NCBI GenBank assembly: GCA_001871165.1
Contig: MNUT01000024.1
Span: forward strand, 1-57,827
Length of the DNA: 57,827 bases
Reading direction: 5' to 3'
From: Candidatus Falkowbacteria bacterium CG1_02_37_21
Lineage (GTDB): Bacteria > Patescibacteriota > Patescibacteriia > Patescibacteriales > UBA12465
The notes under the pieces were generated by a model. That model was not told where the DNA came from, made no database searches, and saw only the letters and a list, made by a program, of their open reading frames with translations. The position numbers were made by a program, and so were the translations under genes. This document shows, piece after piece, positions 1 through 57,827 of the stretch (positions are counted from its first letter, which is position 1; each line of letters opens with the position of its first letter).

Positions 1-51
1 AACGACGCCGTTAAGGCGTCGTGAGGCGGTACTCCCCTAGGGACTACTAAC

Positions 52-83
52 TAAAAAGCTCTAACGAATGTTAGAGTTTTTTA
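52..83. terminator. Bidirectional intrinsic terminator inside repeat unit 1
   Basis: The stem ctctaac/gttagag (59-65 / 70-76) has a gaat loop. It is flanked by an A5 run upstream and a T6 run downstream. Confidence 0.6.
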
Positions 84-265
84 GTTATTAATTCGCAACT
101 AGGAGAGTCGAACAGACGGCGAGCGAGATATTAGGACGAGCGAAGCGAGGCATAATAATCGAGCGACGATAAACGCGAACTGGTGAGCGTTTAGCGGGTC
201 CGTCCAGGACAACGAACGACGCCGTTAAGGCGTCACGAGGCGGTACTCCCCTAGGGACTACTAAC

Positions 266-297
266 TAAAAAGCTCTAACGAATGTTAGAGTTTTTTA
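266..297. terminator. Bidirectional intrinsic terminator inside repeat unit 2
   Basis: Identical copy of the 52-83 hairpin, shifted by 214 bp. Confidence 0.6.
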
Positions 298-480
298 GTT
301 ATTAATTCGCAACTAGGAGAGTCGAACAGACGGCGAGCGAGATATTAGGACGAGCGAAGCGAGGCATAATAATCGAGCGACGATAAACGCGAACTGGTGA
401 GCGTTTAGCGGGTCCGTCCAGGACAACGAACGACGCCGTTAAGGCGTCACGAGGCGAAACTCCCCTAGGGACTACATAAT

Positions 481-506
481 AAAAACACTACAACTTTGTT
501 GTAGTG
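481..506 (-). terminator. Intrinsic terminator of the toxin-antitoxin operon
   Basis: The 9-bp stem cactacaac/gttgtagtg has a 3-nt loop. The A5 run on the + strand gives a U-tract on the - strand. It lies 65 nt downstream of the mazF-like stop. A second imperfect hairpin lies at 516-543. Confidence 0.7.
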
Positions 507-570
507 TTGTTGTGATACCGCCGGCTCTATGCCCGACGGTAGTTTATTAAATATTATTATAAGAAATATT

Positions 571-924
571 CTACAAATTAAAATGACGTTTTAAATAATC
601 CTTGATTTTTATCACCGTTTCTTCGTTTATTTTTCCTATTACTTTTTCAAACCGAATATAATCAAAAGATGTTATACAATATACTTTAGCCAATGAATCA
701 GACATTAAATTATTTTCTTCACCAGCTTCTATTAAAATATCATCAGACATGCGATTGTCTTTTTGTGAGGTAAGGGGGATTATAGTAACCAAATTAGTCT
801 TTTTTAATTGTTCATCTGATTGCACGACAATGGCTGGTCTTTTGTTTTGATATTCGTGTCCGACACTAGGATCAAATTCAACCCAAACAATATCGCCGAA
901 GCTAATCTCGCCTTTTGTCATCAT
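571..924 (-). CDS. PemK/MazF-family endoribonuclease toxin
   Basis: 117 aa. GDIVWVEFDPSVGHEYQNKRPAIVV and IIPLTS motifs are typical of the MazF/PemK fold. Its start overlaps the upstream gene's stop by 4 nt (ATGA). Confidence 0.85.
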   Translation of the reverse strand: MMTKGEISFGDIVWVEFDPSVGHEYQNKRPAIVVQSDEQLKKTNLVTIIPLTSQKDNRMSDDILIEAGEENNLMSDSLAKVYCITSFDYIRFEKVIGKINEETVIKIKDYLKRHFNL

Positions 925-1766
925 AGATTTTCGTAGTAATCGTATTCTTTTTTAGAGATAGAACCTAATTGACTTAACACGTCTTTAGCTCCCGTCATTT
1001 TAAAATATCTTAAATCATCAACGCTTCTTTTGGCGTAAGGTGTTTGACGTTCAAAAACAAGATTATACGGAATAACTTCTTTATCATCGGTTAATTGCCA
1101 AGGGGCGTCGCCATGTGAATATTCCTCTATTTGTGAGGCAGACATATTAGAAAGAGACCCTATAACATCGTCAATAACTTTGGTTTCTTTAGTGCATAAA
1201 GAATTCAACTCGTGGTTAATTAAATTAATATAACGTTTTATTTTTAAGCCAAAATAATCCTGAATAATAATTTTAAGTTCTTGATTAGCCCTCATTTCTT
1301 CTATAACTGGTGAATATTGGTTAGCTACCGGCGCTGGGCCATATTGTAAATGGATATAGTTTAAGCCAGAGATCGATTTATTGTTGATTTCGAAATTATT
1401 AAAATCAATAAAATATAATAATTTATACAACACTGTTTCTCCGACGTTTGGTTTTCCTGCACATTTTTCTAGAATATACAGAATAATGTTTTTTAATTTT
1501 TTTGGCTCAAAATTATTAACCTTTTTTTGATTTTTAGTTAGTTCTATATTTGGTAATTCATCTTCAATTAAGAAATAATCAGTTTTTAATTTAAAAACTT
1601 CGGCTATTTGGGCCAACTCTAAAAAATCAACGCTTCTGTGGCCTTGTTCAATTTGCGATATAGCAACTCTTGATAAGTTAATTTTTTGAGCCAAATCTTC
1701 TTGGCTCATACCCTCAAATTCTCTTAAAGCCTTAATTTTATTGCCTAAAGATTGTTTATTAATCAT
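921..1766 (-). CDS. XRE-type HTH fused to a DUF4065/Panacea-like (SocA/GepA-like) domain; putative antitoxin
   Basis: 281 aa. N-terminal HTH: LREFEGMSQEDLAQKINLSRVAISQIEQGHR. The C-terminal LYKLLYFIDF...LQYGPAP pattern resembles DUF4065. It lies upstream of, and translationally coupled to, the MazF-like gene. Confidence 0.7.
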   Translation of the reverse strand: MINKQSLGNKIKALREFEGMSQEDLAQKINLSRVAISQIEQGHRSVDFLELAQIAEVFKLKTDYFLIEDELPNIELTKNQKKVNNFEPKKLKNIILYILEKCAGKPNVGETVLYKLLYFIDFNNFEINNKSISGLNYIHLQYGPAPVANQYSPVIEEMRANQELKIIIQDYFGLKIKRYINLINHELNSLCTKETKVIDDVIGSLSNMSASQIEEYSHGDAPWQLTDDKEVIPYNLVFERQTPYAKRSVDDLRYFKMTGAKDVLSQLGSISKKEYDYYENL

Positions 1767-1979
1767 ATAATTGATTAAGATATTAACTATTTATAGCATA
1801 TACTCTGAAGGAAAAACTGTCAATATTTTATATTTTGATAGAATAATTAACATTATTCTTAATATTGGCTATGTTATTTATATTTTTTATATGCTGGCAT
1901 AGCATCAGTGTTGTGCTTACTTGTTGAATTTATGGATGGGCTTTAACCCAAAATTAATCTTTCGTCATACACTTTCGGA

Positions 1980-2008
1980 GCCTAGACTAAAAATCTAGGC
2001 TTTTTTAT
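1980..2008 (+). terminator. Orphan + strand intrinsic terminator in the intergenic region
   Basis: The 7-bp stem gcctaga/tctaggc (1980-1986 / 1994-2000) has a 7-nt loop and is followed by T6. There is no U-tract on the - strand and no + strand ORF upstream of it. Confidence 0.6.
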
Positions 2009-2063
2009 TTATTTTTCAATCCAGTTATTCTAAAACCTCTTTCTGGCTGTTTGGCTTTAGTTT

Positions 2064-2072
2064 TGCTATAAT
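2064..2072 (+). promoter_or_regulatory. Extended -10 element (TGCTATAAT) upstream of the patatin-like gene
   Basis: Exact TGnTATAAT, 27 nt upstream of the ATG at 2099. The same motif class recurs upstream of other genes in the window. Confidence 0.5.
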
Positions 2073-2098
2073 TTTAGTAGCTTAATCTTCTCTATAAT

Positions 2099-2899
2099 AT
2101 GCCCAAACGTAAAAAAATTGGCTTGGCTCTCGGGTCGGGAGCTTATCGTGGTTTTGCCCATATCGGCGTTATCCGTTCCTTGGAGAAACACGATATCGCC
2201 ATTGATTATTTAAGTGGAGCCAGTATCGGTGCCTGGGTGGCTGCCTATTATGCGGTTTTTGGCGATATAACCGTTTTAGAACGTAATTTGATAGATAATC
2301 ATAAAGAAAATTTATCTTTATTGCTTGATTTCCGTGGCCGTACTGGCCTGATTAGCGGTCAAAAATTTGTGGCGTACTTGGAAAAAAAATTAAATTACAG
2401 CAGTTTCGCTGACTTAAAAATTCCTTTACAAATTGTGGCTACAGATTTAGCAACGGCCGACCCCTATGTTTTTAAAAGTGGTTCGGTGGCTGAAGCGGTG
2501 CGAGCGAGCACGGCTATTCCTTTAGTTTTTCAAGCTTGGGAACAGAATAAGAAATTTTTAGTGGATGGGGGAATGAGTAATCCGGTCCCGGTTAATTTGG
2601 TTCGCAAAATGGGGGCGGATATTGTTATTGGAGTTAATTTATATAATAGTCAAGAATTTGCTAATCCCTTGACCGGCGTGACGGACACCGTAACGCGTGG
2701 TACTTTAATTCTTTTACGTAATTTATCACGAGTCAGTATAAGTGATGCTGATTTAGTGGTGGAACCTAATATGTCTTTTTGGCAGAAGCACAGCAGCTTA
2801 TCTAAATATTTTACCAAAGCTACTGCCGAGGCTATGATTAAAGCTGGTGAAAAAGCCATGGATAAATTAATACCGGCTTTGAAGAAATTAATTTCTTAA
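2099..2899 (+). CDS. Patatin-like phospholipase
   Basis: 266 aa. Oxyanion-hole motif GSGAYRG, nucleophile elbow GASIG (GxSxG) and catalytic Asp in VDGGMSNPVP (DGG). Confidence 0.85.
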   Translation: MPKRKKIGLALGSGAYRGFAHIGVIRSLEKHDIAIDYLSGASIGAWVAAYYAVFGDITVLERNLIDNHKENLSLLLDFRGRTGLISGQKFVAYLEKKLNYSSFADLKIPLQIVATDLATADPYVFKSGSVAEAVRASTAIPLVFQAWEQNKKFLVDGGMSNPVPVNLVRKMGADIVIGVNLYNSQEFANPLTGVTDTVTRGTLILLRNLSRVSISDADLVVEPNMSFWQKHSSLSKYFTKATAEAMIKAGEKAMDKLIPALKKLIS

Positions 2900-2901
2900 T
2901 T

Positions 2902-3939
2902 ATGAAATATCGTTTGTATACTACTTCACATAGTGCTTGGGATAGCATGTTTACGTCGATGAGTGCCGCCACCCAGTCAATCTATATTGAGATGTATACT
3001 CTCCTGGATGACACTCAAACAACTCATGATTTTCTGCATTTACTAGCTGATAAGTCCCGGGCCGGTTTAGAGATCGTAGTAGTAGCTGATATTTATGGCA
3101 GCCGAGCTTTGCGTAACACGGCCGTAGATTCATTAAAAACTGCCGGAGTAGAGTTTTTATATTTTAGTCGCTGGTTTCGTCGTACTCATCGTAAGATTGT
3201 AGTAATTGATAACCAAGTGGCTTTCACCGGTGGTGTAAACATTATTGAGGAAACACGTAATTGGATAGATTTACAAATTAGATTAGAGGGCGGCATCATT
3301 CGTCCTTTGTTGAGATCTTTTGCTTATTCCTATGAAATGGCGGGGGGACGTAAAGAATCAATTTTACAGTTTTATCGCCAGCCCTTAGTTAAAAAAATAA
3401 AAGCTTGGATTACCGATAATTTACCGCAGACCGCCAAAATTTATTATTTAAATGATTATTACAAAAAAAGAATTTTAGAGGCTAATAAATCAGTGACGAT
3501 TGTGACGCCTTATCTTTTGCCGCCCAGTTGGCTAGTAGGAGTTTTAGATGATGCTTGCCGACGAGGGGTGAAAGTGGAGATTTTAATTCCTAATGATACT
3601 GACGTTAAACCGGTGAACAAAGTTAATTTTTTAAATGCCTGTCGTCTGTCAGAATTCGGCGTTAAATTTTATCTTCTCCCCACGATGAATCATGCTAAAA
3701 TTATGATAATTGATAACGAAGAAGTTGTAGTAGGTTCACAGAATATGGATATTTTATCTTTTAATTGGAATGTAGAGGCGGGAGTTTTTTCTCAGCAGAA
3801 AGATTTGGTGGCTGATTTAGTTAGAATTGTGGAACAATGGAAAAAGGCTTCGGTAGAATTTTCCGCGCTTAGCCGTAAACCAAATTATCTTGATCGTTTT
3901 TTAATTGTTGTTTTAAAATTTTTTTATCCGATTATGTAG
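2902..3939 (+). CDS. Phospholipase D / cardiolipin-synthase-like protein with two HKD motifs
   Basis: 345 aa. HRKIVVIDNQVAFTGGVN and HAKIMIIDNEEVVVGSQN are two HxKxxxxD motifs. Only 2 nt separate it from the patatin gene's stop. Confidence 0.8.
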   Translation: MKYRLYTTSHSAWDSMFTSMSAATQSIYIEMYTLLDDTQTTHDFLHLLADKSRAGLEIVVVADIYGSRALRNTAVDSLKTAGVEFLYFSRWFRRTHRKIVVIDNQVAFTGGVNIIEETRNWIDLQIRLEGGIIRPLLRSFAYSYEMAGGRKESILQFYRQPLVKKIKAWITDNLPQTAKIYYLNDYYKKRILEANKSVTIVTPYLLPPSWLVGVLDDACRRGVKVEILIPNDTDVKPVNKVNFLNACRLSEFGVKFYLLPTMNHAKIMIIDNEEVVVGSQNMDILSFNWNVEAGVFSQQKDLVADLVRIVEQWKKASVEFSALSRKPNYLDRFLIVVLKFFYPIM

Positions 3940-4049
3940 GATAAAGCCTATTATGGTTAGCCGATGGGTCGATGCTTTAGTGTCGGCCTTGTTTTTTTTG
4001 AACTTTTCGGCTATAATAGATTCCACTAACTTTTTTGACTACGATTATT

Positions 4050-6539
4050 ATGTTGGAAAATTTCATCAAGATTAAGGGAGCCCGTACCAATAATTTGAAA
4101 AATATTAATTTAGATATTCCGCGTGATAAATTGGTAGTCGTTACCGGCCTGTCCGGTTCCGGTAAATCATCTTTAGCTTTTGATACGGTTTATGCCGAGG
4201 GTCAGCGTCGTTATGTAGAGTCTCTTTCTTCTTATGCTCGTCAATTTGTGGGTATGATGGATAAACCGGATGTGGATATGATTGAGGGTTTATCACCGGC
4301 TATTTCTATTGATCAGCGGACGGCTAGTCATAATCCTCGTTCTACGGTGGGAACGATTACAGAAATTTATGATTATTTGCGTCTGCTTTATGCTCGTCTT
4401 GGGCAACCTTATTGTCCGGTCTGTGGTATAAAATTAAAAAAATTCTCTGAGACAAAAAAGACTAGCAAGAAAGTTCGTGGTCGAGAAATTAAATTTGCTA
4501 AAGTAGAGAGGTTTTTTAATTGTCCTAATTGTGATTATCGTCATCTGGAATTGGAGCCGAGAGATTTTTCTTTCAATTCCGGGCATGGTGCTTGTGCCGT
4601 TTGTGGTGGATTAGGCACTAAGTTAGAAATTAACGAAGAGCTAGTATTTAATAATAAATTAAGTATTTTGGAGGGAGCAATTAAACCTTTAGCCCATACT
4701 AACTTGAGTGGAAATACTTTATTAACGGAACTGAAGGACTTGGCTTCACGCCATGATTTTAGTTTGCGCCAGGCCTTGAAGGATTTAAAACCGGAACAGA
4801 AACAGTTTTTGTTACGGGGCGATGAATGTTTTAGCGGTTTGTTGGCATATTTAGATAATAAGTATCAGGACACCAAATCAAATTTTGTTAAGCAAGAAAT
4901 TGAAAAAGTAATGCGAGTGACTTGCTGTCCGTCTTGTCAGGGTGCTCGTCTAAAAAAAGAATCACTGGCGGTAAAAATAAATAATCTATCTATTATAGAG
5001 CTAACGAATAAAAGCTTACAAGATTTAGCCGATGTTTTAAAAGACTGGTTGAAAAATGCTGCTACTTTGAATGCCCCGGCGCTTGTTTGGGAGTCAATTA
5101 TTAAAGAGATTTTAAAGAATTTAGAATTTTTGTCTAACGTGGGCTTAGATTACTTAACTTTGAATCGCCCCGCTTTAACCTTATCCGGTGGCGAAGCCCA
5201 GCGTATTCGTTTAGCCTCTCAAGTTGGCTCTACTTTAAGCGGAGTTTTGTATGTCTTAGATGAACCGTCTATTGGCCTGCATCAGCGCGATAACGACAAG
5301 CTTATAGTTACTTTAAAAAAATTACGTGATAACGGCAATACAGTGATAGTGGTAGAACATGACGCACCGATGATGTTGGCGGCCGATTGGCTAATTGATA
5401 TTGGTCCTGGCGCCGGTGATTTTGGTGGCAATGTCTTGTTTGCCGGCACCCCGACTGATATTAAAAATTGTTCTGATTCTTTAACCGGCGCTTATTTATC
5501 CGGGAAAAAAGCGATTAAAGTCCCTGATAAATTTCGTCCCGGAAATGGTCAGGCTATTAAAATATTAGGAGCGAGTGAGCATAATTTAAAAAATATTGAT
5601 GTGGAAATTCCTCTGGGCAAGTTAGTGGCTATTACCGGCGTTTCCGGTTCCGGTAAATCAACTTTAATGAGTGATATTTTAGCTAAAGCTTTAGGCCGTA
5701 AATTCTATCGTGCTAAAGATGAACCGGGCGAACATAAAGCCATTCAAGGTTTAGAGTTTATTGATAAAGTAATTGATATTGATCAGTCCCCGATTGGTCG
5801 TACGCCGCGTTCTAATCCCGCCACTTATACCGGCTTATTTACTTATATTCGTGACTTATTTGCAGAATTGCCAGAGGCTCGCGTGAAAGGTCTTAGTGCC
5901 GGTCATTTTTCTTTTAACGTCCCTGGCGGTCGTTGTGAAAATTGTTCCGGCGATGGTGTTATTAAGGTAGAGATGCAGTTTTTGTCGGATGTTTATTTAA
6001 AGTGCGATGTCTGTGCTGGTCGTAAGTTTCAGGATAAAGTTTTAGAAGTACTGTATAAAGAAAAAAATATTTTTGAGGTTTTAAATATGACCGTGGAAGA
6101 AGCGAAAGATTTTTTTCAGGAGCACTCTGCTATTAGTCAAAAGTTGAAGACTTTGGATGAAGTGGGACTTGGTTATATTAAATTGGGACAAAGCGCGACA
6201 ACTTTTTCCGGTGGTGAAGCCCAGCGTATTAAGCTGGCTACCGAGTTAGCGCGTCGGGCGACCGGCAAGACTTTATATATTTTAGATGAACCGACAACCG
6301 GACTTCATTTTGCCGATATTGATCGCTTACTCAAAGTTCTTAATTTATTAGTTGATCAAGGAAATACAGTTTTGATTATTGAACATAATTTGGATGTTAT
6401 TAAATCTGTGGATTGGGTGATAGACTTGGGGCCGGAAGGTGGTGTGACGGGAGGTAATTTGGTAGCGGCGGGTACGCCGCCGCAAATTGCCCAAGTAGCT
6501 AAAAGCTATACAGGACAGTATTTAAAGAAAATTATTTAG
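4050..6539 (+). CDS. uvrA: UvrA-family excinuclease ATPase lacking the UvrB-binding domain
   Basis: Two ABC modules (Walker [10 protein letters not shown] and GVSGSGKST; LSGGEAQR signature twice) and CxxC zinc modules. The first in-frame ATG is at 4050; the track start at 4035 is TTG. At about 830 aa it is short for a UvrA. Confidence 0.9.
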
Positions 6540-6561
6540 CCTGGCTTTATTATAGAATTAT

Positions 6562-6592
6562 AAAAACTTCCGTTTTGGCGGAAGTTTTTTTG
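6562..6592. terminator. Bidirectional intrinsic terminator between convergent genes
   Basis: The stem acttccg/cggaagt has a 6-nt loop, an A5 run upstream and a T6 run downstream. Confidence 0.75.
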
Positions 6593-6640
6593 TTGAGATT
6601 AATTTACTTTAGCGGTTTAATGGTCAAAAATAGTTGGTCT

Positions 6641-7141
6641 TTATGATAAATCAGCCAATATTTTTAATTCTAGTTTCTTCGTTATCGTATCTAGAGTGGC
6701 AAAAGTGGCCTGATACCAGGTGCCCGAGATATTGCCGGGGTTGCTTATAATTATTTCGTCTCTTTTTTCCCACCAAGGTTTGTGAGTGTGTCCGTAAAAA
6801 ATAAAATTTGGTGTTGCCTGATTGCTATTAATAATTTTATTGATTTTTTCCGGTTCATGGCAGAAGGCTATTTCTAGGCCGTCAATATTAATTTGACCGC
6901 TTGATCCGTAGTAGTGGAAATTCTTATCGTTTAGTATTTCGGGCTCTTCATATAATTCCACATTTCCTTTAACCATAAAAACCTCGCCGCTAAAGTTAGT
7001 GACGAGGTGATTTAAAGTGTTTAAAGTTGTGGTGTCGCCGCAGAAAATAATTTTATTGATGTCTTGTTTGTTGCACCAGCTTAAACATTTATCCAGATTA
7101 GCCAGGTTGTCGTGAATATCGGAAATTATAGCTAGTAACAT
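6641..7141 (-). CDS. YfcE/MJ0936-family metallophosphoesterase
   Basis: 166 aa. Motifs SDIHDN, CGDTT, KGNVE and GHTH are the calcineurin-like phosphoesterase signature. Confidence 0.8.
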   Translation of the reverse strand: MLLAIISDIHDNLANLDKCLSWCNKQDINKIIFCGDTTTLNTLNHLVTNFSGEVFMVKGNVELYEEPEILNDKNFHYYGSSGQINIDGLEIAFCHEPEKINKIINSNQATPNFIFYGHTHKPWWEKRDEIIISNPGNISGTWYQATFATLDTITKKLELKILADLS

Positions 7142-7176
7142 AATGTCGCTTTAATTTTTGTAGAATCAGTCCGGAC

Positions 7177-7752
7177 TTACTTTTTTCCGCGCAACTTAAT
7201 TTCATAGGTCATCTGCTCCAGTTTACGCAAGTGTCCACGCGCTTGATCATATTTGGTTCGTAAATATCCGGTTAAGTCAAAATCAACTAGTTGTGACATA
7301 ATATCGTCCGCCGTTTTTTTTATTTTTGCTATTTCGTTAAATTTTCCGGCGGCCGCGCGGTTAGTGGCATAACGCACCATCTCACCGATTAAATCACATA
7401 GTCCGCCGAGATAGGCCTCGTAATCTAAAGTAAGTCCTGTTACAGCCGTAATTTCTTTATTGGTAATTGTTAAATAAAAAGTTTTCCCTTCCAGATATTC
7501 TTCTGCGGCCGCTCGATACGGTCCTTCGCGACGGAGACGTTCGGCGCCAAAACGTTTTTCTAAATCTTTTAAATTTTTTTCCATGTCTGCCAACTTAATT
7601 TTGGCGACTTTTAGGTCATCGCGTTGTAGGGCAAAAATAGTTTTTTTTGCTTCAAATAAAATATTGTTGGAAGCACTGTTAATTTGTCGTCGCTGCGATT
7701 CATTATCGCGATAATTTTGTTTTAACCGCGTCAAGAATTTAGTATTAACCAT
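7177..7752 (-). CDS. Translin-family protein (putative nucleic-acid-binding protein or nuclease)
   Basis: 191 aa, all-helical. The C-terminal pattern LDYEAYLGGLCDLIGEMVRYATNRAAAGKF...LRTKYDQARGHLRKLEQMTYEIKLRG aligns by eye with human translin LDVEDYLSGVLILASELSRLSVNSVTAGDY...LRKRYDGLKYDVKKVEEVVYDLSIRG. Confidence 0.7.
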   Translation of the reverse strand: MVNTKFLTRLKQNYRDNESQRRQINSASNNILFEAKKTIFALQRDDLKVAKIKLADMEKNLKDLEKRFGAERLRREGPYRAAAEEYLEGKTFYLTITNKEITAVTGLTLDYEAYLGGLCDLIGEMVRYATNRAAAGKFNEIAKIKKTADDIMSQLVDFDLTGYLRTKYDQARGHLRKLEQMTYEIKLRGKK

Positions 7753-7768
7753 AGAATGTTTTTAGAAT

Positions 7769-10700
7769 TTAAATTACTCGGAAGACTTCCTCTAAACTGG
7801 TGTCGCCGTTTAAGGCTTTTAAGACGCCATCTTGTAACATGGTTACTGTTCCGTCGGCGATAGCCGCTTCTTCAATTTCAAAGTCGGTAATGCCGTCTTT
7901 TTGAATAAGTTTTTGAATGGTGGGGCTCATGGTAATGGCTTCGTATAAACCAATGCGACCCTTATAACCGATATTACTACATTTTTCACAGCCAACCGGT
8001 TCATAAAATTCTATTTTATCAGGGATAGAGACATCTTTATTTTGGATGCTAGCTAAAATATCTTTTACTTTTTGTAAATCTTCTGGAGAAGTGTTAGCTA
8101 CTTTTTTACAGACAGGACAGAGGCGGCGCACTAAGCGTTGGCCGATGGTAAATTCTATAGAGTTAGCTAAAGTTTGACGCTCTAAGCCGAGTCCGACAAA
8201 ACGAGAAATGGCGCCGGCTGCATTATTAGCATGAATAGTAGATAAGACTAAATGTCCGGTTAGAGCAGCCTCAATAGCAATTTTGGCGGTTTCATTATCA
8301 CGAATTTCTCCAATCATCATGATGTTAGGATTTTGTCGCAGCAGGGAACGCATAGCGGCCGCAAAAGTATAACCGCGTTCTTCATCAATTTGCGTCTGCA
8401 TCACGCCGGCCAGCTGATATTCAATTGGATCTTCTACTGTAATAATTTTTACATCCGGTTTATTAAGTTGGTTGAGAATGCTATACAGAGTAGTTGTTTT
8501 TCCGCTGCCGGTTGGTCCGGTAGTTAGAATAATGCCACGAGTTTTTTTCATGGCCAGCTCTAGAGATTTTAGAGAAACCGAAGTAATACCTAATTTAGCC
8601 ATTTCTAAGTTAGCGGCGGAAGTAGATAATAGACGCACAACGATAGTCTCTCCGTAACCGCCAGCGATAATAGAGAGACGGCAGTCAATTTTATTTGTCG
8701 GTAAATAAATAGTAAAACGACCGTCAAAAGTAGCTCGCTTAATATTAGTTGGCGCACCGGCCAGTATTTTAATTTCCGAGAGAATTTGTAGATAACTGGT
8801 TTTTGGTAAGCTTAAAATATCATGCATTACTCCATCAATACGAAAACGCACCTTAACATCATGTTCGGTTGGCTCAATATGAATATCACCGGCATCGCTA
8901 ATAGCACCAAGGGCCATAATCAGAGAAATTAATTCCCCGACGGGTATTTCTTTAATGGTAGCTCCGGCTTGAGAGATATCTTTACTGAGTTTTTCGGCCG
9001 TTGCCATTTCTTCCGGCTTAATTTTTACACCGCGGCCAATAGTCTGAGAAATAACGACATCATACAAATCATTAACATAATCAAAATTACCGACGACGCG
9101 ATAAACTTCTTCTAAGGAAGTCATGCCATCCAAAGCTTTTAAGACACCGTCCTGTAACATGGTAATCATTCCGTCCTCAATAGCTTGCTGTAAAATTTTA
9201 AAGGAAGAATTATTATCCACGGTCAGCTGTTTAATCTTATCACTCATCGTAAAAATTTCAAAAATACCGGTGCGGTCCTTATAGCCAATATTATTACAAT
9301 GTTCACAACCCGGTCCGGCCGTATAAACTTTCGGTAAGATGGAAGGAATTTCAATCCCGGCTTTAGGTGATACGACTGCTAAAATTTTATTAACTTGTTC
9401 TGCTTCATTTACATCAAGTTCATGTTCTTGTCGGCACTTGGGACATAGTTTACGGATTAAACGTTGCCCGATTACAACATTAATAGAGGGAACCAAGAAG
9501 TATGGTTTAACGCCTAAATCGACTAAACGAGGAATAGTGCCGGCGGCATCGTTGGTATGAAGAGAAGATAAAACTAAATGCCCGGTAATAGAAGATTGGA
9601 CTGCGATTTCCGCTGTTTCTAGATCACGAATTTCCCCGACCATAATTATATTGGGATCTTGCCTGAGTAGAGATCGCAAACCGGACGCGAAAGTATAACC
9701 GCGTTTTTCATCTATTTGACTTTGATTAATGCCTGGTAGCTGATATTCAATCGGATCTTCCAGAGTAATAATTTTAGTACCGGGTTTATTTAACTTATTA
9801 ACGATAGAATAAAGAGTAGTGGTCTTGCCGCTACCGGTGGGACCAACGCCAAGAATTAAACCGTTTGGTTTGGCGATTTCCCTGTTTAGAATCGGCATAA
9901 TTTCTGACCTGACACCAAGACTGGCTAGCTCTAAAATTGTAGAGGAAGAATCTAAAATTCTCATAACCACGCTTTCGCCATAAGAAGTTGGCAAAAAAGA
10001 ACAACGAACATCTATTTTTTTGTCTTTTAAATAGATGGTGTAGCGTCCGTCTTGAGGAGTGTTACTAATGTTTATTTTTACTCGTGCTAGAATTTTTAAG
10101 CGAGAAATTATCCGGCTCCATTTATCTCGGTCAATGATGGCTGCTTCTTGTAAGACGCCATCAATACGAATGCGTACTGCTACGCCATTTTCTTCCGCCT
10201 CAATATGAATATCACTGCCCCCTACTTTGAGAGTAGTGGCTAAAATAAGAGTGACGACGTCAGTAATATTTACCTCGTTAATTTTATCATTGAGACTTTT
10301 GTAGTTATCAATTGCGTCTTGAAACTTATTTAAACTAGCTTCGTCGATTGAAACGCCACTATCAAGTTTTGTTATTTTAGGTAAACTTTTATAGGCTTCT
10401 AAAGCGGTCATTAGGCTCGTGGGAGATATAATGTATAGTTTAACATCGGCAAAATATTGATCACCCAGGCGAGCTAGTTCAGTGGTAATTTCTTCATTAG
10501 GTTCTACGCAGGCAACTCGAATATGTTTACCGTCATAGAAAAAAGAAATCGCGCCTATCTCACGAGCGCGTTCTTCGCTTAACAAACTTAAAGCTTCTGG
10601 ACTGATAGGAAAAGTAGCCAGATTAACATAATCTAATCCTAAACCTTGGGCCGTCTGATTGGCTTGTTTTTCAATCTCTTTTAGTTTTATTTCTTCTTGT

Positions 10701-10780
10701 TTTTTAGTAAAACGACCGGCGACGCTCTCTTCGTCATCGGTCGGATTAGTCAAATTTGAGATGGAAGCAAAGTCACTCAT
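7769..10780 (-). CDS. pilB: Tandem-fused double PilB/GspE-type secretion/pilus ATPase (T2SSE_N + ATPase module 1 + ATPase module 2)
   Basis: 1003 aa with two complete modules. Walker A GPTGSGKTTT occurs at aa 313 and aa 755. Asp box: LEDPIEYQ / VEDPIEYQ. Walker B: IMVGEIRD / MMIGEIRD. His box: GHLVLSSLHTNDA / GHLVLSTIHANNA. Each module has a CxxC...CxxC tetracysteine motif. Confidence 0.9.
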   Translation of the reverse strand: MSDFASISNLTNPTDDEESVAGRFTKKQEEIKLKEIEKQANQTAQGLGLDYVNLATFPISPEALSLLSEERAREIGAISFFYDGKHIRVACVEPNEEITTELARLGDQYFADVKLYIISPTSLMTALEAYKSLPKITKLDSGVSIDEASLNKFQDAIDNYKSLNDKINEVNITDVVTLILATTLKVGGSDIHIEAEENGVAVRIRIDGVLQEAAIIDRDKWSRIISRLKILARVKINISNTPQDGRYTIYLKDKKIDVRCSFLPTSYGESVVMRILDSSSTILELASLGVRSEIMPILNREIAKPNGLILGVGPTGSGKTTTLYSIVNKLNKPGTKIITLEDPIEYQLPGINQSQIDEKRGYTFASGLRSLLRQDPNIIMVGEIRDLETAEIAVQSSITGHLVLSSLHTNDAAGTIPRLVDLGVKPYFLVPSINVVIGQRLIRKLCPKCRQEHELDVNEAEQVNKILAVVSPKAGIEIPSILPKVYTAGPGCEHCNNIGYKDRTGIFEIFTMSDKIKQLTVDNNSSFKILQQAIEDGMITMLQDGVLKALDGMTSLEEVYRVVGNFDYVNDLYDVVISQTIGRGVKIKPEEMATAEKLSKDISQAGATIKEIPVGELISLIMALGAISDAGDIHIEPTEHDVKVRFRIDGVMHDILSLPKTSYLQILSEIKILAGAPTNIKRATFDGRFTIYLPTNKIDCRLSIIAGGYGETIVVRLLSTSAANLEMAKLGITSVSLKSLELAMKKTRGIILTTGPTGSGKTTTLYSILNQLNKPDVKIITVEDPIEYQLAGVMQTQIDEERGYTFAAAMRSLLRQNPNIMMIGEIRDNETAKIAIEAALTGHLVLSTIHANNAAGAISRFVGLGLERQTLANSIEFTIGQRLVRRLCPVCKKVANTSPEDLQKVKDILASIQNKDVSIPDKIEFYEPVGCEKCSNIGYKGRIGLYEAITMSPTIQKLIQKDGITDFEIEEAAIADGTVTMLQDGVLKALNGDTSLEEVFRVI

Positions 10781-10782
10781 AA

Positions 10783-11763
10783 TTAAGATCGACGGCTAAA
10801 GATTCGTTCTAACTTAGCCAGGCCACGCCCATTTTTTAGACTTAAAAATAAGTTGGTCCAGGCCGCAGTCTGGAAGCTTGTCATTAACGCGCCGAAAAAT
10901 ACGATAATAGCAATAGTTAAGAACATCATCAGGGCCACTAACCAGATTAGTTGGAATATGAGCCCTAAGAGTAAGAGCGGTAATAAGAAAATTGCTAGCA
11001 AGGTTACTAAAACCATGCTGGCTACAAAATTAATTAAGAAGAGAATGATTGCCGCTTCTACACTTATTAACCAATGTTTTTTAAATAAATGCCAACCGTG
11101 TTCCAGAGAAGATACTAAAGAATGTTTATCTAAGACTTCGTAAGCGATAGAATATTTTATCATTAAGGATAAACCCATTGCCAGGGGAACAAAAATAATA
11201 AAAATAATGGTGTAGATAGTCGCTAATAAGCTCGTATCTTTAATCACCATGAACAGTAAGGGGAGGCTAACAAGAAACATCACTCCAGCTACTACTACTC
11301 TAATAAGAAAGTTAAGCCCTAGCAGTGGCCAGAAATAACGATGTCCTTCTGTTAAACCGTTGCGAATACTGAGTACTGGTTCTTTTTTCTTAGTTTCTAG
11401 AAGTTTTTTACTGTCACTAACCAGGGCGGCCTGAGAGGTAATAGCTAGCCAAATAAAGAAAATTAAAAAAACAGCGCTAATTATAGTTACTGCTAATAAG
11501 CTGAGCACTGTCCAAATGTCATAACTAAAGATATGAATGAAACCCGTGAAGAAGCTTCTTACAGTCTCACCGAGGGCTAAAATATCATAAAGGCGGATAT
11601 AAGAGCCGTCAACAATACCCTGATTCAAGTTACGGGAGACTATTTGATATTCCCAAGAACCACTGCCGGCGGCTAGAGAGGCAAAAATACCGAAGAACCA
11701 AAGATATTTGTGGCGCCAAGATATATCCCAAGCCTGGCGAAATAAGCTACGATAAGAAAACAT
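10783..11763 (-). CDS. Polytopic integral membrane protein of unknown function
   Basis: 326 aa with about 6-7 hydrophobic helices. Its stop is 2 nt from the start of the double ATPase gene, so the two are probably co-transcribed. Confidence 0.7.
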   Translation of the reverse strand: MFSYRSLFRQAWDISWRHKYLWFFGIFASLAAGSGSWEYQIVSRNLNQGIVDGSYIRLYDILALGETVRSFFTGFIHIFSYDIWTVLSLLAVTIISAVFLIFFIWLAITSQAALVSDSKKLLETKKKEPVLSIRNGLTEGHRYFWPLLGLNFLIRVVVAGVMFLVSLPLLFMVIKDTSLLATIYTIIFIIFVPLAMGLSLMIKYSIAYEVLDKHSLVSSLEHGWHLFKKHWLISVEAAIILFLINFVASMVLVTLLAIFLLPLLLLGLIFQLIWLVALMMFLTIAIIVFFGALMTSFQTAAWTNLFLSLKNGRGLAKLERIFSRRS

Positions 11764-11854
11764 AAATTTAATTGAAATTAATTGAAAAATTTAAAAAAAT
11801 CTGATAATATTATAACATAATTTTTTAATTAATACCAAATATAAAGACCCGCAT

Positions 11855-13093
11855 ATGCCTAAGGTAATAAATGATAAGCGTTTGGTGTCTGAACTGTTAA
11901 CTCGTGGGGTGGAAAAAATTTATCCCAGTTATCAGGCTCTGGAAAAAAAGCTTCTTAGCGGTGATAAAATCCGCTTATATTGTGGTTACGATCCCAGCGC
12001 CGCCTCTCTTCATATTGGTAATGCTATCGCTCTTAATAAATTGGCACAATTTCAGGCCCTAGGTCATGAGCTTATCTTTTTGATTGGTGATTTTACCGGT
12101 CGGATTGGTGACCCGACAGATAAAAAAGCGGCTCGTCAAAAATTAACGTCAGAGGAAGTGTTAAATAACGCTAAAGATTATGTAAAACAAGCCGCGGCTT
12201 ACTTAAAGTTTGATGGGGCCAATCCGGCCCGCGTGGAATATAATAGTAAATGGCAAGATAAGTTAAACTTTTCTGATTTAATTGAGCTATCCTCTCATTT
12301 TACTGTACAACAGATGATTCAACGCGATATGTTCCAAGAACGGTTGAAAGATGAGAAACCTATTTATCTACATGAGTTCCTCTATCCCCTAGTGCAAGCT
12401 TATGATAGCGTAGCTTTAGATGTAGATCTAGAAATTGGTGGTAATGATCAGATGTTTAATATGATGTGTGGACGTTCTTTACTGCGCGATATTAAGCAAA
12501 AAGAAAAATTTGTTTTAACCATGAAACTGTTAACCGATGCTGAGGGCAAAAAAATGGGCAAGAGTGAAGGAAACATTGTGTTTTTGAATGAGTCGGCTAA
12601 TAATATGTATGGACAGATAATGGCGTGGCCGGACGGAATTATGCTGGCCGCCTTTGAACTTTGCACTAATATTGAGATGAAGGAAATAAAAAAAATGGCG
12701 GATGATTTAAAAAAAGATACGGTTAATCCTCGTGACCTAAAAATGCGCCTGGCTTTAGAAATTACGGAAATTAACCATGGTCAAAAAGCGGCCGCTAGTG
12801 CCCGCGATAACTTTATTAGTACTATTCAAAAAAAAGAAGTGCCTAAAGATATGAACACTTGGCGTCGGACTGAAGAGCAATATAATATTGTTGATTTGTT
12901 AGTAGCGACAAAATTAGCGAGCAGTAAAACAGAAGCACGTCGTTTAGTTGAACAAGGAGCTGTTAAAATTCAGACCGGTGCGGATGAGAACGCTGGGCCG
13001 GTGGTCATAACCAATCCGAAAGAAGATATAAATGTTGCCGATGATACAATATTACAACGAGGTAAATTACAGTTTGTTAAGATTATTAAATAA
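11855..13093 (+). CDS. tyrS: Tyrosyl-tRNA synthetase
   Basis: 412 aa. HIGH motif (LHIGN), KMSKS motif (KMGKS) and a C-terminal S4-like domain. Confidence 0.9.
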   Translation: MPKVINDKRLVSELLTRGVEKIYPSYQALEKKLLSGDKIRLYCGYDPSAASLHIGNAIALNKLAQFQALGHELIFLIGDFTGRIGDPTDKKAARQKLTSEEVLNNAKDYVKQAAAYLKFDGANPARVEYNSKWQDKLNFSDLIELSSHFTVQQMIQRDMFQERLKDEKPIYLHEFLYPLVQAYDSVALDVDLEIGGNDQMFNMMCGRSLLRDIKQKEKFVLTMKLLTDAEGKKMGKSEGNIVFLNESANNMYGQIMAWPDGIMLAAFELCTNIEMKEIKKMADDLKKDTVNPRDLKMRLALEITEINHGQKAAASARDNFISTIQKKEVPKDMNTWRRTEEQYNIVDLLVATKLASSKTEARRLVEQGAVKIQTGADENAGPVVITNPKEDINVADDTILQRGKLQFVKIIK

Positions 13094-13120
13094 GAGGAAT
13101 TTTATTTATAATGCGAGTTT

Positions 13121-14818
13121 ATGTATTGTTTGGATGACTTAAAACAGAAAATTGCGACGGAATTGAAGTTGGCTCAGCCTCATTTTTCATATCCGCCTAA
13201 TATAGCCTTGGGAGATTTTAGTCTGGTTTGTTTTGATTTGGCGGCGGAGAGAAAGCAGACCCCGGTTGCCTTGGCCCAGGAGTTAGCACTTAGTTTAAAA
13301 GATAAACCATCCTTGAAAGATTATTTTGTTGATATTAAAGCAGTTGGTCCTTATCTTAATTTTTTTGTTGATCCCGCATATTTGGCGGCCACTCTTATTA
13401 AGGCTGTTAATAGTGGCGGGGCTAATTATGGCGTCAATAAAACCGGCAATAAGCAAAAAGTGATGATTGAGTATTCTAATGGTAATACTCACAAAGAATA
13501 TCATGTCGGACATTTGCGGAATATTTCTTATGGCGATGCGGTTAGTAAATTATTAGCTGCCAACGGTTATCAGGCTATCCCAGTTTCTTATATTAATGAC
13601 TTTGGCATTCATACCGCTAAGACAATTTGGAATTGGCGACGCAATCCGGTTTATAGCGAAAGGCTAGAGCCTAAGGGTTATTTATTGGGGCGTTGTTATT
13701 CTGAGGCCAGTAAATTGTTGGTTGATAATGAAGACGGAAAACTGGAGGTGGGACAGATTATGAAAGATATTGAATCTAGGCGGGGAGAAAATTATAAGAC
13801 TTGGCAAAAAACTCGACAGTGGAGCATAGATTATTTTGCTTCCATTTATCGCGAGCTGGGTATTAAGTTTGTTGATATTTTTTATGAGAATGAATTTATT
13901 ACCGAGGGTCGCAAGTTAGTGGATAAATTTTTGGCCGATGGGATATTGAAAAGAAGTCAGGGAACAATTATTGCCGATTTGGAAGAATATAAACTGGGAG
14001 TGCTACCGATAATTCGTTCTGACGGCACAGCTCTTTATCCGGTAGCTGATTTAGCCTTAGCCTCTGCTAAATTTGGTAGATATAAACTGGATAAGTCAAT
14101 TTATGTCGTTGATATTCGCCAAAGTCTTTATTTTAAACAATTATTTAAGATTTTAGAATTTATTGGTTATCAGCAGCCGCTTATTCATTTAACTTATGAT
14201 TTTGTTACCCTGCCGGAAGGGATGATGTCTTCGCGAACCGGTACGGTTATTACTTATCAAGATTTACGGGATAAAGTTTTAGAAAAGTCTCGAGCGGAAA
14301 CGCTACGTCGACATCCTGATTGGAGCGCAAAACGAATTGAGTCAGTGGCTTCTAAATTAATGATAGCGACGATTAAGTTTGAAATGCTAAAAGTGGGCGC
14401 GGAAAAAATTATAACTTTCAATATTCAAGAAGCTTTGCGTTTTGATGGTTATACCGCTTGTTATATTGAATATGCTTATGCGCGTCTGCAGAGTATTCTC
14501 CGTAAACAAAAATTTAGTTTTTGGACTCCTCGACCGGATTATAGAGAGTTAAAAGAAGAAAAGGAAAAAGCTTTATTAATAAAGTTGGCTCGTTATCCGG
14601 AAATAATTACTCAAGCCGGTCTTAATTATGATCCCAGCGAGTTAGCTAAATATCTTTTTGAGCTGGTGCAAATGTCCAATGATTATTATCATGAGGTTAA
14701 TATTTTAAAATCCGAGAAAAAAGTAAAGATAGCGCGTTTGGCTTTAATTAAAACTGTCAGTCAAGTGCTTAACAACGGTCTCAAAATTTTAGGATTGGAG
14801 TCTTTAGAGGAAATGTAA
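13121..14818 (+). CDS. argS: Arginyl-tRNA synthetase
   Basis: 565 aa. HVGH motif in the NTHKEYHVGHLRN context, MSSRTG motif and a C-terminal DALR-type anticodon-binding region. Confidence 0.9.
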   Translation: MYCLDDLKQKIATELKLAQPHFSYPPNIALGDFSLVCFDLAAERKQTPVALAQELALSLKDKPSLKDYFVDIKAVGPYLNFFVDPAYLAATLIKAVNSGGANYGVNKTGNKQKVMIEYSNGNTHKEYHVGHLRNISYGDAVSKLLAANGYQAIPVSYINDFGIHTAKTIWNWRRNPVYSERLEPKGYLLGRCYSEASKLLVDNEDGKLEVGQIMKDIESRRGENYKTWQKTRQWSIDYFASIYRELGIKFVDIFYENEFITEGRKLVDKFLADGILKRSQGTIIADLEEYKLGVLPIIRSDGTALYPVADLALASAKFGRYKLDKSIYVVDIRQSLYFKQLFKILEFIGYQQPLIHLTYDFVTLPEGMMSSRTGTVITYQDLRDKVLEKSRAETLRRHPDWSAKRIESVASKLMIATIKFEMLKVGAEKIITFNIQEALRFDGYTACYIEYAYARLQSILRKQKFSFWTPRPDYRELKEEKEKALLIKLARYPEIITQAGLNYDPSELAKYLFELVQMSNDYYHEVNILKSEKKVKIARLALIKTVSQVLNNGLKILGLESLEEM

Positions 14819-14837
14819 TTTATTTTGTATATATAAT

Positions 14838-16232
14838 ATGAAAAAAAAAGAAAATGATAATAGTTTGGAGAAGATTGTATCTTTAGCCAAGCGTCGCGGC
14901 TTTGTTTTTCCTTCGTCGGAAATTTATGATGGCTTTACCGCCGTTTATGATTTTGGTCCTTATGGCGTGGAATTAGCCAATAATATTAAAGCGACTTGGT
15001 GGCGGACGATGACACAGTTGCGCGATGATGTGGTCGGTTTGGATTCCGCTATTTTTATGAGTCCGAAGGTTTGGGAGGCCTCCGGTCATGTTAAAGGTTT
15101 TTCCGACCCTTTAACGGAATGTCGTAAGTGTCATAGTCGTTTACGTTTGGACGCTTTGCTGGAAGAAGCGGGAGTATTTGCCGACGAAAAAATGTCGGAA
15201 GAAGAAATAAACGGTATTTTTGAAAAAAGTAAAGAAAAAATAAAATGTCCGAACTGCGGAGCGGCTGATTTTACCCCTGGTCGTAATTTTAATCTCCTAG
15301 TGCAATCTAACCTAGGAAATTTTACTGGTGACTGGAGTAAAGAACCGACATATTTACGCGGTGAAACTTGCCAGGGTATTTATGTAAATTTTAAAAATGT
15401 GATGGACACGGCGCGAGTTCGTATTCCTTTTGGTATCGCTCAGATCGGTAAAGCTTTTCGTAACGAAATAACCGCCCGACAATTTATTTTCCGCACTCGT
15501 GAGTTTGAACAAATGGAGATGCAATATTTCGTGAAACCCGGTGACGATAAAAAATATTATGAAGAATGGAAAGAAAATCGTTGGCAGTTTTATTTGGATT
15601 TGGGGATTGCCGCAGAAAATTTAAAATGGCATAAGCATGAGAACTTAGTGTTCTATGCTAAAGAAGCTTATGATATTGAATATAATTTTCCTTTTGGTTT
15701 TAAAGAATTGGAGGGTGTCCACGCGCGTGGTGATTATGACTTACAACAACATAGTAAACATTCCGGTCAGGCGCTTGATTATTTAGATCCGACGACCAAT
15801 GAAAAATTTGTTCCTCACGTCGTAGAAACTTCGGTTGGTGTCGGGCGAACTTTCCTGGCAGTTTTATGTGAAGCTTACTGCGAAGAAGAGGTAGCCGGGG
15901 AAAGTCGAATTGTCCTTAAATTAGCCCCTAAATTGGCTCCTATCAAGATTGCTGTCTTTCCTTTGTTAAAGAATAAACCGGAATTGGTTAAAAAAGCGCG
16001 GGCCGTTTTTGATCACCTGAAATTAGATTGGCGTTGCGAGTTTGATGACAATGGTAATATCGGAAAACGTTATCGACGTCAAGATGAAATTGGAACGCCC
16101 TATTGTTTAACAATTGATTTTTCCAGTTTAGAAGATGACGACGTGACGGTGCGCGATCGCGATACAATGAAACAAGAAAGAATAAAAATATCTGAATTAG
16201 AAAATTTTTTTCTCGCCAAACTTAAAAAATAA
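14838..16232 (+). CDS. glyQS: Glycyl-tRNA synthetase (dimeric class II type)
   Basis: 464 aa. The N-terminal RRGFVFPSSEIYDGF..YDFGPYGVEL and class II core motifs are typical of GlyQS. Confidence 0.9.
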   Translation: MKKKENDNSLEKIVSLAKRRGFVFPSSEIYDGFTAVYDFGPYGVELANNIKATWWRTMTQLRDDVVGLDSAIFMSPKVWEASGHVKGFSDPLTECRKCHSRLRLDALLEEAGVFADEKMSEEEINGIFEKSKEKIKCPNCGAADFTPGRNFNLLVQSNLGNFTGDWSKEPTYLRGETCQGIYVNFKNVMDTARVRIPFGIAQIGKAFRNEITARQFIFRTREFEQMEMQYFVKPGDDKKYYEEWKENRWQFYLDLGIAAENLKWHKHENLVFYAKEAYDIEYNFPFGFKELEGVHARGDYDLQQHSKHSGQALDYLDPTTNEKFVPHVVETSVGVGRTFLAVLCEAYCEEEVAGESRIVLKLAPKLAPIKIAVFPLLKNKPELVKKARAVFDHLKLDWRCEFDDNGNIGKRYRRQDEIGTPYCLTIDFSSLEDDDVTVRDRDTMKQERIKISELENFFLAKLKK

Positions 16233-16244
16233 AATAAAATTTTT

Positions 16245-16276
16245 ATTGTCACCGACTAAGGGTGGCAATTTTTTTT
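16245..16276 (+). terminator. Intrinsic terminator after glyQS
   Basis: The stem attgtcacc/ggtggcaat (one G-U pair) has a 7-nt loop and is followed by T8. Confidence 0.75.
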
Positions 16277-16294
16277 AAAATTTACAAAAAACAC

Positions 16295-16323
16295 TTGCTA
16301 CATATTTTACTAAGCTGTATAAT
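16295..16323 (+). promoter_or_regulatory. Sigma70-type promoter for the Lys-rich small gene
   Basis: -35 TTGCTA (16295-16300), 17-nt spacer and extended -10 TGTATAAT (16316-16323). Confidence 0.6.
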
Positions 16324-16375
16324 ATAAACATAAAATAAGTTTTGTAATATTTATTTAGAAGGGGGGGTGATAACT

Positions 16376-16546
16376 ATGGCTAAGAAAAAAACTGTAAAAA
16401 AAGTTGTAAAGAAAGCTGCCAAAAAACCGGCTAAGAAGGCCGTGAAAAAGGTAGTGAAAAAAACCGCTAAAAAGAAGGTTGTGAAGAAGGCTGTAAAAAA
16501 AGCGGTTAAGAAGACTGCCAAAAAGAAAACAGCTAAGAAGAAGTAA
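16376..16546 (+). CDS. 56-aa Lys/Ala/Val-rich histone-H1-like (Hc1/AlgP-tail-like) DNA-binding protein; absent from the ORF track
   Basis: Translation: MAKKKTVKKVVKKAAKKPAKKAVKKVVKKTAKKKVVKKAVKKAVKKTAKKKTAKKK. It has the strongest SD in the window (GAAGGGGGGGTGA, 16358-16370, 5 nt before the ATG at 16376) plus its own promoter and terminator. Confidence 0.8.
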   Translation: MAKKKTVKKVVKKAAKKPAKKAVKKVVKKTAKKKVVKKAVKKAVKKTAKKKTAKKK

Positions 16547-16643
16547 TTAAGTATTAAACATAATTTTTATTGTTGAATAAAGATAAAATAATTTTTTACT
16601 TTATTAATGTTCAATAATATTAATTTGAAAATTATGCAAAAAT

Positions 16644-16675
16644 CGTCCTGCGGAATCAGGGCGGTTTTTGTTTTT
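16644..16675 (+). terminator. Intrinsic terminator after the Lys-rich gene
   Basis: The stem cgtcctg/cagggcg (one G-U pair) has a 6-nt loop and is followed by TTTTTGTTTTT. It overlaps the track's TTG start at 16668 of the next ORF. Confidence 0.7.
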
Positions 16676-16700
16676 ATCTTTTTTTCAGGCCCGGTTTGTT

Positions 16701-17600
16701 ATGGTAATTACTATGACAAAATTCAATCTGATAAAACAGTTCAGAACTAGAAAAATAAGGCTAATCTTGTTTATTTTGTTAGTTATTTTTTCTATTTTGT
16801 TGGTCTGGAGCTTGTCTTTATATAGTGAGAGGGGGAGAGGAAGATTGCTAGTAAATTTTTTAGATATTGGACAGGGTGACGCAGTTCTGATTCGTTTACC
16901 GTCCGGACAAACGATTTTAATTGATGGCGGTCCTGATAATATAATTTTACGTCGCTTGGGAGAATACTTACCTTTTTATCAGCGTCGCTTGGATTATGTT
17001 TTTTATAGCCATTATCATGCCGATCATATCGGCGGTTTGGTGGAAATAATAAAACGTTATGAAGTCAATAATTTAGTTTACGCGCCGGGAGATTACAGCT
17101 CTGCTCTATTAGATACCTTAGAACAGAGTGCCGCCGCTTCTCAAGCGAACGATATGCCGATTATTTCTACAGCCCAAATTAATTTTTCCGATGATTGTTT
17201 CTTAAATTTATTAAATCCGAGATTATTACAAGTTCCGGCCGACCAAAATAATTCTTTAGTCATTTATTTAAATTGTGCTGGAAAAAAGTTTTTATTTAGT
17301 GGTGACAATAATCATAGAGTGGAGCAAGCGCTTTTAGCCCTGAGTGCTGATCAAGAAAATTGTGATCGCTTTGCGTGTGATTTATGGGTTGATGTTTTTA
17401 AAGCTTCGCATCATGGCTCTAAAACCGCCAACAGTGAGGAATTTTTATTGGCTCTGCAAGTACAATTATTAGTTATTTCGGTGGGGGTAGATAACCGTTT
17501 TGGGCACCCTTATCCGGCGACACTGGAGAGAGCTAAATCATTGGGAATAATCGTTAAACGTACGGATTTAGACGGCACCATAAGTTTTGATGGCTCGTAG
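16701..17600 (+). CDS. ComEC/Rec2-type metallo-beta-lactamase domain protein with a single N-terminal TM helix and no channel domain
   Basis: VNFLDIGQGDAVLIRLPSGQTILIDGGP and HYHADHIGG are the ComEC C-terminal MBL signature. The start is moved to the ATG at 16701 because the terminator covers the TTG at 16668. ATG 16713 is also possible. Confidence 0.75.
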   Translation: MVITMTKFNLIKQFRTRKIRLILFILLVIFSILLVWSLSLYSERGRGRLLVNFLDIGQGDAVLIRLPSGQTILIDGGPDNIILRRLGEYLPFYQRRLDYVFYSHYHADHIGGLVEIIKRYEVNNLVYAPGDYSSALLDTLEQSAAASQANDMPIISTAQINFSDDCFLNLLNPRLLQVPADQNNSLVIYLNCAGKKFLFSGDNNHRVEQALLALSADQENCDRFACDLWVDVFKASHHGSKTANSEEFLLALQVQLLVISVGVDNRFGHPYPATLERAKSLGIIVKRTDLDGTISFDGS

Positions 17601-17653
17601 GCGGGATTGCTAAAAAATGGTCATTTTTCGCGATTATTTTCAATATTTTTAAG

Positions 17654-17682
17654 TTGACCGAGCCCTAGTCTTTTGTTATAAT
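17654..17682 (+). promoter_or_regulatory. Sigma70-type promoter
   Basis: -35 TTGACC (17654-17659), 17-nt spacer and extended -10 TGTTATAAT (17674-17682). Confidence 0.6.
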
Positions 17683-17726
17683 AAATATAGCTTTGAAGCT
17701 TTTTTTATATAGAATACAGTTATAAT

Positions 17727-18374
17727 ATGATTATTACTTGGCAAGGACAGTCTTGTTTTAAAATACAGGATAAGACTGGCACGGATGGGGTCACTGTTGT
17801 GACTGATCCTTTTGATAAAGCTGTCGGCTTAAAAGTTCCAAATTTTGAAGCTGATATAGTTACCGTTTCTCATCAACACCATGATCATAATAATGTTGGC
17901 GCTTTGCGCGGCAACCCTTTTTTAATTGATTGTGCCGGTGAATATGACTTTAAAGATGTCTTAATTGAGGGCATTGATTCTTATCATGATGAAAAGGAAG
18001 GAGCGGAACGTGGTTTTAATATTATTTATAGAATAGAGATAGATGATATTTCGGTGGCTCATTTAGGTGATTTGGGCCATGTGTTAGATAATACACAGAT
18101 AGAAAAATTAGCCGGCACCGATATTTTGCTTATTCCTGTTGGCGGCAATTATACTTTGGATGCTAAAAAGGCGATGGAGATAATTGCACAGATTGAGCCT
18201 CGTATTGTAATCCCGATGCATTATAAAGTGAAAGATTTGAAATTAGACATTGACGGAGTGGATAAATTTATCAAAGAAATCGGTTTAACCCCAACTTACG
18301 AAGACAAATTAAAAATTTCCAAGAAAGATTTGCCGGCGGAAGAGATGGAATTAGTTATTTTAAATTTAAATTAA
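17727..18374 (+). CDS. MBL-fold metal-dependent hydrolase (UPF0173-like)
   Basis: 215 aa with HQHHDH (HxHxDH) and downstream His/Asp ligands. Confidence 0.8.
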   Translation: MIITWQGQSCFKIQDKTGTDGVTVVTDPFDKAVGLKVPNFEADIVTVSHQHHDHNNVGALRGNPFLIDCAGEYDFKDVLIEGIDSYHDEKEGAERGFNIIYRIEIDDISVAHLGDLGHVLDNTQIEKLAGTDILLIPVGGNYTLDAKKAMEIIAQIEPRIVIPMHYKVKDLKLDIDGVDKFIKEIGLTPTYEDKLKISKKDLPAEEMELVILNLN

Positions 18375-18410
18375 TAATATTAACTTATCGCGTTTGCGTG
18401 AAAATATAAT

Positions 18411-19007
18411 ATGAATAAAAAAGAAAAAACTTTAGTTATTCTTAAGCCGGATGCCGTTCAGCGTGGTTTAATCGGAGAAACTATTAAGCGTATAGAGAGC
18501 ACTGGTTTAAAGTTGGTGGCTTTAAAAATTACTATGGCCACTGAAGATCAGTTATGGGAGCATTATAATAAAGATGATGAATGGTTTATTAAAAAAGGAG
18601 AAAGAACCATACTTGAACGTCAGGCCGCCGGCATGGTAGTTGATAAAGAAGCGATTGAATATGGTAAAGATATTATTCGCCTTTTAGTTAAGTTTATGAC
18701 GGCGGGACCGGTGGTACCAATGATTTGGGAGGGAAACCAGGCGGTCGGAATTATAAAAAAATTAGTGGGAGCAACTGAGCCCTTGTCATCTGAGGCTGGC
18801 ACTATTCGGGGTGACTATACTTTGGATTCTTACGGTTTAGCTAGTTTGGACGAAAGAGCGGTTCGTAATTTAGTTCATTGCTCTGACCCTGTGACTGATG
18901 CGGCGCGAGAGATTCCTCTCTGGTTTACCGATAAGGAAATTTTACAGTATCGTTTAGTAGCGGAACAAATTTTATACGACGTGAACTTGGATGGTTTACA
19001 TGAGTAA
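18411..19007 (+). CDS. ndk: Nucleoside diphosphate kinase, long variant
   Basis: 198 aa. TLVILKPDAV, FMTAGPVV and the active-site NLVHCSD (cf. NxxHGSD). It carries about 27-aa and about 10-aa insertions relative to canonical 140-150 aa Ndk proteins. Confidence 0.8.
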   Translation: MNKKEKTLVILKPDAVQRGLIGETIKRIESTGLKLVALKITMATEDQLWEHYNKDDEWFIKKGERTILERQAAGMVVDKEAIEYGKDIIRLLVKFMTAGPVVPMIWEGNQAVGIIKKLVGATEPLSSEAGTIRGDYTLDSYGLASLDERAVRNLVHCSDPVTDAAREIPLWFTDKEILQYRLVAEQILYDVNLDGLHE

Positions 19008-19533
19008 TTTGTTTGATAATTACATGTTTGGTGATAGTCACAAAAAATTATTATTAATGAAAATTAGTGTCAGTGTTTTGGCGCTCGGTCTATTTTTATT
19101 GTGGTCTTTTAATTTAAAAAACATTTGGAATTTAAGCAGTCAAACAGCTAAAAATTCTAATGATACCAGTGCTTGGGAAGTTTTAAGAAATGATGTGAGC
19201 CGGACTATGGCGATGGCGCGCGGTCAGTTTAATCAAATATCCGATACCCAAGAAGAAGCCAGTGCTAATCAGGGGCAAGATTTTTTATTGGATGTATTAG
19301 CAACGGCTAGACAGACAGTGGCTAGCACTACTGGCACCACGAGTATTGAGATTATTCCGGTGATCATTTCTCCTCCGATTGTTAATATCCCTCCTCCCGC
19401 GACGCCAATAAAAAATATTAATTGTCCGGATTGGATTAATTGTATGCCAACCGTAGTCGGTACTAACGATAATATGTCTTCAATTTGTCAGGTTCCGGTC
19501 GGATGTGAAGGAATCACACAAATTGCCTATTAA
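18991..19533 (+). CDS. Hypothetical membrane-anchored protein with a Cys-containing C-terminus
   Basis: 180 aa with one TM helix (ISVSVLALGLFLLWSF). It overlaps the end of ndk. An alternative ATG lies at 19000. Confidence 0.55.
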   Translation: MVYMSNLFDNYMFGDSHKKLLLMKISVSVLALGLFLLWSFNLKNIWNLSSQTAKNSNDTSAWEVLRNDVSRTMAMARGQFNQISDTQEEASANQGQDFLLDVLATARQTVASTTGTTSIEIIPVIISPPIVNIPPPATPIKNINCPDWINCMPTVVGTNDNMSSICQVPVGCEGITQIAY

Positions 19534-19549
19534 TTTTTAAATCCTATTT

Positions 19550-22090
19550 ATGCCCAAATCAGATATTTCTAAATCAGATTCTGCCGAAGAACCAAAAAAA
19601 AATATTGCTGAGCCGTCTGTGTCTAATAACGCTCGTCGAGTTACCGTTTATGGCACGGTTCAGGACCAGCCTTTGACAGAGGAAATGAGCAAGTCTTATT
19701 TGGAATATGCCATGAGTGTTATTGTTTCACGCGCTTTGCCGGATGTGCGTGATGGTTTAAAGCCGGTGCATCGCCGTATTTTATATGCGATGTGGAGTAT
19801 TGGTTTGCGGGCTAACGCTAAATTTCGTAAATCAGCTACTGTAGTCGGAGAAGTTTTGGGTAAATATCATCCGCATGGCGATTCGGCTGTTTATGATACT
19901 ATGGTGCGTCTGGCTCAAGATTTTTCTATGCGCTATCCTTTGGTGCGTGGTCAGGGTAACTTTGGTTCTATGGATGGTGATAACGCGGCCGCTATGCGTT
20001 ACACGGAAGCAAAACTATCAGCTGTATCCGAAGAGATGCTATTTGATATTGAAAAAGACACTGTAGACTTTATTCCTAATTATGATGGCAGTCATCAGGA
20101 ACCCCGTCTTTTGCCTGCTAAACTACCAAATCTACTTCTTAATGGAACGATGGGTATTGCGGTTGGTATGTCTACTAATATTCCGCCTCATAATTTGCGA
20201 GAGTTGTCAGGAGCCATTGATCTTTTGATTACTAATCCCGATGCCTCAGTGGAAGACTTAATGCAATTTGTAAAAGGACCGGATTTTCCGACGGGAGGAA
20301 TTATTTATGATCAGAAAGAAATTCAAAATGCTTATGCAACCGGTAAAGGCGGAGTTGTTGTCCGGGGACGAGCAGAAGTGGTAGAAGAAAAGAGTGGTGG
20401 CTGGCGCATAATTATTTCCGAAATTCCTTATCAGGTTAATAAAGCTGATTTAGTTGAAAAAATTGCCAATTTGGTTAAGGACAAAAAAGTTGACGGCATT
20501 AAAGCTCTGCGCGATGAGTCCGATAAGGATGGCGTTCGTATTGTGATTGAATTGAAAAAAGATTCTTACCCTAAAAAGGTCTTGAATAGTTTATATAAAC
20601 ACACTTCCTTGCAGACAACTTTTCATTTGAACATGCTGGCCTTAGTGGACGGTATTCAGCCTAAAGTCTTGACCTTGAAGATGATTTTGCAGGAGTATAT
20701 AAAACATCGTGAAGATGTGGTGCGTCGTCGTACCATGTTTGACTTAAATAAAGCTAAAGATAGAGCCCATATTTTAGAGGGCTTAATGATTGCTTTAAAA
20801 CACATTGACGAAGTTATTAAAACTATTAAAGCTTCCAAAGACAAGGAAGTGGCGAAAGTTAATTTGATTAAGAAATTTAAATTATCGGAACGTCAGGCGG
20901 TTGCTATTCTGGAGATGCGTTTACAGAACTTGGCTAATTTAGAACAATTACGAGTAGAGGAGGAATTAAAAGAAAAACAGAAATTAATTAAAGAATTGGA
21001 AGCTATTTTAAAGTCGGTTACGAAAATACGTTCTATTGTTAAAGATGAATTGCAAGTCTTAACGGAAAAATTTGGCGATGAACGCAGAACTCAAGTGATA
21101 GCGCATGGTATTAAGGAGTTTAGTATGGAAGATTTGGTTCCTAATGAAGAAACGGTAGTGATGATGACTCGGGATGGTTATATTAAACGTTTGGAGCCGG
21201 ATACTTTTAAAGTTCAGGCTCGCGGCGGTAAGGGTGTGATGGGCTTGTCTACTAAAGAGGAGGATATGGTGGAATTTATGTTTTCTTCCCAGACGCATAA
21301 TGATGTGCTCTTCTTTACAACTAAGGGGCGCGTTTTCCAGTTAAAAATTTATGAAATACCGGCGGCCTCACGTATTGCTAAAGGTACTCCGGTTGTTAAT
21401 TTCCTGCAGTTAATCGGGGGCGAGCAAGTGTCTTCTATTTTACCTTTGGATAAAACAGTATTCAGTAAATATTTATTTTTTGCGACCGAGAAGGGCTTGG
21501 TTAAAAAAGTTGAATTAAATGCTTTTGCTAATGTGCGTCGTTCCGGTTTAATTGCTATTAAGATTAAGGGGGAAGATAAATTAATTTGGGTAAAACCGAC
21601 TTCCGGCAGTGACCATATTCATTTAGTAACCTCTAAAGGACAGGCTATTAGATTTTCTGAGACTGACGTCAGAGAAATGGGTCGCGGAGCGGCGGGTGTA
21701 CATGGTATTCGCTTACATAAGGACGATACGGTCATCGGTATGGGTGTTGCTAAAACCGATAAAGAGAAAAAACGTAATTATCAGATTTTAACTATTATGG
21801 CGCATGGTTTTGGTAAACGTACGGAATTTAGTTCCTATAAAGTTCAGGGTCGTGGTGGTAGTGGTATTAAGACCGCTAAAGTTACCACTAAAACCGGTGA
21901 CATAACTAATGCTTTTCTAGTCAATGCGGATAATATGACCGATCGTGACATTGTCGTTATTTCTTCACAAGGACAAGTTATTCGCACCCCCTTTAAGTCA
22001 GTGAGTATTTTGGGTCGCGATACCCAGGGAGTTCGTATTATGCGCTTTAAAGCTGAGGGCGATCAGGTTGCTGGCGTTACCTGGGTTTAG
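19550..22090 (+). CDS. gyrA: DNA gyrase subunit A
   Basis: 846 aa. [41 protein letters not shown] and a C-terminal beta-pinwheel repeat region. Confidence 0.95.
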
Positions 22091-22110
22091 TCGCAGTAAT
22101 AGTTGATAAT

Positions 22111-22536
22111 ATGAAAAAATTTATCAAGGAGTTTAAAGATTTTGCCGTTAAAGGCAATGCGGTTGATTTGGCTGTAGCTGTTATTATTGGCGGTGCTTTT
22201 GGGAAAATAGTTTCTTCTTTGGTGGCGGATATTATTATGCCTCCTTTGGGACTCTTGCTTGGTGGTGTAAATTTTTCCGATTGGCAGTGGATTATTAAGT
22301 CGGCTAGTGCCGATCAAGCCGCTTCAGTTATCAATATTGGTATTTTTTTACAAAATATTTTAGATTTTTTGATAATTGCTTTAGCGGTTTTCTTTATGGT
22401 TAAGGGTTTGGTTATGTTGAAACGACAGGTGATAAATGAAAATAAGTCGCCTAGTCCTAATATTCCCTCTGCTCCGACTAAGGAACAAGAGCTGTTGACG
22501 GAGATTCGGGATTTGTTGAAAAATAAGGTGAATTAA
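22111..22536 (+). CDS. mscL: Large-conductance mechanosensitive channel
   Basis: 141 aa. FKDFAVKGNAVDLAVAVIIGGAFGKIVSSLVADIIMPP is the canonical MscL N-terminus. Confidence 0.9.
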   Translation: MKKFIKEFKDFAVKGNAVDLAVAVIIGGAFGKIVSSLVADIIMPPLGLLLGGVNFSDWQWIIKSASADQAASVINIGIFLQNILDFLIIALAVFFMVKGLVMLKRQVINENKSPSPNIPSAPTKEQELLTEIRDLLKNKVN

Positions 22537-22538
22537 AT

Positions 22539-23648
22539 ATGGATAATGTTTTGGCAATATTTTTGTTAGTAATCTTAATAGCCGGGGTAATCGGTATCTT
22601 GTTTTTGTTGTTACGTAAAGACCAAACTGGTGATGATAAAAAAATTGATGCCGTATCGGAGCGTTTAATTCAACAATCGGAGAAGTTGAGTCAACTAGCG
22701 CAACAGAATAGTGAGTTACGACAAGAGCTAGACAGAAAACTTTCTGAAACACATCGTACTAACCAGGCGCAGTTTGGACAGAACGCCAAGATTGTACAAA
22801 ATATTACTTCTCAATCAGCTAAACTCATCGCCGACGTTACGGAGAAGTTGACAAAACTTGATGAAACTAATAAACAGGTGGTAAATTTTTCTGCTCAGTT
22901 ACAGAATTTACAAGATATTTTAAAAAATCCCAAACAACGTGGTGTGTTGGGTGAATATTTTTTGGAAGAAACTTTGAAAAATGTATTACCGCCTAAATCT
23001 TTTCAGATGCAGTATCCTTTTAAGGATGGTACGATTGTTGATGCCGTGGTTTTTGTGAAGGACAAGATTATTCCGATTGATGCTAAATTCTCTTTGGAAA
23101 ATTATGAGAAATTAATTAATGCCACTGATAAAGAACAACGCGTGAAATTGGAGCAACAGTTTAAGCAGGATTTAAAAAATCGGATTGATGAAACGGCTAA
23201 GTATGTGAAACCGTCCGAGGGCACTTTGGAATTTGCTTTTATGTTTATCCCTTCGGAGGCTATTTACTATGATTTATTGGTTAATTCCGTTGGCACGGTT
23301 AAAGTTAATACCCGCGATTTAATTGAATATGCTTTTCGTGATAAGAAGGTGATTATTGTGTCTCCGACTTCATTTTTAGCTTATTTACAGACAGTTTTAC
23401 AGGGTTTAAAAGCCATGCAAATTGAAGAAAAAGCTAAGGAAATACGGGCTAATATTGAAAAATTGGGGCGGCACATGGGTAGTTATGATGAGTTTATGAA
23501 AAAGTTAGGTAACGCTATGTCGACAACTGTTAATCATTATAATAATGCCTACGCCGAATTTAAAAAGATTGATAAAGATGTGACCAAAATTACTGATAAG
23601 GAGAGTAAGATTGAGGTTTTAAAAATTGAACGTCCTAAAGATAATTAG
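22539..23648 (+). CDS. rmuC: DNA recombination protein RmuC
   Basis: 369 aa. N-terminal TM helix, coiled coil, then KQRGVLGEYFLEETL and FMFIPSEAIY, typical of RmuC. Confidence 0.8.
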   Translation: MDNVLAIFLLVILIAGVIGILFLLLRKDQTGDDKKIDAVSERLIQQSEKLSQLAQQNSELRQELDRKLSETHRTNQAQFGQNAKIVQNITSQSAKLIADVTEKLTKLDETNKQVVNFSAQLQNLQDILKNPKQRGVLGEYFLEETLKNVLPPKSFQMQYPFKDGTIVDAVVFVKDKIIPIDAKFSLENYEKLINATDKEQRVKLEQQFKQDLKNRIDETAKYVKPSEGTLEFAFMFIPSEAIYYDLLVNSVGTVKVNTRDLIEYAFRDKKVIIVSPTSFLAYLQTVLQGLKAMQIEEKAKEIRANIEKLGRHMGSYDEFMKKLGNAMSTTVNHYNNAYAEFKKIDKDVTKITDKESKIEVLKIERPKDN

Positions 23649-23653
23649 TTTTT

Positions 23654-24538
23654 ATGTCGAGCTTAAATACCGAGGCGACAAAATTAACGGACTTAGAATT
23701 AAGAGAGGCAATCATTAAAACGATTGCTTTCTTTGATTTATTTGACTGGCCCTTAACAGCCCGGGAAATTAAAAAAAATTTTGCCGGTCGGGCGTCATTA
23801 TCAGAAGTTATAAAGTTATTGGATAAAGAGCTTGGGTTTAATGAAGAAACGGAAGAAAAAAAATCAGCTAAGGTTATAGATAGTCAAGACGGTTTTTATT
23901 TTTTATCCGGTCGCTCTGCTATTATCGCTATTCGTCAGCAGCGTTATAATTATTTTGTGAGAAAATTAAAGATTGCCCGTCGCTTTGCTCGAGTGTTTAG
24001 TTTTTTCCCATTTGTCCAAAAAGTATATTTAAGTAATGTCATAGGCTCTTATAATCTGCGAGATGGCAGTGATATTGATTTTCTGGTAGTTACCACTCCG
24101 CAACGTTTGTGGCTAAGTCGTTTATATTGCGCCGGTCTGGCAAAAATTCTAAATCGTCGTCCGACGCCAAGTTATAAGCGAGATACTATTTGTTTAAGTT
24201 TTTATATGTCCGCGGATTACCAGGATTGGCATGATTTACGTCTTATTGGTGACGATCCATATTTTGATTACTGGCGTAATAATTTAGTTTTATTGTATAA
24301 TAGAGATAGACAATATAATTTTATAAAATTTTTGGATAAGTTAGGTAATTTATTGGAGGTGGCTGTAAAAAAATTACAATTAAAAATTATGCCGTCGTAT
24401 TTACGGACGGCTATTAATAATTCTGACGGGGTAGTTGTCAATGATTCCGTTTTAAAGTTTTATATTCACGATCGGCGTCGTGAATATGCCGATAAATATG
24501 CAAAAAAAATTCAAGAAATATTTAGCGCGATTAATTGA
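23654..24538 (+). CDS. Hypothetical protein with a nucleotidyltransferase-like motif
   Basis: 294 aa. GSYNLRDGSDIDFLVVT resembles the GS...DxD minimal nucleotidyltransferase signature. It ends in TGA. Confidence 0.5.
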   Translation: MSSLNTEATKLTDLELREAIIKTIAFFDLFDWPLTAREIKKNFAGRASLSEVIKLLDKELGFNEETEEKKSAKVIDSQDGFYFLSGRSAIIAIRQQRYNYFVRKLKIARRFARVFSFFPFVQKVYLSNVIGSYNLRDGSDIDFLVVTTPQRLWLSRLYCAGLAKILNRRPTPSYKRDTICLSFYMSADYQDWHDLRLIGDDPYFDYWRNNLVLLYNRDRQYNFIKFLDKLGNLLEVAVKKLQLKIMPSYLRTAINNSDGVVVNDSVLKFYIHDRRREYADKYAKKIQEIFSAIN

Positions 24539-25799
24539 ATATAGTTTTTATGTTTTTGTTTTTTCTTTTCTTTGGCAAACAAAGTTAATTCTTCGTCCGG
24601 CCTCATCAAATTTTAATGAAATTTCTTTATATTTCAGTCATTTTTTATTACTGTTAATTCTTATCGAATTTTTTGTATATAAATTACGATTTCGCGGCGA
24701 AGAAGAACCGGTCTCTCCTCTTTGGTTAACTTTGGCCGGATTAGAACTAGGAATCTTGTTTTCTTTTTTCTTTGCCTCTGATCAATGGTTGTCTTTTTAT
24801 TTTTATGTTTTATTTTTATCAGGCATTGCTTTATTTTATTTGCTTAGAGAAGGTCATGCCGCTTATGATTGCGATGACCCTGGTGTGGATAAAGTGAAAA
24901 TAATTTATAGTTTTTTGGCCAGTCTTTTTCTGCAAGCTACTCTTGGTATTTACCAATTTTTAACTCAACATGCTCCGGCTAATAAATATTTGGGATTAGC
25001 GCTCCATGATCCTAATACTTTAGGGACATCTGTAGTTGAAGCGGTCTCCGGTCGCTGGTTAAGAGCTTATGGCGGTTTTGATCATCCCAATATTTTTGGT
25101 GGAGTTTTAGCGGTAGCTTTAGTTATTTCCGCTTATTTACTGGCCAGTCGAAAAGTGATTCGCCGCAAGAGTGATGTTGTGGAGTCATTATCTTTATTTA
25201 TTTTTCATTTTGTTGCTTTGTTTGCCTTGTTCTTTAGCTTTTCTCGTGCTGCCTGGCTGGCAACAATTGTCGGCTGGCTAGTTCTTTGTGTGGTCTTGGC
25301 TCTAAAGAGAGATGCTTGGATCTTCGGCAGATTTTTAGTTTTGATGTTTTTTTCCGCGGTCATGGTTTTAATTGTTGTCATTCCCTATCAAGATTTATGT
25401 CGTGTTAGAATAGAGGCGACCAGTCGTTTGGAAAATAAATCTGTCACGGAGCGTCTTTCCTATGTTCAAGAAGCTAAGGAATTGTGGTCGCAGAATTGGG
25501 TAACCGGTGTCGGGGTCGGTAATTATTTATTGGCCCTAGAGAAGAAGGCCTCTGTAAAAAAAGCGGCTTGGGATTATCAGCCGGTTCATAATGTTTTTCT
25601 GCTATTAGGAGCTGAGAGTGGTATTTTTACTGTATTATTTTTTGTTTCTTTCTTGTTTATTTTAATAACAAAAAACCGCCGTGAAGTTTTCGCGCCGGCT
25701 TTATTTGCCACTATTTTAGTATTGATGTTATTTGATCATTGGCTAATTAGTTTACCCTTTGGCATTATCTTCCTGTTTTTGATATTGGGCCTTTTGTAG
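24498..25799 (+). CDS. O-antigen ligase (Wzy_C)-like polytopic membrane protein
   Basis: About 10 TM helices, with FSFSRAAWLA in a Wzy_C-like loop. The track start at 24480 is GTG. The ATG at 24498 (MQKKFKKY) is preferred but uncertain. Confidence 0.7.
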   Translation: MQKKFKKYLARLIEYSFYVFVFSFLWQTKLILRPASSNFNEISLYFSHFLLLLILIEFFVYKLRFRGEEEPVSPLWLTLAGLELGILFSFFFASDQWLSFYFYVLFLSGIALFYLLREGHAAYDCDDPGVDKVKIIYSFLASLFLQATLGIYQFLTQHAPANKYLGLALHDPNTLGTSVVEAVSGRWLRAYGGFDHPNIFGGVLAVALVISAYLLASRKVIRRKSDVVESLSLFIFHFVALFALFFSFSRAAWLATIVGWLVLCVVLALKRDAWIFGRFLVLMFFSAVMVLIVVIPYQDLCRVRIEATSRLENKSVTERLSYVQEAKELWSQNWVTGVGVGNYLLALEKKASVKKAAWDYQPVHNVFLLLGAESGIFTVLFFVSFLFILITKNRREVFAPALFATILVLMLFDHWLISLPFGIIFLFLILGLL

Positions 25800-26055
25800 C
25801 TGTTATTTTATTTTGTTTCAGTCGTTTGCCAATATAATAATTTTTTTGTAAAAAGACTAAATCGGATTCTAAATTTTTGAGAGTTTTATTCAGAAGGGCG
25901 ACGTTTTTAACGCCGTCTTTTTTGATTTCTTGTTTAAGAAGGGATAAGACGGTGGCGATGGTGCCAAAATAATCATCACTGGCCACGTGTCTGCGGACGC
26001 TGACTTCATCTTTAAGTAAACGAGCAGAGGTTTTAATTTGATATTTTTGAATCAT
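25765..26055 (-). CDS. Hypothetical helical protein downstream of radC
   Basis: 96 aa. It is co-directional with radC, 31 nt downstream of it. Its 3' end overlaps the convergent gene by 35 nt. No recognisable motif. Confidence 0.4.
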   Translation of the reverse strand: MIQKYQIKTSARLLKDEVSVRRHVASDDYFGTIATVLSLLKQEIKKDGVKNVALLNKTLKNLESDLVFLQKNYYIGKRLKQNKITATKGPISKTGR

Positions 26056-26086
26056 AAACAGACAGCGATGTTAATGATGTGACTAC

Positions 26087-26818
26087 TTAAATTATACTTG
26101 AGAATTTATTTTTGGCGATTATAATATGATCTAATATTTCAATATCAAGAACATTACCGGCTTCAATTAATTTATTGGTAATATCGACATCGGCTTGGGT
26201 GGCTTTTAATACTCCGGAGGGGTGATTGTGGGCGATAATTATAGCGGCAGCGGAATATTCTAGAGCGGGACGGAAAACTTCGCGCGGGCTAACTAAGGAA
26301 GCATCTAAAGTTCCCAGAGAAATAACTTCATCATGAATTAACTGATAGTGCGTGTTTAAGTATAAGCCGCGGAATTGTTCTTTGTTTAAATTTCCCATAT
26401 CTTTTAGATGAGCGAAAGCTTGCGGAGCGGTGCGGATAGTAATAGATGCGCCCGGTTTTTTCTGATAAAAACGACGACCTAATTCAAAACAGGCGACAAT
26501 CTGACAGGCCTTAGTGAGGGGAATATTTAAATCTTTTTCAATTAAATTGGGATCTTTTTGATAGGCAATCCCTTTTTCGCCATATTCGCGTAGTAAACGA
26601 TTAGCCATTGAATACACTTCCTCTTTTTTGGTGCCGACACCAAGGACCACGGCTAATAATTCAGCCGAACTTAAAGAGCCAACACCATTATTAATTATTT
26701 TTTCGCGTGGTTTATCCTCATCCGGTAAATCCCTAATTTTGAGGATTTTATAATGTTTGGTGTTGTTTATAACCGGATAGCTTAAAACAAGACTGCGATC
26801 GCTAATTTTGTAAGACAT
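26087..26818 (-). CDS. radC: RadC-family JAB/MPN-domain protein
   Basis: 243 aa. HNHPSG metalloprotease-like motif and an N-terminal HhH-type region (LSSAELLAVVLGVG). Confidence 0.85.
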   Translation of the reverse strand: MSYKISDRSLVLSYPVINNTKHYKILKIRDLPDEDKPREKIINNGVGSLSSAELLAVVLGVGTKKEEVYSMANRLLREYGEKGIAYQKDPNLIEKDLNIPLTKACQIVACFELGRRFYQKKPGASITIRTAPQAFAHLKDMGNLNKEQFRGLYLNTHYQLIHDEVISLGTLDASLVSPREVFRPALEYSAAAIIIAHNHPSGVLKATQADVDITNKLIEAGNVLDIEILDHIIIAKNKFSSII

Positions 26819-26924
26819 AATTATGTTTTAGTTTCTTGCTTTAAATTATATCAAAGATATGCTAAATTTAAAACACGATTGATTGTCAAAGCCTCTCATA
26901 TTTACTGAATTTAACTAATTATTT

Positions 26925-28190
26925 ATGAACAAATATAAAATTGATTTTTTGTCAAACAAAATGCCCCTGATTTCTGTGCCGTTAAAGGCTTCGCCTACGG
27001 CTACTATCTTGGTGATAGTGAAAACAGGCTCTAAATATGAGACTAAACAGGATAATGGTATTTCACACTTCTTGGAACACATGTTCTTTAAGGGGACCAA
27101 ACAACACCCTACGGCCTTAGATTTGTCTAGTAATTTGGATGCTCTTGGTAGTGAGTATAACGCTTTCACCTCTAAAGAATACACCGGTTATTGGGTTAAG
27201 GTAGCGGCCCCTAAAATTAAGAAAGCTCTACATATTGTAGGCGATATGTTATTGAATTCTAAATTTGAAGAGGCGGAAATTGAGCGGGAAAGAGGTGTAA
27301 TTGTAGAAGAGGTTAATATGTATGAAGATAATCCCATGATACACGTGGAGGATGTTTTTGAGGAATGTCTGTACGGTGATACGCCGGCCGGCTGGGACAC
27401 GATTGGTACTAAAGATAATATTCGTCGTTTTACTAGAGAAGATTTTTTAAATTATTTTACTCGGCAGTATGGCAGTAAAAGCATGTTTGTAATTTTAGCC
27501 GGCGGATTCAAAGCGACGGATAAAAAGGTGGCAGCGGAAATATTTGCTAAGTTTCCCTGCAACGCTTGGGCTGATAAATTGGCACTACGAGAAAAACAAA
27601 ATAAACCTCAGTTAAAAATTGTTCATAAGAAAATTGATCAAATTAACTTATCACTGGGAGTGCGGGCTTACCCGGTGGGTCATGCGGAAGAGTTTCGCGT
27701 TAAGTTATTGTCAATTATATTGGGGGGATCGATGAGTTCACGTTTATTTATTAATTTGCGGGAAAGAAACGGCTTGGCTTATAGTGTGCGCAGCTCGGCG
27801 GAATTTTATTCCGATTCCGGTTATTTAACGACCCAGGCCGGCGTGCCCACCGGTAAGGCGGAGGCGGCGATAAAAATAATTTTGGCAGAATATAAAAGGA
27901 TTGCTCGGGAAAAAGTGGGCAGTAAAGAATTAAAACGGGCTAAGGATTTATTAGCCGGTAAAGTTTTATTGCAAATGGAAGCGACGGATGATATTGCCAC
28001 TTGGTACGCTCGTCAGGCGATACTGAGAAAAAAGATGTTGACGCCACAGGATTTTTTACGAACGATTAAAAAAATAAGTGCCGCGCAATTATTGGCAACA
28101 GCCAAGAAAATTTTTGTAAATCGTGGTTTAAATTTAGCGCTTATCGGACAAGCGAAGCCGGCGGAGTTAAAAAAGATTTTAAAATTTTAA
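26925..28190 (+). CDS. M16 (insulinase/pitrilysin) family zinc peptidase
   Basis: 421 aa with the inverted zinc motif HFLEHMFFKGT (HxxEH). Confidence 0.85.
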   Translation: MNKYKIDFLSNKMPLISVPLKASPTATILVIVKTGSKYETKQDNGISHFLEHMFFKGTKQHPTALDLSSNLDALGSEYNAFTSKEYTGYWVKVAAPKIKKALHIVGDMLLNSKFEEAEIERERGVIVEEVNMYEDNPMIHVEDVFEECLYGDTPAGWDTIGTKDNIRRFTREDFLNYFTRQYGSKSMFVILAGGFKATDKKVAAEIFAKFPCNAWADKLALREKQNKPQLKIVHKKIDQINLSLGVRAYPVGHAEEFRVKLLSIILGGSMSSRLFINLRERNGLAYSVRSSAEFYSDSGYLTTQAGVPTGKAEAAIKIILAEYKRIAREKVGSKELKRAKDLLAGKVLLQMEATDDIATWYARQAILRKKMLTPQDFLRTIKKISAAQLLATAKKIFVNRGLNLALIGQAKPAELKKILKF

Positions 28191-28200
28191 ATCAACAAAA

Positions 28201-31200
28201 ATGCCTGAGGAGAATTTACCTCAATTAAATAAGGAACAAACAATGGCACTGAAGCATGATCAGGGGCCCTTGTTAATTGTGGCTGGTGCCGGGACGGGAA
28301 AGACTACGGTTTTAATTAATCGTTTAGCCTATTTAATCACCAAACGGCATATTAATACCGATGAAATTTTGCTTTTAACTTTTACGGAGAAAGCGGCGGG
28401 AGAAATGGAGGAGCGGGCCGATAAAATTTTGCCTTATGGTTATGTAGATTTATGGATTAATACTTTTCATGGTTTTGGTGAAAGAATTTTACGTGAGTTT
28501 GGCTTGGATATTGGTTTAGATAGCGGTTTCAAGATTTTAAACGAAACCGAACAATGGGTCCTAATTAAAAAAAATTTAGCTCTCTTTAAACTAGATTATT
28601 ATCGTCCTCTCGGTAATCCGACTAAATTCATTTCTGAACTATTGCATCATTTTTCTCGCTTGAAAGATGAAAATATTTCTCCCGCCGAATATTTGCATTA
28701 CGCTGATGAGCTGGAGTCTAGTCGGGTAGGAGCTGAGAGCAGTGATTCAGTAGAGGAAGCGCAAGAATTAGAGATGGAAATTGGCCGAATTAGGGAACTG
28801 GCCGACGCTTATTACACCTATAATCAGTTGCTGCTGGATAATAACTTTTTGGACTTTGGTGATTTAATCGTTTATGTTCTGAAGTTATTTCGAGAACGAC
28901 CGAATATCTTGAAATTTTATCGGAAGCAATTTAAATATATTATGGTGGACGAGTTCCAGGATACTAACTGGGCTCAATATGAATTAGTTAAGCTGTTAGC
29001 TGCGCCCAAAAATAATTTAGTGGTAGTTGGTGACGATGACCAGGCAATTTATAAGTTTCGTGGTGCCTCTTTATCTAATATCATGCAGTTTAAAGATGAT
29101 TATCCGACGGCGCCGGAGATTGTTTTAACTGAGAATTACCGTTCTCGCCAAGAGATTTTGGACCAGGCTTATAAATTTATTCAAAATAATAATCCTAATC
29201 GCTTAGAGGTAAAATTACAAATTGATAAGGTTTTACAGGCGAAAGGAGCAATAAATAAAATAAAACGTCAGGAGGCGGCTGTTAAATTTTTAAATTTTAG
29301 TTCAGCGGAGGAAGAAGTATCTTTTGTGGTGCAAACTATCATGGAATTAAAAGCGGCGGATCCGACTAAGGTTAATTGGTCCGACTTTGCGATTTTAATT
29401 AGAGCTAATAGCACGGCGGAAGCTTATGTCAAAGAACTAAATCGTCACGAGATTCCTAATCAATTTATGTCTTGGCGGGGGCTGTATTGTAAGCCTTTAA
29501 TTTTAGACGTTCTCGCTTATTTTCGTTTGTTGGATAACTATCATGAATCGGCCGCTTTGTTCAGAGTTTTGAATATGACGGTATTTAAAGTGTCGCATTC
29601 GGATTTAATTACCATTAATAAGATGGCGACGCGTAAAGTTTGGTCTTTGTACGAAGCTTTGAAAAATATTGATGCTATTCCCGGGCTGAGTGCAACTAGC
29701 GTTAAAAATATTAATAAGTTATTAAATTTAATATCCGCTCACTCGCTTTTAGTAGCCACGACGCCGCCGACCAAACTTCTTTTACATTTTGCTTATGACT
29801 CCGGCCTATTAAGTGGTTTGGATCGCGATCGTGATATAGAATTATTTTCTTATCTCAATCAGTTTTATCAAAAAATAAAAAAATTGGAAGAAGCGGAGGC
29901 GGATTTACGCTTGAAAGATTTTTTGGCGGCCATTAATTTAGAATTGGACGCTGGAGATACCGGCGCCTTAAAGTTAGATTTTGTTGATCATGATACGGTT
30001 AAAATTACTACGGTTCATGGTGCCAAGGGCTTGGAATGGCCTTATGTCTTTATTGTTAATTTGGTGGATAAAAAATTTCCTACCATTAATCGCGGTGAAA
30101 AAATTTCTATTCCGGACGCTTTAGTGAGAGAAAAAGTAATTCATGATGCTGATGTGCATTTAGAGGAAGAACGAAGATTATTTTATGTAGCAGCTACGCG
30201 AGCGAAAGATATTTTATATTTAACTAGTGCTCGTGACTACGGTGGTGCGCGTGAAAAAAAGGTATCGCGTTTTATTACGGAGATGGGCTTAGAAAGCAAT
30301 GCTCTGCCAAAAATAATTTTGAGTGAGAAGAATGAGTTTTTACGTGATTTACATCATCGTAACGAACGTGCTCTGGAGATTTCGTCTCGTTTGGCAAGTA
30401 TTGATACCTACCCTTTGCCGGATAAATTTTCTTTTTCTCAATTGGCGGCTTACAGCACCTGCCCCTTACAATATAAATTCGCCTTTATTCTTAAAGTCCC
30501 TATTTTAGGGGATAAAGCTTCATTAATTTTTGGCCGGGTGATGCATAATACTTTATATAATTTTTTATTACCAAAACTGGCCGGTAGGAAAAATTTACAA
30601 GATAGTTTGTTTGCGAGCTTAGACGCTGCGGCCGCCAAAAAGACGACTGATAATTTATTTACGGAGAAAAGATTATTGGAGTTGTATGAAGAATTTTGGC
30701 GCGCGGACGGTTATCAGGATAAAAAAGAAAGAGAGGACTATAAAAAAAAGGGCCGTGAGTCTCTAAAAAAGTTTTGGGCTTCCTATCAGACTCAAATGGC
30801 ACCCGATGTTTTATTTTTGGAAAAGAAATTTGCTTTTAAATTGGGTAGTGATTCTGTCAAAGGGACGATTGATCGGGTTGATAAATTAGCGGATGGCAGT
30901 TTGGAAATAATTGACTATAAAACCGGACGCAGTAAAACAAAACTGGAGTTTAAAGATAAGCGCCAACTTATTTTGTATCAATTATTTTTGGAAGAATTTT
31001 TGCAAGTTAAAGTTAGTGCTTTAAGCTACTATTATCTAGAAAGCGGAGAAAAAATTTCTTTTAGCCCTACGGTTAAAGATATTAGTAAGTTGCGAGAGGG
31101 TATTATAAAAGAAATTGCCGCTATTAAGAAGCGAGAATTTACAGCCACTCCCTCTAATATGTGTTCCTATTGTGACTTTAGGGAGATTTGTGAATTTCGT

Positions 31201-31209
31201 CAGCCCTAA
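28201..31209 (+). CDS. UvrD/PcrA-type helicase fused to a C-terminal PD-(D/E)XK Cas4/AddB-like nuclease with a Cys cluster
   Basis: 1002 aa. Walker A GAGTGKT and DEFQDT. C-terminal CPLQYKF...IDRVD...IIDYKTG...CSYCDFREIC gives a 1+3 Cys arrangement typical of a 4Fe-4S nuclease domain. Confidence 0.85.
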   Translation: MPEENLPQLNKEQTMALKHDQGPLLIVAGAGTGKTTVLINRLAYLITKRHINTDEILLLTFTEKAAGEMEERADKILPYGYVDLWINTFHGFGERILREFGLDIGLDSGFKILNETEQWVLIKKNLALFKLDYYRPLGNPTKFISELLHHFSRLKDENISPAEYLHYADELESSRVGAESSDSVEEAQELEMEIGRIRELADAYYTYNQLLLDNNFLDFGDLIVYVLKLFRERPNILKFYRKQFKYIMVDEFQDTNWAQYELVKLLAAPKNNLVVVGDDDQAIYKFRGASLSNIMQFKDDYPTAPEIVLTENYRSRQEILDQAYKFIQNNNPNRLEVKLQIDKVLQAKGAINKIKRQEAAVKFLNFSSAEEEVSFVVQTIMELKAADPTKVNWSDFAILIRANSTAEAYVKELNRHEIPNQFMSWRGLYCKPLILDVLAYFRLLDNYHESAALFRVLNMTVFKVSHSDLITINKMATRKVWSLYEALKNIDAIPGLSATSVKNINKLLNLISAHSLLVATTPPTKLLLHFAYDSGLLSGLDRDRDIELFSYLNQFYQKIKKLEEAEADLRLKDFLAAINLELDAGDTGALKLDFVDHDTVKITTVHGAKGLEWPYVFIVNLVDKKFPTINRGEKISIPDALVREKVIHDADVHLEEERRLFYVAATRAKDILYLTSARDYGGAREKKVSRFITEMGLESNALPKIILSEKNEFLRDLHHRNERALEISSRLASIDTYPLPDKFSFSQLAAYSTCPLQYKFAFILKVPILGDKASLIFGRVMHNTLYNFLLPKLAGRKNLQDSLFASLDAAAAKKTTDNLFTEKRLLELYEEFWRADGYQDKKEREDYKKKGRESLKKFWASYQTQMAPDVLFLEKKFAFKLGSDSVKGTIDRVDKLADGSLEIIDYKTGRSKTKLEFKDKRQLILYQLFLEEFLQVKVSALSYYYLESGEKISFSPTVKDISKLREGIIKEIAAIKKREFTATPSNMCSYCDFREICEFRQP

Positions 31210-31249
31210 TTTGGGCGATGGCTAGCTGATGTAGTATAATATATATTGT

Positions 31250-32260
31250 ATGATCGATACTAATAATCGTTTAATTAGCCCGATTGAACGCCAAGGCGAT
31301 GAAGCTTGGGATTTATCTTTGCGTCCCAAGACTTTGTCTGAATATATTGGTCAAAATAAAATTAAACAAAATTTGGAGATTACCGTGGCCGCCGCGCAGA
31401 AACGCGGTGAACCGATTGAGCATGTTTTATTATATGGTGCGCCGGGTTTAGGCAAAACTACTTTAGCTCACGTGATTGCCAATGAAATAGGAGCGAATAT
31501 TAGAGTGACCTCCGGTCCGGCAATTGAAAAAAGCGGTGATTTAGCCGCTATTTTAACTAATTTGGAAGCGGGGGATATTTTATTTATTGACGAAATACAT
31601 CGCTTACCAAAAATCGTGGAGGAAATTTTATATCCGGCCATGGAAGACTACGCCTTGGATATTATTATGGGCAAAGGCCCGAGTGCGCGGACTTTACGTT
31701 TGGATTTGCCTAAGTTTACCATTATCGGAGCGACAACTATGGCTAGTTTATTATCCGCCCCCTTGCGTGATCGTTTTGGAATTACTCATCATTTGAATTT
31801 TTATGAAACGGCAGACATTGAAAAAATTCTGCGACGCAGTGCTCGCATTTTAGGAATAGAAATTGACGGGGAGGCGGCTCTGGCTATTGCGCAGCGTAGT
31901 CGTCGCACGCCGCGTATTGCTAATCGTTTACTTAAAAGAGTACGTGATTATTGCGAAGTAAAGGGCGATGGCAAAATTTCTGTGAAGGATAGTCTGGAAG
32001 CTTTTCATATGTTGGAAGTAGATGAACTGGGCTTAGACTTAATAGATCGTTGTATCTTAGAAACCATTGTTAATAAATTTCAGGGCGGTCCGGTTGGTCT
32101 GAATACTTTAGCGGCTTCTACGGGAGAGGAAATGGATACGATAGAAAATGTTTATGAGCCTTATCTGATGCAACTGGGCTTTTTGGATCGTTCACCGCGG
32201 GGTCGTTTGGTGACTACTTTAGGTTATAAGCATTTAGGGCTCACGGGACCGTTGGTCTAA
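31250..32260 (+). CDS. ruvB: Holliday junction branch migration helicase RuvB
   Basis: 336 aa. [28 protein letters not shown] and [10 protein letters not shown]. Confidence 0.95.
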
Positions 32261-32388
32261 CAACTTTAACTGGCACTTAGGCCGTTCTCTACTGGACTTA
32301 TTCGCCAAATATCAGACAAAAGTCGTATTTGATTTTTTTGCATTTTTTTGTTATAGTTGAATAAATTATTCTAAGTCGCCTATCAATT

Positions 32389-32958
32389 ATGAGAAAATTT
32401 TTTTTATTTGTTTGGGAGATTACCAAGATAGTAGTCATCTCGTTAGCTATTATTTTGCCGGTACGCTACTATTTGATTCAGCCTTTCTATGTTAAGGGGG
32501 CTTCTATGGAGCCGACCTTTCAAGACCAAGAATATTTAATCGTTGATGAAATAAGTTATAGGTTTACTCCACCGACGCGCGGTCAAGTAATTGTTTTTCG
32601 TTACCCGCTTGACCCCCAGGAGTATTTTATTAAAAGGATAATAGCTTTGCCGGGCGAGTCGGTTCAAATTAAAGATGGCCAGGTCATTATTTTTAATGTC
32701 ACCCATCCTGACGGGCTAGTTATTAATGAAACATATCTATCGGATAATATTCCGACTTATGATCAAAGCACAGCTAAGTTGACTTTAGGACCGCAAGAGT
32801 ATTTTGTCTTGGGTGATAATCGTGGCGCCTCTAAAGATTCTCGTAGTTTTGGTGCGGTTAATGGTAGTTTTATTACTGGTAAAGTTTTATTTCGTGGTTG
32901 GCCTTTAAATAAGGTAACAATTTTTAATCAAGAATATTGGCCACAGTATAATAATTAA
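32389..32958 (+). CDS. lepB: Signal peptidase I
   Basis: 189 aa. N-terminal TM helix, catalytic Ser in GASMEPTF, Lys box FIKRIIALPGE and GDNRGASKDSR. Confidence 0.9.
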   Translation: MRKFFLFVWEITKIVVISLAIILPVRYYLIQPFYVKGASMEPTFQDQEYLIVDEISYRFTPPTRGQVIVFRYPLDPQEYFIKRIIALPGESVQIKDGQVIIFNVTHPDGLVINETYLSDNIPTYDQSTAKLTLGPQEYFVLGDNRGASKDSRSFGAVNGSFITGKVLFRGWPLNKVTIFNQEYWPQYNN

Positions 32959-33001
32959 TCTCTTTAATTAATCTCTTTAATTTTAAAATTTTATCTATAA
33001 T

Positions 33002-34384
33002 ATGTCCCGTCGTAAAAAAATAAGTGCGGCCCCGACTGCCGCCTCCATTCGAAAAAACGATAAGATGACTGGCCGTCTTTTAGGTATGAAAGACTGGATG
33101 GGGCCAGAAGGTATGTACTTTGAATCTTTGTTGGAGAAGGCCAGAAAATTTGCCAAGCTTTATAGTTTTTCTCCGGTGAGTACGCCTATTCTTGAGAGCT
33201 ATGATTTATATAAAAAATCAACGCGTCGGTCGGCTGATAATGAGTTTTATGCTATTGATGGCGAAAAGAGTGAACGCATGATTTTACGTCCGGAAATTAC
33301 TCAAGGATTGGTGCGTGCTTATTTAGAAAATAATTTGGTTGAAACGGGACTGGCGGCGAGAATTTATTCTCTTGGTCCTATTTTTCGTCGTGAAAAACTA
33401 CAGACTGGTCATTATCGCGAGTCAACCCAGTTTAATATGGAAATTATCGGTGATCGCAAACCATTAGCTGAAGCTCTTTTGATTACCGTGGCTTATAATT
33501 TTTTTACTGAATTACAAATTAAAACCCAGGTTCAAATTAATAGTCTAGGAACAGCTGAGTGTCGTCGTGAATACTGTGTTAAACTTTTGGCTTTTTATCG
33601 GGAACGTGGTCGCCGTTCTAAGCTTTGTCGTTCTTGCCAGAATAACATGACTAAAAACTGTTTAAGTCTATTAGACTGTAAAGAGGAGGCTTGTATTGCC
33701 ATGCGCGCTGAAGCGCCGCAAATTGCCGACTATCTTCCGGTTGAAAGTCGGGAATATTTTACTAAGACTTTAGAATTCTTGGATGAACTAGGAATTTCTT
33801 ATAACTTCAATCCATACTTGGTACGCGGTTTGAATTATTATAACGATACTATATTTGAATTCTGGCCGGTTAATGAGGATGGTTTAATTCTTGGTAAAAC
33901 AGCTCTAGCTGGTGGTGGTCGCTATGATTCTATGGTGGAAGCGATGGGGGGAGAGCCTACACCGGCCGTTGGCCTGGCTATTGGTTTAGAACGGACTTTT
34001 TCCCGGATTAGAGATAAAAACCTCTTGACGGGAGAGGCAGAAGACGATATTGTATTTATTGCTCAATTAGGAGAACCGGCTCGATTGAAATCCCTGCAGT
34101 TATTTGATGAATTAAGACATGCCGGTTTCAATGTGCGCCAGTCCTTCGTTTCTGATAGTTTAAAAATTCAATTGGAAGAAGCGGTAGCGATGAGAGCTAA
34201 AACTAGCCTAATTTTAGGTCGCAAAGAGATAATGGATGGAACTATTTTAATGCGGGATATGGATTCCGGAGCGCAAGAGACGGTGGTTTATAAGAAAATT
34301 AAAGAACGTTTAGCCAGAAAAGATAAATTAATTGAAAAAAAAGTTAATAATAGAAAGGAGAGTGGATTATATGGCGGATTTTAA
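33002..34384 (+). CDS. hisS: Histidyl-tRNA synthetase
   Basis: 460 aa. LRPEITQGLVRAY, class II motifs, GGGRYD and a C-terminal anticodon-binding domain. Confidence 0.9.
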   Translation: MSRRKKISAAPTAASIRKNDKMTGRLLGMKDWMGPEGMYFESLLEKARKFAKLYSFSPVSTPILESYDLYKKSTRRSADNEFYAIDGEKSERMILRPEITQGLVRAYLENNLVETGLAARIYSLGPIFRREKLQTGHYRESTQFNMEIIGDRKPLAEALLITVAYNFFTELQIKTQVQINSLGTAECRREYCVKLLAFYRERGRRSKLCRSCQNNMTKNCLSLLDCKEEACIAMRAEAPQIADYLPVESREYFTKTLEFLDELGISYNFNPYLVRGLNYYNDTIFEFWPVNEDGLILGKTALAGGGRYDSMVEAMGGEPTPAVGLAIGLERTFSRIRDKNLLTGEAEDDIVFIAQLGEPARLKSLQLFDELRHAGFNVRQSFVSDSLKIQLEEAVAMRAKTSLILGRKEIMDGTILMRDMDSGAQETVVYKKIKERLARKDKLIEKKVNNRKESGLYGGF

Positions 34385-34604
34385 GAGAAAAACAGGAGAA
34401 AGTTTTGAAAGTTTTCTTCGTAAGTTTAAGAAGGGGCTGAAAAACAGTAAACGCTTGGAAAAAGCTCGTGCCAGTCAGCATCGCGGTACTAAAGTTACTA
34501 AGCATTTGCAAAAGAAACACGCCCTCATTGGTTTAAGTTTACGTAAAAAGAATGAATTTTTACGTCGCACCGGTAAATTACCGGAGAGCAACATGCAACG
34601 CTAA
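34371..34604 (+). CDS. rpsU: Probable 30S ribosomal protein bS21
   Basis: 77 aa and basic. ESFESFLRKFKKGLKNSKRLEKAR resembles the S21 core (E.F..ALRRFKR). The ATG at 34371 is preceded by SD AAAGGAGAG (34354-34362). The track's TTG at 34332 is rejected. Confidence 0.6.
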   Translation: MADFKRKTGESFESFLRKFKKGLKNSKRLEKARASQHRGTKVTKHLQKKHALIGLSLRKKNEFLRRTGKLPESNMQR

Positions 34605-34626
34605 AAGTTTTTTGTTTCGTATATAT

Positions 34627-34660
34627 AAAACCACGTTTCTAAGAGAAACGTGGTTTTGTT
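34627..34660. terminator. Bidirectional intrinsic terminator between convergent genes
   Basis: The 13-bp stem aaaaccacgtttc/gaaacgtggtttt has a 5-nt loop. A/T runs form part of the stem arms. Confidence 0.8.
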
Positions 34661-34678
34661 GTGGTTAGACTATTTATA

Positions 34679-36148
34679 TTAATTTTTAATGCCCGGTATA
34701 AATCTTTTAATATTGGTTAAAGTAGATTTTTTACTAAATTGTTTGATGCGATCACGGGCGCGTTTAGTTTTAGCAAATTTCAACCAGGCTAAGTTCGGGT
34801 AAGGGCGTTTTTTCTCAATAATAATATCAACGAAGTCACCATTTTTTAATTCTTGATCAAGACGGCCAATTTTATCATTAACAATGGCTCCCGCCGCTTT
34901 GTTTCCGATATTAGTATGTACAGCGTAAGCAAAATCAATTGGTGTCGCTTTTTCCGGTAGTTCAAAGACGTCGCCTTTTGGCGAAAACACAAAAATACGA
35001 TTATGGAAGATATCCATTTTTATTTTTTTGACCAATTCATCGGTGTCACTGATTTCTTTTTGGACATCTATTATTTCTTGTACCCAGCTTGGTTGCTGGT
35101 AGCTGGCGTTAGCTCCTGGTCTCATTTTATAATACCAATGAGCCGCTAAACCATAGATGCTTTCTTCATGCATTTCGCGGGTGCGGATTTGAAATTCCGC
35201 CGATTTATTCTCGGGACCGAAGACGGTGGTATGGAGCGAGCGATAGTCGTTGGGTTTTGGTACGGCAATATAGTCTTTGAAGCGTTGCGACTTAGGTTTC
35301 CAGAGAGTGTGAATAATACCAAGCGCCTTATAGCAATCATCTACGGTCGGGACAATAAGACGCAAGGCAAACACGTCATAAATTTCGTCAAACTTTCTTT
35401 TTTTCTCCTTCATCTTGAGATAGATACTATAAAGATGTTTAAAACGTACCTCTAACTCGTACTCAACACCGGCCTCGATTAGACGTGGTATTATGATATT
35501 TTTTACTTTTTGAAAAAAGCGGTTTCTTTCTACCTTTTTTTCTACTTCATATTTATATTCCAGCTCATGGTATTCGTCCGGATAAAGAATCTTAAAACAC
35601 ATGTCCTCCATTTGCCATTTTAATTGGCTAATACCGAGCAGACCGGCAATAGGCGCATAAATTTCTAAAGTTTCACGCGCTATTCTTTGTTGTTTTTCCG
35701 GAGTAAGGCTTTCTATTGTGCGAAGATTATTAAGACGATCGCAAAATTTAATAAAAATAACTCGCAAATCGCTGGTCATGGCGAGAAACATTTTTTTGAG
35801 GTTTTCACGATAACGTTCTATGCCGCGATATTTAAGTGTACCAAGTTTTGTTACCCCTTTTACCAGAGAGGCAATTTCTGATCCAAAGAGAGATTCAATT
35901 TCTTCTAAGTTATGGCTGGTATCTTCCGGCACATCATGCAGAAGACCCGCTGCCACCGTAGATAAGTCGGCTTTTATACTGGCTAATAAATAAGCGGTGT
36001 GAAGAGGATGTTGAATATATGGTTCACCACTTTTACGAGTTTGATCGCGATGAGCCATATCGGCAAATTCAAAAGCCAAAGTCAGAGCCGTAGTGTCTTC
36101 TTGAGGATGATTTTCCGTAAATTTGTTTATTATTCTTTCAATGGTCAT
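34679..36148 (-). CDS. rel: Rel/SpoT homologue: HD hydrolase + (p)ppGpp synthetase + TGS domains, without the C-terminal ACT region
   Basis: 489 aa. HD motif (HRDQTRKSGEPYIQHPL...HDVPED), synthetase motif (DYIAVPKPNDYRSLHTTV) and TGS (IFVFSPKGDVFELPEKATPIDFAYAVH). Confidence 0.85.
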   Translation of the reverse strand: MTIERIINKFTENHPQEDTTALTLAFEFADMAHRDQTRKSGEPYIQHPLHTAYLLASIKADLSTVAAGLLHDVPEDTSHNLEEIESLFGSEIASLVKGVTKLGTLKYRGIERYRENLKKMFLAMTSDLRVIFIKFCDRLNNLRTIESLTPEKQQRIARETLEIYAPIAGLLGISQLKWQMEDMCFKILYPDEYHELEYKYEVEKKVERNRFFQKVKNIIIPRLIEAGVEYELEVRFKHLYSIYLKMKEKKRKFDEIYDVFALRLIVPTVDDCYKALGIIHTLWKPKSQRFKDYIAVPKPNDYRSLHTTVFGPENKSAEFQIRTREMHEESIYGLAAHWYYKMRPGANASYQQPSWVQEIIDVQKEISDTDELVKKIKMDIFHNRIFVFSPKGDVFELPEKATPIDFAYAVHTNIGNKAAGAIVNDKIGRLDQELKNGDFVDIIIEKKRPYPNLAWLKFAKTKRARDRIKQFSKKSTLTNIKRFIPGIKN

Positions 36149-36186
36149 AGACTTGCCAATACGCCTTTTTTATTTTTTTATTTTTA

Positions 36187-36195
36187 TGTTATAAT
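36187..36195 (+). promoter_or_regulatory. Extended -10 element (TGTTATAAT) upstream of the giant-protein locus
   Basis: Exact TGnTATAAT, 50 nt upstream of the ATG at 36245, in a divergent intergenic region. Confidence 0.45.
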
Positions 36196-36244
36196 AATTT
36201 ATATTATAGTATAAAAAGGGCAGTTTTAAAAGTTTAGTTTTTTA

Positions 36245-38950
36245 ATGATGAAGAAAAAAATAAAGCCTTGTATTTTATTTTTCGGTTTATCTGGTTTGAT
36301 TATTTCCGGTTTTTTTATTTTACTCATGTCGCCTTCTATCGCTTTCGCTCAAGATTTTGGTATAGATAAGGTATCTAATGCTTTAAATGGTTCTCTTTCT
36401 GTTGCCGCCGACCCACGCCTGATTGTCGGTCGTCTAATTCAAATTGCTTTGAGTTTTTTAGGCGTTATTGCGATTGTGTTAATAATGTATGCCGGATTTA
36501 TTTGGACTACTTCCGGCGGTGAAGAAGAAAAAATAGATAGTGCTAAAAAAATTCTGCGTAATGCTATTATTGGTTTGGCGATTATTATTTCGTCTTGGGC
36601 AATTGCTACTTATGTTTTGACCAGTTTAATGGCGGCGATTGGTGGCGGCGGTGGTGCTAATATTCCTGCCAATAATAATATTAGAATTAGCTCCGGTGCG
36701 GCAGCTTTAGGATCTTGTACAGTTGATACTCTTTATCCGAGTAATGGCGCTAAAGAAATACCGCGTAACACCTCATTGATGGTGACTTTTAAAGAGGATG
36801 TAAATTTGGATGGTCTTTGTGTTAATGATGCTGGGGTGTCTTGTACCTGTAATAACACGACTTGTCGTCAGATTAATCCGGAAGCGGTACAAATTTATAA
36901 GAGTGATTTAGGAAATGCCTGTGCGACTACTTGCCCCAGCCCTAATAGTAATACACTTGATGTTTCATTAAATTTGTCTAATGATCATAAAACTTTGATT
37001 TTAACACCATTAAGTCCTTTGGGATCCTCTGATGATAACACAGACTATTCGGTACGTTTAACAAATAAAGTGAAGAAGATAGACGGTTCCTCAATGTTTA
37101 AAAATTGTGGGTCAGATTTTCTTTATTGGTCTTTTGCCGTCAGTAATCGCTTAGATTTAACTCCACCGGAAGTACTCTTGCAGGGTATCTTTCCTTTACC
37201 TGATAATGAGGGGGATATATCTGGTGTAATGACGCCGGCTTCGTCGGCTGAGGGAGAAATATTGGTTAATAATTGTCCGACAATATATTCTGCGGCCAGT
37301 GTTATAAATATTGCGCCAAATACGGCGACAGTTATTTTAGATTATCATGGTAGTATCCCCCAATTTAAAATAAGTGTTCCGTCTGACGTACCGGACAAAG
37401 CACAACTTTTTGATAATGATGGTAATCTTTTGGGTGTTTCTGATTTTGATTCTGATGGCCAAATAATTTTTAAGACTTACCTTACCTTAACTGCCGTTAG
37501 TCATCCAGCCGGAAGCTCATGGACCGTTAATATTAATCCTGAACAATTAGCTGATACTCTTACAGTTGGTAGTGAGATTTATACATTTGCGAGGTCCATG
37601 GCCAATAATAATATTTTTGTACCAGGAACTTGTAATATTGTTCAGCAAGCCGTTAATATTCGTGCTAAATTAAGTGGTAGTGACGTAGTAGATGTTAGTC
37701 GGACGGGCAATCAGGTGCATTTAATAGCTAAAGTAGCCGGTGTGGCCGGTAATAATATTGTTGTGACCACTACAAACCCTGCCGCTCTAGCCATTACGTC
37801 TTTAGGCGGCGGGACTGATCGGTCTGAGTTTAAGCAGGCCCAGGATAAACCCGATCGTCCGATGAATTCCGTTATTCAAATTAATTTTAGTGAACCGATT
37901 AATCCGGTTACGATTTCCGGATCGGCTGCGGAAGTGGCTGACTATATTCGCGTAGTTAATGCCAGTGCCTCTAGTACTCCGGCAGGAGCGGTTTGCAGTG
38001 AGGACAAACAATGTTTGTCTTATAAATGTGAAGGTGGTGTTTGTCGGGGCGATTACTTGGCTGGTAAATTTATAGTCAGTAACGCCTATAAAACTTTAGA
38101 ATTTATTTCCGATAAAGAATGTGGCGTTAATGGTTGTGGTGAACAAATCTATTGTTTGCCCCCTAATAGTCATTTAAAACTAAATTTGGTGGCGGCTAAT
38201 TTAAAATCTTGTGACAGCGATACTGACTGTTTATCCAACAGTCCTTATACGCAGTGTTTGAATACGACTTTGGGTTATAAAACTTGTCAAAATCCCTTGG
38301 GCCAAAATTATCCAACGGCTAATTTGAGTAATTTGGATGGTATTGTGGACGCGGCGGCTAATTCCTTTGACGGTGATCGTAGCCAGACGGCGGAAGGACC
38401 TCTGGGTTTTTATAATGATAATTACCCGACCGCTACTAGCACCGTGACTCGTGACAAATATCAGTGGTCTTTTTACATTGGTGATAAGATTAATTTAACT
38501 TCACCTAAGATTACGTCTATTAGCCCTCTACCATCTAGTTTGAATGTTGGCGTATTGACACCGGTGGAAGTTACTTTTAATACCTTAATGCTAAATAGTA
38601 GTCTTCGTACCGGACAAGTAACCGTAAAAAGTGGTGACTCTACGGTTAAGCATAAATTAATTAATTTGCGAAGCTCTGTTCCTTCGCCTTTGGGTTATTG
38701 GGTGGAAAGTGACAATAAAGATGTGATGCCTTTAGACGGAGAGCCGGATATTACTGTCGCTAAAATTTCTCATACTCCTTTTAGTGAGTCCGTCACTTTA
38801 ATTTCTCAGATTGGTTCTGGCGTAAAAGATATTTATCAAAATTGTTATAAGCCTAGCGCCGGTCCGGATTGTAATTCCACCGCCGGACAACCATCTTGTT
38901 GTTTTGGTAGTCCCACCGCCACGTTAGGGGCAGACGGTAATTGTCAATAA
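36245..38950 (+). CDS. Giant surface protein A: signal peptide + VirB2/TrbC-like two-TM pilin hairpin + Gly linker + Ig-like (Big_5/SbsA-like) and Cys-rich extracellular domains
   Basis: 901 aa. The signal peptide ends AFA/QD. TM1 IALSFLGVIAIVLIMYAGFIW, loop TSGGEEEKIDSAKKILRNA, TM2 IIGLAIIISSWAIATYVL, then GGGGG. Three P.NG...V.VTF-type Ig-like segments and many Cys. Confidence 0.8.
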   Translation: MMKKKIKPCILFFGLSGLIISGFFILLMSPSIAFAQDFGIDKVSNALNGSLSVAADPRLIVGRLIQIALSFLGVIAIVLIMYAGFIWTTSGGEEEKIDSAKKILRNAIIGLAIIISSWAIATYVLTSLMAAIGGGGGANIPANNNIRISSGAAALGSCTVDTLYPSNGAKEIPRNTSLMVTFKEDVNLDGLCVNDAGVSCTCNNTTCRQINPEAVQIYKSDLGNACATTCPSPNSNTLDVSLNLSNDHKTLILTPLSPLGSSDDNTDYSVRLTNKVKKIDGSSMFKNCGSDFLYWSFAVSNRLDLTPPEVLLQGIFPLPDNEGDISGVMTPASSAEGEILVNNCPTIYSAASVINIAPNTATVILDYHGSIPQFKISVPSDVPDKAQLFDNDGNLLGVSDFDSDGQIIFKTYLTLTAVSHPAGSSWTVNINPEQLADTLTVGSEIYTFARSMANNNIFVPGTCNIVQQAVNIRAKLSGSDVVDVSRTGNQVHLIAKVAGVAGNNIVVTTTNPAALAITSLGGGTDRSEFKQAQDKPDRPMNSVIQINFSEPINPVTISGSAAEVADYIRVVNASASSTPAGAVCSEDKQCLSYKCEGGVCRGDYLAGKFIVSNAYKTLEFISDKECGVNGCGEQIYCLPPNSHLKLNLVAANLKSCDSDTDCLSNSPYTQCLNTTLGYKTCQNPLGQNYPTANLSNLDGIVDAAANSFDGDRSQTAEGPLGFYNDNYPTATSTVTRDKYQWSFYIGDKINLTSPKITSISPLPSSLNVGVLTPVEVTFNTLMLNSSLRTGQVTVKSGDSTVKHKLINLRSSVPSPLGYWVESDNKDVMPLDGEPDITVAKISHTPFSESVTLISQIGSGVKDIYQNCYKPSAGPDCNSTAGQPSCCFGSPTATLGADGNCQ

Positions 38951-38952
38951 TT

Positions 38953-41900
38953 ATGATGAAAAAAATTGGACGACAACTAGTTGGTGTTTTCATTCTCCTG
39001 GGCGTTTTCTTGTTCGCGCAATTTACTTTTGCTCAGGGCTTTGGCATAAATGAAGTCTCCAACGGCCTGAATGGATCTTTGGCTACTGCCGATCCGCGAG
39101 AGTTGGCGGTACGTATTATCAATATCGCCTTAGGTTTTCTGGGAATTATTGCTGTCTCCTTAACACTTTATGCTGGATATCTTTGGATGAGCTCAGCCGG
39201 CGATGAAGAAAAAATTGAAGATGCCAAGAAAATTTTACGTAACGCTGTTATCGGATTGGTAATTATTTTATCATCTTGGGCTATTGCCACTTTTTTAATT
39301 ACAAAACTGGGAGGAGCGATTGGCCCTAACACCGGCGGTTGTTTTGAAGGACAAATTTCTTCTTGTGGTTGTGGTGGTTCCATGGTTTGCACTGGCGGTT
39401 CTTTCGGTGCTTGTGTCGGCTCGGATTGCAGCGGCGGAGGAATTACGCCTTCCAGTTGCGACGGCAGTGCTAATCCTGGTTGTCAGGCAACAAGCCAAAT
39501 TTGTTCTACGGACGATTATTGCGATGCTGATAGCTGCGCTTGTAAGCCTAAGGGTTCCTTAGGAGATTCTTGTGATACCGATACGACTAACGCCACTTGT
39601 GATGCTGACAACAATCTCTGTTCCGAATATTTATCTTGCAGTGCCGATAGTTGTACTTGCGTCGGTCAGCCGGTTATTACCGGACTCAGTCCGGTGGGCG
39701 GTTTTTGTACTGAAGATCTAAATAAATCTTGTGTTACTGATGATGATTGTGCGGAAGTATGTGATCTGACGACGCCAAACGGTGCGACTGATAATTTTGT
39801 GACAATTTTAGGTAAGAACTTTGGTGAATATTCTGCTACTTCCAGTAAAGTAGTCTTTAGCGGAGCAGATCACACCCTCTTGACTAGTGTTGATGGTCGT
39901 CAACCGAACTCTTTAAATATTGCCTGCATTAATACTTGGCGAGACAACCAAATTGTTATTGCTATTCCCAGCGGTGCCGACTACGGTCCTTTGGCAGTGG
40001 TTAATCAAGATGGACAATCTGACACGACTAATAATGACTATGGTCCGGCCTTAGAAGATTTTCAAAAAAATAATATTACACGACCCGGTTTATGTTATCT
40101 TAATCCTCAGGCCGGAGTTTTAAGTTCTCAAGTTGCTTATCAGGGTATTAATCTTTATTCTAGTGAGGCTTACTTTGGTAATTATCAAACTAATGTCGCA
40201 GCACTAGACTCGCAGTTTATTAATAGTGCCGGCTTAACGGGGACTTCCACCATTCCGAATATTAAATCGGGAAATTCTGGCAGTTTTGTTCAGAATATTT
40301 CTAACGGTCAACCGGAAAAAAGTAATTATTTACTTTTCACTAAACAATCAGAACCCGGCTCCGGCCCTTTTATTTCCAGTTTTTACCCCACCGCCGGTGT
40401 CGCCGGACAATACGTTACTATTAGAGGTAAGGGCTTTGGTGGCGCGCGTGGTTTAAATCATGTTTATTTTGGTAGTTTAGAAGCGGCTTATGATTTTCCC
40501 GATGTATGTTTAAATTCGGTTTGGAAAGATGATCAGATTATTGTTAAAGTCCCGACTGGTTTGAGTAACGGTTATCAAGCGATTCAAGTGAAAATTGGTA
40601 TTACTACGATTGATACGCAAGAATTAAACCCCAATACTTTTCAAACGGATGATAGTTTAGCGCTTAAGTCTAGTTTATGTAAAATTGATCCAGAACGAGG
40701 TCCGCCCGCTACGCCGGTAACTTTGTGGGGAGAATATTTCGGTGGTGTTAATAGTGAAGGTTTAGTTAAATTTAATTTAGAAAAAATTGCCACCGGTACT
40801 ATTAAAAGAAGCGGACAAGCCGATATGATAGAAACCGCTGTGCCGGTTGGAGCTGTATCTGGCCCGGTTAAGGTTGTTAATAATAGTACTTCGGGAAATG
40901 AACTTAATTTTAATGTCGGGCAATGTAAAGTGGATGCCGATTGTGGGGATCAGGTTTGTTGCCCGGTTAATACTTATAAAGAAGGGCGTTGTGTTAATAC
41001 CATAACCGACTGTATATCCGACATTCCGACCTCTGTCTTTGAATGGAAATTTAGTACCGGTTTTGGTACTTGTGTCGGTCCGAATTGTGATGATCCTTGT
41101 AGAGATTTTACTACCGCGGAAGAATGCAGTCAGCAAACGGCTTGTTGTTTTGATTCCAAGGCAACAGATGATTTAACAGATGATTCTTGTCGTTCCGGTA
41201 GTGCAATTAGTTCCGGTGCCGATCAGGGTTATTGCGCTTATTATAATTGTGATGCCGTGAATATTACGCAATGTGCCACTTCTACTCCTTTAAAAATTGG
41301 TTCTTATTTTGGTCAGGCTGATTGTATTACGGAATGTGTTAAAGATGATCCTTGTTCTTCTTTGACTAGTGTAGCTACTTGTCGGCAAAATAGTCGCTGC
41401 TGTTTTGATGCCAATAAAACTATTGATGCCGCTGACGATGTTTGTAGTTTAGGCGACGCGATTAGTTCCGGCGCTGACCAGGGTTATTGCGCTTATTATG
41501 ACTGTGATGCTGTTGATACTACTTTATGTGCTACTTCCACTCCTATCAAAGTTGGTACTTATAGTAGTATAAGTTCTTGTGATCGTTCATGTTGGACTCC
41601 TCCCAGTGGAGCCGGATTGTCATGCGCCGGCGCTACTGTTAGTTCTACGTGTGATACTACTGTCTGTAATTATCTTGGTTTAAGTTGTCTTACGTCTGAC
41701 GGCAGCTTTAATGCTACCGGTCCGGACTGTGGTACTTGTTGCTGTCAGCCGGGAACGATTGATGAGTTAACCGGTTGGAAATGTTTGGCTGATAAAGGAA
41801 ATTGTGATGGAGTTAATCGTGGTTTATTCTGCGGCTGCTCTAGCGATGATGAATGCGGAGCCAAGGAAACTACCGGTTGTGGCGTTGATACTTGTTGTAC

Positions 41901-43923
41901 GGCGCGACCAGAAATAACCGCTACTAACCCGCCTCATTTGGCCGATCAGGTTTGTCGTAATGCCGTGATTCAAGCTACTTTTAACGAAGCCATGAGTGCG
42001 GCTAGTTTTGATAATAATGTTTTGCTCCTGGAGGAAAGAAATTATGGTAACGGAGTTTGTCCGGCCGGCTCTTTTGTCGCGCAAGCTAATTCGGTAGTTG
42101 ATATTTTAGAACAAAAAAATAAAAATTGGTTAGCGAAACTTTGGGATAATTTGTTCGTTCTTGTTACAGGTTGGGGTGAGCGTTGGAACACTCGCGCCTT
42201 GGCGGGTGTGCCTGACCCTAATAAACTTTACTGTTCTGTCGCCGGAACTGTTTCTGTTGAAAATAAAACAAATAGTGCTATTTTGAGTTTTGCGCCGCAA
42301 CGTTTGTTATCTTCCGCTGCTAATTACTACTTTGTTATTAAAGGTGATGAAGCCTTAAATAGTAAGACGGGAGTCTTGAGTGCGCAGGCTGTTGGCTTCA
42401 ACGGTTTAGGTTATCTTGACCCCGCCACTAATGCTTATGTGGAAGGTAATTTAATTCAATTAAATAGTGTTAATTACATAAATTCGCATATTATTAAATT
42501 TACTACCTTATCGGAACAAAGTGGTAATTCCGGTATTTGTAATATTGATGAGGTAAAAGTTAGTCCGGAGTCTTATCTGTTTAAGACTACAGCCAATGAT
42601 TTAAACGAAAAAGATGATCGAGTCAATAATATTACTTTTGACACTGTCTCTGATCGTGATAAAGTTTTTACTGCTAACGCTTACAGTGATGATGGACAAA
42701 TTTTACAACCGGTAGCTGGTTATACTTGGGATTGGGATTTTCAGGTAGCGGACCCTGGTATTGTTAGCCTAGGTTCGGCGATTAGTTTACCAAATAATAA
42801 AATGTTAGTGACGGCTACTACCGGACAGACAGACGCCTTAACTAAAGTTACGGCCACTATCAATATGGATAGGTTTATCAGCCCCGTGTGTCTTAATAAT
42901 TGTAATGTTTATACTGGTGGTGATGGTTTTAATAAGGCGGCCGATATTTATGTATTTTTATGTAATAATCCTTGGCCGCCGGTAGCTGCTAACGGCACTT
43001 GGTCGCCGTGGTCTGATACTTGTCAAAATGCTTTGGGTAATAATTGTGTTAATTATAATTATAAGTTTTATTATTGTCGTGATGCCGGTGCGAGTGGCAC
43101 CTTAGATGATTTGCCGGCGATTATTAATGAAGCGATTATCCGCGGTGTCAGTTCTAATTTAATTTGTAGTACCGATCGTTCCAGTTGTTCTACAGCTAAT
43201 AATCCTTGTGGGCAGGATGAAAATGGTGATGGCATTGGTGACGGTTTATGTTTATGGAATGTGTTGAAAGAATCTTATTTCTTTCGTGAAAAAATACTTT
43301 CCGGCGGTGAGCTGTTAAGTGCTACTAGCCTGAGTACAGGTAATACCGTTCAGGTTAATTGGCGTTCTAAGGCTGATCAAGTAGCTTCTTATAAAATTTA
43401 CTATTTGATGTCTGATCAGGGCACCATGTTATCTAAGACAGTAAAAGCTAGTGATGCTTGTAGCGTGGCTGGCGATGTTAATACCTGTCAGACCGTTATT
43501 GATGGTTTAACTAATAAACAGGCCTATATTTTTAAAGTTAGTGTCATCTCTGTTAATGGCACAGAAAGTCAATTATCTAATGAATTAACAGCGACTCCGA
43601 TTGACAGAATAAGACCGGCCACTCCGCTTAACTTTCGAGCGGTGGCCAGTACCTCTGCTTTAAAGTTTACGTGGTCGGCTAATACCGAAGAGGCCGTAAC
43701 GTCTCGCCTTTATCACGGTATTAAATCCGGTTTTTATGGAGAATCATTTGATTCCGTACTTAGTGGAACTAGTTTAAGTTTTCCGATTAGCCAGTTTGCT
43801 ACCAGTAGTCCTCATTATTTTATTTTGTCGGCTTTAGACGCGAGTGATAATGAAAGTGCTAAATCGGCAGAATGGAAATGTTTGAATGGCGTTTGTTCAA
43901 TAGTTATTGTTGTTCAACAATAG
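38953..43923 (+). CDS. Giant surface protein B: signal peptide + paralogous VirB2/TrbC-like hairpin + Cys-rich modules + IPT/TIG-like repeats + tandem 85-aa Cys repeats + C-terminal FN3-like domains
   Basis: About 1656 aa from the ATG at 38953, 2 nt after the upstream stop; the track's TTG at 38941 is rejected. The N-terminus is nearly colinear with protein A. TIG-like: PVITGLSP..TILGKNFG and PFISSFYPTAGVAGQYVTIRGKGFG. FN3-like C-terminus. Confidence 0.8.
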   Translation: MMKKIGRQLVGVFILLGVFLFAQFTFAQGFGINEVSNGLNGSLATADPRELAVRIINIALGFLGIIAVSLTLYAGYLWMSSAGDEEKIEDAKKILRNAVIGLVIILSSWAIATFLITKLGGAIGPNTGGCFEGQISSCGCGGSMVCTGGSFGACVGSDCSGGGITPSSCDGSANPGCQATSQICSTDDYCDADSCACKPKGSLGDSCDTDTTNATCDADNNLCSEYLSCSADSCTCVGQPVITGLSPVGGFCTEDLNKSCVTDDDCAEVCDLTTPNGATDNFVTILGKNFGEYSATSSKVVFSGADHTLLTSVDGRQPNSLNIACINTWRDNQIVIAIPSGADYGPLAVVNQDGQSDTTNNDYGPALEDFQKNNITRPGLCYLNPQAGVLSSQVAYQGINLYSSEAYFGNYQTNVAALDSQFINSAGLTGTSTIPNIKSGNSGSFVQNISNGQPEKSNYLLFTKQSEPGSGPFISSFYPTAGVAGQYVTIRGKGFGGARGLNHVYFGSLEAAYDFPDVCLNSVWKDDQIIVKVPTGLSNGYQAIQVKIGITTIDTQELNPNTFQTDDSLALKSSLCKIDPERGPPATPVTLWGEYFGGVNSEGLVKFNLEKIATGTIKRSGQADMIETAVPVGAVSGPVKVVNNSTSGNELNFNVGQCKVDADCGDQVCCPVNTYKEGRCVNTITDCISDIPTSVFEWKFSTGFGTCVGPNCDDPCRDFTTAEECSQQTACCFDSKATDDLTDDSCRSGSAISSGADQGYCAYYNCDAVNITQCATSTPLKIGSYFGQADCITECVKDDPCSSLTSVATCRQNSRCCFDANKTIDAADDVCSLGDAISSGADQGYCAYYDCDAVDTTLCATSTPIKVGTYSSISSCDRSCWTPPSGAGLSCAGATVSSTCDTTVCNYLGLSCLTSDGSFNATGPDCGTCCCQPGTIDELTGWKCLADKGNCDGVNRGLFCGCSSDDECGAKETTGCGVDTCCTARPEITATNPPHLADQVCRNAVIQATFNEAMSAASFDNNVLLLEERNYGNGVCPAGSFVAQANSVVDILEQKNKNWLAKLWDNLFVLVTGWGERWNTRALAGVPDPNKLYCSVAGTVSVENKTNSAILSFAPQRLLSSAANYYFVIKGDEALNSKTGVLSAQAVGFNGLGYLDPATNAYVEGNLIQLNSVNYINSHIIKFTTLSEQSGNSGICNIDEVKVSPESYLFKTTANDLNEKDDRVNNITFDTVSDRDKVFTANAYSDDGQILQPVAGYTWDWDFQVADPGIVSLGSAISLPNNKMLVTATTGQTDALTKVTATINMDRFISPVCLNNCNVYTGGDGFNKAADIYVFLCNNPWPPVAANGTWSPWSDTCQNALGNNCVNYNYKFYYCRDAGASGTLDDLPAIINEAIIRGVSSNLICSTDRSSCSTANNPCGQDENGDGIGDGLCLWNVLKESYFFREKILSGGELLSATSLSTGNTVQVNWRSKADQVASYKIYYLMSDQGTMLSKTVKASDACSVAGDVNTCQTVIDGLTNKQAYIFKVSVISVNGTESQLSNELTATPIDRIRPATPLNFRAVASTSALKFTWSANTEEAVTSRLYHGIKSGFYGESFDSVLSGTSLSFPISQFATSSPHYFILSALDASDNESAKSAEWKCLNGVCSIVIVVQQ
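41092..41601 (+). repeat. Tandem in-frame 255-nt (85-aa) Cys-rich coding repeat, 2 copies
   Basis: DPCRDFTTAEECSQQTACCFDS...SSGADQGYCAYYNCDAVNITQCATSTPLKIGSY aligns with DPCSSLTSVATCRQNSRCCFDA...SSGADQGYCAYYDCDAVDTTLCATSTPIKVGTY. The copies start at 41092 and 41347. Confidence 0.85.
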
Positions 43924-43946
43924 CATTAGCATTTATATAAATATCT

Positions 43947-46900
43947 ATGCATATGAAAGGCATTAAAAAAATAGCCATGATGATGGGATTGATTTTAGTT
44001 TTGTCATTTCTGGTTGTCGCCCATAACTCTGATGCTCAAGACAACAGCCCGGATGCTATTGCCATCCGCATTATCCCTAATCCCAATCATTATAGTATCA
44101 GTCGTTGGTATACCAGTCAGAATTTTACCGGTTCACCGCAAGCTCTGACGGTTGATGGTTATGAGGCTATTCGTGACGGTCGGACTGTTTATGTTAATGC
44201 CGCTAATATTGATCCAACTTCTCGCACCATTTATACTAATATTTATTTGATTTCTTATAATCAAGAGTCTGAAGCAAAAACGGTTGATATTCTCGGTCAA
44301 ATTATTTCTCACTGGAAGTTTAATGATAATATTATAGAGAATAATAGTCCCGCCCCCAGTTGTTCTATTTCTTCTTTGAATTGTAAATCCGACAGTGATT
44401 GCGGTAGCGGTCAGAGTTGTGCTTTAGCCGGACCTTTAGCGGGGTCTTGCGTATTAAATAATTTAAAAAATTGTAGTGCTGATTCTGATTGTCCGGCTAA
44501 TTTTTTCTGCGATGGCTTGAAGGCTAAAATAACACGTGATATTAAGCGTGTCGGACGCTTAGAGGAAATAAGAGGGGCTCTTTATAATTTTAAGCAAACA
44601 AATAAACGATACCCGACTTTACTGGCTGGAACTTATTTAACGAATAATAGCTTGTCGGTCTGGCCCAGCTGGAAGCAAGTGTTATTGTCGGATTTAGCTG
44701 TTAGTAATAGTTTTGTTGACCCGATTAATAAGTTGGGTAAATGCGTAATTGATCTGGTCGTTAAAAATGGTCGCGATTATAGTGCTACCACTGCTGCTTG
44801 TAATTTAAATAGTGGTGTCACTACCGCTTCTTGCAATAATGCTACCTGGGATTATAATTTTCAGATGAATGGTGGTGATTATCGTTTATGGGTAGAGACT
44901 GCTAATAATAACACTGGCGGGATATATGGTGATTTAAGCTCAGCCCCAGCTCTATTTGCTTTCGGAGAAAATTTTTGTCCCGAGCCGGGCATTCAACATC
45001 ATCTTCTAGTTTATGTAGATAATGTTTTAAAAGGGTCAGCTTGTAATCCGGCTGTTAATCCCAATGAGTCACGGCAAACAGCTTATGTTGACTTAGGGCA
45101 TTTAGATGCTGGTAGCCATTCTGTTAGGATTAAATGGGATAATGATTGGCAATATAATCCCGATGGTGTTTGGGGTAATGCTGATGACGCTGATTCTAAT
45201 CTTAAAATTTATCGTTTAGGTTTAACTACTTCTGATTCTTTTGATATAGAAACTTGTTGGGATCAAAATTCTAAAAGTTTTGCTTATAGTTCTGTTAACG
45301 GTCCTTTAACCTTACCGCCCGATAGTTATGCTTTTGCCTACGTTAGTGATTCAGAAGGCTCTGATTATAGTCTGTGTGCCACTTTAGAAAGTCGTAGTCC
45401 AAGTTTAGCTTATTCTTTTGGACCTTTTGATTTAGCAGATTCGGCTTGTGCTTTTGCTTCGGGAGTGAGTGTTGGCGGGCAAGCAGGTAATTCCGCCCCT
45501 TCAATAGTTAGTCAATCTTTAGGGGCTGAAGCTCATCAGCCCTTTAATGGTTATATTCAAGCGACGGATGCCGAAGGAGATTTATTGACTTGGTCAATTT
45601 TAAATTCTAGTCCCGGGACCTGGTCAAGTTGGCAGAGCCCGAGTGGTCAGAACCAGCCTCCGGTCTTGCAAGATACCAGTAATCCTTATCAGAAAAAAGT
45701 TTATGCTCCATTTGCCGGTGATCCTGGTACTTATAGTCTTAGATTATCCATTAACGATGGTCAAGGGGGCATTTTAAGCACCACCACCCCAATTACTATT
45801 ATTTCTCCGTCCATTTCCTTGAGCGCCGAGAACACGGAGTACGCTTTAGATTCGGGTTCATCTTTTAGTTATGTTATTTCCTTTGCCAGTAATAGTCTTA
45901 ACAATCCTAGCACAGCTTATAGCGTCCAAAAAACAGCGGGCCCCCTTGATATTTTAGCCGGATTAACGAAAAGTTTTATTAATTTGGGTAATGGTCAATA
46001 TCAAGTTAAATATGACGGGGATATCTCTCCTGCTACGGTTAATAACGATACAGTTTTTGCTTATAAGTTTAGTGTTACTGACAGTTATAATAAAACAGCC
46101 ACTAAAAATTTTAATGTTACTCTAAAAGTGGCTAGTGTTCCTAGTTTAAATTTTTCTTGTGTTGATATGATACGCGTTGGAGAACAATATAGTTGTATTT
46201 TAGGTCCGACTATGCAAGGGGAATCTGAGATTAATTATGTAGCGAGTGGTTTACCGAACGGCTTAAGTCAAGATTTAGGTGTTATCACCGGGGCGCCAAA
46301 TTCTTCCGCTCCCGGTATTTATACCGTGAACGTGACGGCTGCTAATAGTTTTGGTGCAGTTATCACTAAGTCATTTTCATTAAAAGTAAATAATTTTTGT
46401 GGTGATGGTATTAGACAACAACCTAATACCGAGGGACGGGGTGGCCCAGCTAATAATGGTCAAGAGAGTTGCGACGGCAGTAGCGGGGTAACAACTAGCC
46501 CTACCGCCAGTAGAGTTAATTTGCAATACGCTTGTAATAGCAGTCTTTGCATTTATAAATCTCCTATTAATGGTGGCGGTTATTGCGGTGACGGCTATTG
46601 TCAGCTGAGAATTAATGGCCAAGATGTAGAGAATCATAGTAATTGTTCAGTGGATTGTGATGCGGCGTCTTTACCCTGCACACCTTCTTGCGTCGGTAAG
46701 TGTTTCGGTGCCAGTGATGGCTGTACTGGCACTTGTCCTGATAATGGAGCTAATAGTGCCTGTACAAGTGGTGAGTCTATTTTTTGTTCTGACTTAGTAG
46801 GCCCGGGATATGCTGGCAGCGCTCTTTGTAAGAGTGATTGTTCTGGTTTTGATATTAATAGCTGTGGCGCTTGTAACCCTTCTTGTACTGGTGTATGTGC

Positions 46901-47357
46901 CGGCGCTGATAACGGTTGTGGTGTAGCTTGTCCATCTACGGCTACTAACACTTTTTGTACTAGTAGTTATTCGGAAGATTGTTCTACTTATTTAAATTGG
47001 CCACCGGAAAGTTTTAGCGGTAATGTGGTTTGTAATAGTTCTTGTTCCGCTTATGATACTTCCGGTTGTGATGCCTCAGGATCATATTGGTACCAGGTAC
47101 CGGCGTCGGAAGATAGATATTTAACTGTAGGCACTGATTGTATGGTGAGGCTAAACGTTGATGCTAATAATAATATTGAATGTATTATGAAGGATAATCC
47201 TAATAGTTCGTCTCAGTGGTTTCAGGGCGTCATCGCTATTAGTGTAAATACAAAAATTTGCGCCGTACCGGGTTGCGCTACAGCAGTGAACACTACTAAA
47301 TGTAGGTATTTTAGTGGCGTTTGGACCAACCACTGTTTCGTTCATAAAACTTGGTAA
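43947..47357 (+). CDS. Giant secreted Cys-rich protein C with an internal pilin-headgroup-like segment, cadherin-like/He_PIG-like Ig domains and C-terminal Cys-repeat modules
   Basis: 1136 aa. Signal peptide MHMKGIKKIAMMMGLILVLSFLVVAHNSDA/QD. ITRDIKRVGRLEEIRGALYNFKQTNKRYP is pilin-like. SAPSIVSQSLGAEAHQPFNGYIQATDAEGDLLTWSI and GLPNGLSQDLGVITGAP are Ig-like. Confidence 0.8.
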   Translation: MHMKGIKKIAMMMGLILVLSFLVVAHNSDAQDNSPDAIAIRIIPNPNHYSISRWYTSQNFTGSPQALTVDGYEAIRDGRTVYVNAANIDPTSRTIYTNIYLISYNQESEAKTVDILGQIISHWKFNDNIIENNSPAPSCSISSLNCKSDSDCGSGQSCALAGPLAGSCVLNNLKNCSADSDCPANFFCDGLKAKITRDIKRVGRLEEIRGALYNFKQTNKRYPTLLAGTYLTNNSLSVWPSWKQVLLSDLAVSNSFVDPINKLGKCVIDLVVKNGRDYSATTAACNLNSGVTTASCNNATWDYNFQMNGGDYRLWVETANNNTGGIYGDLSSAPALFAFGENFCPEPGIQHHLLVYVDNVLKGSACNPAVNPNESRQTAYVDLGHLDAGSHSVRIKWDNDWQYNPDGVWGNADDADSNLKIYRLGLTTSDSFDIETCWDQNSKSFAYSSVNGPLTLPPDSYAFAYVSDSEGSDYSLCATLESRSPSLAYSFGPFDLADSACAFASGVSVGGQAGNSAPSIVSQSLGAEAHQPFNGYIQATDAEGDLLTWSILNSSPGTWSSWQSPSGQNQPPVLQDTSNPYQKKVYAPFAGDPGTYSLRLSINDGQGGILSTTTPITIISPSISLSAENTEYALDSGSSFSYVISFASNSLNNPSTAYSVQKTAGPLDILAGLTKSFINLGNGQYQVKYDGDISPATVNNDTVFAYKFSVTDSYNKTATKNFNVTLKVASVPSLNFSCVDMIRVGEQYSCILGPTMQGESEINYVASGLPNGLSQDLGVITGAPNSSAPGIYTVNVTAANSFGAVITKSFSLKVNNFCGDGIRQQPNTEGRGGPANNGQESCDGSSGVTTSPTASRVNLQYACNSSLCIYKSPINGGGYCGDGYCQLRINGQDVENHSNCSVDCDAASLPCTPSCVGKCFGASDGCTGTCPDNGANSACTSGESIFCSDLVGPGYAGSALCKSDCSGFDINSCGACNPSCTGVCAGADNGCGVACPSTATNTFCTSSYSEDCSTYLNWPPESFSGNVVCNSSCSAYDTSGCDASGSYWYQVPASEDRYLTVGTDCMVRLNVDANNNIECIMKDNPNSSSQWFQGVIAISVNTKICAVPGCATAVNTTKCRYFSGVWTNHCFVHKTW
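46677..47066 (+). repeat. Tandem in-frame 195-nt (65-aa) Cys-rich coding repeat, 2 copies
   Basis: CTPSCVGKCFGASDGCTGTCPDNGANSACTS...CSGFDINSCGA aligns with CNPSCTGVCAGADNGCGVACPSTATNTFCTS...CSAYDTSGCDA. Confidence 0.7.
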
Positions 47358-47371
47358 TAATTATTATATTT

Positions 47372-47698
47372 ATGAATAAAAAAAATCAAAAAATTATAAC
47401 AATTGCTGTCTTGACTCTAATTTTAATTATTACTATCGTTCTGGTGCTTCGTCTAAAAAACGATCCAGCTACTTCTGACGGCACAGCAGGAATTATTACC
47501 TCCACTACGCCCCAGTTTCTTAGTGAGCAAGAGAAGCTTGATATGGGGATTAACACTAAAGATCAAGTTCAAATCTTTCGTGATGCTAGCGGTGATAATA
47601 TTGTTTATAAAATTATTAGAACAAAAGATGATATTGTTTCTGACCCGGCCACAGTGACCGCTATTAACCCTCCGCAAAAATTGCCGATAAATGAATAA
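47372..47698 (+). CDS. Small single-pass membrane protein
   Basis: 108 aa from the ATG at 47372 (MNKKNQK); the track's TTG at 47351 overlaps the upstream gene. One TM helix: IITIAVLTLILIITIVLVL. Confidence 0.6.
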   Translation: MNKKNQKIITIAVLTLILIITIVLVLRLKNDPATSDGTAGIITSTTPQFLSEQEKLDMGINTKDQVQIFRDASGDNIVYKIIRTKDDIVSDPATVTAINPPQKLPINE

Positions 47699-47749
47699 TC
47701 AGCTATAATTAAAATATTAATAATTAATAGACAATAAAAAGATAATTAT

Positions 47750-48490
47750 ATGTTTAATGATTTAAATAATAATAAGCCAAATAATCCTCCGGTTGATGAT
47801 ATTTTTGCTGAAACCGATAAGACTTCCTCAGCTCCGCTCGGCGCTACTTCAGATATTTCTGCACAAAAAGTTGGTTTGGATGCGGAAGAAAATTTACCGA
47901 CTAGTGAGGCAGAGGAGACTCCAGCTTCTGGTGGTGATAAATGGTTTAAAATAACTATCATAGTAATTATTGTTTTAATTTTAGCTTTGGGCGCCTACTT
48001 ACTTTATAGGAAATTTGTACCAATGCCGTCCGCTGAAGTTGCCATGACGACTGATAATACTATAATCCCGGCTGATAATACAGCGACAGATATTCCCAAT
48101 GACCTGGCGCCTGAAGTTCCTATTGAAAATACCGATATAAATCAGGACGCTATAAATACCGATTTAAATAATGCTGACGTTATTGATCAGATTGATAATA
48201 CTATTGACCCAAATAACGATATTCCTACCTCTACCGTACCGGTAGTCCCAGTTGACTCTGATTCTGACGGCTTGACTGATGCGGAAGAAGCCGTAGTTGG
48301 TACCAACCCCTTAATAGCTGATACGGATAGCGATGAATTAGGGGACTATGAAGAAGTAAAAATTTATCAGACCAATCCTCTAAATCCGGATACGGACGGT
48401 GATGGTTATTCCGATGGTGCGGAAGTTAAGTCGGGCTATAATCCTAATGGTCCGGGAAAATTATCCGACCTTGAACAGCCGGTGCAATAA
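47750..48490 (+). CDS. Single-pass membrane protein with thrombospondin-type-3-like Ca-binding repeats
   Basis: 246 aa. Acidic N-terminal tail, TM helix WFKITIIVIIVLILALGAYLLY, D/N-rich region, then DSDSDGLTDAEE, DTDSDELGDYEE and DTDGDGYSDGAE. Confidence 0.75.
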   Translation: MFNDLNNNKPNNPPVDDIFAETDKTSSAPLGATSDISAQKVGLDAEENLPTSEAEETPASGGDKWFKITIIVIIVLILALGAYLLYRKFVPMPSAEVAMTTDNTIIPADNTATDIPNDLAPEVPIENTDINQDAINTDLNNADVIDQIDNTIDPNNDIPTSTVPVVPVDSDSDGLTDAEEAVVGTNPLIADTDSDELGDYEEVKIYQTNPLNPDTDGDGYSDGAEVKSGYNPNGPGKLSDLEQPVQ

Positions 48491-48493
48491 TTT

Positions 48494-48685
48494 ATGTTAG
48501 ATGATAATTTTAACAAAAAACAAGTACCTCGGCCGCGGACGATCCCCTCTAAAATTAAACAGCATCTTTCCTTAAATCTTCATATTATGCCTCAAACTGG
48601 AAGTAGCCATTTTCAAAAATGGTTATTTTTAGCTTTTCTGCTCTTTGCTCTATTGGTTATAATGGCAATTTTGATTTTTTGGTAA
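48494..48685 (+). CDS. Small C-terminally anchored membrane protein
   Basis: 63 aa. Basic N-terminus and C-terminal TM helix WLFLAFLLFALLVIMAILIFW. It starts 3 nt after the upstream stop. Confidence 0.5.
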   Translation: MLDDNFNKKQVPRPRTIPSKIKQHLSLNLHIMPQTGSSHFQKWLFLAFLLFALLVIMAILIFW

Positions 48686-48706
48686 TAGTTTATTCTTGAT
48701 TACTTT

Positions 48707-49816
48707 ATGTTTAATAGTCAGAAAAAAAATAAATCAGATTCTACGGTTAATGATAATATTACCGCGGCTGTTAATCAGGATTTAATTATTCATAATATGC
48801 CTCGGGGGGTTCGATTAAGTGGAACCATTGCTCGTGGCGTGAATACTCCAGCTTTTCATGGCATTGAGTCAGATAACTCATCATTCTCTCAGTCGTCTGT
48901 CTCTAATAATTCTGTATCGCCGACAGGCACTTTAAACGAAAAATCTCCAGCAAATTTTAAAATTGTAGGCTGGTTGATTATGATGGGAGGTCTTATTTTT
49001 ATTGGAATATTAGTATATTTATCTTATATTTTTATTATTAAACCAGTAGCCTCTATTCCGGCAGAAGATGCTAATATTATTGTTCCCGATATTTCTGTAG
49101 ATGATACTGGTGAGAACATAGCAACTAGTGCTGACCCCATAATGGATATAATCAGTACCACTACGGATTTGAATCAGGATATTTCTCTGGAGGGCTCAAC
49201 CAGTACGGAAGTCGTTGCTACCGGAACCGAACCGATTATGGACATTGCCCCGCTCTTACCGATTTTACTTGACAGCGACGGCGACGGTCTGAGTGATCAA
49301 GAGGAATTAGTTTTTGGTACCTCCGCTACCTCGGCAGACTCCGACAACGATACTTATTCCGATAGTATGGAGATTAGTGGTGGTTATAATCCGATTGGCA
49401 CTGGGTTTCTGATTGATAACGACAAACTCCAGTTAAATTCTTATAGTGGTGATGGTTTTAGATATTCCATATTATCTCCTAAAGATTGGACGATTCAGGA
49501 TTCAGCTAATGGCACTACAATATTTTTTATTGCCCCTGATGAATCTTTTATCCAAGTTGTAGTAACGCCTAATTATAATAAAGCTAGTATTTTAAACTGG
49601 TATAGCGAATCTTTCCCCGGACAGTCTTTGACTTATAATGATGTTAAGACGACTGCGACTTGGGAAGGTACCCAGAGTTCGGATGGGAAAAATGTTTATT
49701 TGACTGATAATCGTTATGATAATGTTTTAGTTATTTCTTATATACCGGTTATTAGTGATCAGGTTCTTTATCCTGCCGTTTTTCAAATGATGATAAATTC
49801 TTTGATTCTGGAATAA
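48707..49816 (+). CDS. Single-pass membrane protein with TSP3-like repeats and a C-terminal globular domain
   Basis: 369 aa with the same architecture as 47750..48490, including the MFN start. TM helix FKIVGWLIMMGGLIFIGILVYLSYIFII. Repeats DSDGDGLSDQEE and DSDNDTYSDSME, followed by a C-terminal beta-rich domain of about 130 aa. Confidence 0.75.
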   Translation: MFNSQKKNKSDSTVNDNITAAVNQDLIIHNMPRGVRLSGTIARGVNTPAFHGIESDNSSFSQSSVSNNSVSPTGTLNEKSPANFKIVGWLIMMGGLIFIGILVYLSYIFIIKPVASIPAEDANIIVPDISVDDTGENIATSADPIMDIISTTTDLNQDISLEGSTSTEVVATGTEPIMDIAPLLPILLDSDGDGLSDQEELVFGTSATSADSDNDTYSDSMEISGGYNPIGTGFLIDNDKLQLNSYSGDGFRYSILSPKDWTIQDSANGTTIFFIAPDESFIQVVVTPNYNKASILNWYSESFPGQSLTYNDVKTTATWEGTQSSDGKNVYLTDNRYDNVLVISYIPVISDQVLYPAVFQMMINSLILE

Positions 49817-49858
49817 CTCCGCGTTTATTATTATGCTGGGATTAGATTATTTAATAGC

Positions 49859-49886
49859 AAAAACTCCCTATAACAGGGAGTTTTTT
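49859..49886. terminator. Bidirectional intrinsic terminator closing the surface-protein locus and clpP
   Basis: The stem ctccct/agggag has a 5-nt loop, an A5 run upstream and a T6 run downstream. Confidence 0.75.
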
Positions 49887-49914
49887 ATCAAAATAATTTT
49901 TTGTTAGTGGTGAT

Positions 49915-50496
49915 TTATTTCTTACCGATAACCTTATCAATCAAACCATACTTTAGAGCCTCTTCCGCCGTCATAAAATTATCACGGTCGCTGTCCTTTT
50001 CTACGGTAGTAATTTTTTGACCGCTATGGAGAGCTAAAATTTTATTCATGCGATCTTTGATTTTTAAAATATGTTCGGCTCGAATTTTAATATCTGAGGC
50101 TTGACCCTCCGCTCCGCCCATAACTTGATGAATCATAACTTCGCTGTTCGGCAAAGCAAAACGCTTGCCTTTTTTACCGGCCGCGAGTAGAACTGAAGCC
50201 ATAGAAGCGGCTAAGCCCACACAAATAGTGGATACATCAGATTTAATATATTGCATTGTATCATAAATTGCTAAACCGGATGAGACCGAACCGCCCGGTG
50301 AATTTATGTAAAATTTAATATCGGCATCTTTATTTTCCGCGTCCAAGAAGAGAAATTGGGCAATAACAATATTGGCGACATGATCATCAATCGCTTCGCC
50401 TAGGAAAATAATTCTATCGCGCAAGAGACGAGAATAGATATCATAAGCTCGCTCAGTTTGACCTTCTTTCTCAATGACAGTTGGTATTAGAGGCAT
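49915..50496 (-). CDS. clpP: ATP-dependent Clp protease proteolytic subunit
   Basis: 193 aa. [11 protein letters not shown] (catalytic Ser), MIHQ (His) and DRDNFM (Asp). Confidence 0.95.
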
Positions 50497-50644
50497 ATTT
50501 ATTTAATATTATTTTATTATTATAGGGTGAAAAGAGCTTTTTGTAAAGATTTCCCCTTGATTTTTCTAAATACTTATTCTAATATAACTCCAGTAAGCAA
50601 AATTGGCTTGAAGTAGACGTTTTAATATTGTATATATAATCAAT

Positions 50645-52207
50645 ATGTCATTAATGGAAAATTTTTCCCGATTGTCCGCTCGGACTAAGGCCTGGTGGAT
50701 ATTAGGGCTTATTATAGTTTTTACCGTCATGGTTGGTGTGGCTTCCGGCGGTAATATATATAACTCTGTGGTCAATAAATTGGCGGAAAAGACCAATAAT
50801 ATTGTAGTTTTGCCCCATGCCACTGAAATCCCCTTTACTTTAGGCTTAGATTTGCAGGGAGGAGCACATTTGGTTTATCAGGCTGATGTAGAAAATATTC
50901 CCTCTGCCGATCGCGATAATGCTTTAGCTTCGGTTCGTGATGTGATTGAGCGTCGCGTTAATGCTTTTGGCGTTAGTGAGCCAATTGTTCAAGTTAATAA
51001 AACTTTAGACGGACAATATCGTATTATTGCGGAATTAGCCGGTGTTAAGGACGTAAAAGAGGCTATTAAAATGATTGGTGAAACTCCGACTTTAGAATTT
51101 AAAGAACAGGAAGTCGCTGCTGTGGAAGTATCAGCTACTAGCTCGGTGGTTACTTCTACCGCTATTGATCTTAATACTGGCTGGAAAAATACGGAATTAA
51201 CCGGTAAATATTTAAAACGCGCTTCCGTTCAGTTTAATCCTAATGATGGTTCTCCGGAAGTATCTTTGGAATTTGATAGTGAAGGGGCACAACTATTTGA
51301 AGATATCACCGCTCGTAATGTTGGTAAGCCAGTAGCTATCTTTTTAGATGGCTACCCAATTAACACACCGAATGTAAATGAAAAAATTACAGGCGGACAA
51401 GCTTCTATTTCCGGTAATTTTAATATTGAGGAAGCCAAACTCTTGGTGACACGTCTCAATTCTGGTGCTTTACCGGTACCGATTAACTTAATTTCTCAGA
51501 AAACCGTGGAGGCTAGTCTAGGAGCCGTGTCTATCAATAACAGTTTACAGGCTGCTCTTATCGGCTTGCTTCTTGTGTCTTTATTCATGATTCTGTACTA
51601 TCGTTTACCTGGCTTACTCGCAGTAGTCTCTCTAGCTGTTTATGGTCTGACTATTCTGGCAATTTTTAAAACCTTGCCGTTGTGGTTGGCCTTAATATTA
51701 ATGATTGTGATTATTGGTCTGATATTTTATATTTTTAGTGAAATGAAGGTCTTTAATGGTCTCTTAGCATTACTATTTATAGTCCTTGGCTCATTACTTT
51801 TCTTCTTTGCTTTAAAGCCGATTACTTTATCTCTGGCCGGTATAGCGGGCTTTATCTTATCTATCGGAATGGCGGTTGATGCTCATATTTTGATTTTTGC
51901 CCGTACCCGAGAAGAAATTAAGGCCGGTAAATCAATTAGTCAGGCGGTTGACGAAGGTTGGCGACGAGCTTGGCCTTCTATTCGCGATGGCCATATTTCC
52001 ACTATTTTTACTTGTTTAATTTTGATGTTTTTTGGAACCTCCTCTATTCAGGGTTTCGGGACAACTTTGTTTATCGGTGTAGTCATTTCTATCTTTAGTG
52101 CTATGGTTGTCACTCATATTTTACTTATCATTGTCTTGGGGTCTTGGTCTAATCGCCGTTGGCTCTTAGGCGCTAGTCCCGTTGTGACGGAAAAAACTAA
52201 TAACTAA
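50645..52207 (+). CDS. secD: Protein translocase subunit SecD
   Basis: 520 aa. LGLDLQGGAHLVY, a periplasmic P1 domain and a C-terminal 6-TM bundle. Confidence 0.9.
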   Translation: MSLMENFSRLSARTKAWWILGLIIVFTVMVGVASGGNIYNSVVNKLAEKTNNIVVLPHATEIPFTLGLDLQGGAHLVYQADVENIPSADRDNALASVRDVIERRVNAFGVSEPIVQVNKTLDGQYRIIAELAGVKDVKEAIKMIGETPTLEFKEQEVAAVEVSATSSVVTSTAIDLNTGWKNTELTGKYLKRASVQFNPNDGSPEVSLEFDSEGAQLFEDITARNVGKPVAIFLDGYPINTPNVNEKITGGQASISGNFNIEEAKLLVTRLNSGALPVPINLISQKTVEASLGAVSINNSLQAALIGLLLVSLFMILYYRLPGLLAVVSLAVYGLTILAIFKTLPLWLALILMIVIIGLIFYIFSEMKVFNGLLALLFIVLGSLLFFFALKPITLSLAGIAGFILSIGMAVDAHILIFARTREEIKAGKSISQAVDEGWRRAWPSIRDGHISTIFTCLILMFFGTSSIQGFGTTLFIGVVISIFSAMVVTHILLIIVLGSWSNRRWLLGASPVVTEKTNN

Positions 52208-52211
52208 TTTT

Positions 52212-53117
52212 ATGATACGTATCATTCAAAGTCGCAAGATCTTTTTATCTTTCGCAGCCATAGCGCTCGCTGTTGCCATTTACGCTTTAGTGGCCTGGGG
52301 TTTGCGTCTCGGGCTAGATTTTACCGGAGGTAGTTTACTTGAAGTTAGTTATACTAATTATCAGCCGAGTTTAACCGAGGTCCAGGGTGCTTTAAGTAGT
52401 ACTGACTTATCGGGAATTGTTGTTCAGCCGACAGCTGATTCCGTTTTGATTCGTTTTCAAGAAAATACGGAAGAAGCTCATCAAGCGGCGGTAACGGGTT
52501 TGCAAGAATTAGCGACCGGGAAGGATGGAGTTGAATTTAAAGAGCTACAATTTGAGTCGGTTGGTCCCTCTATCGGTCAAGAATTAAAACAAAAATCTTT
52601 TAACGCCATCGCTCTGGCGTTAATTATGATTATTCTTTATATTACTCTTACTTTTCGGAAAGTTTCCCGGCCGGTCGCTTCTTGGAAATTTGGTTTGGTA
52701 GCTATTAGTGCCTTGGCTTATAATATTATCTTTACTTTGGGAGCTTTTGCGGCTTTGGGACATTTTCAGGGCGTGGAGATTAATACTCCGTTTATTGCGG
52801 CTCTTCTGACCATTATCGGTTATGATATTAATGATACGATTATCGTCTTTGATCGTATTAGAGAGAATTTACCTAAGAGCCAGGAAAATTTTGAAGATAC
52901 GGTTAATCGGAGCGTCAATCAAACTTTATCTCGTTCTATTAATACCTCCTTTACTGTTCTCTTAGCTTTATTTGCAATTTTCTTCTTTGGCGGAGCCAGT
53001 ATTCGTGACTTTACTTTAGCGATGATTATCGGAGTCACGGTCGGCGCTTATACTTCAATTTTCTTCGCCAGCCCAATTCTCGTGATGTGGGACAACTTTT
53101 CCCGTCGTCAAAAATAA
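52212..53117 (+). CDS. secF: Protein translocase subunit SecF
   Basis: 301 aa with LGLDFTGGSLLEV and a 6-TM bundle. It starts 4 nt after secD. Confidence 0.9.
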   Translation: MIRIIQSRKIFLSFAAIALAVAIYALVAWGLRLGLDFTGGSLLEVSYTNYQPSLTEVQGALSSTDLSGIVVQPTADSVLIRFQENTEEAHQAAVTGLQELATGKDGVEFKELQFESVGPSIGQELKQKSFNAIALALIMIILYITLTFRKVSRPVASWKFGLVAISALAYNIIFTLGAFAALGHFQGVEINTPFIAALLTIIGYDINDTIIVFDRIRENLPKSQENFEDTVNRSVNQTLSRSINTSFTVLLALFAIFFFGGASIRDFTLAMIIGVTVGAYTSIFFASPILVMWDNFSRRQK

Positions 53118-53139
53118 TTAGAGCTCATCAAATAAGTTA

Positions 53140-53166
53140 AAAAAGCGCTGTGGTCGGCGCTTTTTT
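53140..53166 (+). terminator. Intrinsic terminator after secF
   Basis: The stem gcgctg/cggcgc (6 bp, one G-U pair) has a 4-nt loop and is followed by T6. Confidence 0.6.
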
Positions 53167-53170
53167 ATTT

Positions 53171-53179
53171 TGCTATAAT
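53171..53179 (+). promoter_or_regulatory. Extended -10 element (TGCTATAAT) positioned for a leaderless transcript
   Basis: The TATAAT ends at 53179 and the ATG begins at 53186 (6-nt gap), so the expected transcription start coincides with the start codon. Confidence 0.55.
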
Positions 53180-53185
53180 TAGAAT

Positions 53186-55525
53186 ATGGCATTACAACAA
53201 TTCTCAAAAAAATGGTCGGGGCGGGAAGTTCTTGATCTCTTAATTGAAACCGTTTATTTATCGGTTATTTTTTTAATACCCTTATGGTTTGCTTATCTTT
53301 TCCCAACTTATAGTATTTTTGAACTTAATAAAAGTATTTTATTTAAAATTCTAGTTTGGTCGCTGTTATTTCTTACGGTCGTAAAAATTATTCTTTATTA
53401 TCCGGCTTGGAATTTTTTATTTAAACTGTTAAAAAAATATTGGCTAGTTCCCGCCTTATTGGTAGCCGGTGGGGCTTTAAGCTTATTAAATTCTCTTAAC
53501 CCCGTTCTTAGTTTTTTGGGTACGCCGGAAAGGCAGGGTGGTTTATCTAATTATTTTTTATATTTTTTATGGTTTGTCTTATTGTCTTTCAATATTCTGA
53601 CGGTTAATAATAATCGTCGACGTGACGGAGTGGTGCCCTTTAAGGATAATTGGCACCGAGTGGTTATAGTAATGGTTTTTTCTAGTTTTTTGGTAGCCCT
53701 TTATGCTATTTTACAAATTTTGCATATAGATTTTCTGACTTGGCCGGAGCCGCCTTATCTGACCGGACGCGCCTTATCAACTTTTGGACAGCCTAATTTT
53801 TTAGCATCTTGGCTTTTAATGGTGATGCCTTTAGGCGTCTATTTATTTATATCTGAGACCTTGACTTGGCGGCGTCTAAGCTGGGTTTTAGTTATCTTAG
53901 TACAATTTTTTGGCTTGTTGGCCAGTGGCAGTCGGGGCGCTTTAGGGGCCTTACTTCTCACTATTTTTCTGTGGTTAGTTTATTTATTAATTTCATCAGC
54001 CTGGTCACGGCGTAACAAAATTATAGCGGTAGTGATATTTATTTTTTTTAGTTTAGGGGCTGCCGGATTTTTAAATTATATTTCTTATGGTCGCCTGCAG
54101 GAATTAAAAAATTTAGACTATGGTTCCCTGGGAGCACGTCGTAATTTTTATAGTTCTGCTCTTAGAGCTATTTCTGACCGCCCTTGGCTTGGTTATGGCC
54201 CTGAGTCCGGCTCGGAAGTTTTTATTAGATATTATTGGCGTGATTGGGCTTTATATGGCAACGTTGGTCAGTCGGCCGATCGCGCTCATAATATTATTTT
54301 AGACGAACTTTTAAGTGGTGGTTTAGTCGGTTTGTTATTAACCTTAGTTTTGTATTATTTATTTTTTCGTCTGGCTTGGCAGAATATAAAAAACAAGCGT
54401 GAACCCGACCTATCTTTAGCCTTATCTTTAGGTTTAGTTGCTTATTTATTATCTTTACTCTTAAGTTTTAAAATTGTCGCTGCGGAAGTTTATTTTTGGT
54501 CTTTTTGGGCGCTCTTAGTTGTGCTAAATTTTTATGGTGGTAAGTCTGCGATGATGACTTTTTCTCCCCCAATTGTTAAAAAACGATTTTTAAAAATAAT
54601 TTTTTCCGTAACAATAGTTATAGCCTTGGCCGCTTTTGTGATTTGGCGTATTGGACGCTTGGCACAAATTATCGTAGCCGATTATTATTTTAATACCGTT
54701 TATAAGGTTTTGCCTGGTCATGATTATTTCACAATTTTGGAATTGTCGTCCTATGAGCAAGAACAAAATACCAATTCGGCCAATCAAGAGACTTATGATT
54801 ATTTGTTAGCTTCTAGTCTTAATGATTTATACCCGACTATTAATGAGTTGGCGCCACGGAGCGCGGTCAGAGATTATTTGATCGGTGTTGATAATTATTT
54901 ACCGGCTCGGGGTTATAAAAATTTGTTTATTAAAGGAAAAATTAATTTGACCCTAGGTAATTTTTCTTTAGCCGAACTTTATTTGAATCAAGTATCAACC
55001 TTATCCCCGCATTGGCCCTTAGTTATCATAGAAGAGGGAAACCTGGCTATGGCTCGGGGCGACAACACTCAAGCTTTAGCTCGGTATAATTTAGCTTTGA
55101 CTAATTTACCGAATATAATTAACACCAATTTACCGGTTGAGCATTTGGCGGCAGTCTTGAAATATCAATATTTAATCAATAAAAACATGGCTGCCGTTTA
55201 TGACGCCAAAAAAGAATATGATCAGGCGGAAAAGTATTATCAGGCTTCTTACGCCAGTAATCCCGATGACTTTACTTTATTGAAAAAGATTGCCGATACT
55301 TATTATTATCGTGGTGATTTAGTTACCGCTATTCAATACAATCAACATGGTTTTAGTCGTAGCCCCGCTGACTATAATTGGCCCTTAGCTTTAGCGGCCT
55401 TATATTATGAGCAAGGCGATAATACCCAAGGGGACGTTTATTTACAAAAGGCACGGATGTTGGCGCCGGCGAGTGCTCAAGAACAACTAAACAATCTCGC
55501 TCAACATTATCAACAAACTAATTAA
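53186..55525 (+). CDS. Wzy_C (O-antigen ligase / O-oligosaccharyltransferase)-like polytopic membrane protein with a C-terminal TPR domain
   Basis: 779 aa. About 12 TM helices, with GSRGALGALLL in a Wzy_C-like loop. The C-terminal 250 aa contain TPR-like repeats (AMARGDNTQALARYNLAL; YDQAEKYYQASYASNPDD). Confidence 0.75.
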   Translation: MALQQFSKKWSGREVLDLLIETVYLSVIFLIPLWFAYLFPTYSIFELNKSILFKILVWSLLFLTVVKIILYYPAWNFLFKLLKKYWLVPALLVAGGALSLLNSLNPVLSFLGTPERQGGLSNYFLYFLWFVLLSFNILTVNNNRRRDGVVPFKDNWHRVVIVMVFSSFLVALYAILQILHIDFLTWPEPPYLTGRALSTFGQPNFLASWLLMVMPLGVYLFISETLTWRRLSWVLVILVQFFGLLASGSRGALGALLLTIFLWLVYLLISSAWSRRNKIIAVVIFIFFSLGAAGFLNYISYGRLQELKNLDYGSLGARRNFYSSALRAISDRPWLGYGPESGSEVFIRYYWRDWALYGNVGQSADRAHNIILDELLSGGLVGLLLTLVLYYLFFRLAWQNIKNKREPDLSLALSLGLVAYLLSLLLSFKIVAAEVYFWSFWALLVVLNFYGGKSAMMTFSPPIVKKRFLKIIFSVTIVIALAAFVIWRIGRLAQIIVADYYFNTVYKVLPGHDYFTILELSSYEQEQNTNSANQETYDYLLASSLNDLYPTINELAPRSAVRDYLIGVDNYLPARGYKNLFIKGKINLTLGNFSLAELYLNQVSTLSPHWPLVIIEEGNLAMARGDNTQALARYNLALTNLPNIINTNLPVEHLAAVLKYQYLINKNMAAVYDAKKEYDQAEKYYQASYASNPDDFTLLKKIADTYYYRGDLVTAIQYNQHGFSRSPADYNWPLALAALYYEQGDNTQGDVYLQKARMLAPASAQEQLNNLAQHYQQTN

Positions 55526-55533
55526 TTTTTATT

Positions 55534-56295
55534 ATGGAACTTTATTTTTTTATTTTAGCTGCCGTGATTGGTTTGGTGATTGGCAGTTTTTTAAATTGTT
55601 TGATTTGGCGTTTATATAAAGATGAGAGCCTGAGTGGACGCTCTTATTGCCCACACTGCCGTCAAACTATTGCTTGGTATGATAATATCCCTTTGCTTAG
55701 TTTTATTTTACTCGGTGGTCGTTGTCGGCGTTGTCAGAAAACAATTTCTTGGCAGTATCCTTTAGTGGAGTTGGCAACGGCAGTGTTGTTTGTGTTAACT
55801 TGGCAGCTGGATATGACTACTCAGAATTTTTCTTTACAGTTGTTGCGTGATTGGTTATTAATTGTGACACTTATTATTATCTTCGTGTATGATTTTCGTT
55901 GGCAGCTAGTGCCGATGTTACCGCTTTGGTTCATGATGTTGGTAATTTTCTTACTTAATTTAGTATTAGGTTTTTCTTGGATTTCTCTTTTATTGTTTGG
56001 CGCTGTTGGCGCGGCTTTTTTCTTAATCCAATATATTATTACGGCGCGACGAGGTGTGGGGGAAGGTGATATTTGGTTGGGGGTATTTTTAGGATTAGCT
56101 TACCCGGACCCCAAGCAATTATTTTTAATTATGTTAACGGCTTATACCTTGGGTTCTATTTTTGGACTTTTTCTAATTATAAGCGGTAAAAAAAAATGGC
56201 AGTCACGTTTAGCTTTAGGGCCGTTTTTGGCCTTGGGGGCTATCATAACTTTAATTTGGGGAAGACAAATCATCACTTGGTACTTGGGATTTTAG
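55534..56295 (+). CDS. pilD: Prepilin peptidase (A24 family)
   Basis: 253 aa. N-terminal CPHCRQ...CRRCQ zinc motif with WYDNIPLLSF, and catalytic Asp contexts VYDFRWQ and GEGDIWLG. Confidence 0.9.
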   Translation: MELYFFILAAVIGLVIGSFLNCLIWRLYKDESLSGRSYCPHCRQTIAWYDNIPLLSFILLGGRCRRCQKTISWQYPLVELATAVLFVLTWQLDMTTQNFSLQLLRDWLLIVTLIIIFVYDFRWQLVPMLPLWFMMLVIFLLNLVLGFSWISLLLFGAVGAAFFLIQYIITARRGVGEGDIWLGVFLGLAYPDPKQLFLIMLTAYTLGSIFGLFLIISGKKKWQSRLALGPFLALGAIITLIWGRQIITWYLGF

Positions 56296-56456
56296 GCTTA
56301 AGCTGTTAATTTTTCCCTAATATCATTAGCTATAGTCCCATTTTGTCACAGGGAATTGTGGAATTTTGATAAATTTTGTATAATGATAGTATCTCTTATT
56401 GAGTCAATTTGTTTTTAGGTGTTTAGAGAATGTTTTAGTTAGGCTAAGTTTTATAT

Positions 56457-57716
56457 ATGAAAGATAATGTCATCGCCGGTTTGGATATTGGTTCTACTTC
56501 TATTCGTTTAGTTGTCGGGCAAACAATTGCTGGACCAGCGGGAGAAGAACTCCAAATTATTGGTGCCGTATCTGGTCCTACCGCCGGTGTTAGTCGCGGT
56601 GTGGTTAATAGTATTGAAGAAACGACTTCTTCTATATCAGCGGTTTTAGATAAAGCCGAACGTTTGGTTGGTGTTCCTATTAGTCGCGTTTGGGTCAGCT
56701 TAAATGACCCCTATATTAAATGTGAACGTTCTAAGGGTGTTGTTGCGGTCGGTCGCAGTGATGGAGAAATTAATGAGAATGATGTTAATCGGGCGATTGA
56801 AGCAGCGCGGGCTTTAGCCGTACCGGTCAATTACGAAATTTTACATGTTATTCCGATTAAGTTTGGAGTGGATAATCAGGGGGATGTTAAAGATCCGATC
56901 GGTATGAACGGTATTCGTTTGGAAGTAGAAACTTTAATTGTTCAGGGACTTAATACGCAAATTAAAAATTTAACAAAAGCAATTTATCGGACCGGTTTAG
57001 AAATTGAAGATTTGGTAATAGCGCCACTGGCGGCAGCGGAAGCGGTCTTAAGTGTTAAACAAAAAGACCTCGGTGTCGCTTTGATTAGTTTAGGTTCAGC
57101 CACTACTTCTTTAGCGGTTTATGAAGAACGTAATTTAATTCATACCGCTATTTTACCGATTGGTGCCGAACATATTACTTCTGACATTGCTATTGGTCTC
57201 CGTTGCCCTATTAATTTGGCGGAACGTATTAAACAAGAATATGGTACAGCCACTCCGGAAGATGTAGATAAAAAAGATGAAGTTGATATTAGTCAGTTAG
57301 TAAAAGAAGAGGAAGTTAATGATGATATTAGTACTATTTCTCGCCACTATTTAGCGGAAATTATTAATGCTCGAGTGGAAGAAATTTTTGAAAAAGTTGA
57401 TGCTGAATTTAGACGGATTGATCGCTCCGGTCTTTTACCGGCGGGAGTTATTTTTGTCGGCGGCGGTTCAGAGTTGGACGGTTTAGTGGAGGCGGCTAAG
57501 AAAAAATTACGTTTGCCGGCCGCACTCGGTACCGCCAAGAATATAAATGTCGTGATTGATAAGGTCAAGAATCCGGAGTTTGCCACAGCTTTAGGTTTGG
57601 TTATTTGGGGCAGTCATACCGAGGGTGAGGCGAGTGGCGGCAATAATTTACAAAAAAGTTTAGGAGGAATTTTAGATAAAACTTTAGGTTTGTGGCATAA
57701 AATAATGCCAAAATAA
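56457..57716 (+). CDS. ftsA: Cell division protein FtsA
   Basis: 419 aa. Actin-fold motifs GLDIGSTSIRLVVGQ and GVIFVGGGSELDGL. Confidence 0.9.
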   Translation: MKDNVIAGLDIGSTSIRLVVGQTIAGPAGEELQIIGAVSGPTAGVSRGVVNSIEETTSSISAVLDKAERLVGVPISRVWVSLNDPYIKCERSKGVVAVGRSDGEINENDVNRAIEAARALAVPVNYEILHVIPIKFGVDNQGDVKDPIGMNGIRLEVETLIVQGLNTQIKNLTKAIYRTGLEIEDLVIAPLAAAEAVLSVKQKDLGVALISLGSATTSLAVYEERNLIHTAILPIGAEHITSDIAIGLRCPINLAERIKQEYGTATPEDVDKKDEVDISQLVKEEEVNDDISTISRHYLAEIINARVEEIFEKVDAEFRRIDRSGLLPAGVIFVGGGSELDGLVEAAKKKLRLPAALGTAKNINVVIDKVKNPEFATALGLVIWGSHTEGEASGGNNLQKSLGGILDKTLGLWHKIMPK

Positions 57717-57741
57717 AGATTAAAAATAGTATTGTAATTTT

Positions 57742-57827
57742 ATGGCTGAAGTTAAACCAGAAATAGAGACATTTGCAAAAATTAAAGTAGTCGGCGTCGG
57801 CGGCGGCGGCGGTAGTGCCATTAATCG
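57742..57827 (+). CDS. ftsZ: Cell division protein FtsZ (5' fragment, truncated by the window end)
   Basis: MAEVKPEIETFAKIKVVGVGGGGGSAIN is the canonical FtsZ N-terminal GGGG nucleotide-binding start. Confidence 0.85.
   Translation, partial: MAEVKPEIETFAKIKVVGVGGGGGSAIN

What the first reader, a model, noticed from the sequence alone, without database searches (positions are those of the whole stretch)
7769..10780. Single polypeptide carrying two complete, apparently active PilB/GspE ATPase modules
- Secretion and pilus ATPases normally have one N2-CTD ATPase unit per chain and assemble as hexamers.
- This 1003-aa ORF has a T2SSE_N-like head (aa ~45-130) followed by two full units (aa ~170-565 and ~615-1003, offset 442 aa).
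- Both units retain Walker A (GPTGSGKTTT), the Asp box, Walker B, the His box and a CxxC...CxxC tetracysteine motif.
- By eye the cores are roughly 60% identical. The C-terminal tails are nearly identical (MLQDGVLKAL(D/N)G.TSLEEV(Y/F)RV).
- The ORF is uninterrupted, so this is a fusion rather than two adjacent genes.
- A covalent dimer would give a trimer-of-dimers ring and would allow the two sites to specialise.
- No pilC/gspF platform gene is adjacent.
Basis: partly seen in the sequence, partly recalled or inferred. Interest (0 to 1): 0.7.

Follow-up and report, generated by a model that had tools for sequence, protein, structure and literature searches.

The report
Two-in-one PilB pilus motor ATPase
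This gene from an ultrasmall groundwater bacterium (Patescibacteria) really does encode two complete PilB-type motor ATPase units joined in one protein; the fusion is conserved in hundreds of related species and has apparently never been described or studied.

Summary
ORF 7769..10780 (minus strand, 1003 aa) has one N1/MshEN-like head and two full N2D-CTD ATPase modules, 51% identical to each other.

Every residue known to matter in Geobacter PilB is present in both modules. That covers Walker A Lys, Asp-box Glu, catalytic Glu, both His-box His, three N2D arginines, pore Asp/Glu and the four Zn cysteines. Each is kept in 115-120 of 120 close homologues.

It is not an assembly artefact:
- At least 120 protein clusters of 1003-1007 aa come from independent assemblies.
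- 230 GTDB species genomes carry the family-specific junction.
- 76 of the 77 fetched loci not cut by a contig end have the frame open.

The architecture is rare: 14 of 15,460 T2SSE-type cluster representatives. It is old, with members down to 39% identity across Parcubacteria-type Patescibacteria. Module 2 is the derived copy.

No platform (PilC) gene lies in the window or within 10 kb either side. The gene is an orphan outside any pilus operon; only pilD is in the window.

Best reading: three chains form a pseudo-hexameric ring with alternating modules that drives type IV filament assembly. The ring arrangement and the pilus role are inferred, not shown.

This is a new variant of a known kind. 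It sits in databases under generic names, and I found no paper on it.

The parts
7769..10780 (-). Whole tandem PilB/GspE-family ATPase gene (1003 aa plus stop)
   Evidence: Uninterrupted ORF. Full-length homologues of 1003-1007 aa in at least 120 clusters.
10385..10642 (-). Single N1 domain (MshEN/T2SSE_N-like), aa 47-132
   Evidence: Pfam PF05157, E 4.8e-8. The c-di-GMP motif RLGxx... is absent. Present once only; module 2 has no N1.
9926..10270 (-). Module 1 N2D, aa 171-285, with arginines R246, R259 and R274
   Evidence: These align to PilB-Gm R257/R271/R286 (alignment, PMC5424180). Invariant in 120/120 homologues.
9086..9925 (-). Module 1 CTD, aa 286-565
   Evidence: Contains Walker A 313-320, Asp box E341/D342/E345, Walker B G382-E383-I-R-D386, His box H401/H408 and Zn cysteines C446, C449, C492, C495.; conserved in 115-120 of 120 homologues.
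8945..9085 (-). Inter-module linker, aa 566-612
   Evidence: The first part, GNFDYVN(D/E)LYD.VISQTIGRG, is nearly invariant and the rest is variable. Length is 42-51 aa in all main-group tandem lineages. AF2 predicts helices with low to moderate confidence.
8600..8944 (-). Module 2 N2D, aa 613-727, with arginines R688, R701 and R716
   Evidence: Invariant in 120/120 homologues.
7772..8599 (-). Module 2 CTD, aa 728-1003
   Evidence: Contains Walker A 755-762, Asp box E783/D784/E787, Walker B G824-E825-I-R-D828, His box H843/H850 and Zn cysteines C888, C891, C931, C934.; conserved in 118-120 of 120 homologues.
10783..11763 (-). Upstream 326-aa polytopic membrane protein (about 6 TM segments), unknown family
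   Evidence: Its stop lies 2 nt before the ATPase ATG. No Pfam hit. Syntenic in all loci of the close clade that are not cut at that end, but absent next to distant tandem genes. Fast evolving, median 46% identity. Probably co-transcribed; a functional link is not shown.
7177..7752 (-). Downstream translin-family gene (191 aa), 16 nt after the ATPase stop
   Evidence: Pfam PF01997. Syntenic within the close clade only.
6641..7141 (-). Downstream metallophosphoesterase gene (166 aa)
   Evidence: Pfam PF12850. Syntenic within the close clade only.
55534..56295 (+). Prepilin peptidase PilD, the only other type IV filament gene in the window
   Evidence: Pfam A24_N_bact plus Peptidase_A24.

Best explanation
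Shown:
- The gene encodes a lineage-specific, covalently duplicated PilB-type (extension-type, Zn-binding) motor ATPase.
- The layout is N1 head, N2D-CTD module 1, a linker of about 47 aa, then N2D-CTD module 2.
- The fusion is real and old, and both modules are under strong purifying selection.
- By sequence, both modules keep everything needed to bind and hydrolyse ATP and to couple to neighbouring subunits.
- Module 2 is the derived copy. It carries fixed substitutions at positions that are otherwise nearly invariant in single-module PilBs.

Inferred:
- Three chains assemble into one ring of six ATPase modules in which modules 1 and 2 alternate, giving a C3 pseudo-hexamer with three N1 heads instead of six.
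- This ring docks on a PilC/GspF-type platform encoded elsewhere in the genome and powers assembly of type IV pilus-like filaments.
- In current models a platform trimer presents two different cytoplasmic domains to alternate N2Ds, so an alternating ATPase ring would pair each module type with one platform domain.
For: Real and conserved:
- Searches give at least 120 clusters, 230 species genomes, and 76 of 77 complete loci with an open frame.
- Median identity of 71% makes it one of the best conserved proteins in the neighbourhood, on a par with UvrA.

Membership of the PilB clade:
- Best PDB sequence matches are PilB of M. xanthus and Geobacter, E 1e-99 to 1e-101.
- The AF2 model matches PilB and PilF cores with target-normalised TM-score 0.87-0.92.
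- The tetracysteine motif that marks the PilB/GspE clade is present in both modules (PMC5424180).

Both modules competent and equally constrained:
- Motif conservation in both.
- Mean pairwise identity 0.805 for module 1 and 0.788 for module 2.
- Motifs are also kept in both modules in 13 distant tandem clusters, with minor exceptions.

Asymmetry:
- 25 fixed differences, with module 2 derived at 20 of the 25.
- Module 2 sequences of the main group form one clade.

In-plane ring:
- The family builds rings from N2D(n)-CTD(n+1) packing units (PMC5424180).
- Pore residues D/E are kept in both modules.
- The PulE6:PulF3 model places Cyto1 and Cyto2 on alternate N2Ds (PMC10790770).
- An unrelated protein, P0135, fuses two T2SSF cytoplasmic-domain matches to two T2SSE modules in one chain.

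Pilus context:
- pilD is in the window.
- Falkowbacteria encode type IV pilins (PMC8179133).
Against: - No oligomeric state was tested. AF2 pTM of 0.48 gives no confident inter-module geometry, and neither coordinates nor multimer prediction were available.
- Most natural tandem P-loop ATPases I know of (p97, ClpB, KaiC, EccC; own knowledge) stack their modules in two rings rather than placing them side by side.
- The gene is never next to pilus genes in any lineage examined. Its neighbours are DNA-metabolism and housekeeping genes.
- I could not establish whether the same genomes also hold a canonical PilB or a PilC.
- The NJ backbone of the module tree is weakly supported.
Confidence: 0.6

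Rival explanations
1. Stacked double ring. Six chains form two coaxial hexameric rings, one of module 1 and one of module 2, as in p97, ClpB or KaiC. Only one ring would touch the platform and the other would act as a regulatory or auxiliary motor.
For: Stacking is the commonest arrangement of natural tandem ATPase modules (own knowledge). The linker of about 47 aa, partly helical, is long enough. Module 2 lacks an N1 domain and is the derived copy, which would fit a non-equivalent role.
Against: PilB-type motors act through their N2D face and pore on the platform, not by threading a polymer, so a buried second ring has no obvious job. Yet module 2 keeps its pore residues, arginine fingers and all catalytic residues under strong selection. 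P0135 pairs two platform domains with two ATPase modules, which fits side-by-side use.
Confidence: 0.2
2. Not a pilus motor. The orphan PilB-like lineage, single or tandem, has been recruited to another task in Parcubacteria, for example DNA uptake or processing linked to recombination, or secretion independent of classical pilus genes.
For: The gene is never in a pilus operon. In several lineages it sits beside ruvB-yebC-ruvC, polA, polX or a DHH phosphoesterase. In this window it is followed by translin and a metallophosphoesterase and is near a UvrA paralogue. Each module scores 234-237 bits on the ComGA model.
Against: Gene order in tiny, dense genomes is weak evidence. ComGA scores are below the 300-bit cut-off, and the PilB and GspE models score much higher. 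A competence pilus ATPase is still a type IV filament motor, so this rival overlaps with the main explanation. All PilB-specific features are kept, including the N1 domain, Zn motif and pore residues.
Confidence: 0.15
3. Artefact or pseudo-fusion. An assembly collapse, a frameshift or a read-through has joined two adjacent pilB genes.
For: One of the 77 complete loci (L053) has the frame interrupted. One close relative of a tandem module 1 (P0192) is a true single-module protein.
Against: The frame is open in 76 of 77 complete loci from different species and assemblers and in at least 120 protein clusters from NCBI, JGI, ENA and Logan. The junction peptide is nearly invariant. The apparent stand-alone module 2 (P0140) is a contig-edge fragment.
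Confidence: 0.02

Closest known systems
PilB, type IVa pilus extension ATPase (Geobacter metallireducens 5TSG/5TSH; Myxococcus xanthus 3JC8)
   Same: Same fold (target-normalised TM-score 0.87-0.92). 42-43% identity per module over the Foldseek alignments. N1 plus N2D plus CTD order. Walker A, Asp box, atypical Walker B, His box, two arginine fingers, pore D/E and the tetracysteine Zn site (PMC5424180).
   Different: Two N2D-CTD units per chain with only one N1. Not encoded with pilC, pilM, pilN or pilO. Each half alone scores below the NCBIfam PilB equivalog cut-off (475 and 415 against 675.65).
GspE/EpsE, type II secretion ATPase (Vibrio 1P9R, 4KSR, 4PHT)
   Same: Same clade and same motifs. 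The GspE model scores about as well as the PilB model.
   Different: Patescibacteria have no outer membrane or secretin (PMC6744442), so a classical T2SS is unlikely. The tandem architecture also differs. In 4KSR/4KSS GspE was fused to Hcp1 to stabilise the hexamer (own knowledge); here nature fused two motor units.
Thermus thermophilus PilF (6F8L; chain of 913 aa)
   Same: A long PilB-family protein of similar overall size.
   Different: PilF is long because its N-terminal GSPII/N1 domains are multiplied (own knowledge). Consistent with this, its single ATPase core aligns at chain residues 378-884. Here the ATPase core itself is duplicated.
Alternating or tandem ring ATPases in other superfamilies (F1/V1 alpha3-beta3; p97/ClpB/KaiC; engineered single-chain ClpX)
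   Same: Duplicated P-loop modules that diverge and share work within a ring (own knowledge).
   Different: A different superfamily. In F1/V1 the two types are separate genes and one is non-catalytic. In p97, ClpB and KaiC the modules stack. Covalent ClpX is man-made.
P0135-type protein (GCA_964384625.1): two T2SSF cytoplasmic-domain matches plus two T2SSE modules, 1047 aa
   Same: Two ATPase modules in one chain.
   Different: Independent origin: its two modules are sisters with bootstrap 94. The neighbourhood is not CPR-like. Platform domains are fused on. Module 1 has lost the Walker A Lys and the Asp-box Glu.

Membership tests
PilT/VirB11-like secretion ATPases (Pfam T2SSE, PF00437) | T2SSE domain above the gathering score | tested here: met
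   754.6 bits against a cut-off of 24.9, with two full-length stretches. A module HMM finds two full modules.
PilT/VirB11-like secretion ATPases | Walker A Lys, Asp-box Glu that coordinates Mg, catalytic Glu of the atypical Walker B, and the His box | tested here: met
   K319/K761, E345/E787, E383/E825, and H401+H408 / H843+H850. Each is conserved in 118-120 of 120 homologues in both modules. Mapped to PilB-Gm E357, E395, H413 and H420 through and PMC5424180.
PilT/VirB11-like secretion ATPases | Two arginine fingers in the N2D | tested here: met
   R259/R274 and R701/R716 correspond to PilB-Gm R271/R286 and are invariant in 120/120.
PilB/GspE clade (extension-type) | Tetracysteine Zn-binding motif, absent from the PilT/PilU clade | tested here: met
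   C446, C449, C492, C495 and C888, C891, C931, C934 are invariant in 120/120. The criterion comes from PMC5424180.
PilB/GspE clade | N-terminal N1 (T2SSE_N/MshEN-type) domain | tested here: met
   PF05157 at aa 47-132, 33.3 bits against a cut-off of 23.1. It is present once per chain, so once per two modules.
PilB/GspE clade | One N2D-CTD unit per chain, with six chains per ring | tested here: not met
   There are two units per chain. The ring stoichiometry itself is not testable here.
PilB equivalog (TIGR02538) / GspE equivalog (TIGR02533) | Score above the curated equivalog cut-off | tested here: inconclusive
   The whole protein passes (878.5 against 675.65; 893.5 against 630.25), but only because two modules add up. 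Each half alone fails (475/415 and 475/430).
Type IV pilus / T2SS machinery | Encoded with, or at least in the same genome as, the platform PilC/GspF, PilM/N/O and pilins | tested here: inconclusive
   None were found in the window or in the roughly 10 kb (left) and 2.8 kb (right) viewed beyond its ends, nor next to any relative. pilD is present. The rest of the genome could not be read.
MshEN-type c-di-GMP receptors | Two RLGxx(L/V/I)(L/V/I)xxG...LxxxLxxQ motifs | tested here: not met
   No match in the protein. The motif comes from PMC5013675.
PilT/PilU retraction ATPases (TIGR01420) | Score above the subfamily cut-off; no Zn motif and no N1 | tested here: not met
   The halves score 177 and 157 against a cut-off of 319.1. 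The Zn motif and N1 domain are present.
ComGA competence ATPase (NF041000) | Score above the equivalog cut-off | tested here: not met
   234.5 and 237.4 against a cut-off of 300.

The most novel reading that the evidence does not exclude
The tandem protein forms a true C3 ring. Module 1 N2Ds are dedicated to one cytoplasmic domain of a trimeric PilC and module 2 N2Ds to the other, giving a fixed 3:3 register between motor and platform. If so, the platform cannot step freely around the ATPase ring. Instead the motor would work by local, alternating pushes. That would bear directly on the open question of whether PilB rotates PilC. It would also provide a natural single-chain system in which alternate subunits can be mutated independently.
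Probability: 0.3. Interest if true: 0.8.

Novelty: new variant of a known kind. Interest (0 to 1): 0.55.

Why it matters
How PilB/GspE motors turn ATP hydrolysis into filament growth is still argued. The open points are C2 rotary models against others, a dimeric against a trimeric platform, and rotation against piston motion.

Testing subunit asymmetry in a homo-hexamer needs engineered covalent multimers. Here evolution has supplied one: a covalent dimer in which both sites are preserved but one copy has diverged in a fixed way. It is kept in at least 230 species of Patescibacteria, a group whose episymbiotic lifestyle is thought to depend on type IV pili.

The protein offers three things:
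- An independent check on the 6:3 ATPase:platform model.
- A tractable protein for half-site mutagenesis.
- A marker for an unrecognised orphan PilB lineage in Parcubacteria.

The sequences are already public under generic names, so this is an undescribed variant rather than a new kind of machine.

Tried and rejected
1. Assembly collapse or frameshift: rejected.
2. Split two-gene relatives as intermediates. P0140 (390 aa, module 2 only) is a contig-edge fragment. P0192 (558 aa) is a genuine single-module protein nested among tandem module 1 sequences, and its contig ends 28 nt after the stop. So no two-gene form was found.
3. The upstream 326-aa membrane protein as a hidden platform. It has no Pfam match even at E 0.01, evolves fast and is absent beside distant tandem genes. 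Not supported as an obligatory partner.
4. c-di-GMP control through the N1 domain: the motif is absent.
5. Pilin genes in the window: no class III signal motif in any frame.
6. Extending the contig on both sides to find pilus genes: none found.
7. A junction alignment across all tandem lineages was too divergent for the genome scan, so I used the close-family junction instead.
8. Using AF2 to read the inter-module geometry. pTM was 0.48 and no coordinates are returned, so the result is uninformative.
9. Literature searches found no description of a tandem PilB/GspE in the library. Terms tried: PilB + Patescibacteria + tandem; 'two ATPase domains' + PilB; T2SSE + tandem; Parcubacteria + PilB; Falkowbacteria + pili; a review of PilB and its cofactors.
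10. I could not determine whether the same genome encodes PilC or a second PilB.
Full report
**Observation**

The window holds an uninterrupted 1003-codon ORF at 7769..10780 on the minus strand.
- Pfam finds one MshEN/T2SSE_N-type N1 domain (aa 47-132) and two full T2SSE domains.
- The two units (aa 171-565 and 613-1003) align to each other over 399 residues at 51% identity, E 8e-136. Everything else is as described: Walker A at 313 and 755 (offset 442), two CxxC...CxxC sets, and almost identical C-terminal tails.

**Not an artefact**
- A search of 5.8 billion proteins returned at least 120 clusters (at 90% identity) that are 70-100% identical to the query. All are 1003-1007 aa, come from NCBI, JGI, ENA and Logan assemblies, and are named only 'GspE/PulE family protein' from Patescibacteria or Candidatus Falkowbacteria.
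- A scan of one genome per GTDB species with peptide patterns drawn from the end of module 1 and the start of the inter-module junction found 230 genomes.
- Of the 80 loci fetched, 76 have an open frame of at least 1004 codons, three are cut by a contig end and one (L053) is interrupted.
- The first 20 residues after module 1 (GNFDYVNELYD.VISQTIGRG) are nearly invariant. An intergenic spacer or a mis-join would not be conserved like this.

**What each module is**
- By sequence the best solved relatives are PilB of M. xanthus and Geobacter (E 1e-99 to 1e-101), then GspE and Thermus PilF. PilT is far weaker.
- An AF2 model (mean pLDDT 77.8) matches PilB and PilF cores with target-normalised TM-score 0.87-0.92.
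- No PDB chain covers more than one module; the highest query-normalised TM-score is 0.36.

I mapped residues using the alignment to 5TSG and the residue roles in McCallum et al. 2017 (PMC5424180). The chain numbering is offset by 20 from the paper's.

| Role (PilB-Gm residue) | Module 1 | Module 2 |
|---|---|---|
| Walker A Lys | K319 | K761 |
| Mg-coordinating Asp-box Glu (E357) | E345 | E787 |
| Catalytic Glu (E395) | E383 | E825 |
| His box (H413, H420) | H401, H408 | H843, H850 |
| N2D arginines (R257, R271, R286) | R246, R259, R274 | R688, R701, R716 |
| Pore residues (D398, E400) | D386, E388 | D828, E830 |

All of these, and all eight Zn cysteines, are conserved in 115-120 of 120 homologues or invariant in the 60-sequence alignment.

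The modules evolve at the same rate within the family. Mean pairwise identity is 0.805 for module 1 and 0.788 for module 2, against 0.615 for N1 and 0.626 for the linker. So neither module is a decaying pseudo-domain.

Each half alone is below NCBI's PilB, GspE, ComGA and PilT equivalog cut-offs. The protein belongs to the PilB/GspE clade but cannot be assigned to a named orthologue.

**Asymmetry**
- At 25 aligned positions both modules are at least 97% conserved but carry different residues.
- At 20 of these, 133 single-module relatives favour the module-1 state, and at only five the module-2 state.
- Several module-2 states replace residues that are nearly invariant in single-module PilBs: S189G (94% S), L368M (94% L), D375N (97% D) and T409A in the His-box region (87% T).
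- Module 2 is therefore a derived copy that is itself under purifying selection. It also lacks an N1 domain.

**How rare and how old**

An exhaustive HMMER scan of 1.84 billion cluster representatives found 15,460 T2SSE-type proteins at E no greater than 1e-30. Only 14 are full tandems (978-1047 aa, 36-62% identical to the query). Named members are Paceibacterota, 'Parcubacteria group' (KKU82539.1) and Falkowbacteria.

A bootstrapped NJ tree of separated modules (weak backbone) shows:
- Module 2 sequences of twelve lineages form one clade (bootstrap 45).
- These lineages share a linker of 42-51 aa with a G-D-x-x-Y-I-E-x-L-Y-like start, consistent with one old origin.
- Module 1 sequences stay interspersed with single-module PilBs.
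- In three proteins (P0126, P0129, P0135) the two modules are sisters (bootstrap 96, 100, 94).
- P0126 and P0129 nevertheless sit in the same genomic slots as main-group tandems. This could be independent duplication or gene conversion; I could not decide which.

Catalytic motifs are kept in both modules in nearly all Patescibacteria lineages. The small exceptions are GEIRS/N in module 1 of three lineages and loss of the Zn site in P0131 module 2.

**Context**

The window is ordinary chromosome: aminoacyl-tRNA synthetases, GyrA, RuvB, SecDF, FtsA and others.
- The ATPase gene is preceded, 2 nt away, by a 326-aa polytopic membrane protein with no family match.
- It is followed by translin-family and metallophosphoesterase genes.
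- This order is universal in the close clade, but so are the housekeeping flanks, so it says little about function.
- In distant tandem lineages the neighbours differ: polA-tsaE-DHH upstream and ruvB downstream, or polX and ruvB.
- A single-module Parcubacteria PilB-like gene occupies the same slot before ruvB-yebC-ruvC.

The tandem genes therefore look like derivatives of an orphan PilB-like gene that is not part of any pilus operon. No T2SSF/PilC gene is in the window or in the roughly 10 kb (left) and 2.8 kb (right) viewed beyond its ends. No pilin signal motif occurs in the window in any frame. pilD is present at 55534..56295. Falkowbacteria are reported to encode modular type IV pilins (PMC8179133), and CPR bacteria generally carry PilB, PilT, PilC and PilM/N/O but no secretin (PMC6744442).

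**Mechanism**

What is shown: a covalent pair of competent PilB modules, one of them derived.

What is inferred: three chains build a six-module ring with alternating modules. The reasons are:
- PilB and GspE rings are built from N2D(n)-CTD(n+1) packing units, and work is delivered through the N2D face and the pore (PMC5424180). Both modules keep those elements.
- The current PulE6:PulF3 model places the platform's two non-identical cytoplasmic domains on alternate N2Ds (PMC10790770; also cited in PMC11656802). An alternating ATPase ring would mirror that arrangement.
- P0135 fuses two T2SSF cytoplasmic-domain matches to two T2SSE modules in one chain, which suggests one-to-one pairing.

Against this, stacked rings are the usual solution for natural tandem ATPases (own knowledge), AF2 gave no confident inter-module geometry (pTM 0.48), and the pilus role is not anchored by gene context. 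I put about 0.6 on the overall explanation, 0.2 on a stacked arrangement, and 0.15 on a role that is not pilus assembly in the strict sense.

**Novelty**

The sequences have been public since the 2015 groundwater genomes. Eight literature searches and checks within four of the papers read found no description of a PilB/GspE protein with two ATPase cores. The known 'long' PilB, Thermus PilF, multiplies N1 domains, not the motor.

I rate this a new variant of a known kind, of moderate to good interest. It is a natural covalent dimer that could be used to test subunit asymmetry and motor-platform register in type IV filament motors.

Noticed in passing
L088 8001-11144 (protein P0135, GCA_964384625.1): A 1047-aa protein with two T2SSF (platform cytoplasmic-domain) matches at the N-terminus, two T2SSE modules and no TM segment. 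Module 1 has lost the Walker A Lys (GSGTT) and the Asp-box Glu (EDPVQ). Its neighbours are ECF sigma/anti-sigma, sulfatase and MoxR/BatA genes, so it is not a CPR organism. This is an independent platform-plus-double-ATPase fusion.
   Followed up: partly
L083, L084, L085, L087, L089 (relatives); window 31250..32260 for ruvB: In Parcubacteria the orphan PilB-like gene, single-module or tandem, recurrently sits beside ruvB(-yebC-ruvC), polA/polX, tsaE and a DHH phosphoesterase. In this window ruvB is 20 kb away, and the gene is instead followed by translin and a metallophosphoesterase, with a UvrA paralogue nearby. This may be mere synteny or may hint at a link to DNA uptake or processing.
   Followed up: partly
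window 10783..11763 (-): A 326-aa membrane protein with about 6 TM segments and no Pfam family. Its stop lies 2 nt before the ATPase start codon. It is conserved in position but fast evolving (median 46% identity) across the fetched loci.
   Followed up: partly
window 36245..47357 (+): Three consecutive giant ORFs of 901, 1660 and 1136 aa. The first two have an N-terminal T4SS_pilin (PF18895) match. All three carry Ig-like modules (Big_5, TIG, fn3, He_PIG). They are followed by TSP3-repeat proteins and are probably a cell-surface or adhesion locus.
   Followed up: no
window 571..1766 (-): A MazF/PemK toxin gene overlaps an HTH-plus-SocA/Panacea antitoxin gene. The exact 281-aa antitoxin sequence is indexed in 97 blocks of the public contig collection, which is unusually widespread for an identical protein.
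   Followed up: no
window 53186..56295 (+): pilD (prepilin peptidase) lies directly after a 779-aa Wzy_C/O-antigen-ligase-like protein with TPR repeats and before ftsA-ftsZ. A second Wzy_C protein is at 24480..25799.
   Followed up: no
L053 (CAYSIJ010000003.1): This is the only one of the 77 complete loci in which the tandem frame is interrupted; the longest open stretch is 778 codons. It could be a pseudogene or an assembly error.
   Followed up: no
L086 908-2584 (protein P0192): A genuine single-module PilB (558 aa, natural stop) that is 69% identical to module 1 of tandem P0132 and nests among tandem module 1 sequences. It may reflect secondary loss of module 2. The contig ends 28 nt after the stop.
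   Followed up: partly
window 7769..10780, aa 176: The database cluster representative P0001 (listed as 100% identical) differs from the window protein at one residue (V176F).
   Followed up: yes

Follow-up and report, generated by a model that had tools for sequence, protein, structure and literature searches.

VirB2 pilins are small proteins that, before assembly, lie in the membrane as a hairpin with both ends outside, and in F-type pili the pilin C-terminus is located on the filament exterior. Calcium-dependent S-layer assembly is well known, and classical S-layer proteins are poor in cysteine. In Patescibacteria, VirB2-like pilins of the VirB2/TrbC family of T4SS pilins (PF18895) occur as arrays in or near a T4SS cluster and have diverged to ~25% identity (PMC10633639, PMC12102498); they are essential in the sole species tested, and a pilus is suspected. 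According to a survey preprint, Patescibacteria have putative S-layer proteins and S-layers are prevalent among them. Modular type IV pilins, such as PilB of Streptococcus sanguinis (PMC8179133), combine an N-terminal filament or membrane module with a bulky adhesive C-terminal graft, and the Sulfolobus S-layer (PMC10903991, PMC6911244) is built from SlaA and SlaB, large Ig-domain surface proteins encoded by adjacent co-transcribed genes, one of them membrane-rooted. Giant Ig/cadherin-repeat adhesins (RTX adhesins, SraP, SdrG-type MSCRAMMs and the GhpA grappling hook) consist of long beta-sandwich strings with distal binding modules.

The window, the whole stretch of 57,827 nt analysed here, comes from an uncultivated groundwater Falkowbacteria bacterium of the candidate phyla radiation (CPR). 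At 36245-49816 it holds seven + strand ORFs, here called g1 to g7, with the following features.

36149..36244, no strand: divergent intergenic region, presumed promoter region, 96 nt, AT-rich, between RelA/SpoT (-) and g1; read from sequence
36245..38950, +: g1, 901 aa; signal peptide, VirB2-type helical hairpin, Gly linker, ~5 Ig-like domains, Cys-rich tail
36413..36637, +: g1 hairpin, aa 57-131; two long helices with a short charged loop between (AF2 model)
38953..43923, +: g2, 1656 aa (Pfam, homolog alignment)
41143..41562, +: tandem duplication inside g2; two 165-nt copies, 75% identity, encoding a repeated Cys-rich module (repeat search)
43947..47357, +: g3, 1136 aa; secreted, signal peptide, without membrane anchor (Pfam, coverage profile, model)
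44757..45266, +: lineage-specific insert of g3, aa 271-440 (tblastn coverage, column identity, model)
47372..47698, +: g4, 108 aa; N-terminal membrane span, small outside domain (hydropathy)
47750..48490, +: g5, 246 aa; cytoplasmic N-terminus, one span, acidic linker, Ca-binding TSP3 repeats (Pfam, ortholog consensus)
48494..48685, +: g6, 63 aa; basic N-terminus, conserved HxMPQT motif, C-terminal span (hydropathy)
48707..49816, +: g7, 369 aa; cytoplasmic N-terminus with HNMP motif, one span, variable linker, TSP3 repeat, PsbP-like domain
49859..49886, no strand: bidirectional intrinsic terminator, common to the g7 side and the convergent ClpP gene (sequence, folding)

Judged by sequence, the first 130 aa of both g1 and g2 belong fully to the VirB2/TrbC family and, like the Patescibacteria pilins, comprise a signal peptide and a pair of hydrophobic helices with a short charged loop, in adjacent paralogs of a CPR genome. 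Unlike those small pilins, they carry ectodomains of 770 and 1530 aa (>3300 aa in a distant relative), and unlike the arrays the pair is 58% identical and lies between RelA and ClpP with genes for bitopic partners; fusions of a VirB2 hairpin to a giant ectodomain are unmentioned in the Patescibacteria pilin literature examined (Wang et al., 2023, PMC10633639; Quinonero-Coronel et al., 2025, PMC12102498). The N-terminal module with a C-terminal graft recalls modular type IV pilins, but the two pilin classes are unrelated: type IV pilins use a class III signal peptide and a prepilin peptidase, g1 and g2 a standard AxA signal followed by a hairpin of two helices. The Gram-positive S-layers of SbsC and Sap include the best g1 fold match (SbsC), yet the present locus has no SLH module and is rich in Cys; in contrast to SlaA/SlaB, each of the two giants has a membrane anchor, which is a VirB2 hairpin and not a C-terminal span, and five further genes are present. 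Giant adhesins are matched by g3 in fold, but RTX repeats, T1SS genes and serine-rich repeats are missing here, the giants have no LPXTG signal, and g1 and g2 are slow-evolving and constant in length.

Organization and conservation of the operon

Genes called independently on the source contig form the identical set (901/1656/1136/108/246/63/369 aa), and the gaps from g1 to g7, computed with ATG starts at 38953 (g2) and 47372 (g4), are 2, 23, 14, 51, 3 and 21 nt, in agreement with the original prediction of seven same-strand genes spaced by 2-51 nt. Its proposed bounds were likewise borne out: upstream, the divergent RelA/SpoT gene (- strand) ends at 36148, leaving the 96-nt spacer, which contains a predicted sigma-70-like match on the - strand at 36230-36203, and downstream the hairpin at 49859-49886 (-13.7 kcal/mol, z = -5.5; 0/200 shuffles fold equally well) could terminate in both directions because an A-run precedes it and a T-run follows. 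Internal terminators that might split the locus, one of the checks proposed at the outset, are not in excess within the operon (13 sites against 13.1 expected by chance). The reading as a compact surface-protein operon in a CPR bacterium, with all genes in one orientation, is supported.

Another proposed check was a search for the seven-gene order in relatives, and the order HisRS-orf77-RelA(-)-g1..g7-ClpP(-)-SecDF is indeed kept in ~60 GTDB species genomes (Falkowbacteria, class ABY1) and in many metagenome contigs; the operon is confirmed as real and lineage-conserved. In more distant lineages, where the flanks are different, the g1-g2 pair is retained and g5-like and g7-like genes come after it. 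In one such locus (L094) YbeY and FtsA lie downstream instead; in another (L088) RelA is missing upstream, and the g2 there contains a lectin module, Laminin_G_3. The persistence of these genes despite changed flanks indicates a functional unit, and g1 and g2, then the g5-like and g7-like genes, form its deeply conserved core. By tblastn, g3, g4 and g6 were undetected in the more distant lineages, which places g3, the putative tip, outside this core; the seven-gene unit as originally predicted thus stands for the ~60 species genomes, and for distant lineages only its g1, g2, g5-like and g7-like members do. Median identity to the window proteins over full length is 52% for g1 and 49% for g2 (SecF, 59%), both are conserved end to end and g1 is constant in length. 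Their conservation resembles that of structural components more than that of adhesins, which typically evolve fast.

No T4SS part is annotated in the window or in annotated related loci, the remaining related loci having been compared against 13 window proteins only, and a scan of nearly all window ORFs of ≥100 aa gave no match to VirB4, VirD4, SLH, usher or sortase. The predicted lack of VirB4/VirD4 therefore holds for the window, but not genome-wide, as tables in the literature place VirB4, TrsD, VirB3 and coupling proteins at other sites of Falkowbacteria genomes, making a T4SS link possible; VirB2-like genes not near virB4 are listed there as well.

Predicted proteins

Both g1 and g2 are predicted to be exported by way of a cleavable AxA signal; a two-helix hairpin of VirB2 type comes next, ahead of hundreds of residues in Ig-like domains. 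In g1 the signal peptide spans aa 1-35 (AFA/QD), the AF2 model (pLDDT 74) places the hairpin helices at H57-89 and H94-131, and the Gly linker leads to ~5 all-beta Ig-like domains and a conserved Cys-rich tail (aa 857-901); Pfam matches are T4SS_pilin and Big_5, and homologs comprise >170 full-length proteins at 50-76% identity and 626 cluster representatives at E<=1e-30. The larger g2 (at least 400 homologs; Pfam T4SS_pilin, TIG, Big_5 and fn3) runs from signal peptide and hairpin (aa 50-124) through a Cys-rich block, TIG domains, a second Cys-rich block and a Big_5 region to two fn3 domains. That the two hairpins are paralogous and VirB2/TrbC-like, as first proposed, is upheld by 58% identity over 120 aa (E = 1e-37) and by PF18895 scores of 32.7 (g1) and 38.5 bits (g2) against a gathering score of 26.6. 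Among orthologous N-terminal modules, 15/15 match PF18895 (best E = 2.9e-16) and 8/15 TrbC/VirB2 (PF04956), all those tested match the mycoplasma ICE pilin-like family NF045849, and distant relatives reach 40-47 bits for PF18895; searched against solved VirB2 or TraA pilins, g1 and g2 gave no sequence match. The hairpin, in which 26 columns are invariant among the orthologs of g1 and g2, ranks among the best-conserved parts of both proteins (pairwise identity 0.68 in g1 against 0.55 for the whole protein; 0.66 in g2), which argues for specific contacts within the membrane. Retention of the complete VirB2 module across deep lineages suggests that a pilin-specific function has been kept, since one span would suffice as an anchor.

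The secreted, Cys-rich nature proposed for the 1136-aa g3 agrees with its signal peptide, lack of an anchor and 52 Cys. It is divided into a conserved N-module (aa 30-270), the insert, Ig/cadherin-like repeats (aa 516-815) and a variable Cys-rich C-terminus (aa 901-1136), with a Pfam match to He_PIG. Its coverage is only 67%; in a profile of 65 loci the C-terminus is found in <=39%, and the insert core (aa 301-400) is matched in only ~2-5% of related loci by tblastn; the insert has a column identity of 0.04 and forms long beta strands in the predicted model. Among its homologs, which are 885-1663 aa long, accessory domains are swapped (He_PIG, CarboxypepD_reg, Beta_helix, SdrD_B, bMG3), and g3 alone behaves like a variable binding module.

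Well over a hundred Cys had been claimed for the three giants, and 167 were counted (27+88+52), with none in g4-g7. The mature proteins have 26, 88 and 52 (166), all even, and alignments of g1 and of g2 show the residues to be near-invariant (~100 invariant or near-invariant in that of g2), a pattern that fits full disulfide pairing of the outside domains. Of the adhesin-type segments originally proposed, the Ig-like, TIG and fn3 domains pass Pfam thresholds (Big_5, TIG, fn3, He_PIG); Cadherin_4 and PKD fall below them, the cadherin-like assignment resting on the g3 model, the best fold matches of which are cadherins; it also matches an RTX adhesin, SraP and GhpA. The g1 model matches S-layer and adhesin Ig chains (SbsC 4uic scoring best, E = 3.6e-8, besides 2ra1 and Sap domains of B. 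anthracis), but with TM-scores of only 0.1-0.3 (0.11-0.20 for g1 against S-layer proteins) fold matches mean a string of Ig-like domains and nothing more specific. As had been anticipated, profile, sequence and fold searches linked the locus with confidence to none of the characterised secretion, pilus or S-layer systems.

Hydropathy gives g4-g7 one hydrophobic span each, consistent with the four single-pass membrane proteins first described, and predicts them to be bitopic. Family searches found no match for g4 (35 orthologs, 96-125 aa). The ortholog consensus of g5 has a conserved cytoplasmic N-terminus (MFNDLNN..VDDIFAETDK), and the protein matches TSP3_bac at 58 bits. In g6 (29 orthologs) the C-terminal 'MPQTG' and membrane span score 15.0 for LPXTG_anchor, just under the threshold of 15.9. 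The PsbP-like C-terminal domain of g7 (~aa 235-369) is matched by PsbP in 8/16 orthologs and by PsbP_2 in 2 (best E = 6.7e-7).

Possible function of the locus

The locus probably encodes a cell-surface contact structure of undescribed design, for which we infer a role in attachment or host contact. Our tentative preference, at somewhat less than even confidence, is a surface fibre complex that is based in the membrane, stabilised by disulfides and composed of a conserved stalk and a variable tip, through which the cell would make contact with its surroundings, most likely with a host cell or a particle. After signal-peptidase cleavage the hairpins would stay in the membrane with both ends outside, serving as a base and not as a polymerising pilus; the two nearly identical hairpins may pair mutually and with the g4-g7 spans to fix this base, with the conserved cytoplasmic motifs of g5, g6 and g7 on its inner side. 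The ectodomains of 770 and 1530 aa would extend outwards across the wall as rods some tens of nanometres in length, calcium would be bound at the membrane surface by the TSP3 repeats in g5 and g7, and the PsbP-like domain of g7 may act as an outside scaffold. The invariant N-module of g3 would dock non-covalently on the stalk and present exchangeable binding modules at the far end. The apparent contrast between conserved stalk and variable tip speaks for such a fibre, as do the even Cys counts, the kept gene order and its persistence despite changed flanks, the well-conserved hairpin, the two hairpins per locus, the Laminin_G_3 module of L088, the adhesin folds and the lack of T4SS parts nearby in annotated loci; the low TM-scores, the constant length and end-to-end conservation of g1, unusual for adhesins, retention of the VirB2 module, T4SS genes elsewhere and the undetected g3 of distant lineages speak against it.

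Those retained modules, matching pilin families throughout, their invariant hairpin columns and the T4SS and VirB2-like genes listed in Falkowbacteria would suit g1 and g2 as giant modular VirB2-type pilins handled by a monoderm-type T4SS encoded elsewhere, a possible but doubtful alternative. The T4SS would extract the hairpins into a VirB2-type pilus, its tip or its base, together with small pilins, and the Ig ectodomains would be shown on the filament outside as adhesive passengers, analogous to modular type IV pilins; the pilin C-terminus in F-type pili is where a passenger would sit, and essential VirB2-like pilins in Patescibacteria add weight. Known VirB2 pilins are small, however, and by rough estimate a passenger of 800-1500 aa per subunit would crowd a helical filament; solved pilins are without sequence match, annotated loci are without T4SS genes, and strict two-hairpin pairing with bitopic partners looks like a fixed complex, not a polymer. 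A constitutive structural coat, S-layer-like or a fibrillar envelope layer instead of an attachment device, is unlikely. Here g1 and g2 would form a membrane-rooted stalk and canopy following the logic of the Sulfolobus SlaB stalk and SlaA canopy, with a variable layer of g3 on the outside and with g5 and g7 as calcium-binding stabilisers. The housekeeping-gene setting, constant length, ~50% identity across the lineage, calcium-binding repeats, SbsC and Sap matches and reported Patescibacteria S-layer proteins favour a coat, set against the low TM-scores, the lack of any SLH or other wall-binding match in Pfam-type searches, a Cys content of 3-5%, and seven genes including four small membrane proteins, unlike known S-layer loci. 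Finally, it is highly improbable that the seven are unrelated surface-protein genes held together only by regional collinearity among close genomes. The flanking HisRS, RelA, ClpP and SecDF are equally syntenic in the Falkowbacteria tier, two loci are without g3, and g3, g4 and g6 have the restricted distribution noted above; but the g1-g2 pair and its g5-like and g7-like genes persist where upstream or downstream flanks differ, the genes are closely spaced with a single end terminator, and paralogous hairpins number exactly two in 131/150 loci.

Organization of the surface-protein locus

The features of the locus referred to here are:
36245-49816 (+), seven genes, g1 to g7
38813-38947 (+), Cys-rich tail of g1, aa 857-901
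44034-44336 (+), N-terminal module of g3, aa 30-130
48494-48685 (+), g6, 63 aa
48707-49816 (+), g7

Seven open reading frames fill this interval, and an independent gene call made on an 85-kb groundwater metagenome contig (ENA ERZ909571 / SRR1534154) returned the same seven products. The gaps between them are 2, 23, 14, 51, 3 and 21 nt, in agreement with the original prediction of seven tightly packed same-strand genes. A 96-nt AT-rich spacer 5' of g1 is shared with a divergent RelA/SpoT gene, and an 11-bp hairpin 3' of g7 with an A-run and a T-run on its sides (-13.7 kcal/mol, z = -5.5) also serves the convergent ClpP gene, as anticipated for a single bidirectional terminator. Terminator-like sites inside the locus are at chance level (13 vs 13.1 expected), with no excess that would split it, and promoter-like matches are frequent in its AT-rich DNA and carry no evidential weight. 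The locus is an operon-like unit encoding two exported VirB2-hairpin-rooted proteins (g1, g2), one secreted mosaic protein (g3) and four bitopic proteins (g4 to g7).

The window also contains a housekeeping set of the kind usual in bacteria with small genomes (several aminoacyl-tRNA synthetases, GyrA, RuvB, a UvrD-type helicase-nuclease, LepB, RelA/SpoT, ClpP, SecD, SecF and FtsA), and encodes a tandem PilB-type ATPase as well as a prepilin peptidase. In their source records, homologs of the locus proteins are assigned to Candidatus Falkowbacteria, Patescibacteria or Parcubacteria; according to a published genome table, Falkowbacteria belong to the GTDB class ABY1.

VirB2-type hairpins of g1 and g2

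Both g1 and g2 start with a signal peptide ending AxA↓Q(D/G)FG, followed by two long hydrophobic helices (hydropathy, alignment) joined by a loop that reads TSGGEEEKIDSAKKILRN; the g1 helices span residues 57-89 and 94-131 in the AlphaFold2 model. The AxA↓QDFG cleavage context is kept across orthologs. The two N-termini are 58% identical across 120 aa (E = 1e-37), and with scores of 32.7 (g1) and 38.5 bits (g2) both exceed the cut-off of 26.6 for the Pfam T4SS_pilin model PF18895, confirming the expected paralogous VirB2/TrbC-like hairpins. PF18895 is matched by 15/15 orthologous N-terminal modules (best E = 2.9e-16) and TrbC/VirB2 (PF04956) by 8/15, while the mycoplasma ICE pilin-like family NF045849 (NCBIfam) is matched by all 15 irrespective of cut-off, full-length window g1 and g2 scoring 25 and 36.5 bits, below its cut-off of 40. 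A distant g1 relative reaches 46.8 bits for T4SS_pilin and 26.7 bits for TrbC/VirB2. A hairpin-module profile compared with all PDB sequences matched no VirB2 or TraA, only a designed protein (E = 0.043), and because no solved pilin was matched there the VirB2 link rests on the Pfam and NCBIfam models. In each protein few regions are as well conserved as the hairpin, whose mean pairwise identity is 0.68 vs 0.55 overall in g1 and 0.66 vs 0.51 overall in g2.

Signal peptide, two hydrophobic helices and a short charged loop constitute the VirB2-pilin architecture, which g1 and g2 share. Such pilins are small proteins, essentially the module alone; g1 and g2 have 901 and 1656 aa, and their homologs range from 850 to 3400 aa and more. 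Some g1 homologs are labelled 'pilin' or 'Ig-like domain-containing protein' by the NCBI pipeline, and some g2 homologs 'IPT/TIG domain-containing protein'; the domains are thus already recognised, but the system is not. We rejected a type IV pilus (T4P) pilin identity: T4P pilins have a class III signal (G↓F...E) processed by prepilin peptidase, whereas the g1 and g2 signals are AxA-type. The prepilin peptidase and PilB-like ATPase of the window lie 5.7 kb and 25 kb from the locus.

Ectodomains, cysteines and fold matches

In the AlphaFold model of g1 (46 homologs used, pLDDT 74) the hairpin is followed by a disordered Gly linker, all-beta domains (160-856) and a low-confidence Cys-rich tail. 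Pfam identifies Big_5 in g1, TIG, Big_5 and fn3 in g2, and He_PIG in g3, whose model adds cadherin-like repeats, so the adhesin-type domain set that had been foreseen is present. An internal duplication of 165 nt in g2 encodes a repeated Cys-rich module. The well over a hundred cysteines attributed to the three giants were also borne out (27 in g1, 88 in g2 and 52 in g3); because one of the 27 sits in the signal peptide, the mature counts are 26, 88 and 52, all even. Each of the three alignments has Cys among its invariant or near-invariant columns, with the highest density in g1 and g2, and no thiol-oxidoreductase was recognised among the annotated genes of the window. Within the locus, conservation is highest in two stretches, the g1 tail and the g3 N-terminal module (mean pairwise identity 0.72 and 0.75); each has a monomer pLDDT <50, and both may fold only on partner binding.

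The top PDB matches of the g1 model were the S-layer protein SbsC (4uic, E = 3.6e-8; 2ra1) and Bacillus anthracis Sap domains, with TM scores of 0.11-0.13 for 4uic and ~0.3 for Sap that represent generic Ig-chain similarity; a CopC-like single domain (TM 0.64) and weaker staphylococcal and cadherin adhesin matches were also obtained. The g3 model (pLDDT 69; Ig/cadherin-like repeats 516-815 well modelled) matched protocadherins and cadherins, an RTX adhesin repeat, SraP and the grappling-hook protein GhpA at TM 0.1-0.3. Family assignment by whole-chain fold search was dropped for both proteins given the many Ig-chain matches at TM 0.1-0.3. The models indicate chains of Ig-like domains of the sort seen in adhesins and surface layers, and nothing further.

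Conservation and gene order

More than 170 full-length g1 homologs were found (50-76% identity, 880-930 aa), the nearest at 76% protein identity. Among 1.84 billion 50%-identity cluster representatives, 626 belong to the g1 family at E<=1e-30; of these, almost every one of the best 150 is full length, with identities as low as 31%. Homologs of g2 number at least 400; in a scan of one genome per GTDB species, 136 stretches encoded g2 relatives and 72 loci were retained, and the family was found in at least 136 species genomes.

In Falkowbacteria-like loci, tblastn with the window proteins gave the order HisRS - orf77 - RelA(-) - g1 - g2 - g3 - (g4) - g5 - (g6) - g7 - ClpP(-) - SecD - SecF in essentially every locus with sufficient flank, where orf77 is a 77-aa open reading frame, so the gene order is conserved in related genomes, as the original prediction required. 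Because their median identities approach that of SecF (52% and 49% vs 59%), g1 and g2 evolve only slightly faster than this protein and are conserved end-to-end.

Table. Median identity of proteins of related loci to those of the window
ClpP: 86%
RelA: 76%
HisRS: 69%
SecD: 67%
SecF: 59%
g1: 52%, full length
g6: 52%
g2: 49%, full length
g3: 44%, coverage only 67%
g5: 41.5%
g7: 35.5%

Since the housekeeping flanks are equally syntenic, the Falkowbacteria tier cannot separate a unit from collinearity; to test between the two, the remotest g1 relatives were used as queries against metagenome contigs, and this gave 411 encoding stretches and 80 kept loci in three tiers. All seven genes are present in tier 1, the Falkowbacteria-like loci. 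Tier 2 (RelA 56-67%, g1 34-42% identity) has the order RelA(-) - g1 - g2 - g5-like - g7-like, g3, g4 and g6 being undetected by tblastn, and in one such locus (L094) YbeY and FtsA come next instead of ClpP and SecDF. In tier 3 (HisRS ~40% identity) the RelA gene is absent and a 1030-aa g1 immediately follows orf77, itself followed by a g2-like giant. A g2-like gene of more than 3400 aa extends past the locus end in L088 (13109-23470), L124 and L085/L136; the one such giant scanned with Pfam, that of L088, contains DUF4215 and a concanavalin-like lectin module (Laminin_G_3). The T4SS_pilin module is present in both giants in every tier, and hairpin-coding places number exactly two in 131 of 150 loci. 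Two loci, L113 (~21534-22655) and L148 (~600-900, minus strand), depart from this rule: in each, one more hairpin-coding place lies apart from g1 and g2.

As it is kept while its neighbours change, the g1-g2 pair, joined in tier 2 by the g5-like and g7-like genes, is marked as a functional unit. The deeply conserved part of the seven-gene set is this core; g3, g4 and g6 look as though they were added in the Falkowbacteria tier only. That these genes are neighbours by mere collinearity is very improbable, being contradicted by the same persistence of the pair through changing flanks. All the locus proteins appear to be under purifying selection across a large CPR lineage.

The accessory proteins g3 to g7

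The 1136-aa g3 has a signal peptide and no anchor, and is a mosaic. Its Ig repeats are conserved, whereas an insert (aa 271-440) has a core (aa 301-400) matched in only ~2-5% of loci and the C-terminus is present in <=39%. Homologs of 885-1663 aa differ in their accessory domains (He_PIG, CarboxypepD_reg, Beta_helix, SdrD_B, bMG3 and SpaA). Two Falkowbacteria-tier loci are without g3 (L051, with g5 after g2, and L145, with g4 after g2), so it is dispensable even there. A diversity-generating retroelement was considered as the source of g3 variability and rejected: surface proteins diversified in this way have template and variable repeats near a reverse transcriptase, whereas no such repeat pair was found in 34000-52000 and no reverse transcriptase match among the scanned window ORFs.

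Hydropathy gives one membrane span in each of g4, g5, g6 and g7, as had been claimed of the four small proteins, and all lack Cys. TSP3 calcium-binding repeats (58 bits, Pfam) and a conserved cytoplasmic N-terminus characterise g5, while g7 combines a TSP3 repeat with a C-terminal PsbP-like domain (PsbP matched by 8/16 orthologs, PsbP_2 by 2/16; best E = 6.7e-7). A cytoplasmic HxMP motif is common to g6 and g7 and kept in orthologs of both; it reads 'HNMP' in the cytoplasmic N-terminus of g7, and g6, which has no signal peptide, ends in 'HIMPQTG' plus the membrane span, scoring 15.0 against the NCBIfam LPXTG_anchor cut-off of 15.9. Sortase anchoring of the giants was rejected: LPXTG adhesins carry a C-terminal LPXTG, span and basic tail on the surface protein, whereas the C-termini of g1, g2 and g3 are without the motif. 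The locus also differs from RTX/T1SS giant adhesins, which have RTX repeats and adjoining T1SS genes, neither of which gave a Pfam or NCBIfam match in the locus or its flanks.

Relation to type IV secretion and proposed function

Among the annotated genes of the 57.8-kb window, and of those related loci that were annotated, none is a T4SS part; the remaining loci were compared only with the 13 window proteins. T4SS pilins are encoded with VirB4, VirB6, VirB3 and others, which g1 and g2 are not. The predicted absence of VirB4/VirD4-type machinery stands for the window and not beyond it: a published Patescibacteria T4SS survey reports Falkowbacteria genomes as VirB4-positive and lists TrsD, VirB3 and coupling proteins for them, so T4SS machinery is present elsewhere in such genomes. 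VirB2-like entries for Falkowbacteria genomes in this survey are flagged as not near virB4, and the VirB2 entries for these genomes in Table S3 of PMC12102498 are not necessarily g1/g2 orthologs. Patescibacteria VirB2-like pilins are small, often in arrays of 2-11 with ~25% mutual identity (survey and reviews), and are essential in the single genetically tested species. A VirB2 module fused to a giant ectodomain, or an operon of this kind, was not described in the literature searched, the incomplete coverage of which makes this weak support for novelty. Here a VirB2-family module serves to root two giant surface proteins encoded as a pair, an arrangement common across a lineage that has not been cultivated.

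Before assembly the hairpin of a VirB2 pilin spans the membrane twice, with both ends outside and a charged loop inside. The g1 and g2 hairpins would adopt the same topology after signal cleavage, placing the Gly linker and ectodomain outside. We tentatively prefer to read the locus as encoding an organelle for contact or attachment, its stalk conserved and its tip variable, in which long disulfide-braced stalks rise from a fixed membrane base. The base would comprise the g1 and g2 hairpins and the g4 to g7 spans with their conserved cytoplasmic motifs, and in Falkowbacteria g3 would supply a binding module at the distal end that can be exchanged, whereas other lineages would have lectin-type modules built into g2. 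Anatomy, hairpins and gene packing support the structural interpretation originally offered, and a candidate function in attachment or host contact is plausible.

It is somewhat less likely that the hairpins keep their ancestral job and that a T4SS incorporates g1 and g2 into its pilus as giant modular pilins. The best argument for this is that a complete and highly conserved VirB2 module is retained; the lack of T4SS genes nearby and the strict pairing of two genes speak against it. The Patescibacteria T4SS is essential and relaxase-poor, and if it built g1 and g2 into or onto an Ig-adhesin-decorated pilus they would be the first known VirB2-family pilins with giant passengers; this we consider doubtful, but it would link cell-cell attachment directly with the CPR T4SS and its pilins, whose role is unexplained, and the base or tip of the pilus would be heteromeric, defined by the conserved pair of paralogous hairpins. 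A structural surface coat, also unlikely, agrees with the core-genome behaviour of the locus and the SbsC fold match of g1, but fits the high Cys content poorly and lacks a known S-layer anchor: neither SLH nor CWB2 was matched in the locus proteins (Pfam, NCBIfam), nor do the giants have a C-terminal span, the N-terminal VirB2 hairpin anchoring them instead.

Patescibacteria are a large share of bacterial diversity, and the locus bears on how they build their envelope and hold hosts, as well as on what their essential T4SS and the associated VirB2-like pilins do, which is unexplained. Falkowbacteria and their relatives are at least one large lineage in which the VirB2 module was recruited to root two giant, slow-evolving, disulfide-rich proteins, maintained as a pair with bitopic partners in a family of hundreds of 50%-identity clusters. 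The locus is a concrete sequence-defined candidate for the surface structures on ultra-small groundwater cells, and lets one test cleanly if hairpins of the VirB2 type are able to function outside a T4SS: a true T4SS link would mean a new pilus design, and a false one a new mode of surface-fibre anchoring in a monoderm.

Other features of the window

Several further genes were observed:
571-1766 (-), MazF/PemK toxin gene adjoining an HTH and SocA/Panacea antitoxin gene
7769-10780 (-), 1003-aa protein that looks like a tandem secretion/pilus ATPase fusion because it has two T2SSE (PilB/GspE-type) stretches and an MshEN domain
10783-11763 (-), adjoining 326-aa gene without family match
24480-25799 and 53186-55525, a pair of O-antigen-ligase-like (Wzy_C) membrane proteins, with TPR repeats fused to the second
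55534-56295 and 56457-57716, prepilin peptidase and FtsA, directly downstream of the Wzy_C/TPR gene
34371-34604 (+), orf77, conserved and overlapping the end of HisRS

The position of orf77 between HisRS and the g1 cluster is constant, with 35-89% identity in nearly all related loci with sufficient upstream flank, and its best family match is faint (Ribosomal_S21, E = 0.06). The UvrD/PD-(D/E)XK helicase-nuclease of the window (28201-31209) has a homolog in another Falkowbacteria genome (L003, 1-3973) that bears an intein (Hint and Intein_splicing domains).

What the first reader, a model, noticed from the sequence alone, without database searches (positions are those of the whole stretch)
36245..39324. 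VirB2/TrbC-like pilin hairpin serving as the N-terminal module of two adjacent giant adhesin-like proteins
- The first ~135 aa of protein A and ~124 aa of protein B are nearly colinear:
  - signal peptide ending (A/T)FA-Q(D/G)FGI(D/N)(K/E)VSN(A/G)LNGSL;
  - DPR;
  - TM1 ending YAG(F/Y)(I/L)W;
  - charged loop G(E/D)EEKI(D/E)(S/D)AKKILRNA;
  - TM2 IGL(A/V)II(I/L)SSWAIAT.
- A cleaved signal peptide followed by two helices joined by a short charged loop is the architecture of conjugative VirB2/TrbC pilins. I recall it as the T4SS-pilin family common as ~100-130 aa proteins in CPR and Gram-positive bacteria.
- Here the module continues, via a Gly-rich linker, into 770-aa and 1530-aa extracellular regions.
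- That implies either a pilin-like membrane anchor for adhesins or a minor-pilin-style tip subunit that displays a huge cargo.
Basis: partly seen in the sequence, partly recalled or inferred. Interest (0 to 1): 0.7.

Follow-up and report, generated by a model that had tools for sequence, protein, structure and literature searches.

The report
Pilin-rooted giant surface proteins
Two neighbouring genes of an uncultured ultra-small (Patescibacteria/Falkowbacteria-type) bacterium each fuse a complete conjugation-type (VirB2-like) pilin to a huge Ig-like outer region, a conserved design that may be how these cells display attachment fibres.

Summary
Protein A (36245-38950, 901 aa) and protein B (38953-43923, 1656 aa) start with modules that are 60% identical (E 9e-45). 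Their outer regions show no similarity.

Both modules pass Pfam's threshold for T4SS_pilin (PF18895). They align end to end with free 120-135 aa pilins of Patescibacteria. They link weakly but in register to true VirB2/TrbC (Pfam E 1.6e-3 for B; hhalign 86.5%).

The fusion is not an artefact:
- A-type proteins occur in at least 207 species-level genomes, with a very narrow length range.
- B-type proteins occur in at least 400 clusters.
- The order RelA | A | B | C holds in 73 of 80 loci, always among housekeeping genes and never beside a T4SS.

In A orthologs the hairpin is the best-conserved part (0.64-0.72 against 0.50-0.62 for the outer domains). In other lineages B is fused to the downstream secreted protein C.

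My best reading is that these are modular VirB2-type pilins. The pilin module packs with free pilins and displays Ig-like fibres outside the cell. Whether it stays in the membrane or rides a pilus is not resolved.

This is a new variant of known kinds. I found no description of it in the literature I could search.

The parts
36245..36349 (+). Protein A signal peptide (residues 1-35, ends IAFA|Q)
   Evidence: Basic n-region MMKKKIK, a hydrophobic core and A-F-A before Q36. It aligns with the AxA|Q site of free pilins and of VirB2. It is poorly conserved among orthologs, with mean pairwise identity 0.30.
36350..36637 (+). Protein A mature pilin module (residues 36-131): outer N-segment with the DPR motif, helix 1, charged loop, helix 2
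   Evidence: PF18895 at 32.7-36.7 bits, cut-off 26.6. The AF2 model gives helices 57-88 and 94-131 with pLDDT about 80. It is the most conserved part of A: 0.72, 0.64 and 0.66 for helix 1, loop and helix 2.
36638..36709 (+). Protein A Gly-rich flexible linker (residues 132-155)
   Evidence: pLDDT is below 50 for residues 130-149. Conservation is 0.31. Free pilins end exactly here.
36710..38950 (+). Protein A outer region: all-beta string of Ig-like domains (two Big_5), Cys-rich, conserved C-terminal CCFG...C motif
   Evidence: Big_5 E 2.2e-12. The AF2 model has pLDDT about 90. The best Foldseek matches are the S-layer proteins SbsC, EA1 and Sap. The 120 listed orthologs are 816-930 aa, median 896.
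38953..39036 (+). Protein B signal peptide (residues 1-28, ends FTFA|Q)
39037..39318 (+). Protein B mature pilin module (residues 29-122)
   Evidence: PF18895 at 38.5-42.6 bits. TrbC/VirB2 PF04956 at E 1.6e-3 over profile positions 2-97 of 98. NCBIfam NF045849 at 36.5 bits, cut-off 40. The AF2 hairpin model has pLDDT 85-95.
39319..43923 (+). Protein B linker and outer region: Cys-rich modules, TIG, Big_5, fn3
   Evidence: Pfam. At least 400 related clusters; the 120 listed are 1508-2318 aa and nearly all carry PF18895 plus TIG, Big_5 or both. The N-terminal 700 aa are better conserved than the distal part, 57-58% against 47%.
43947..47357 (+). Protein C: secreted 1136-aa protein (signal peptide, He_PIG, Cys-rich), probable distal partner of B
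   Evidence: Conserved directly after B in 61 of 80 loci. In P0435, P0454, P0467, P0468 and P0481 the mature N-terminus of C (residues ~32-330) is fused directly behind the B-like region.
47372..47698 (+). Protein D: small single-pass membrane protein, starts 14 nt after C
   Evidence: Sequence. Found after C in 22 of 80 loci by tblastn. A 103-aa gene sits at the same place in L006.
47750..49816 (+). Proteins E (47750-48490) and F (48707-49816): N-terminally anchored proteins with bacterial TSP3 calcium-binding repeats, co-conserved downstream
   Evidence: TSP3_bac E 8e-16. Present downstream in 41 (E) and 24 (F) of 80 loci.

Best explanation
A and B are modular VirB2-type pilins. Each is a complete T4SS-pilin module with a large functional region grafted onto its C-terminus.

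Steps read from the sequence:
1. Sec export takes place and signal peptidase I cleaves at AxA|Q.
2. The mature module inserts as a helical hairpin. The short N-segment and the C-terminus lie outside and the charged loop lies in the cytoplasm.
3. A flexible Gly-rich linker leads into 770 aa (A) or 1530 aa (B) of Ig-like, TIG, fn3 and Cys-rich domains that project from the surface of this single-membrane cell.

Steps that are inferred:
1. The hairpin is more conserved than the folded outer domains. It keeps every invariant residue of the free pilins. Its outer N-segment is shared only with one particular free pilin of the same genome.
2. I therefore take it to be more than a passive anchor. It most likely packs with free pilin hairpins and is handled by the same machinery, the VirB4-type T4SS encoded elsewhere in such genomes.
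3. A few fused subunits would then be built into the pilin assembly, most plausibly at its start, which becomes the tip, because a bulky cargo on every subunit could not pack.
4. B forms a stalk that carries the separately secreted protein C at its far end.
5. The fibres serve contact with other cells or surfaces.
For: **Module identity**
- PF18895 is above its cut-off in both proteins.
- The module is 45-68% identical over about 120 aa to free pilins, best E 3e-33.
- The alignment is gap-free through both helices and the loop, and free pilins end where the linker begins.
- TrbC/VirB2 links: Pfam E 1.6e-3 for B and 17 of 26 relatives matched; hhalign 86.5%, E 4.6e-6, with the A|Q site in register.

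**Real and conserved**
- At least 171 A-type and at least 400 B-type clusters.
- 207 species-level genomes.
- RelA-A-B order in 73 of 80 loci.

**Hairpin under its own constraint**
- Mean pairwise identity is 0.72, 0.64 and 0.66 for helix 1, loop and helix 2. It is 0.30 for the signal peptide, 0.31 for the linker and 0.50-0.62 for the outer domains.
- The A and B modules are 60-74% identical although their cargos are unrelated.

**Partner pilins and a machine are available**
- One complete chromosome holds A, B and seven free pilins. The first pilin of the six-gene array is 57-62% identical to the A and B modules, but only 34-48% identical to its own array neighbours.
- The three A-bearing genomes I looked up in Table S1 of PMC12102498 are all VirB4-positive.

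**Outside location**
- Only the signal peptide and the hairpin are hydrophobic.
- The loop carries more K+R than the outer N-segment, 2.7 against 1.3.
- The outer regions hold Ig-like, TIG and fn3 domains with 27 (A) and 88 (B) cysteines.

**B-C link**
- Five giant relatives fuse B to C.

**Other anchors in the operon**
- D, E and F each have only a single hydrophobic stretch and no pilin module. A plain anchor is therefore in use in the same operon.
Against: - No T4SS gene lies in the 57.8-kb window or within 10 kb of A/B in any related locus. The neighbourhood is housekeeping.
- The free-pilin arrays of this lineage are also not next to VirB4.
- According to the papers read here (PMC12857230, PMC10633639), Patescibacteria T4SSs have only the potential to build pili; none has been shown. 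The name 'T4SS pilin' for PF18895 rests on prediction and on gene essentiality in one Saccharibacterium.
- The hairpin-only model gave no significant structural match to any solved pilin. No PDB relative was found by sequence.
- A has a nearly fixed length (5th-95th percentile 880-913 aa) and evolves slowly. Its best fold matches are S-layer proteins. These features fit a structural envelope protein as well as an adhesin.
- No binding function was tested.
Confidence: 0.45

Rival explanations
1. Passive anchor. The pilin-derived hairpin has been recruited only as a two-helix membrane root, perhaps self-associating. A, B and C would then be structural cell-envelope proteins, S-layer-like or wall-spanning. 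They would have no link to a T4SS or to any pilus.
For: - The genomic context is housekeeping and core-genome in all loci, with no T4SS neighbour.
- A has a narrow length range and evolves slowly.
- Foldseek's best matches are the S-layer proteins SbsC, EA1 and Sap.
- The PF18895 family is enormous (67,555 clusters at 50% identity), and in this lineage the free-pilin arrays examined lie away from VirB4.
Against: - A passive anchor is usually poorly conserved, yet here the hairpin is the best-conserved part of A.
- It keeps all family-invariant residues and the non-membrane N-segment motif shared with one free pilin.
- The operon's other membrane proteins manage with a single hydrophobic stretch and no pilin module.
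- The Foldseek TM-scores are only 0.11-0.13, which indicates generic strings of Ig domains.
Confidence: 0.35
2. Pro-protein. The pilin module and the large region are separated by proteolysis after export, as the C-terminus of RP4 TrbC is trimmed before cyclisation. This would release either a free pilin or a free secreted protein.
For: - A disordered Gly/Ala-rich linker follows helix 2.
- A signal peptidase I gene is conserved 3 kb upstream in 60 of 80 loci.
- C-terminal processing of TrbC and VirB2 is established, which I state from my own knowledge.
Against: - The linker is the least conserved part and has no conserved cleavage motif (consensus).
- The upstream peptidase sits in a housekeeping block and looks like the cell's general enzyme.
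- Natural polypeptides with 2-17 tandem modules show that covalent extension of the module is tolerated.
Confidence: 0.07
3. Artefact. The Pfam hit reflects hydrophobic composition only, or the fusions are gene-calling or assembly errors that join a small pilin gene to a downstream gene.
For: Weak hits to unrelated membrane families also appear (Srsx, MatE and cytochrome bd oxidase subunit II).
Against: - Identity to free pilins reaches 68% and includes polar motifs (DPR, G-x-EEK..AKK), best E 3e-33.
- The reading frames are uninterrupted in the window.
- The same architecture appears in hundreds of independent assemblies.
Confidence: 0.02

Closest known systems
Free VirB2-like pilins of Patescibacteria (Pfam PF18895 T4SS_pilin), such as the essential pilin array in the T4SS locus of Ca. 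Southlakia epibionticum (PMC10633639, PMC12102498)
   Same: The module is the same from end to end: signal peptide with AxA|Q, outer N-segment, two long helices and a charged loop. Identity is 45-68%. It occurs in the same phylum and even on the same chromosomes.
   Different: Those pilins are 110-145 aa and often lie in arrays, some beside virB4. A and B carry 770-1530 aa of extra outer domains. They sit in a conserved housekeeping neighbourhood and always occur as a fixed A-B pair followed by C.
Classical conjugative pilins VirB2 / TrbC / TraA (Pfam PF04956; T-pilus, RP4 and F pili)
   Same: The layout is shared: a long Sec signal peptide cleaved before Gln, then two hydrophobic helices joined by a short charged loop, with both ends outside the membrane. 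hhalign gives 86.5% with the cleavage site and helix 1 in register. From my own knowledge, the C-terminus is exposed on the outside of assembled F-type pili and tolerates peptide fusions.
   Different: PF04956 is below its cut-off for B and gives no hit for A. No virB3 or virB4 neighbours are present. The organism has a single membrane. Head-to-tail cyclisation, as in VirB2 and TrbC, is impossible with a C-terminal extension. No solved pilin was matched by fold.
Modular type IV pilins (PilB with vWA and PilC with a lectin module in Streptococcus sanguinis; CofB; PMC8179133)
   Same: The design principle is the same: a small N-terminal pilin module, a short linker and a bulky functional module displayed by the filament, probably at its tip. 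The giant relative P0454 carries Laminin_G_3 and VWA modules, the same kinds of module as PilC and PilB.
   Different: It is an unrelated pilin superfamily. Type IV pilins have a class III signal peptide cut by prepilin peptidase and a single N-terminal helix. A and B have a class I signal peptide and a hairpin.
T4SS adhesins: VirB5/CagL tip proteins of double-membrane bacteria; PrgB and thioester-domain adhesins of Gram-positive conjugation systems
   Same: A possible shared role is contact with the target cell. PMC12102498 reports that no PrgB-type adhesin was found in Patescibacteria, which leaves that role open.
   Different: There is no sequence relationship. A and B have no LPxTG sorting signal. 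They are not encoded in a T4SS operon, and their anchoring is by a pilin hairpin.
Mbov_0395 family pilin-like conjugal transfer proteins of Mycoplasma/Bacillota ICEs (NCBIfam NF045849)
   Same: B scores 36.5 bits and A 25 bits against this model, cut-off 40. A Pontibacillus member lies 4 kb upstream of a VirB4-like ATPase.
   Different: Both scores are below the cut-off. Those proteins are small and lie inside conjugation gene clusters.

Membership tests
Pfam PF18895 T4SS_pilin | Score above the family's gathering cut-off (26.6 bits) | tested here: met
   A scores 32.7 bits as the whole protein and 36.7 bits as the module alone. B scores 38.5 and 42.6 bits. All 26 members of alignment A2 match.
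Pfam PF18895 T4SS_pilin | Complete module colinear with free family members: signal peptide, outer N-segment, helix 1, loop, helix 2 | tested here: met
   In alignment A2, 11 columns are invariant across A, B and 24 free pilins, and the free pilins end at the start of the linker. phmmer E-values reach 3e-33.
Classical TrbC/VirB2 pilins (PF04956) | Score above the gathering cut-off (27.9 bits) | tested here: not met
   B module scores 19.1 bits, E 1.6e-3, over profile positions 2-97 of 98. A gives no hit at E <= 1. 17 of 26 relatives match at E <= 0.1, best 5.9e-6.
Classical TrbC/VirB2 pilins (PF04956) | Profile-profile homology to annotated VirB2/TrbC genes | tested here: inconclusive
   hhalign of A2 against six VirB2/TrbC genes that lie between virB1 and virB3 gives Prob 86.5%, E 4.6e-6. 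Only 50 columns align, covering the cleavage site, the DP motif and helix 1.
Classical TrbC/VirB2 pilins (PF04956) | Encoded within a T4SS gene cluster (next to virB3/virB4) | tested here: not met
   No T4SS gene lies in the window or in the annotated flanks of related loci, and the 80 related loci keep the same housekeeping gene order. VirB4 is present elsewhere in three A-bearing genomes, according to Table S1 of PMC12102498.
Classical TrbC/VirB2 pilins (PF04956) | Fold match to solved conjugative pilins | tested here: inconclusive
   The hairpin is predicted with confidence (pLDDT 85-95). Foldseek against the PDB gives nothing below E 2.4 and no pilin in the top 50. Simple helical hairpins are poorly discriminated by this method.
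Classical TrbC/VirB2 pilins (PF04956) | Polymerises into an extracellular pilus with bound phospholipid | not testable with these tools
   This needs cryo-EM or cryo-ET, or biochemistry.
Modular type IV pilins (type 4 filament superfamily) | Class III signal peptide (prepilin peptidase site, conserved Glu5) | tested here: not met
   No such motif occurs in the first 45 residues of A, B or C. The signal peptides are class I with AxA|Q.
Gram-positive wall-anchored conjugation adhesins (PrgB type) | C-terminal LPxTG sortase signal | tested here: not met
   No LPxTG-like motif in A, B or C.
S-layer proteins | Known anchoring module (SLH, CWB2) or sequence homology to a solved S-layer protein | tested here: not met
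   Pfam finds no SLH or CWB2 domain. There is no PDB sequence hit. The only link is a generic multi-Ig fold resemblance to SbsC, EA1 and Sap with TM-scores of 0.11-0.13.

The most novel reading that the evidence does not exclude
A and B would be the first modular pilins of a type IV secretion system. In this reading they are VirB2-type subunits that start, and therefore cap, a T4SS-built pilus in a single-membrane bacterium. They would take the place of the missing VirB5/PrgB adhesins. B would carry protein C at its tip, and together they would form the device by which Falkowbacteria-type cells attach to their hosts.
Probability: 0.3. Interest if true: 0.8.

Novelty: new variant of a known kind. 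Interest (0 to 1): 0.6.

Why it matters
Patescibacteria are thought to live attached to other microbes. Their T4SS and its VirB2-like pilins are essential in the one species tested, Ca. Southlakia epibionticum (PMC10633639). Yet no pilus from this system and no T4SS adhesin has been identified, and PMC12102498 reports that PrgB-type adhesins were not found.

A conserved pair of pilin-rooted giant surface proteins, present in more than 200 species-level genomes, is a concrete candidate for the missing contact device. [quoted passage not shown]

If the hairpin turns out to be only an anchor, the finding still defines a previously undescribed way of rooting envelope proteins in a single-membrane bacterium. 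It would also caution against counting every PF18895 hit as a T4SS pilin.

The B-C fusion gives a directly testable protein-protein interaction.

Tried and rejected
1. **Foldseek of the hairpin-only model against the PDB.** No significant hit was found. A helical hairpin is too simple for this method, so I treat the result as uninformative rather than negative.
2. **Sequence searches of the PDB.** I used the module profile, the A profile and B. All returned nothing.
3. **tblastn of the module against 72,556 plasmids.** Only weak hits came back. The single informative one was a Pontibacillus pilin-like gene near a VirB4-like ATPase.
4. **Promoter and terminator scan of 35900-50600.** Counts were close to those from shuffled sequence, and it gave no usable evidence on operon boundaries in this AT-rich DNA. 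I inferred the operon from the 2-, 23- and 14-nt gene spacings instead.
5. **Fetching R388 and RP4 by accession.** Neither is in the collection. I used a VirB2 sequence recalled from memory only as a tblastn probe. The comparison itself used the annotated database genes that the probe retrieved.
6. **Looking for T4SS genes next to divergent, B-less copies of A.** The context was again housekeeping.
7. **Two helper scripts failed on a parsing error.** I reran them, and succeeded.
8. **A third pilin module in the window.** None was found.
Full report
**What is there**

The finding spans gene A (36245-38950, + strand, 901 aa) and the start of gene B (38953-43923, 1656 aa). B's ATG lies 2 nt after A's stop. 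C (43947-47357, 1136 aa) follows B after 23 nt, and D (47372-47698) follows C after 14 nt. The four genes therefore look like one transcription unit.

The two N-termini are 60% identical over 115 aa (E 9e-45). The remaining 766 and 1530 residues show no similarity (best E 1.4). An HMM built from the two modules finds no further copy in any of the six frames of the window.

**What the module is**

- Both proteins pass the gathering cut-off of Pfam PF18895 (T4SS_pilin). A scores 32.7-36.7 bits and B 38.5-42.6 bits, against a cut-off of 26.6.
- A search of 5.8 billion proteins with B's first 126 residues returned 187 hits. The best 120 are nearly all free proteins of 110-145 aa carrying PF18895, from Patescibacteria (Falkowbacteria, Magasanikbacteria). 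They are 45-68% identical, with E-values down to 3e-33.
- In a joint alignment the fused and free forms are colinear from the signal peptide (AxA|Q) through the outer N-segment (G-x-N-x-V..GL...L...DPR), helix 1, the charged loop (G-N/D-EEK...AKK) and helix 2. The free pilins end exactly where the Gly-rich linker of A and B begins. A and B therefore contain a whole pilin, not a fragment.

The link to classical conjugative pilins is weaker but consistent:
- Pfam TrbC/VirB2 (PF04956) matches B's module at E 1.6e-3 (19.1 bits, cut-off 27.9) over profile positions 2-97 of 98. It matches 17 of the 26 aligned relatives, best E 5.9e-6.
- NCBIfam NF045849 (pilin-like conjugal transfer protein of Mycoplasma/Bacillota ICEs) scores 36.5 bits for B and 25 bits for A, below its cut-off of 40.
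- I retrieved six annotated VirB2/TrbC genes that lie between virB1 and virB3 on alphaproteobacterial plasmids. A profile-profile comparison with them gives 86.5% probability and E 4.6e-6. The A|Q site, a DP motif and helix 1 up to G-x-x-WM are in register.
- AlphaFold predicts the hairpin with confidence: pLDDT 85-95 in the module-only model and about 80 in full-length A.
- Foldseek found no significant match for the hairpin-only model. For so simple a shape I regard that test as uninformative.

**Topology**

- Hydropathy finds only the signal peptide and the two helices as hydrophobic segments.
- The signal peptide places the N-segment outside the cell. Helix 1 then runs inward and helix 2 outward.
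- Across 26 sequences the loop carries more K+R than the outer N-segment (2.7 against 1.3).
- The regions after helix 2 are Big_5, TIG and fn3 domains with 27 (A) and 88 (B) cysteines. The AlphaFold model of A shows an all-beta string of Ig-like domains with pLDDT about 90 behind a disordered linker.
- These features fit a large outer region. None of this was tested experimentally.

**The fusion is real, conserved and core**

- Full-length A finds at least 171 clusters. The best 120 are all 816-930 aa, 49-76% identical over essentially the full length, and all carry PF13205 plus PF18895. Their median length is 896 aa, with a 5th-95th percentile range of 880-913.
- Full-length B finds at least 400 clusters. 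The best 120 are 1508-2318 aa, and nearly all carry PF18895 plus TIG, Big_5 or both.
- A scan of one genome per species finds an A relative in 207 genomes. Eighty loci were fetched.
- In 73 of those 80 loci the order is RelA/SpoT (opposite strand) | A | B. C follows in 61. E, F and D were detected after it in 41, 24 and 22 loci. Upstream lie HisRS, signal peptidase I, RuvB and an AddA-like helicase.
- More divergent copies of A stand alone without B, again among housekeeping genes such as NusB, RNase III, RecA and MscL.
- Between the window and two distant relatives, housekeeping neighbours are 62-85% identical, A is 51-55% and B is 47-58%. These proteins are not hypervariable.
- The window itself is an ordinary chromosomal stretch of a small-genome bacterium. 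It holds tRNA synthetases, gyrase, SecDF, ClpP, FtsA and scattered type IV pilus genes, and no VirB4, VirB6 or coupling protein.

**How common the fusion is**

- A profile of the module, searched against 1.84 billion representatives, finds 67,555 clusters at E <= 1e-3 and 21,818 at E <= 1e-10.
- Among the best 150, 86 have a single module: 66 are 200 aa or shorter, 5 are 201-500 aa and 15 are longer than 500 aa (up to 3647 aa). The module is always at the N-terminus.
- Nineteen of the 20 single-module hits longer than 200 aa, and all those over 500 aa, carry an A-type or a B-type outer region. Near this query the fusion happened in two lineages of cargo, not many.
- This sample is biased towards the query profile. 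The rest of the family was not surveyed.
- The other 64 of the best 150 contain 2-17 tandem modules without internal signal peptides. This shows that the module tolerates covalent extension at both ends.

**Clues to mechanism**

1. **The hairpin is the best-conserved part of A.** Among 64 A orthologs the mean pairwise identity is 0.72 for helix 1, 0.64 for the loop and 0.66 for helix 2. It is 0.30 for the signal peptide, 0.31 for the linker and 0.50-0.62 for the folded outer domains. A passive anchor is not expected to be the best-conserved part of a protein.
2. **The module is kept while the cargo differs.** The A and B modules remain 60-74% identical although their cargos are unrelated.
3. 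**One free pilin resembles A and B.** One complete chromosome (OW818634.1) holds A and B (L028) and seven free pilins (L002). The first pilin of the six-gene array is 57-62% identical to the A and B modules and shares their outer N-segment. It is only 34-48% identical to its own array neighbours. I read this as a shared contact surface.
4. **A T4SS is present elsewhere in such genomes.** The three A-bearing genomes that I looked up in Table S1 of PMC12102498 are listed as class ABY1 with VirB4 present. One of them has VirB4 next to TrsD, plus coupling proteins, in Table S3.
5. **B and C are fused in other lineages.** In five giant relatives (2998-3647 aa) the B-like region runs straight into a region homologous to the mature N-terminus of C, residues about 32-330. 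This is a classic gene-fusion indication that B and C work as one fibre here. The far ends of those giants carry Laminin_G_3 plus VWA, BNR/sortilin propellers or DUF4215 repeats, all typical binding modules.
6. **A plain anchor is available in the same operon.** Downstream, D, E and F each have only a single hydrophobic stretch and no pilin module.

**Best explanation and its limits**

I conclude that A and B are modular VirB2-type pilins. The module identity is supported by direct sequence tests. The outside location is read from sequence features only.

The remaining steps are inferred. The hairpin packs with free pilins and is handled by the T4SS. A few fused subunits are then displayed, probably at the start, which becomes the tip, of the assembly. 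B carries C at its far end. The fibres mediate contact. I give the whole chain 0.45.

The main rival, at 0.35, is that the hairpin is only a membrane root for structural envelope proteins. In its favour:
- There is no T4SS neighbourhood in any locus.
- The free-pilin arrays of this lineage are also away from VirB4.
- A has a fixed length.
- The best fold matches are the S-layer proteins SbsC, EA1 and Sap, though with TM-scores of only 0.11-0.13, which indicates generic Ig strings.

Cleavage of the linker (0.07) has no conserved motif to support it. An artefact (0.02) is excluded by the number of independent assemblies.

**Comparison with what is known**

- VirB2-like pilins and their arrays in Patescibacteria are published (PMC10633639, PMC12102498, PMC12857230). 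Those papers treat them as small proteins.
- PMC12102498 states that no PrgB-type adhesin was found. Its Table S3 entry for one A-bearing genome lists a single VirB2 hit, so A and B do not appear to have been flagged there.
- Modular pilins, in which a functional module is grafted onto a pilin, are well described for type IV pili (PMC8179133). That is a different superfamily with a class III signal peptide, which A and B lack.
- My searches of the held literature found no description of VirB2-type pilins fused to large outer regions.
- The proteins are in public databases under generic names such as 'Ig-like domain-containing protein', 'IPT/TIG domain-containing protein' and 'pilin'.

I therefore rate this as a new variant of known kinds, of moderate to high interest. 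It offers a concrete, testable candidate for how these bacteria present contact structures. It also cautions that PF18895 hits are not all simple pilins.

Noticed in passing
database proteins P0361 (552 aa, 6 modules), P0378 (1775 aa, 17 modules), P0365 (245 aa, 2 modules): 64 of the best 150 representatives of the pilin family contain 2-17 tandem pilin modules in one polypeptide. The three examples I read have no internal signal peptides. They may be natural concatenated pilins, or in some cases stop-codon read-through from gene calling under the wrong genetic code.
   Followed up: partly
P0435, P0454, P0467, P0468, P0481 compared with window 38953-47357: In other lineages the B-type protein and the downstream secreted protein C are a single polypeptide of 3000-3650 aa. 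Pfam, run on three of them, finds Laminin_G_3 plus VWA, BNR/sortilin propeller or DUF4215 modules at or near the far end.
   Followed up: yes
L001/L002 5035-12529; L087 7656-12755; L089 5049-12493: Free-pilin arrays of 6-8 genes in Falkowbacteria-type genomes lie in a conserved setting without T4SS genes. A solute-binding protein (SBP_bac_1) with one further pilin gene directly after it lies just upstream of the array or a few genes away. No VirB4 lies within 10 kb.
   Followed up: partly
window 7769-11763 (- strand) and 55534-56295 (+): A 1003-aa protein holds two T2SSE-type ATPase regions plus an MshEN domain, next to a polytopic membrane ORF. A prepilin peptidase (A24) lies elsewhere in the window. 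These are scattered type IV pilus genes, unrelated to the VirB2-type modules.
   Followed up: no
window 571-1766 (- strand): A PemK/MazF-type toxin gene overlaps an HTH plus SocA/Panacea-domain antitoxin gene.
   Followed up: no
window 7177-7752 (- strand): A Translin-family protein (PF01997, E 2e-19) in a bacterial genome. As far as I know this family is mainly eukaryotic and archaeal.
   Followed up: no
window 24480-25799 and 53186-55525 (+): Two Wzy_C (O-antigen ligase-like) membrane proteins, the second with C-terminal TPR repeats.
   Followed up: no
window 47750-49816 (+): Two proteins with an acidic N-terminal part, one hydrophobic stretch and bacterial TSP3 calcium-binding repeats are co-conserved downstream of A-B-C-D in many loci. 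They may belong to the same surface structure.
   Followed up: partly
loci L009, L011, L013 and many others: Many metagenome-assembled genomes that carry the Falkowbacteria-type RelA-A-B-C block are titled 'uncultured Gammaproteobacteria bacterium' in their public records, and one is titled 'Bacillota'. These look like labelling errors.
   Followed up: no
window 34332-34604 (+): A small basic ORF (90 aa from TTG) lies between HisRS and RelA. A 75-77 aa gene sits at the same place in L004 and L006. It resembles ribosomal protein S21, but I did not test this.
   Followed up: no
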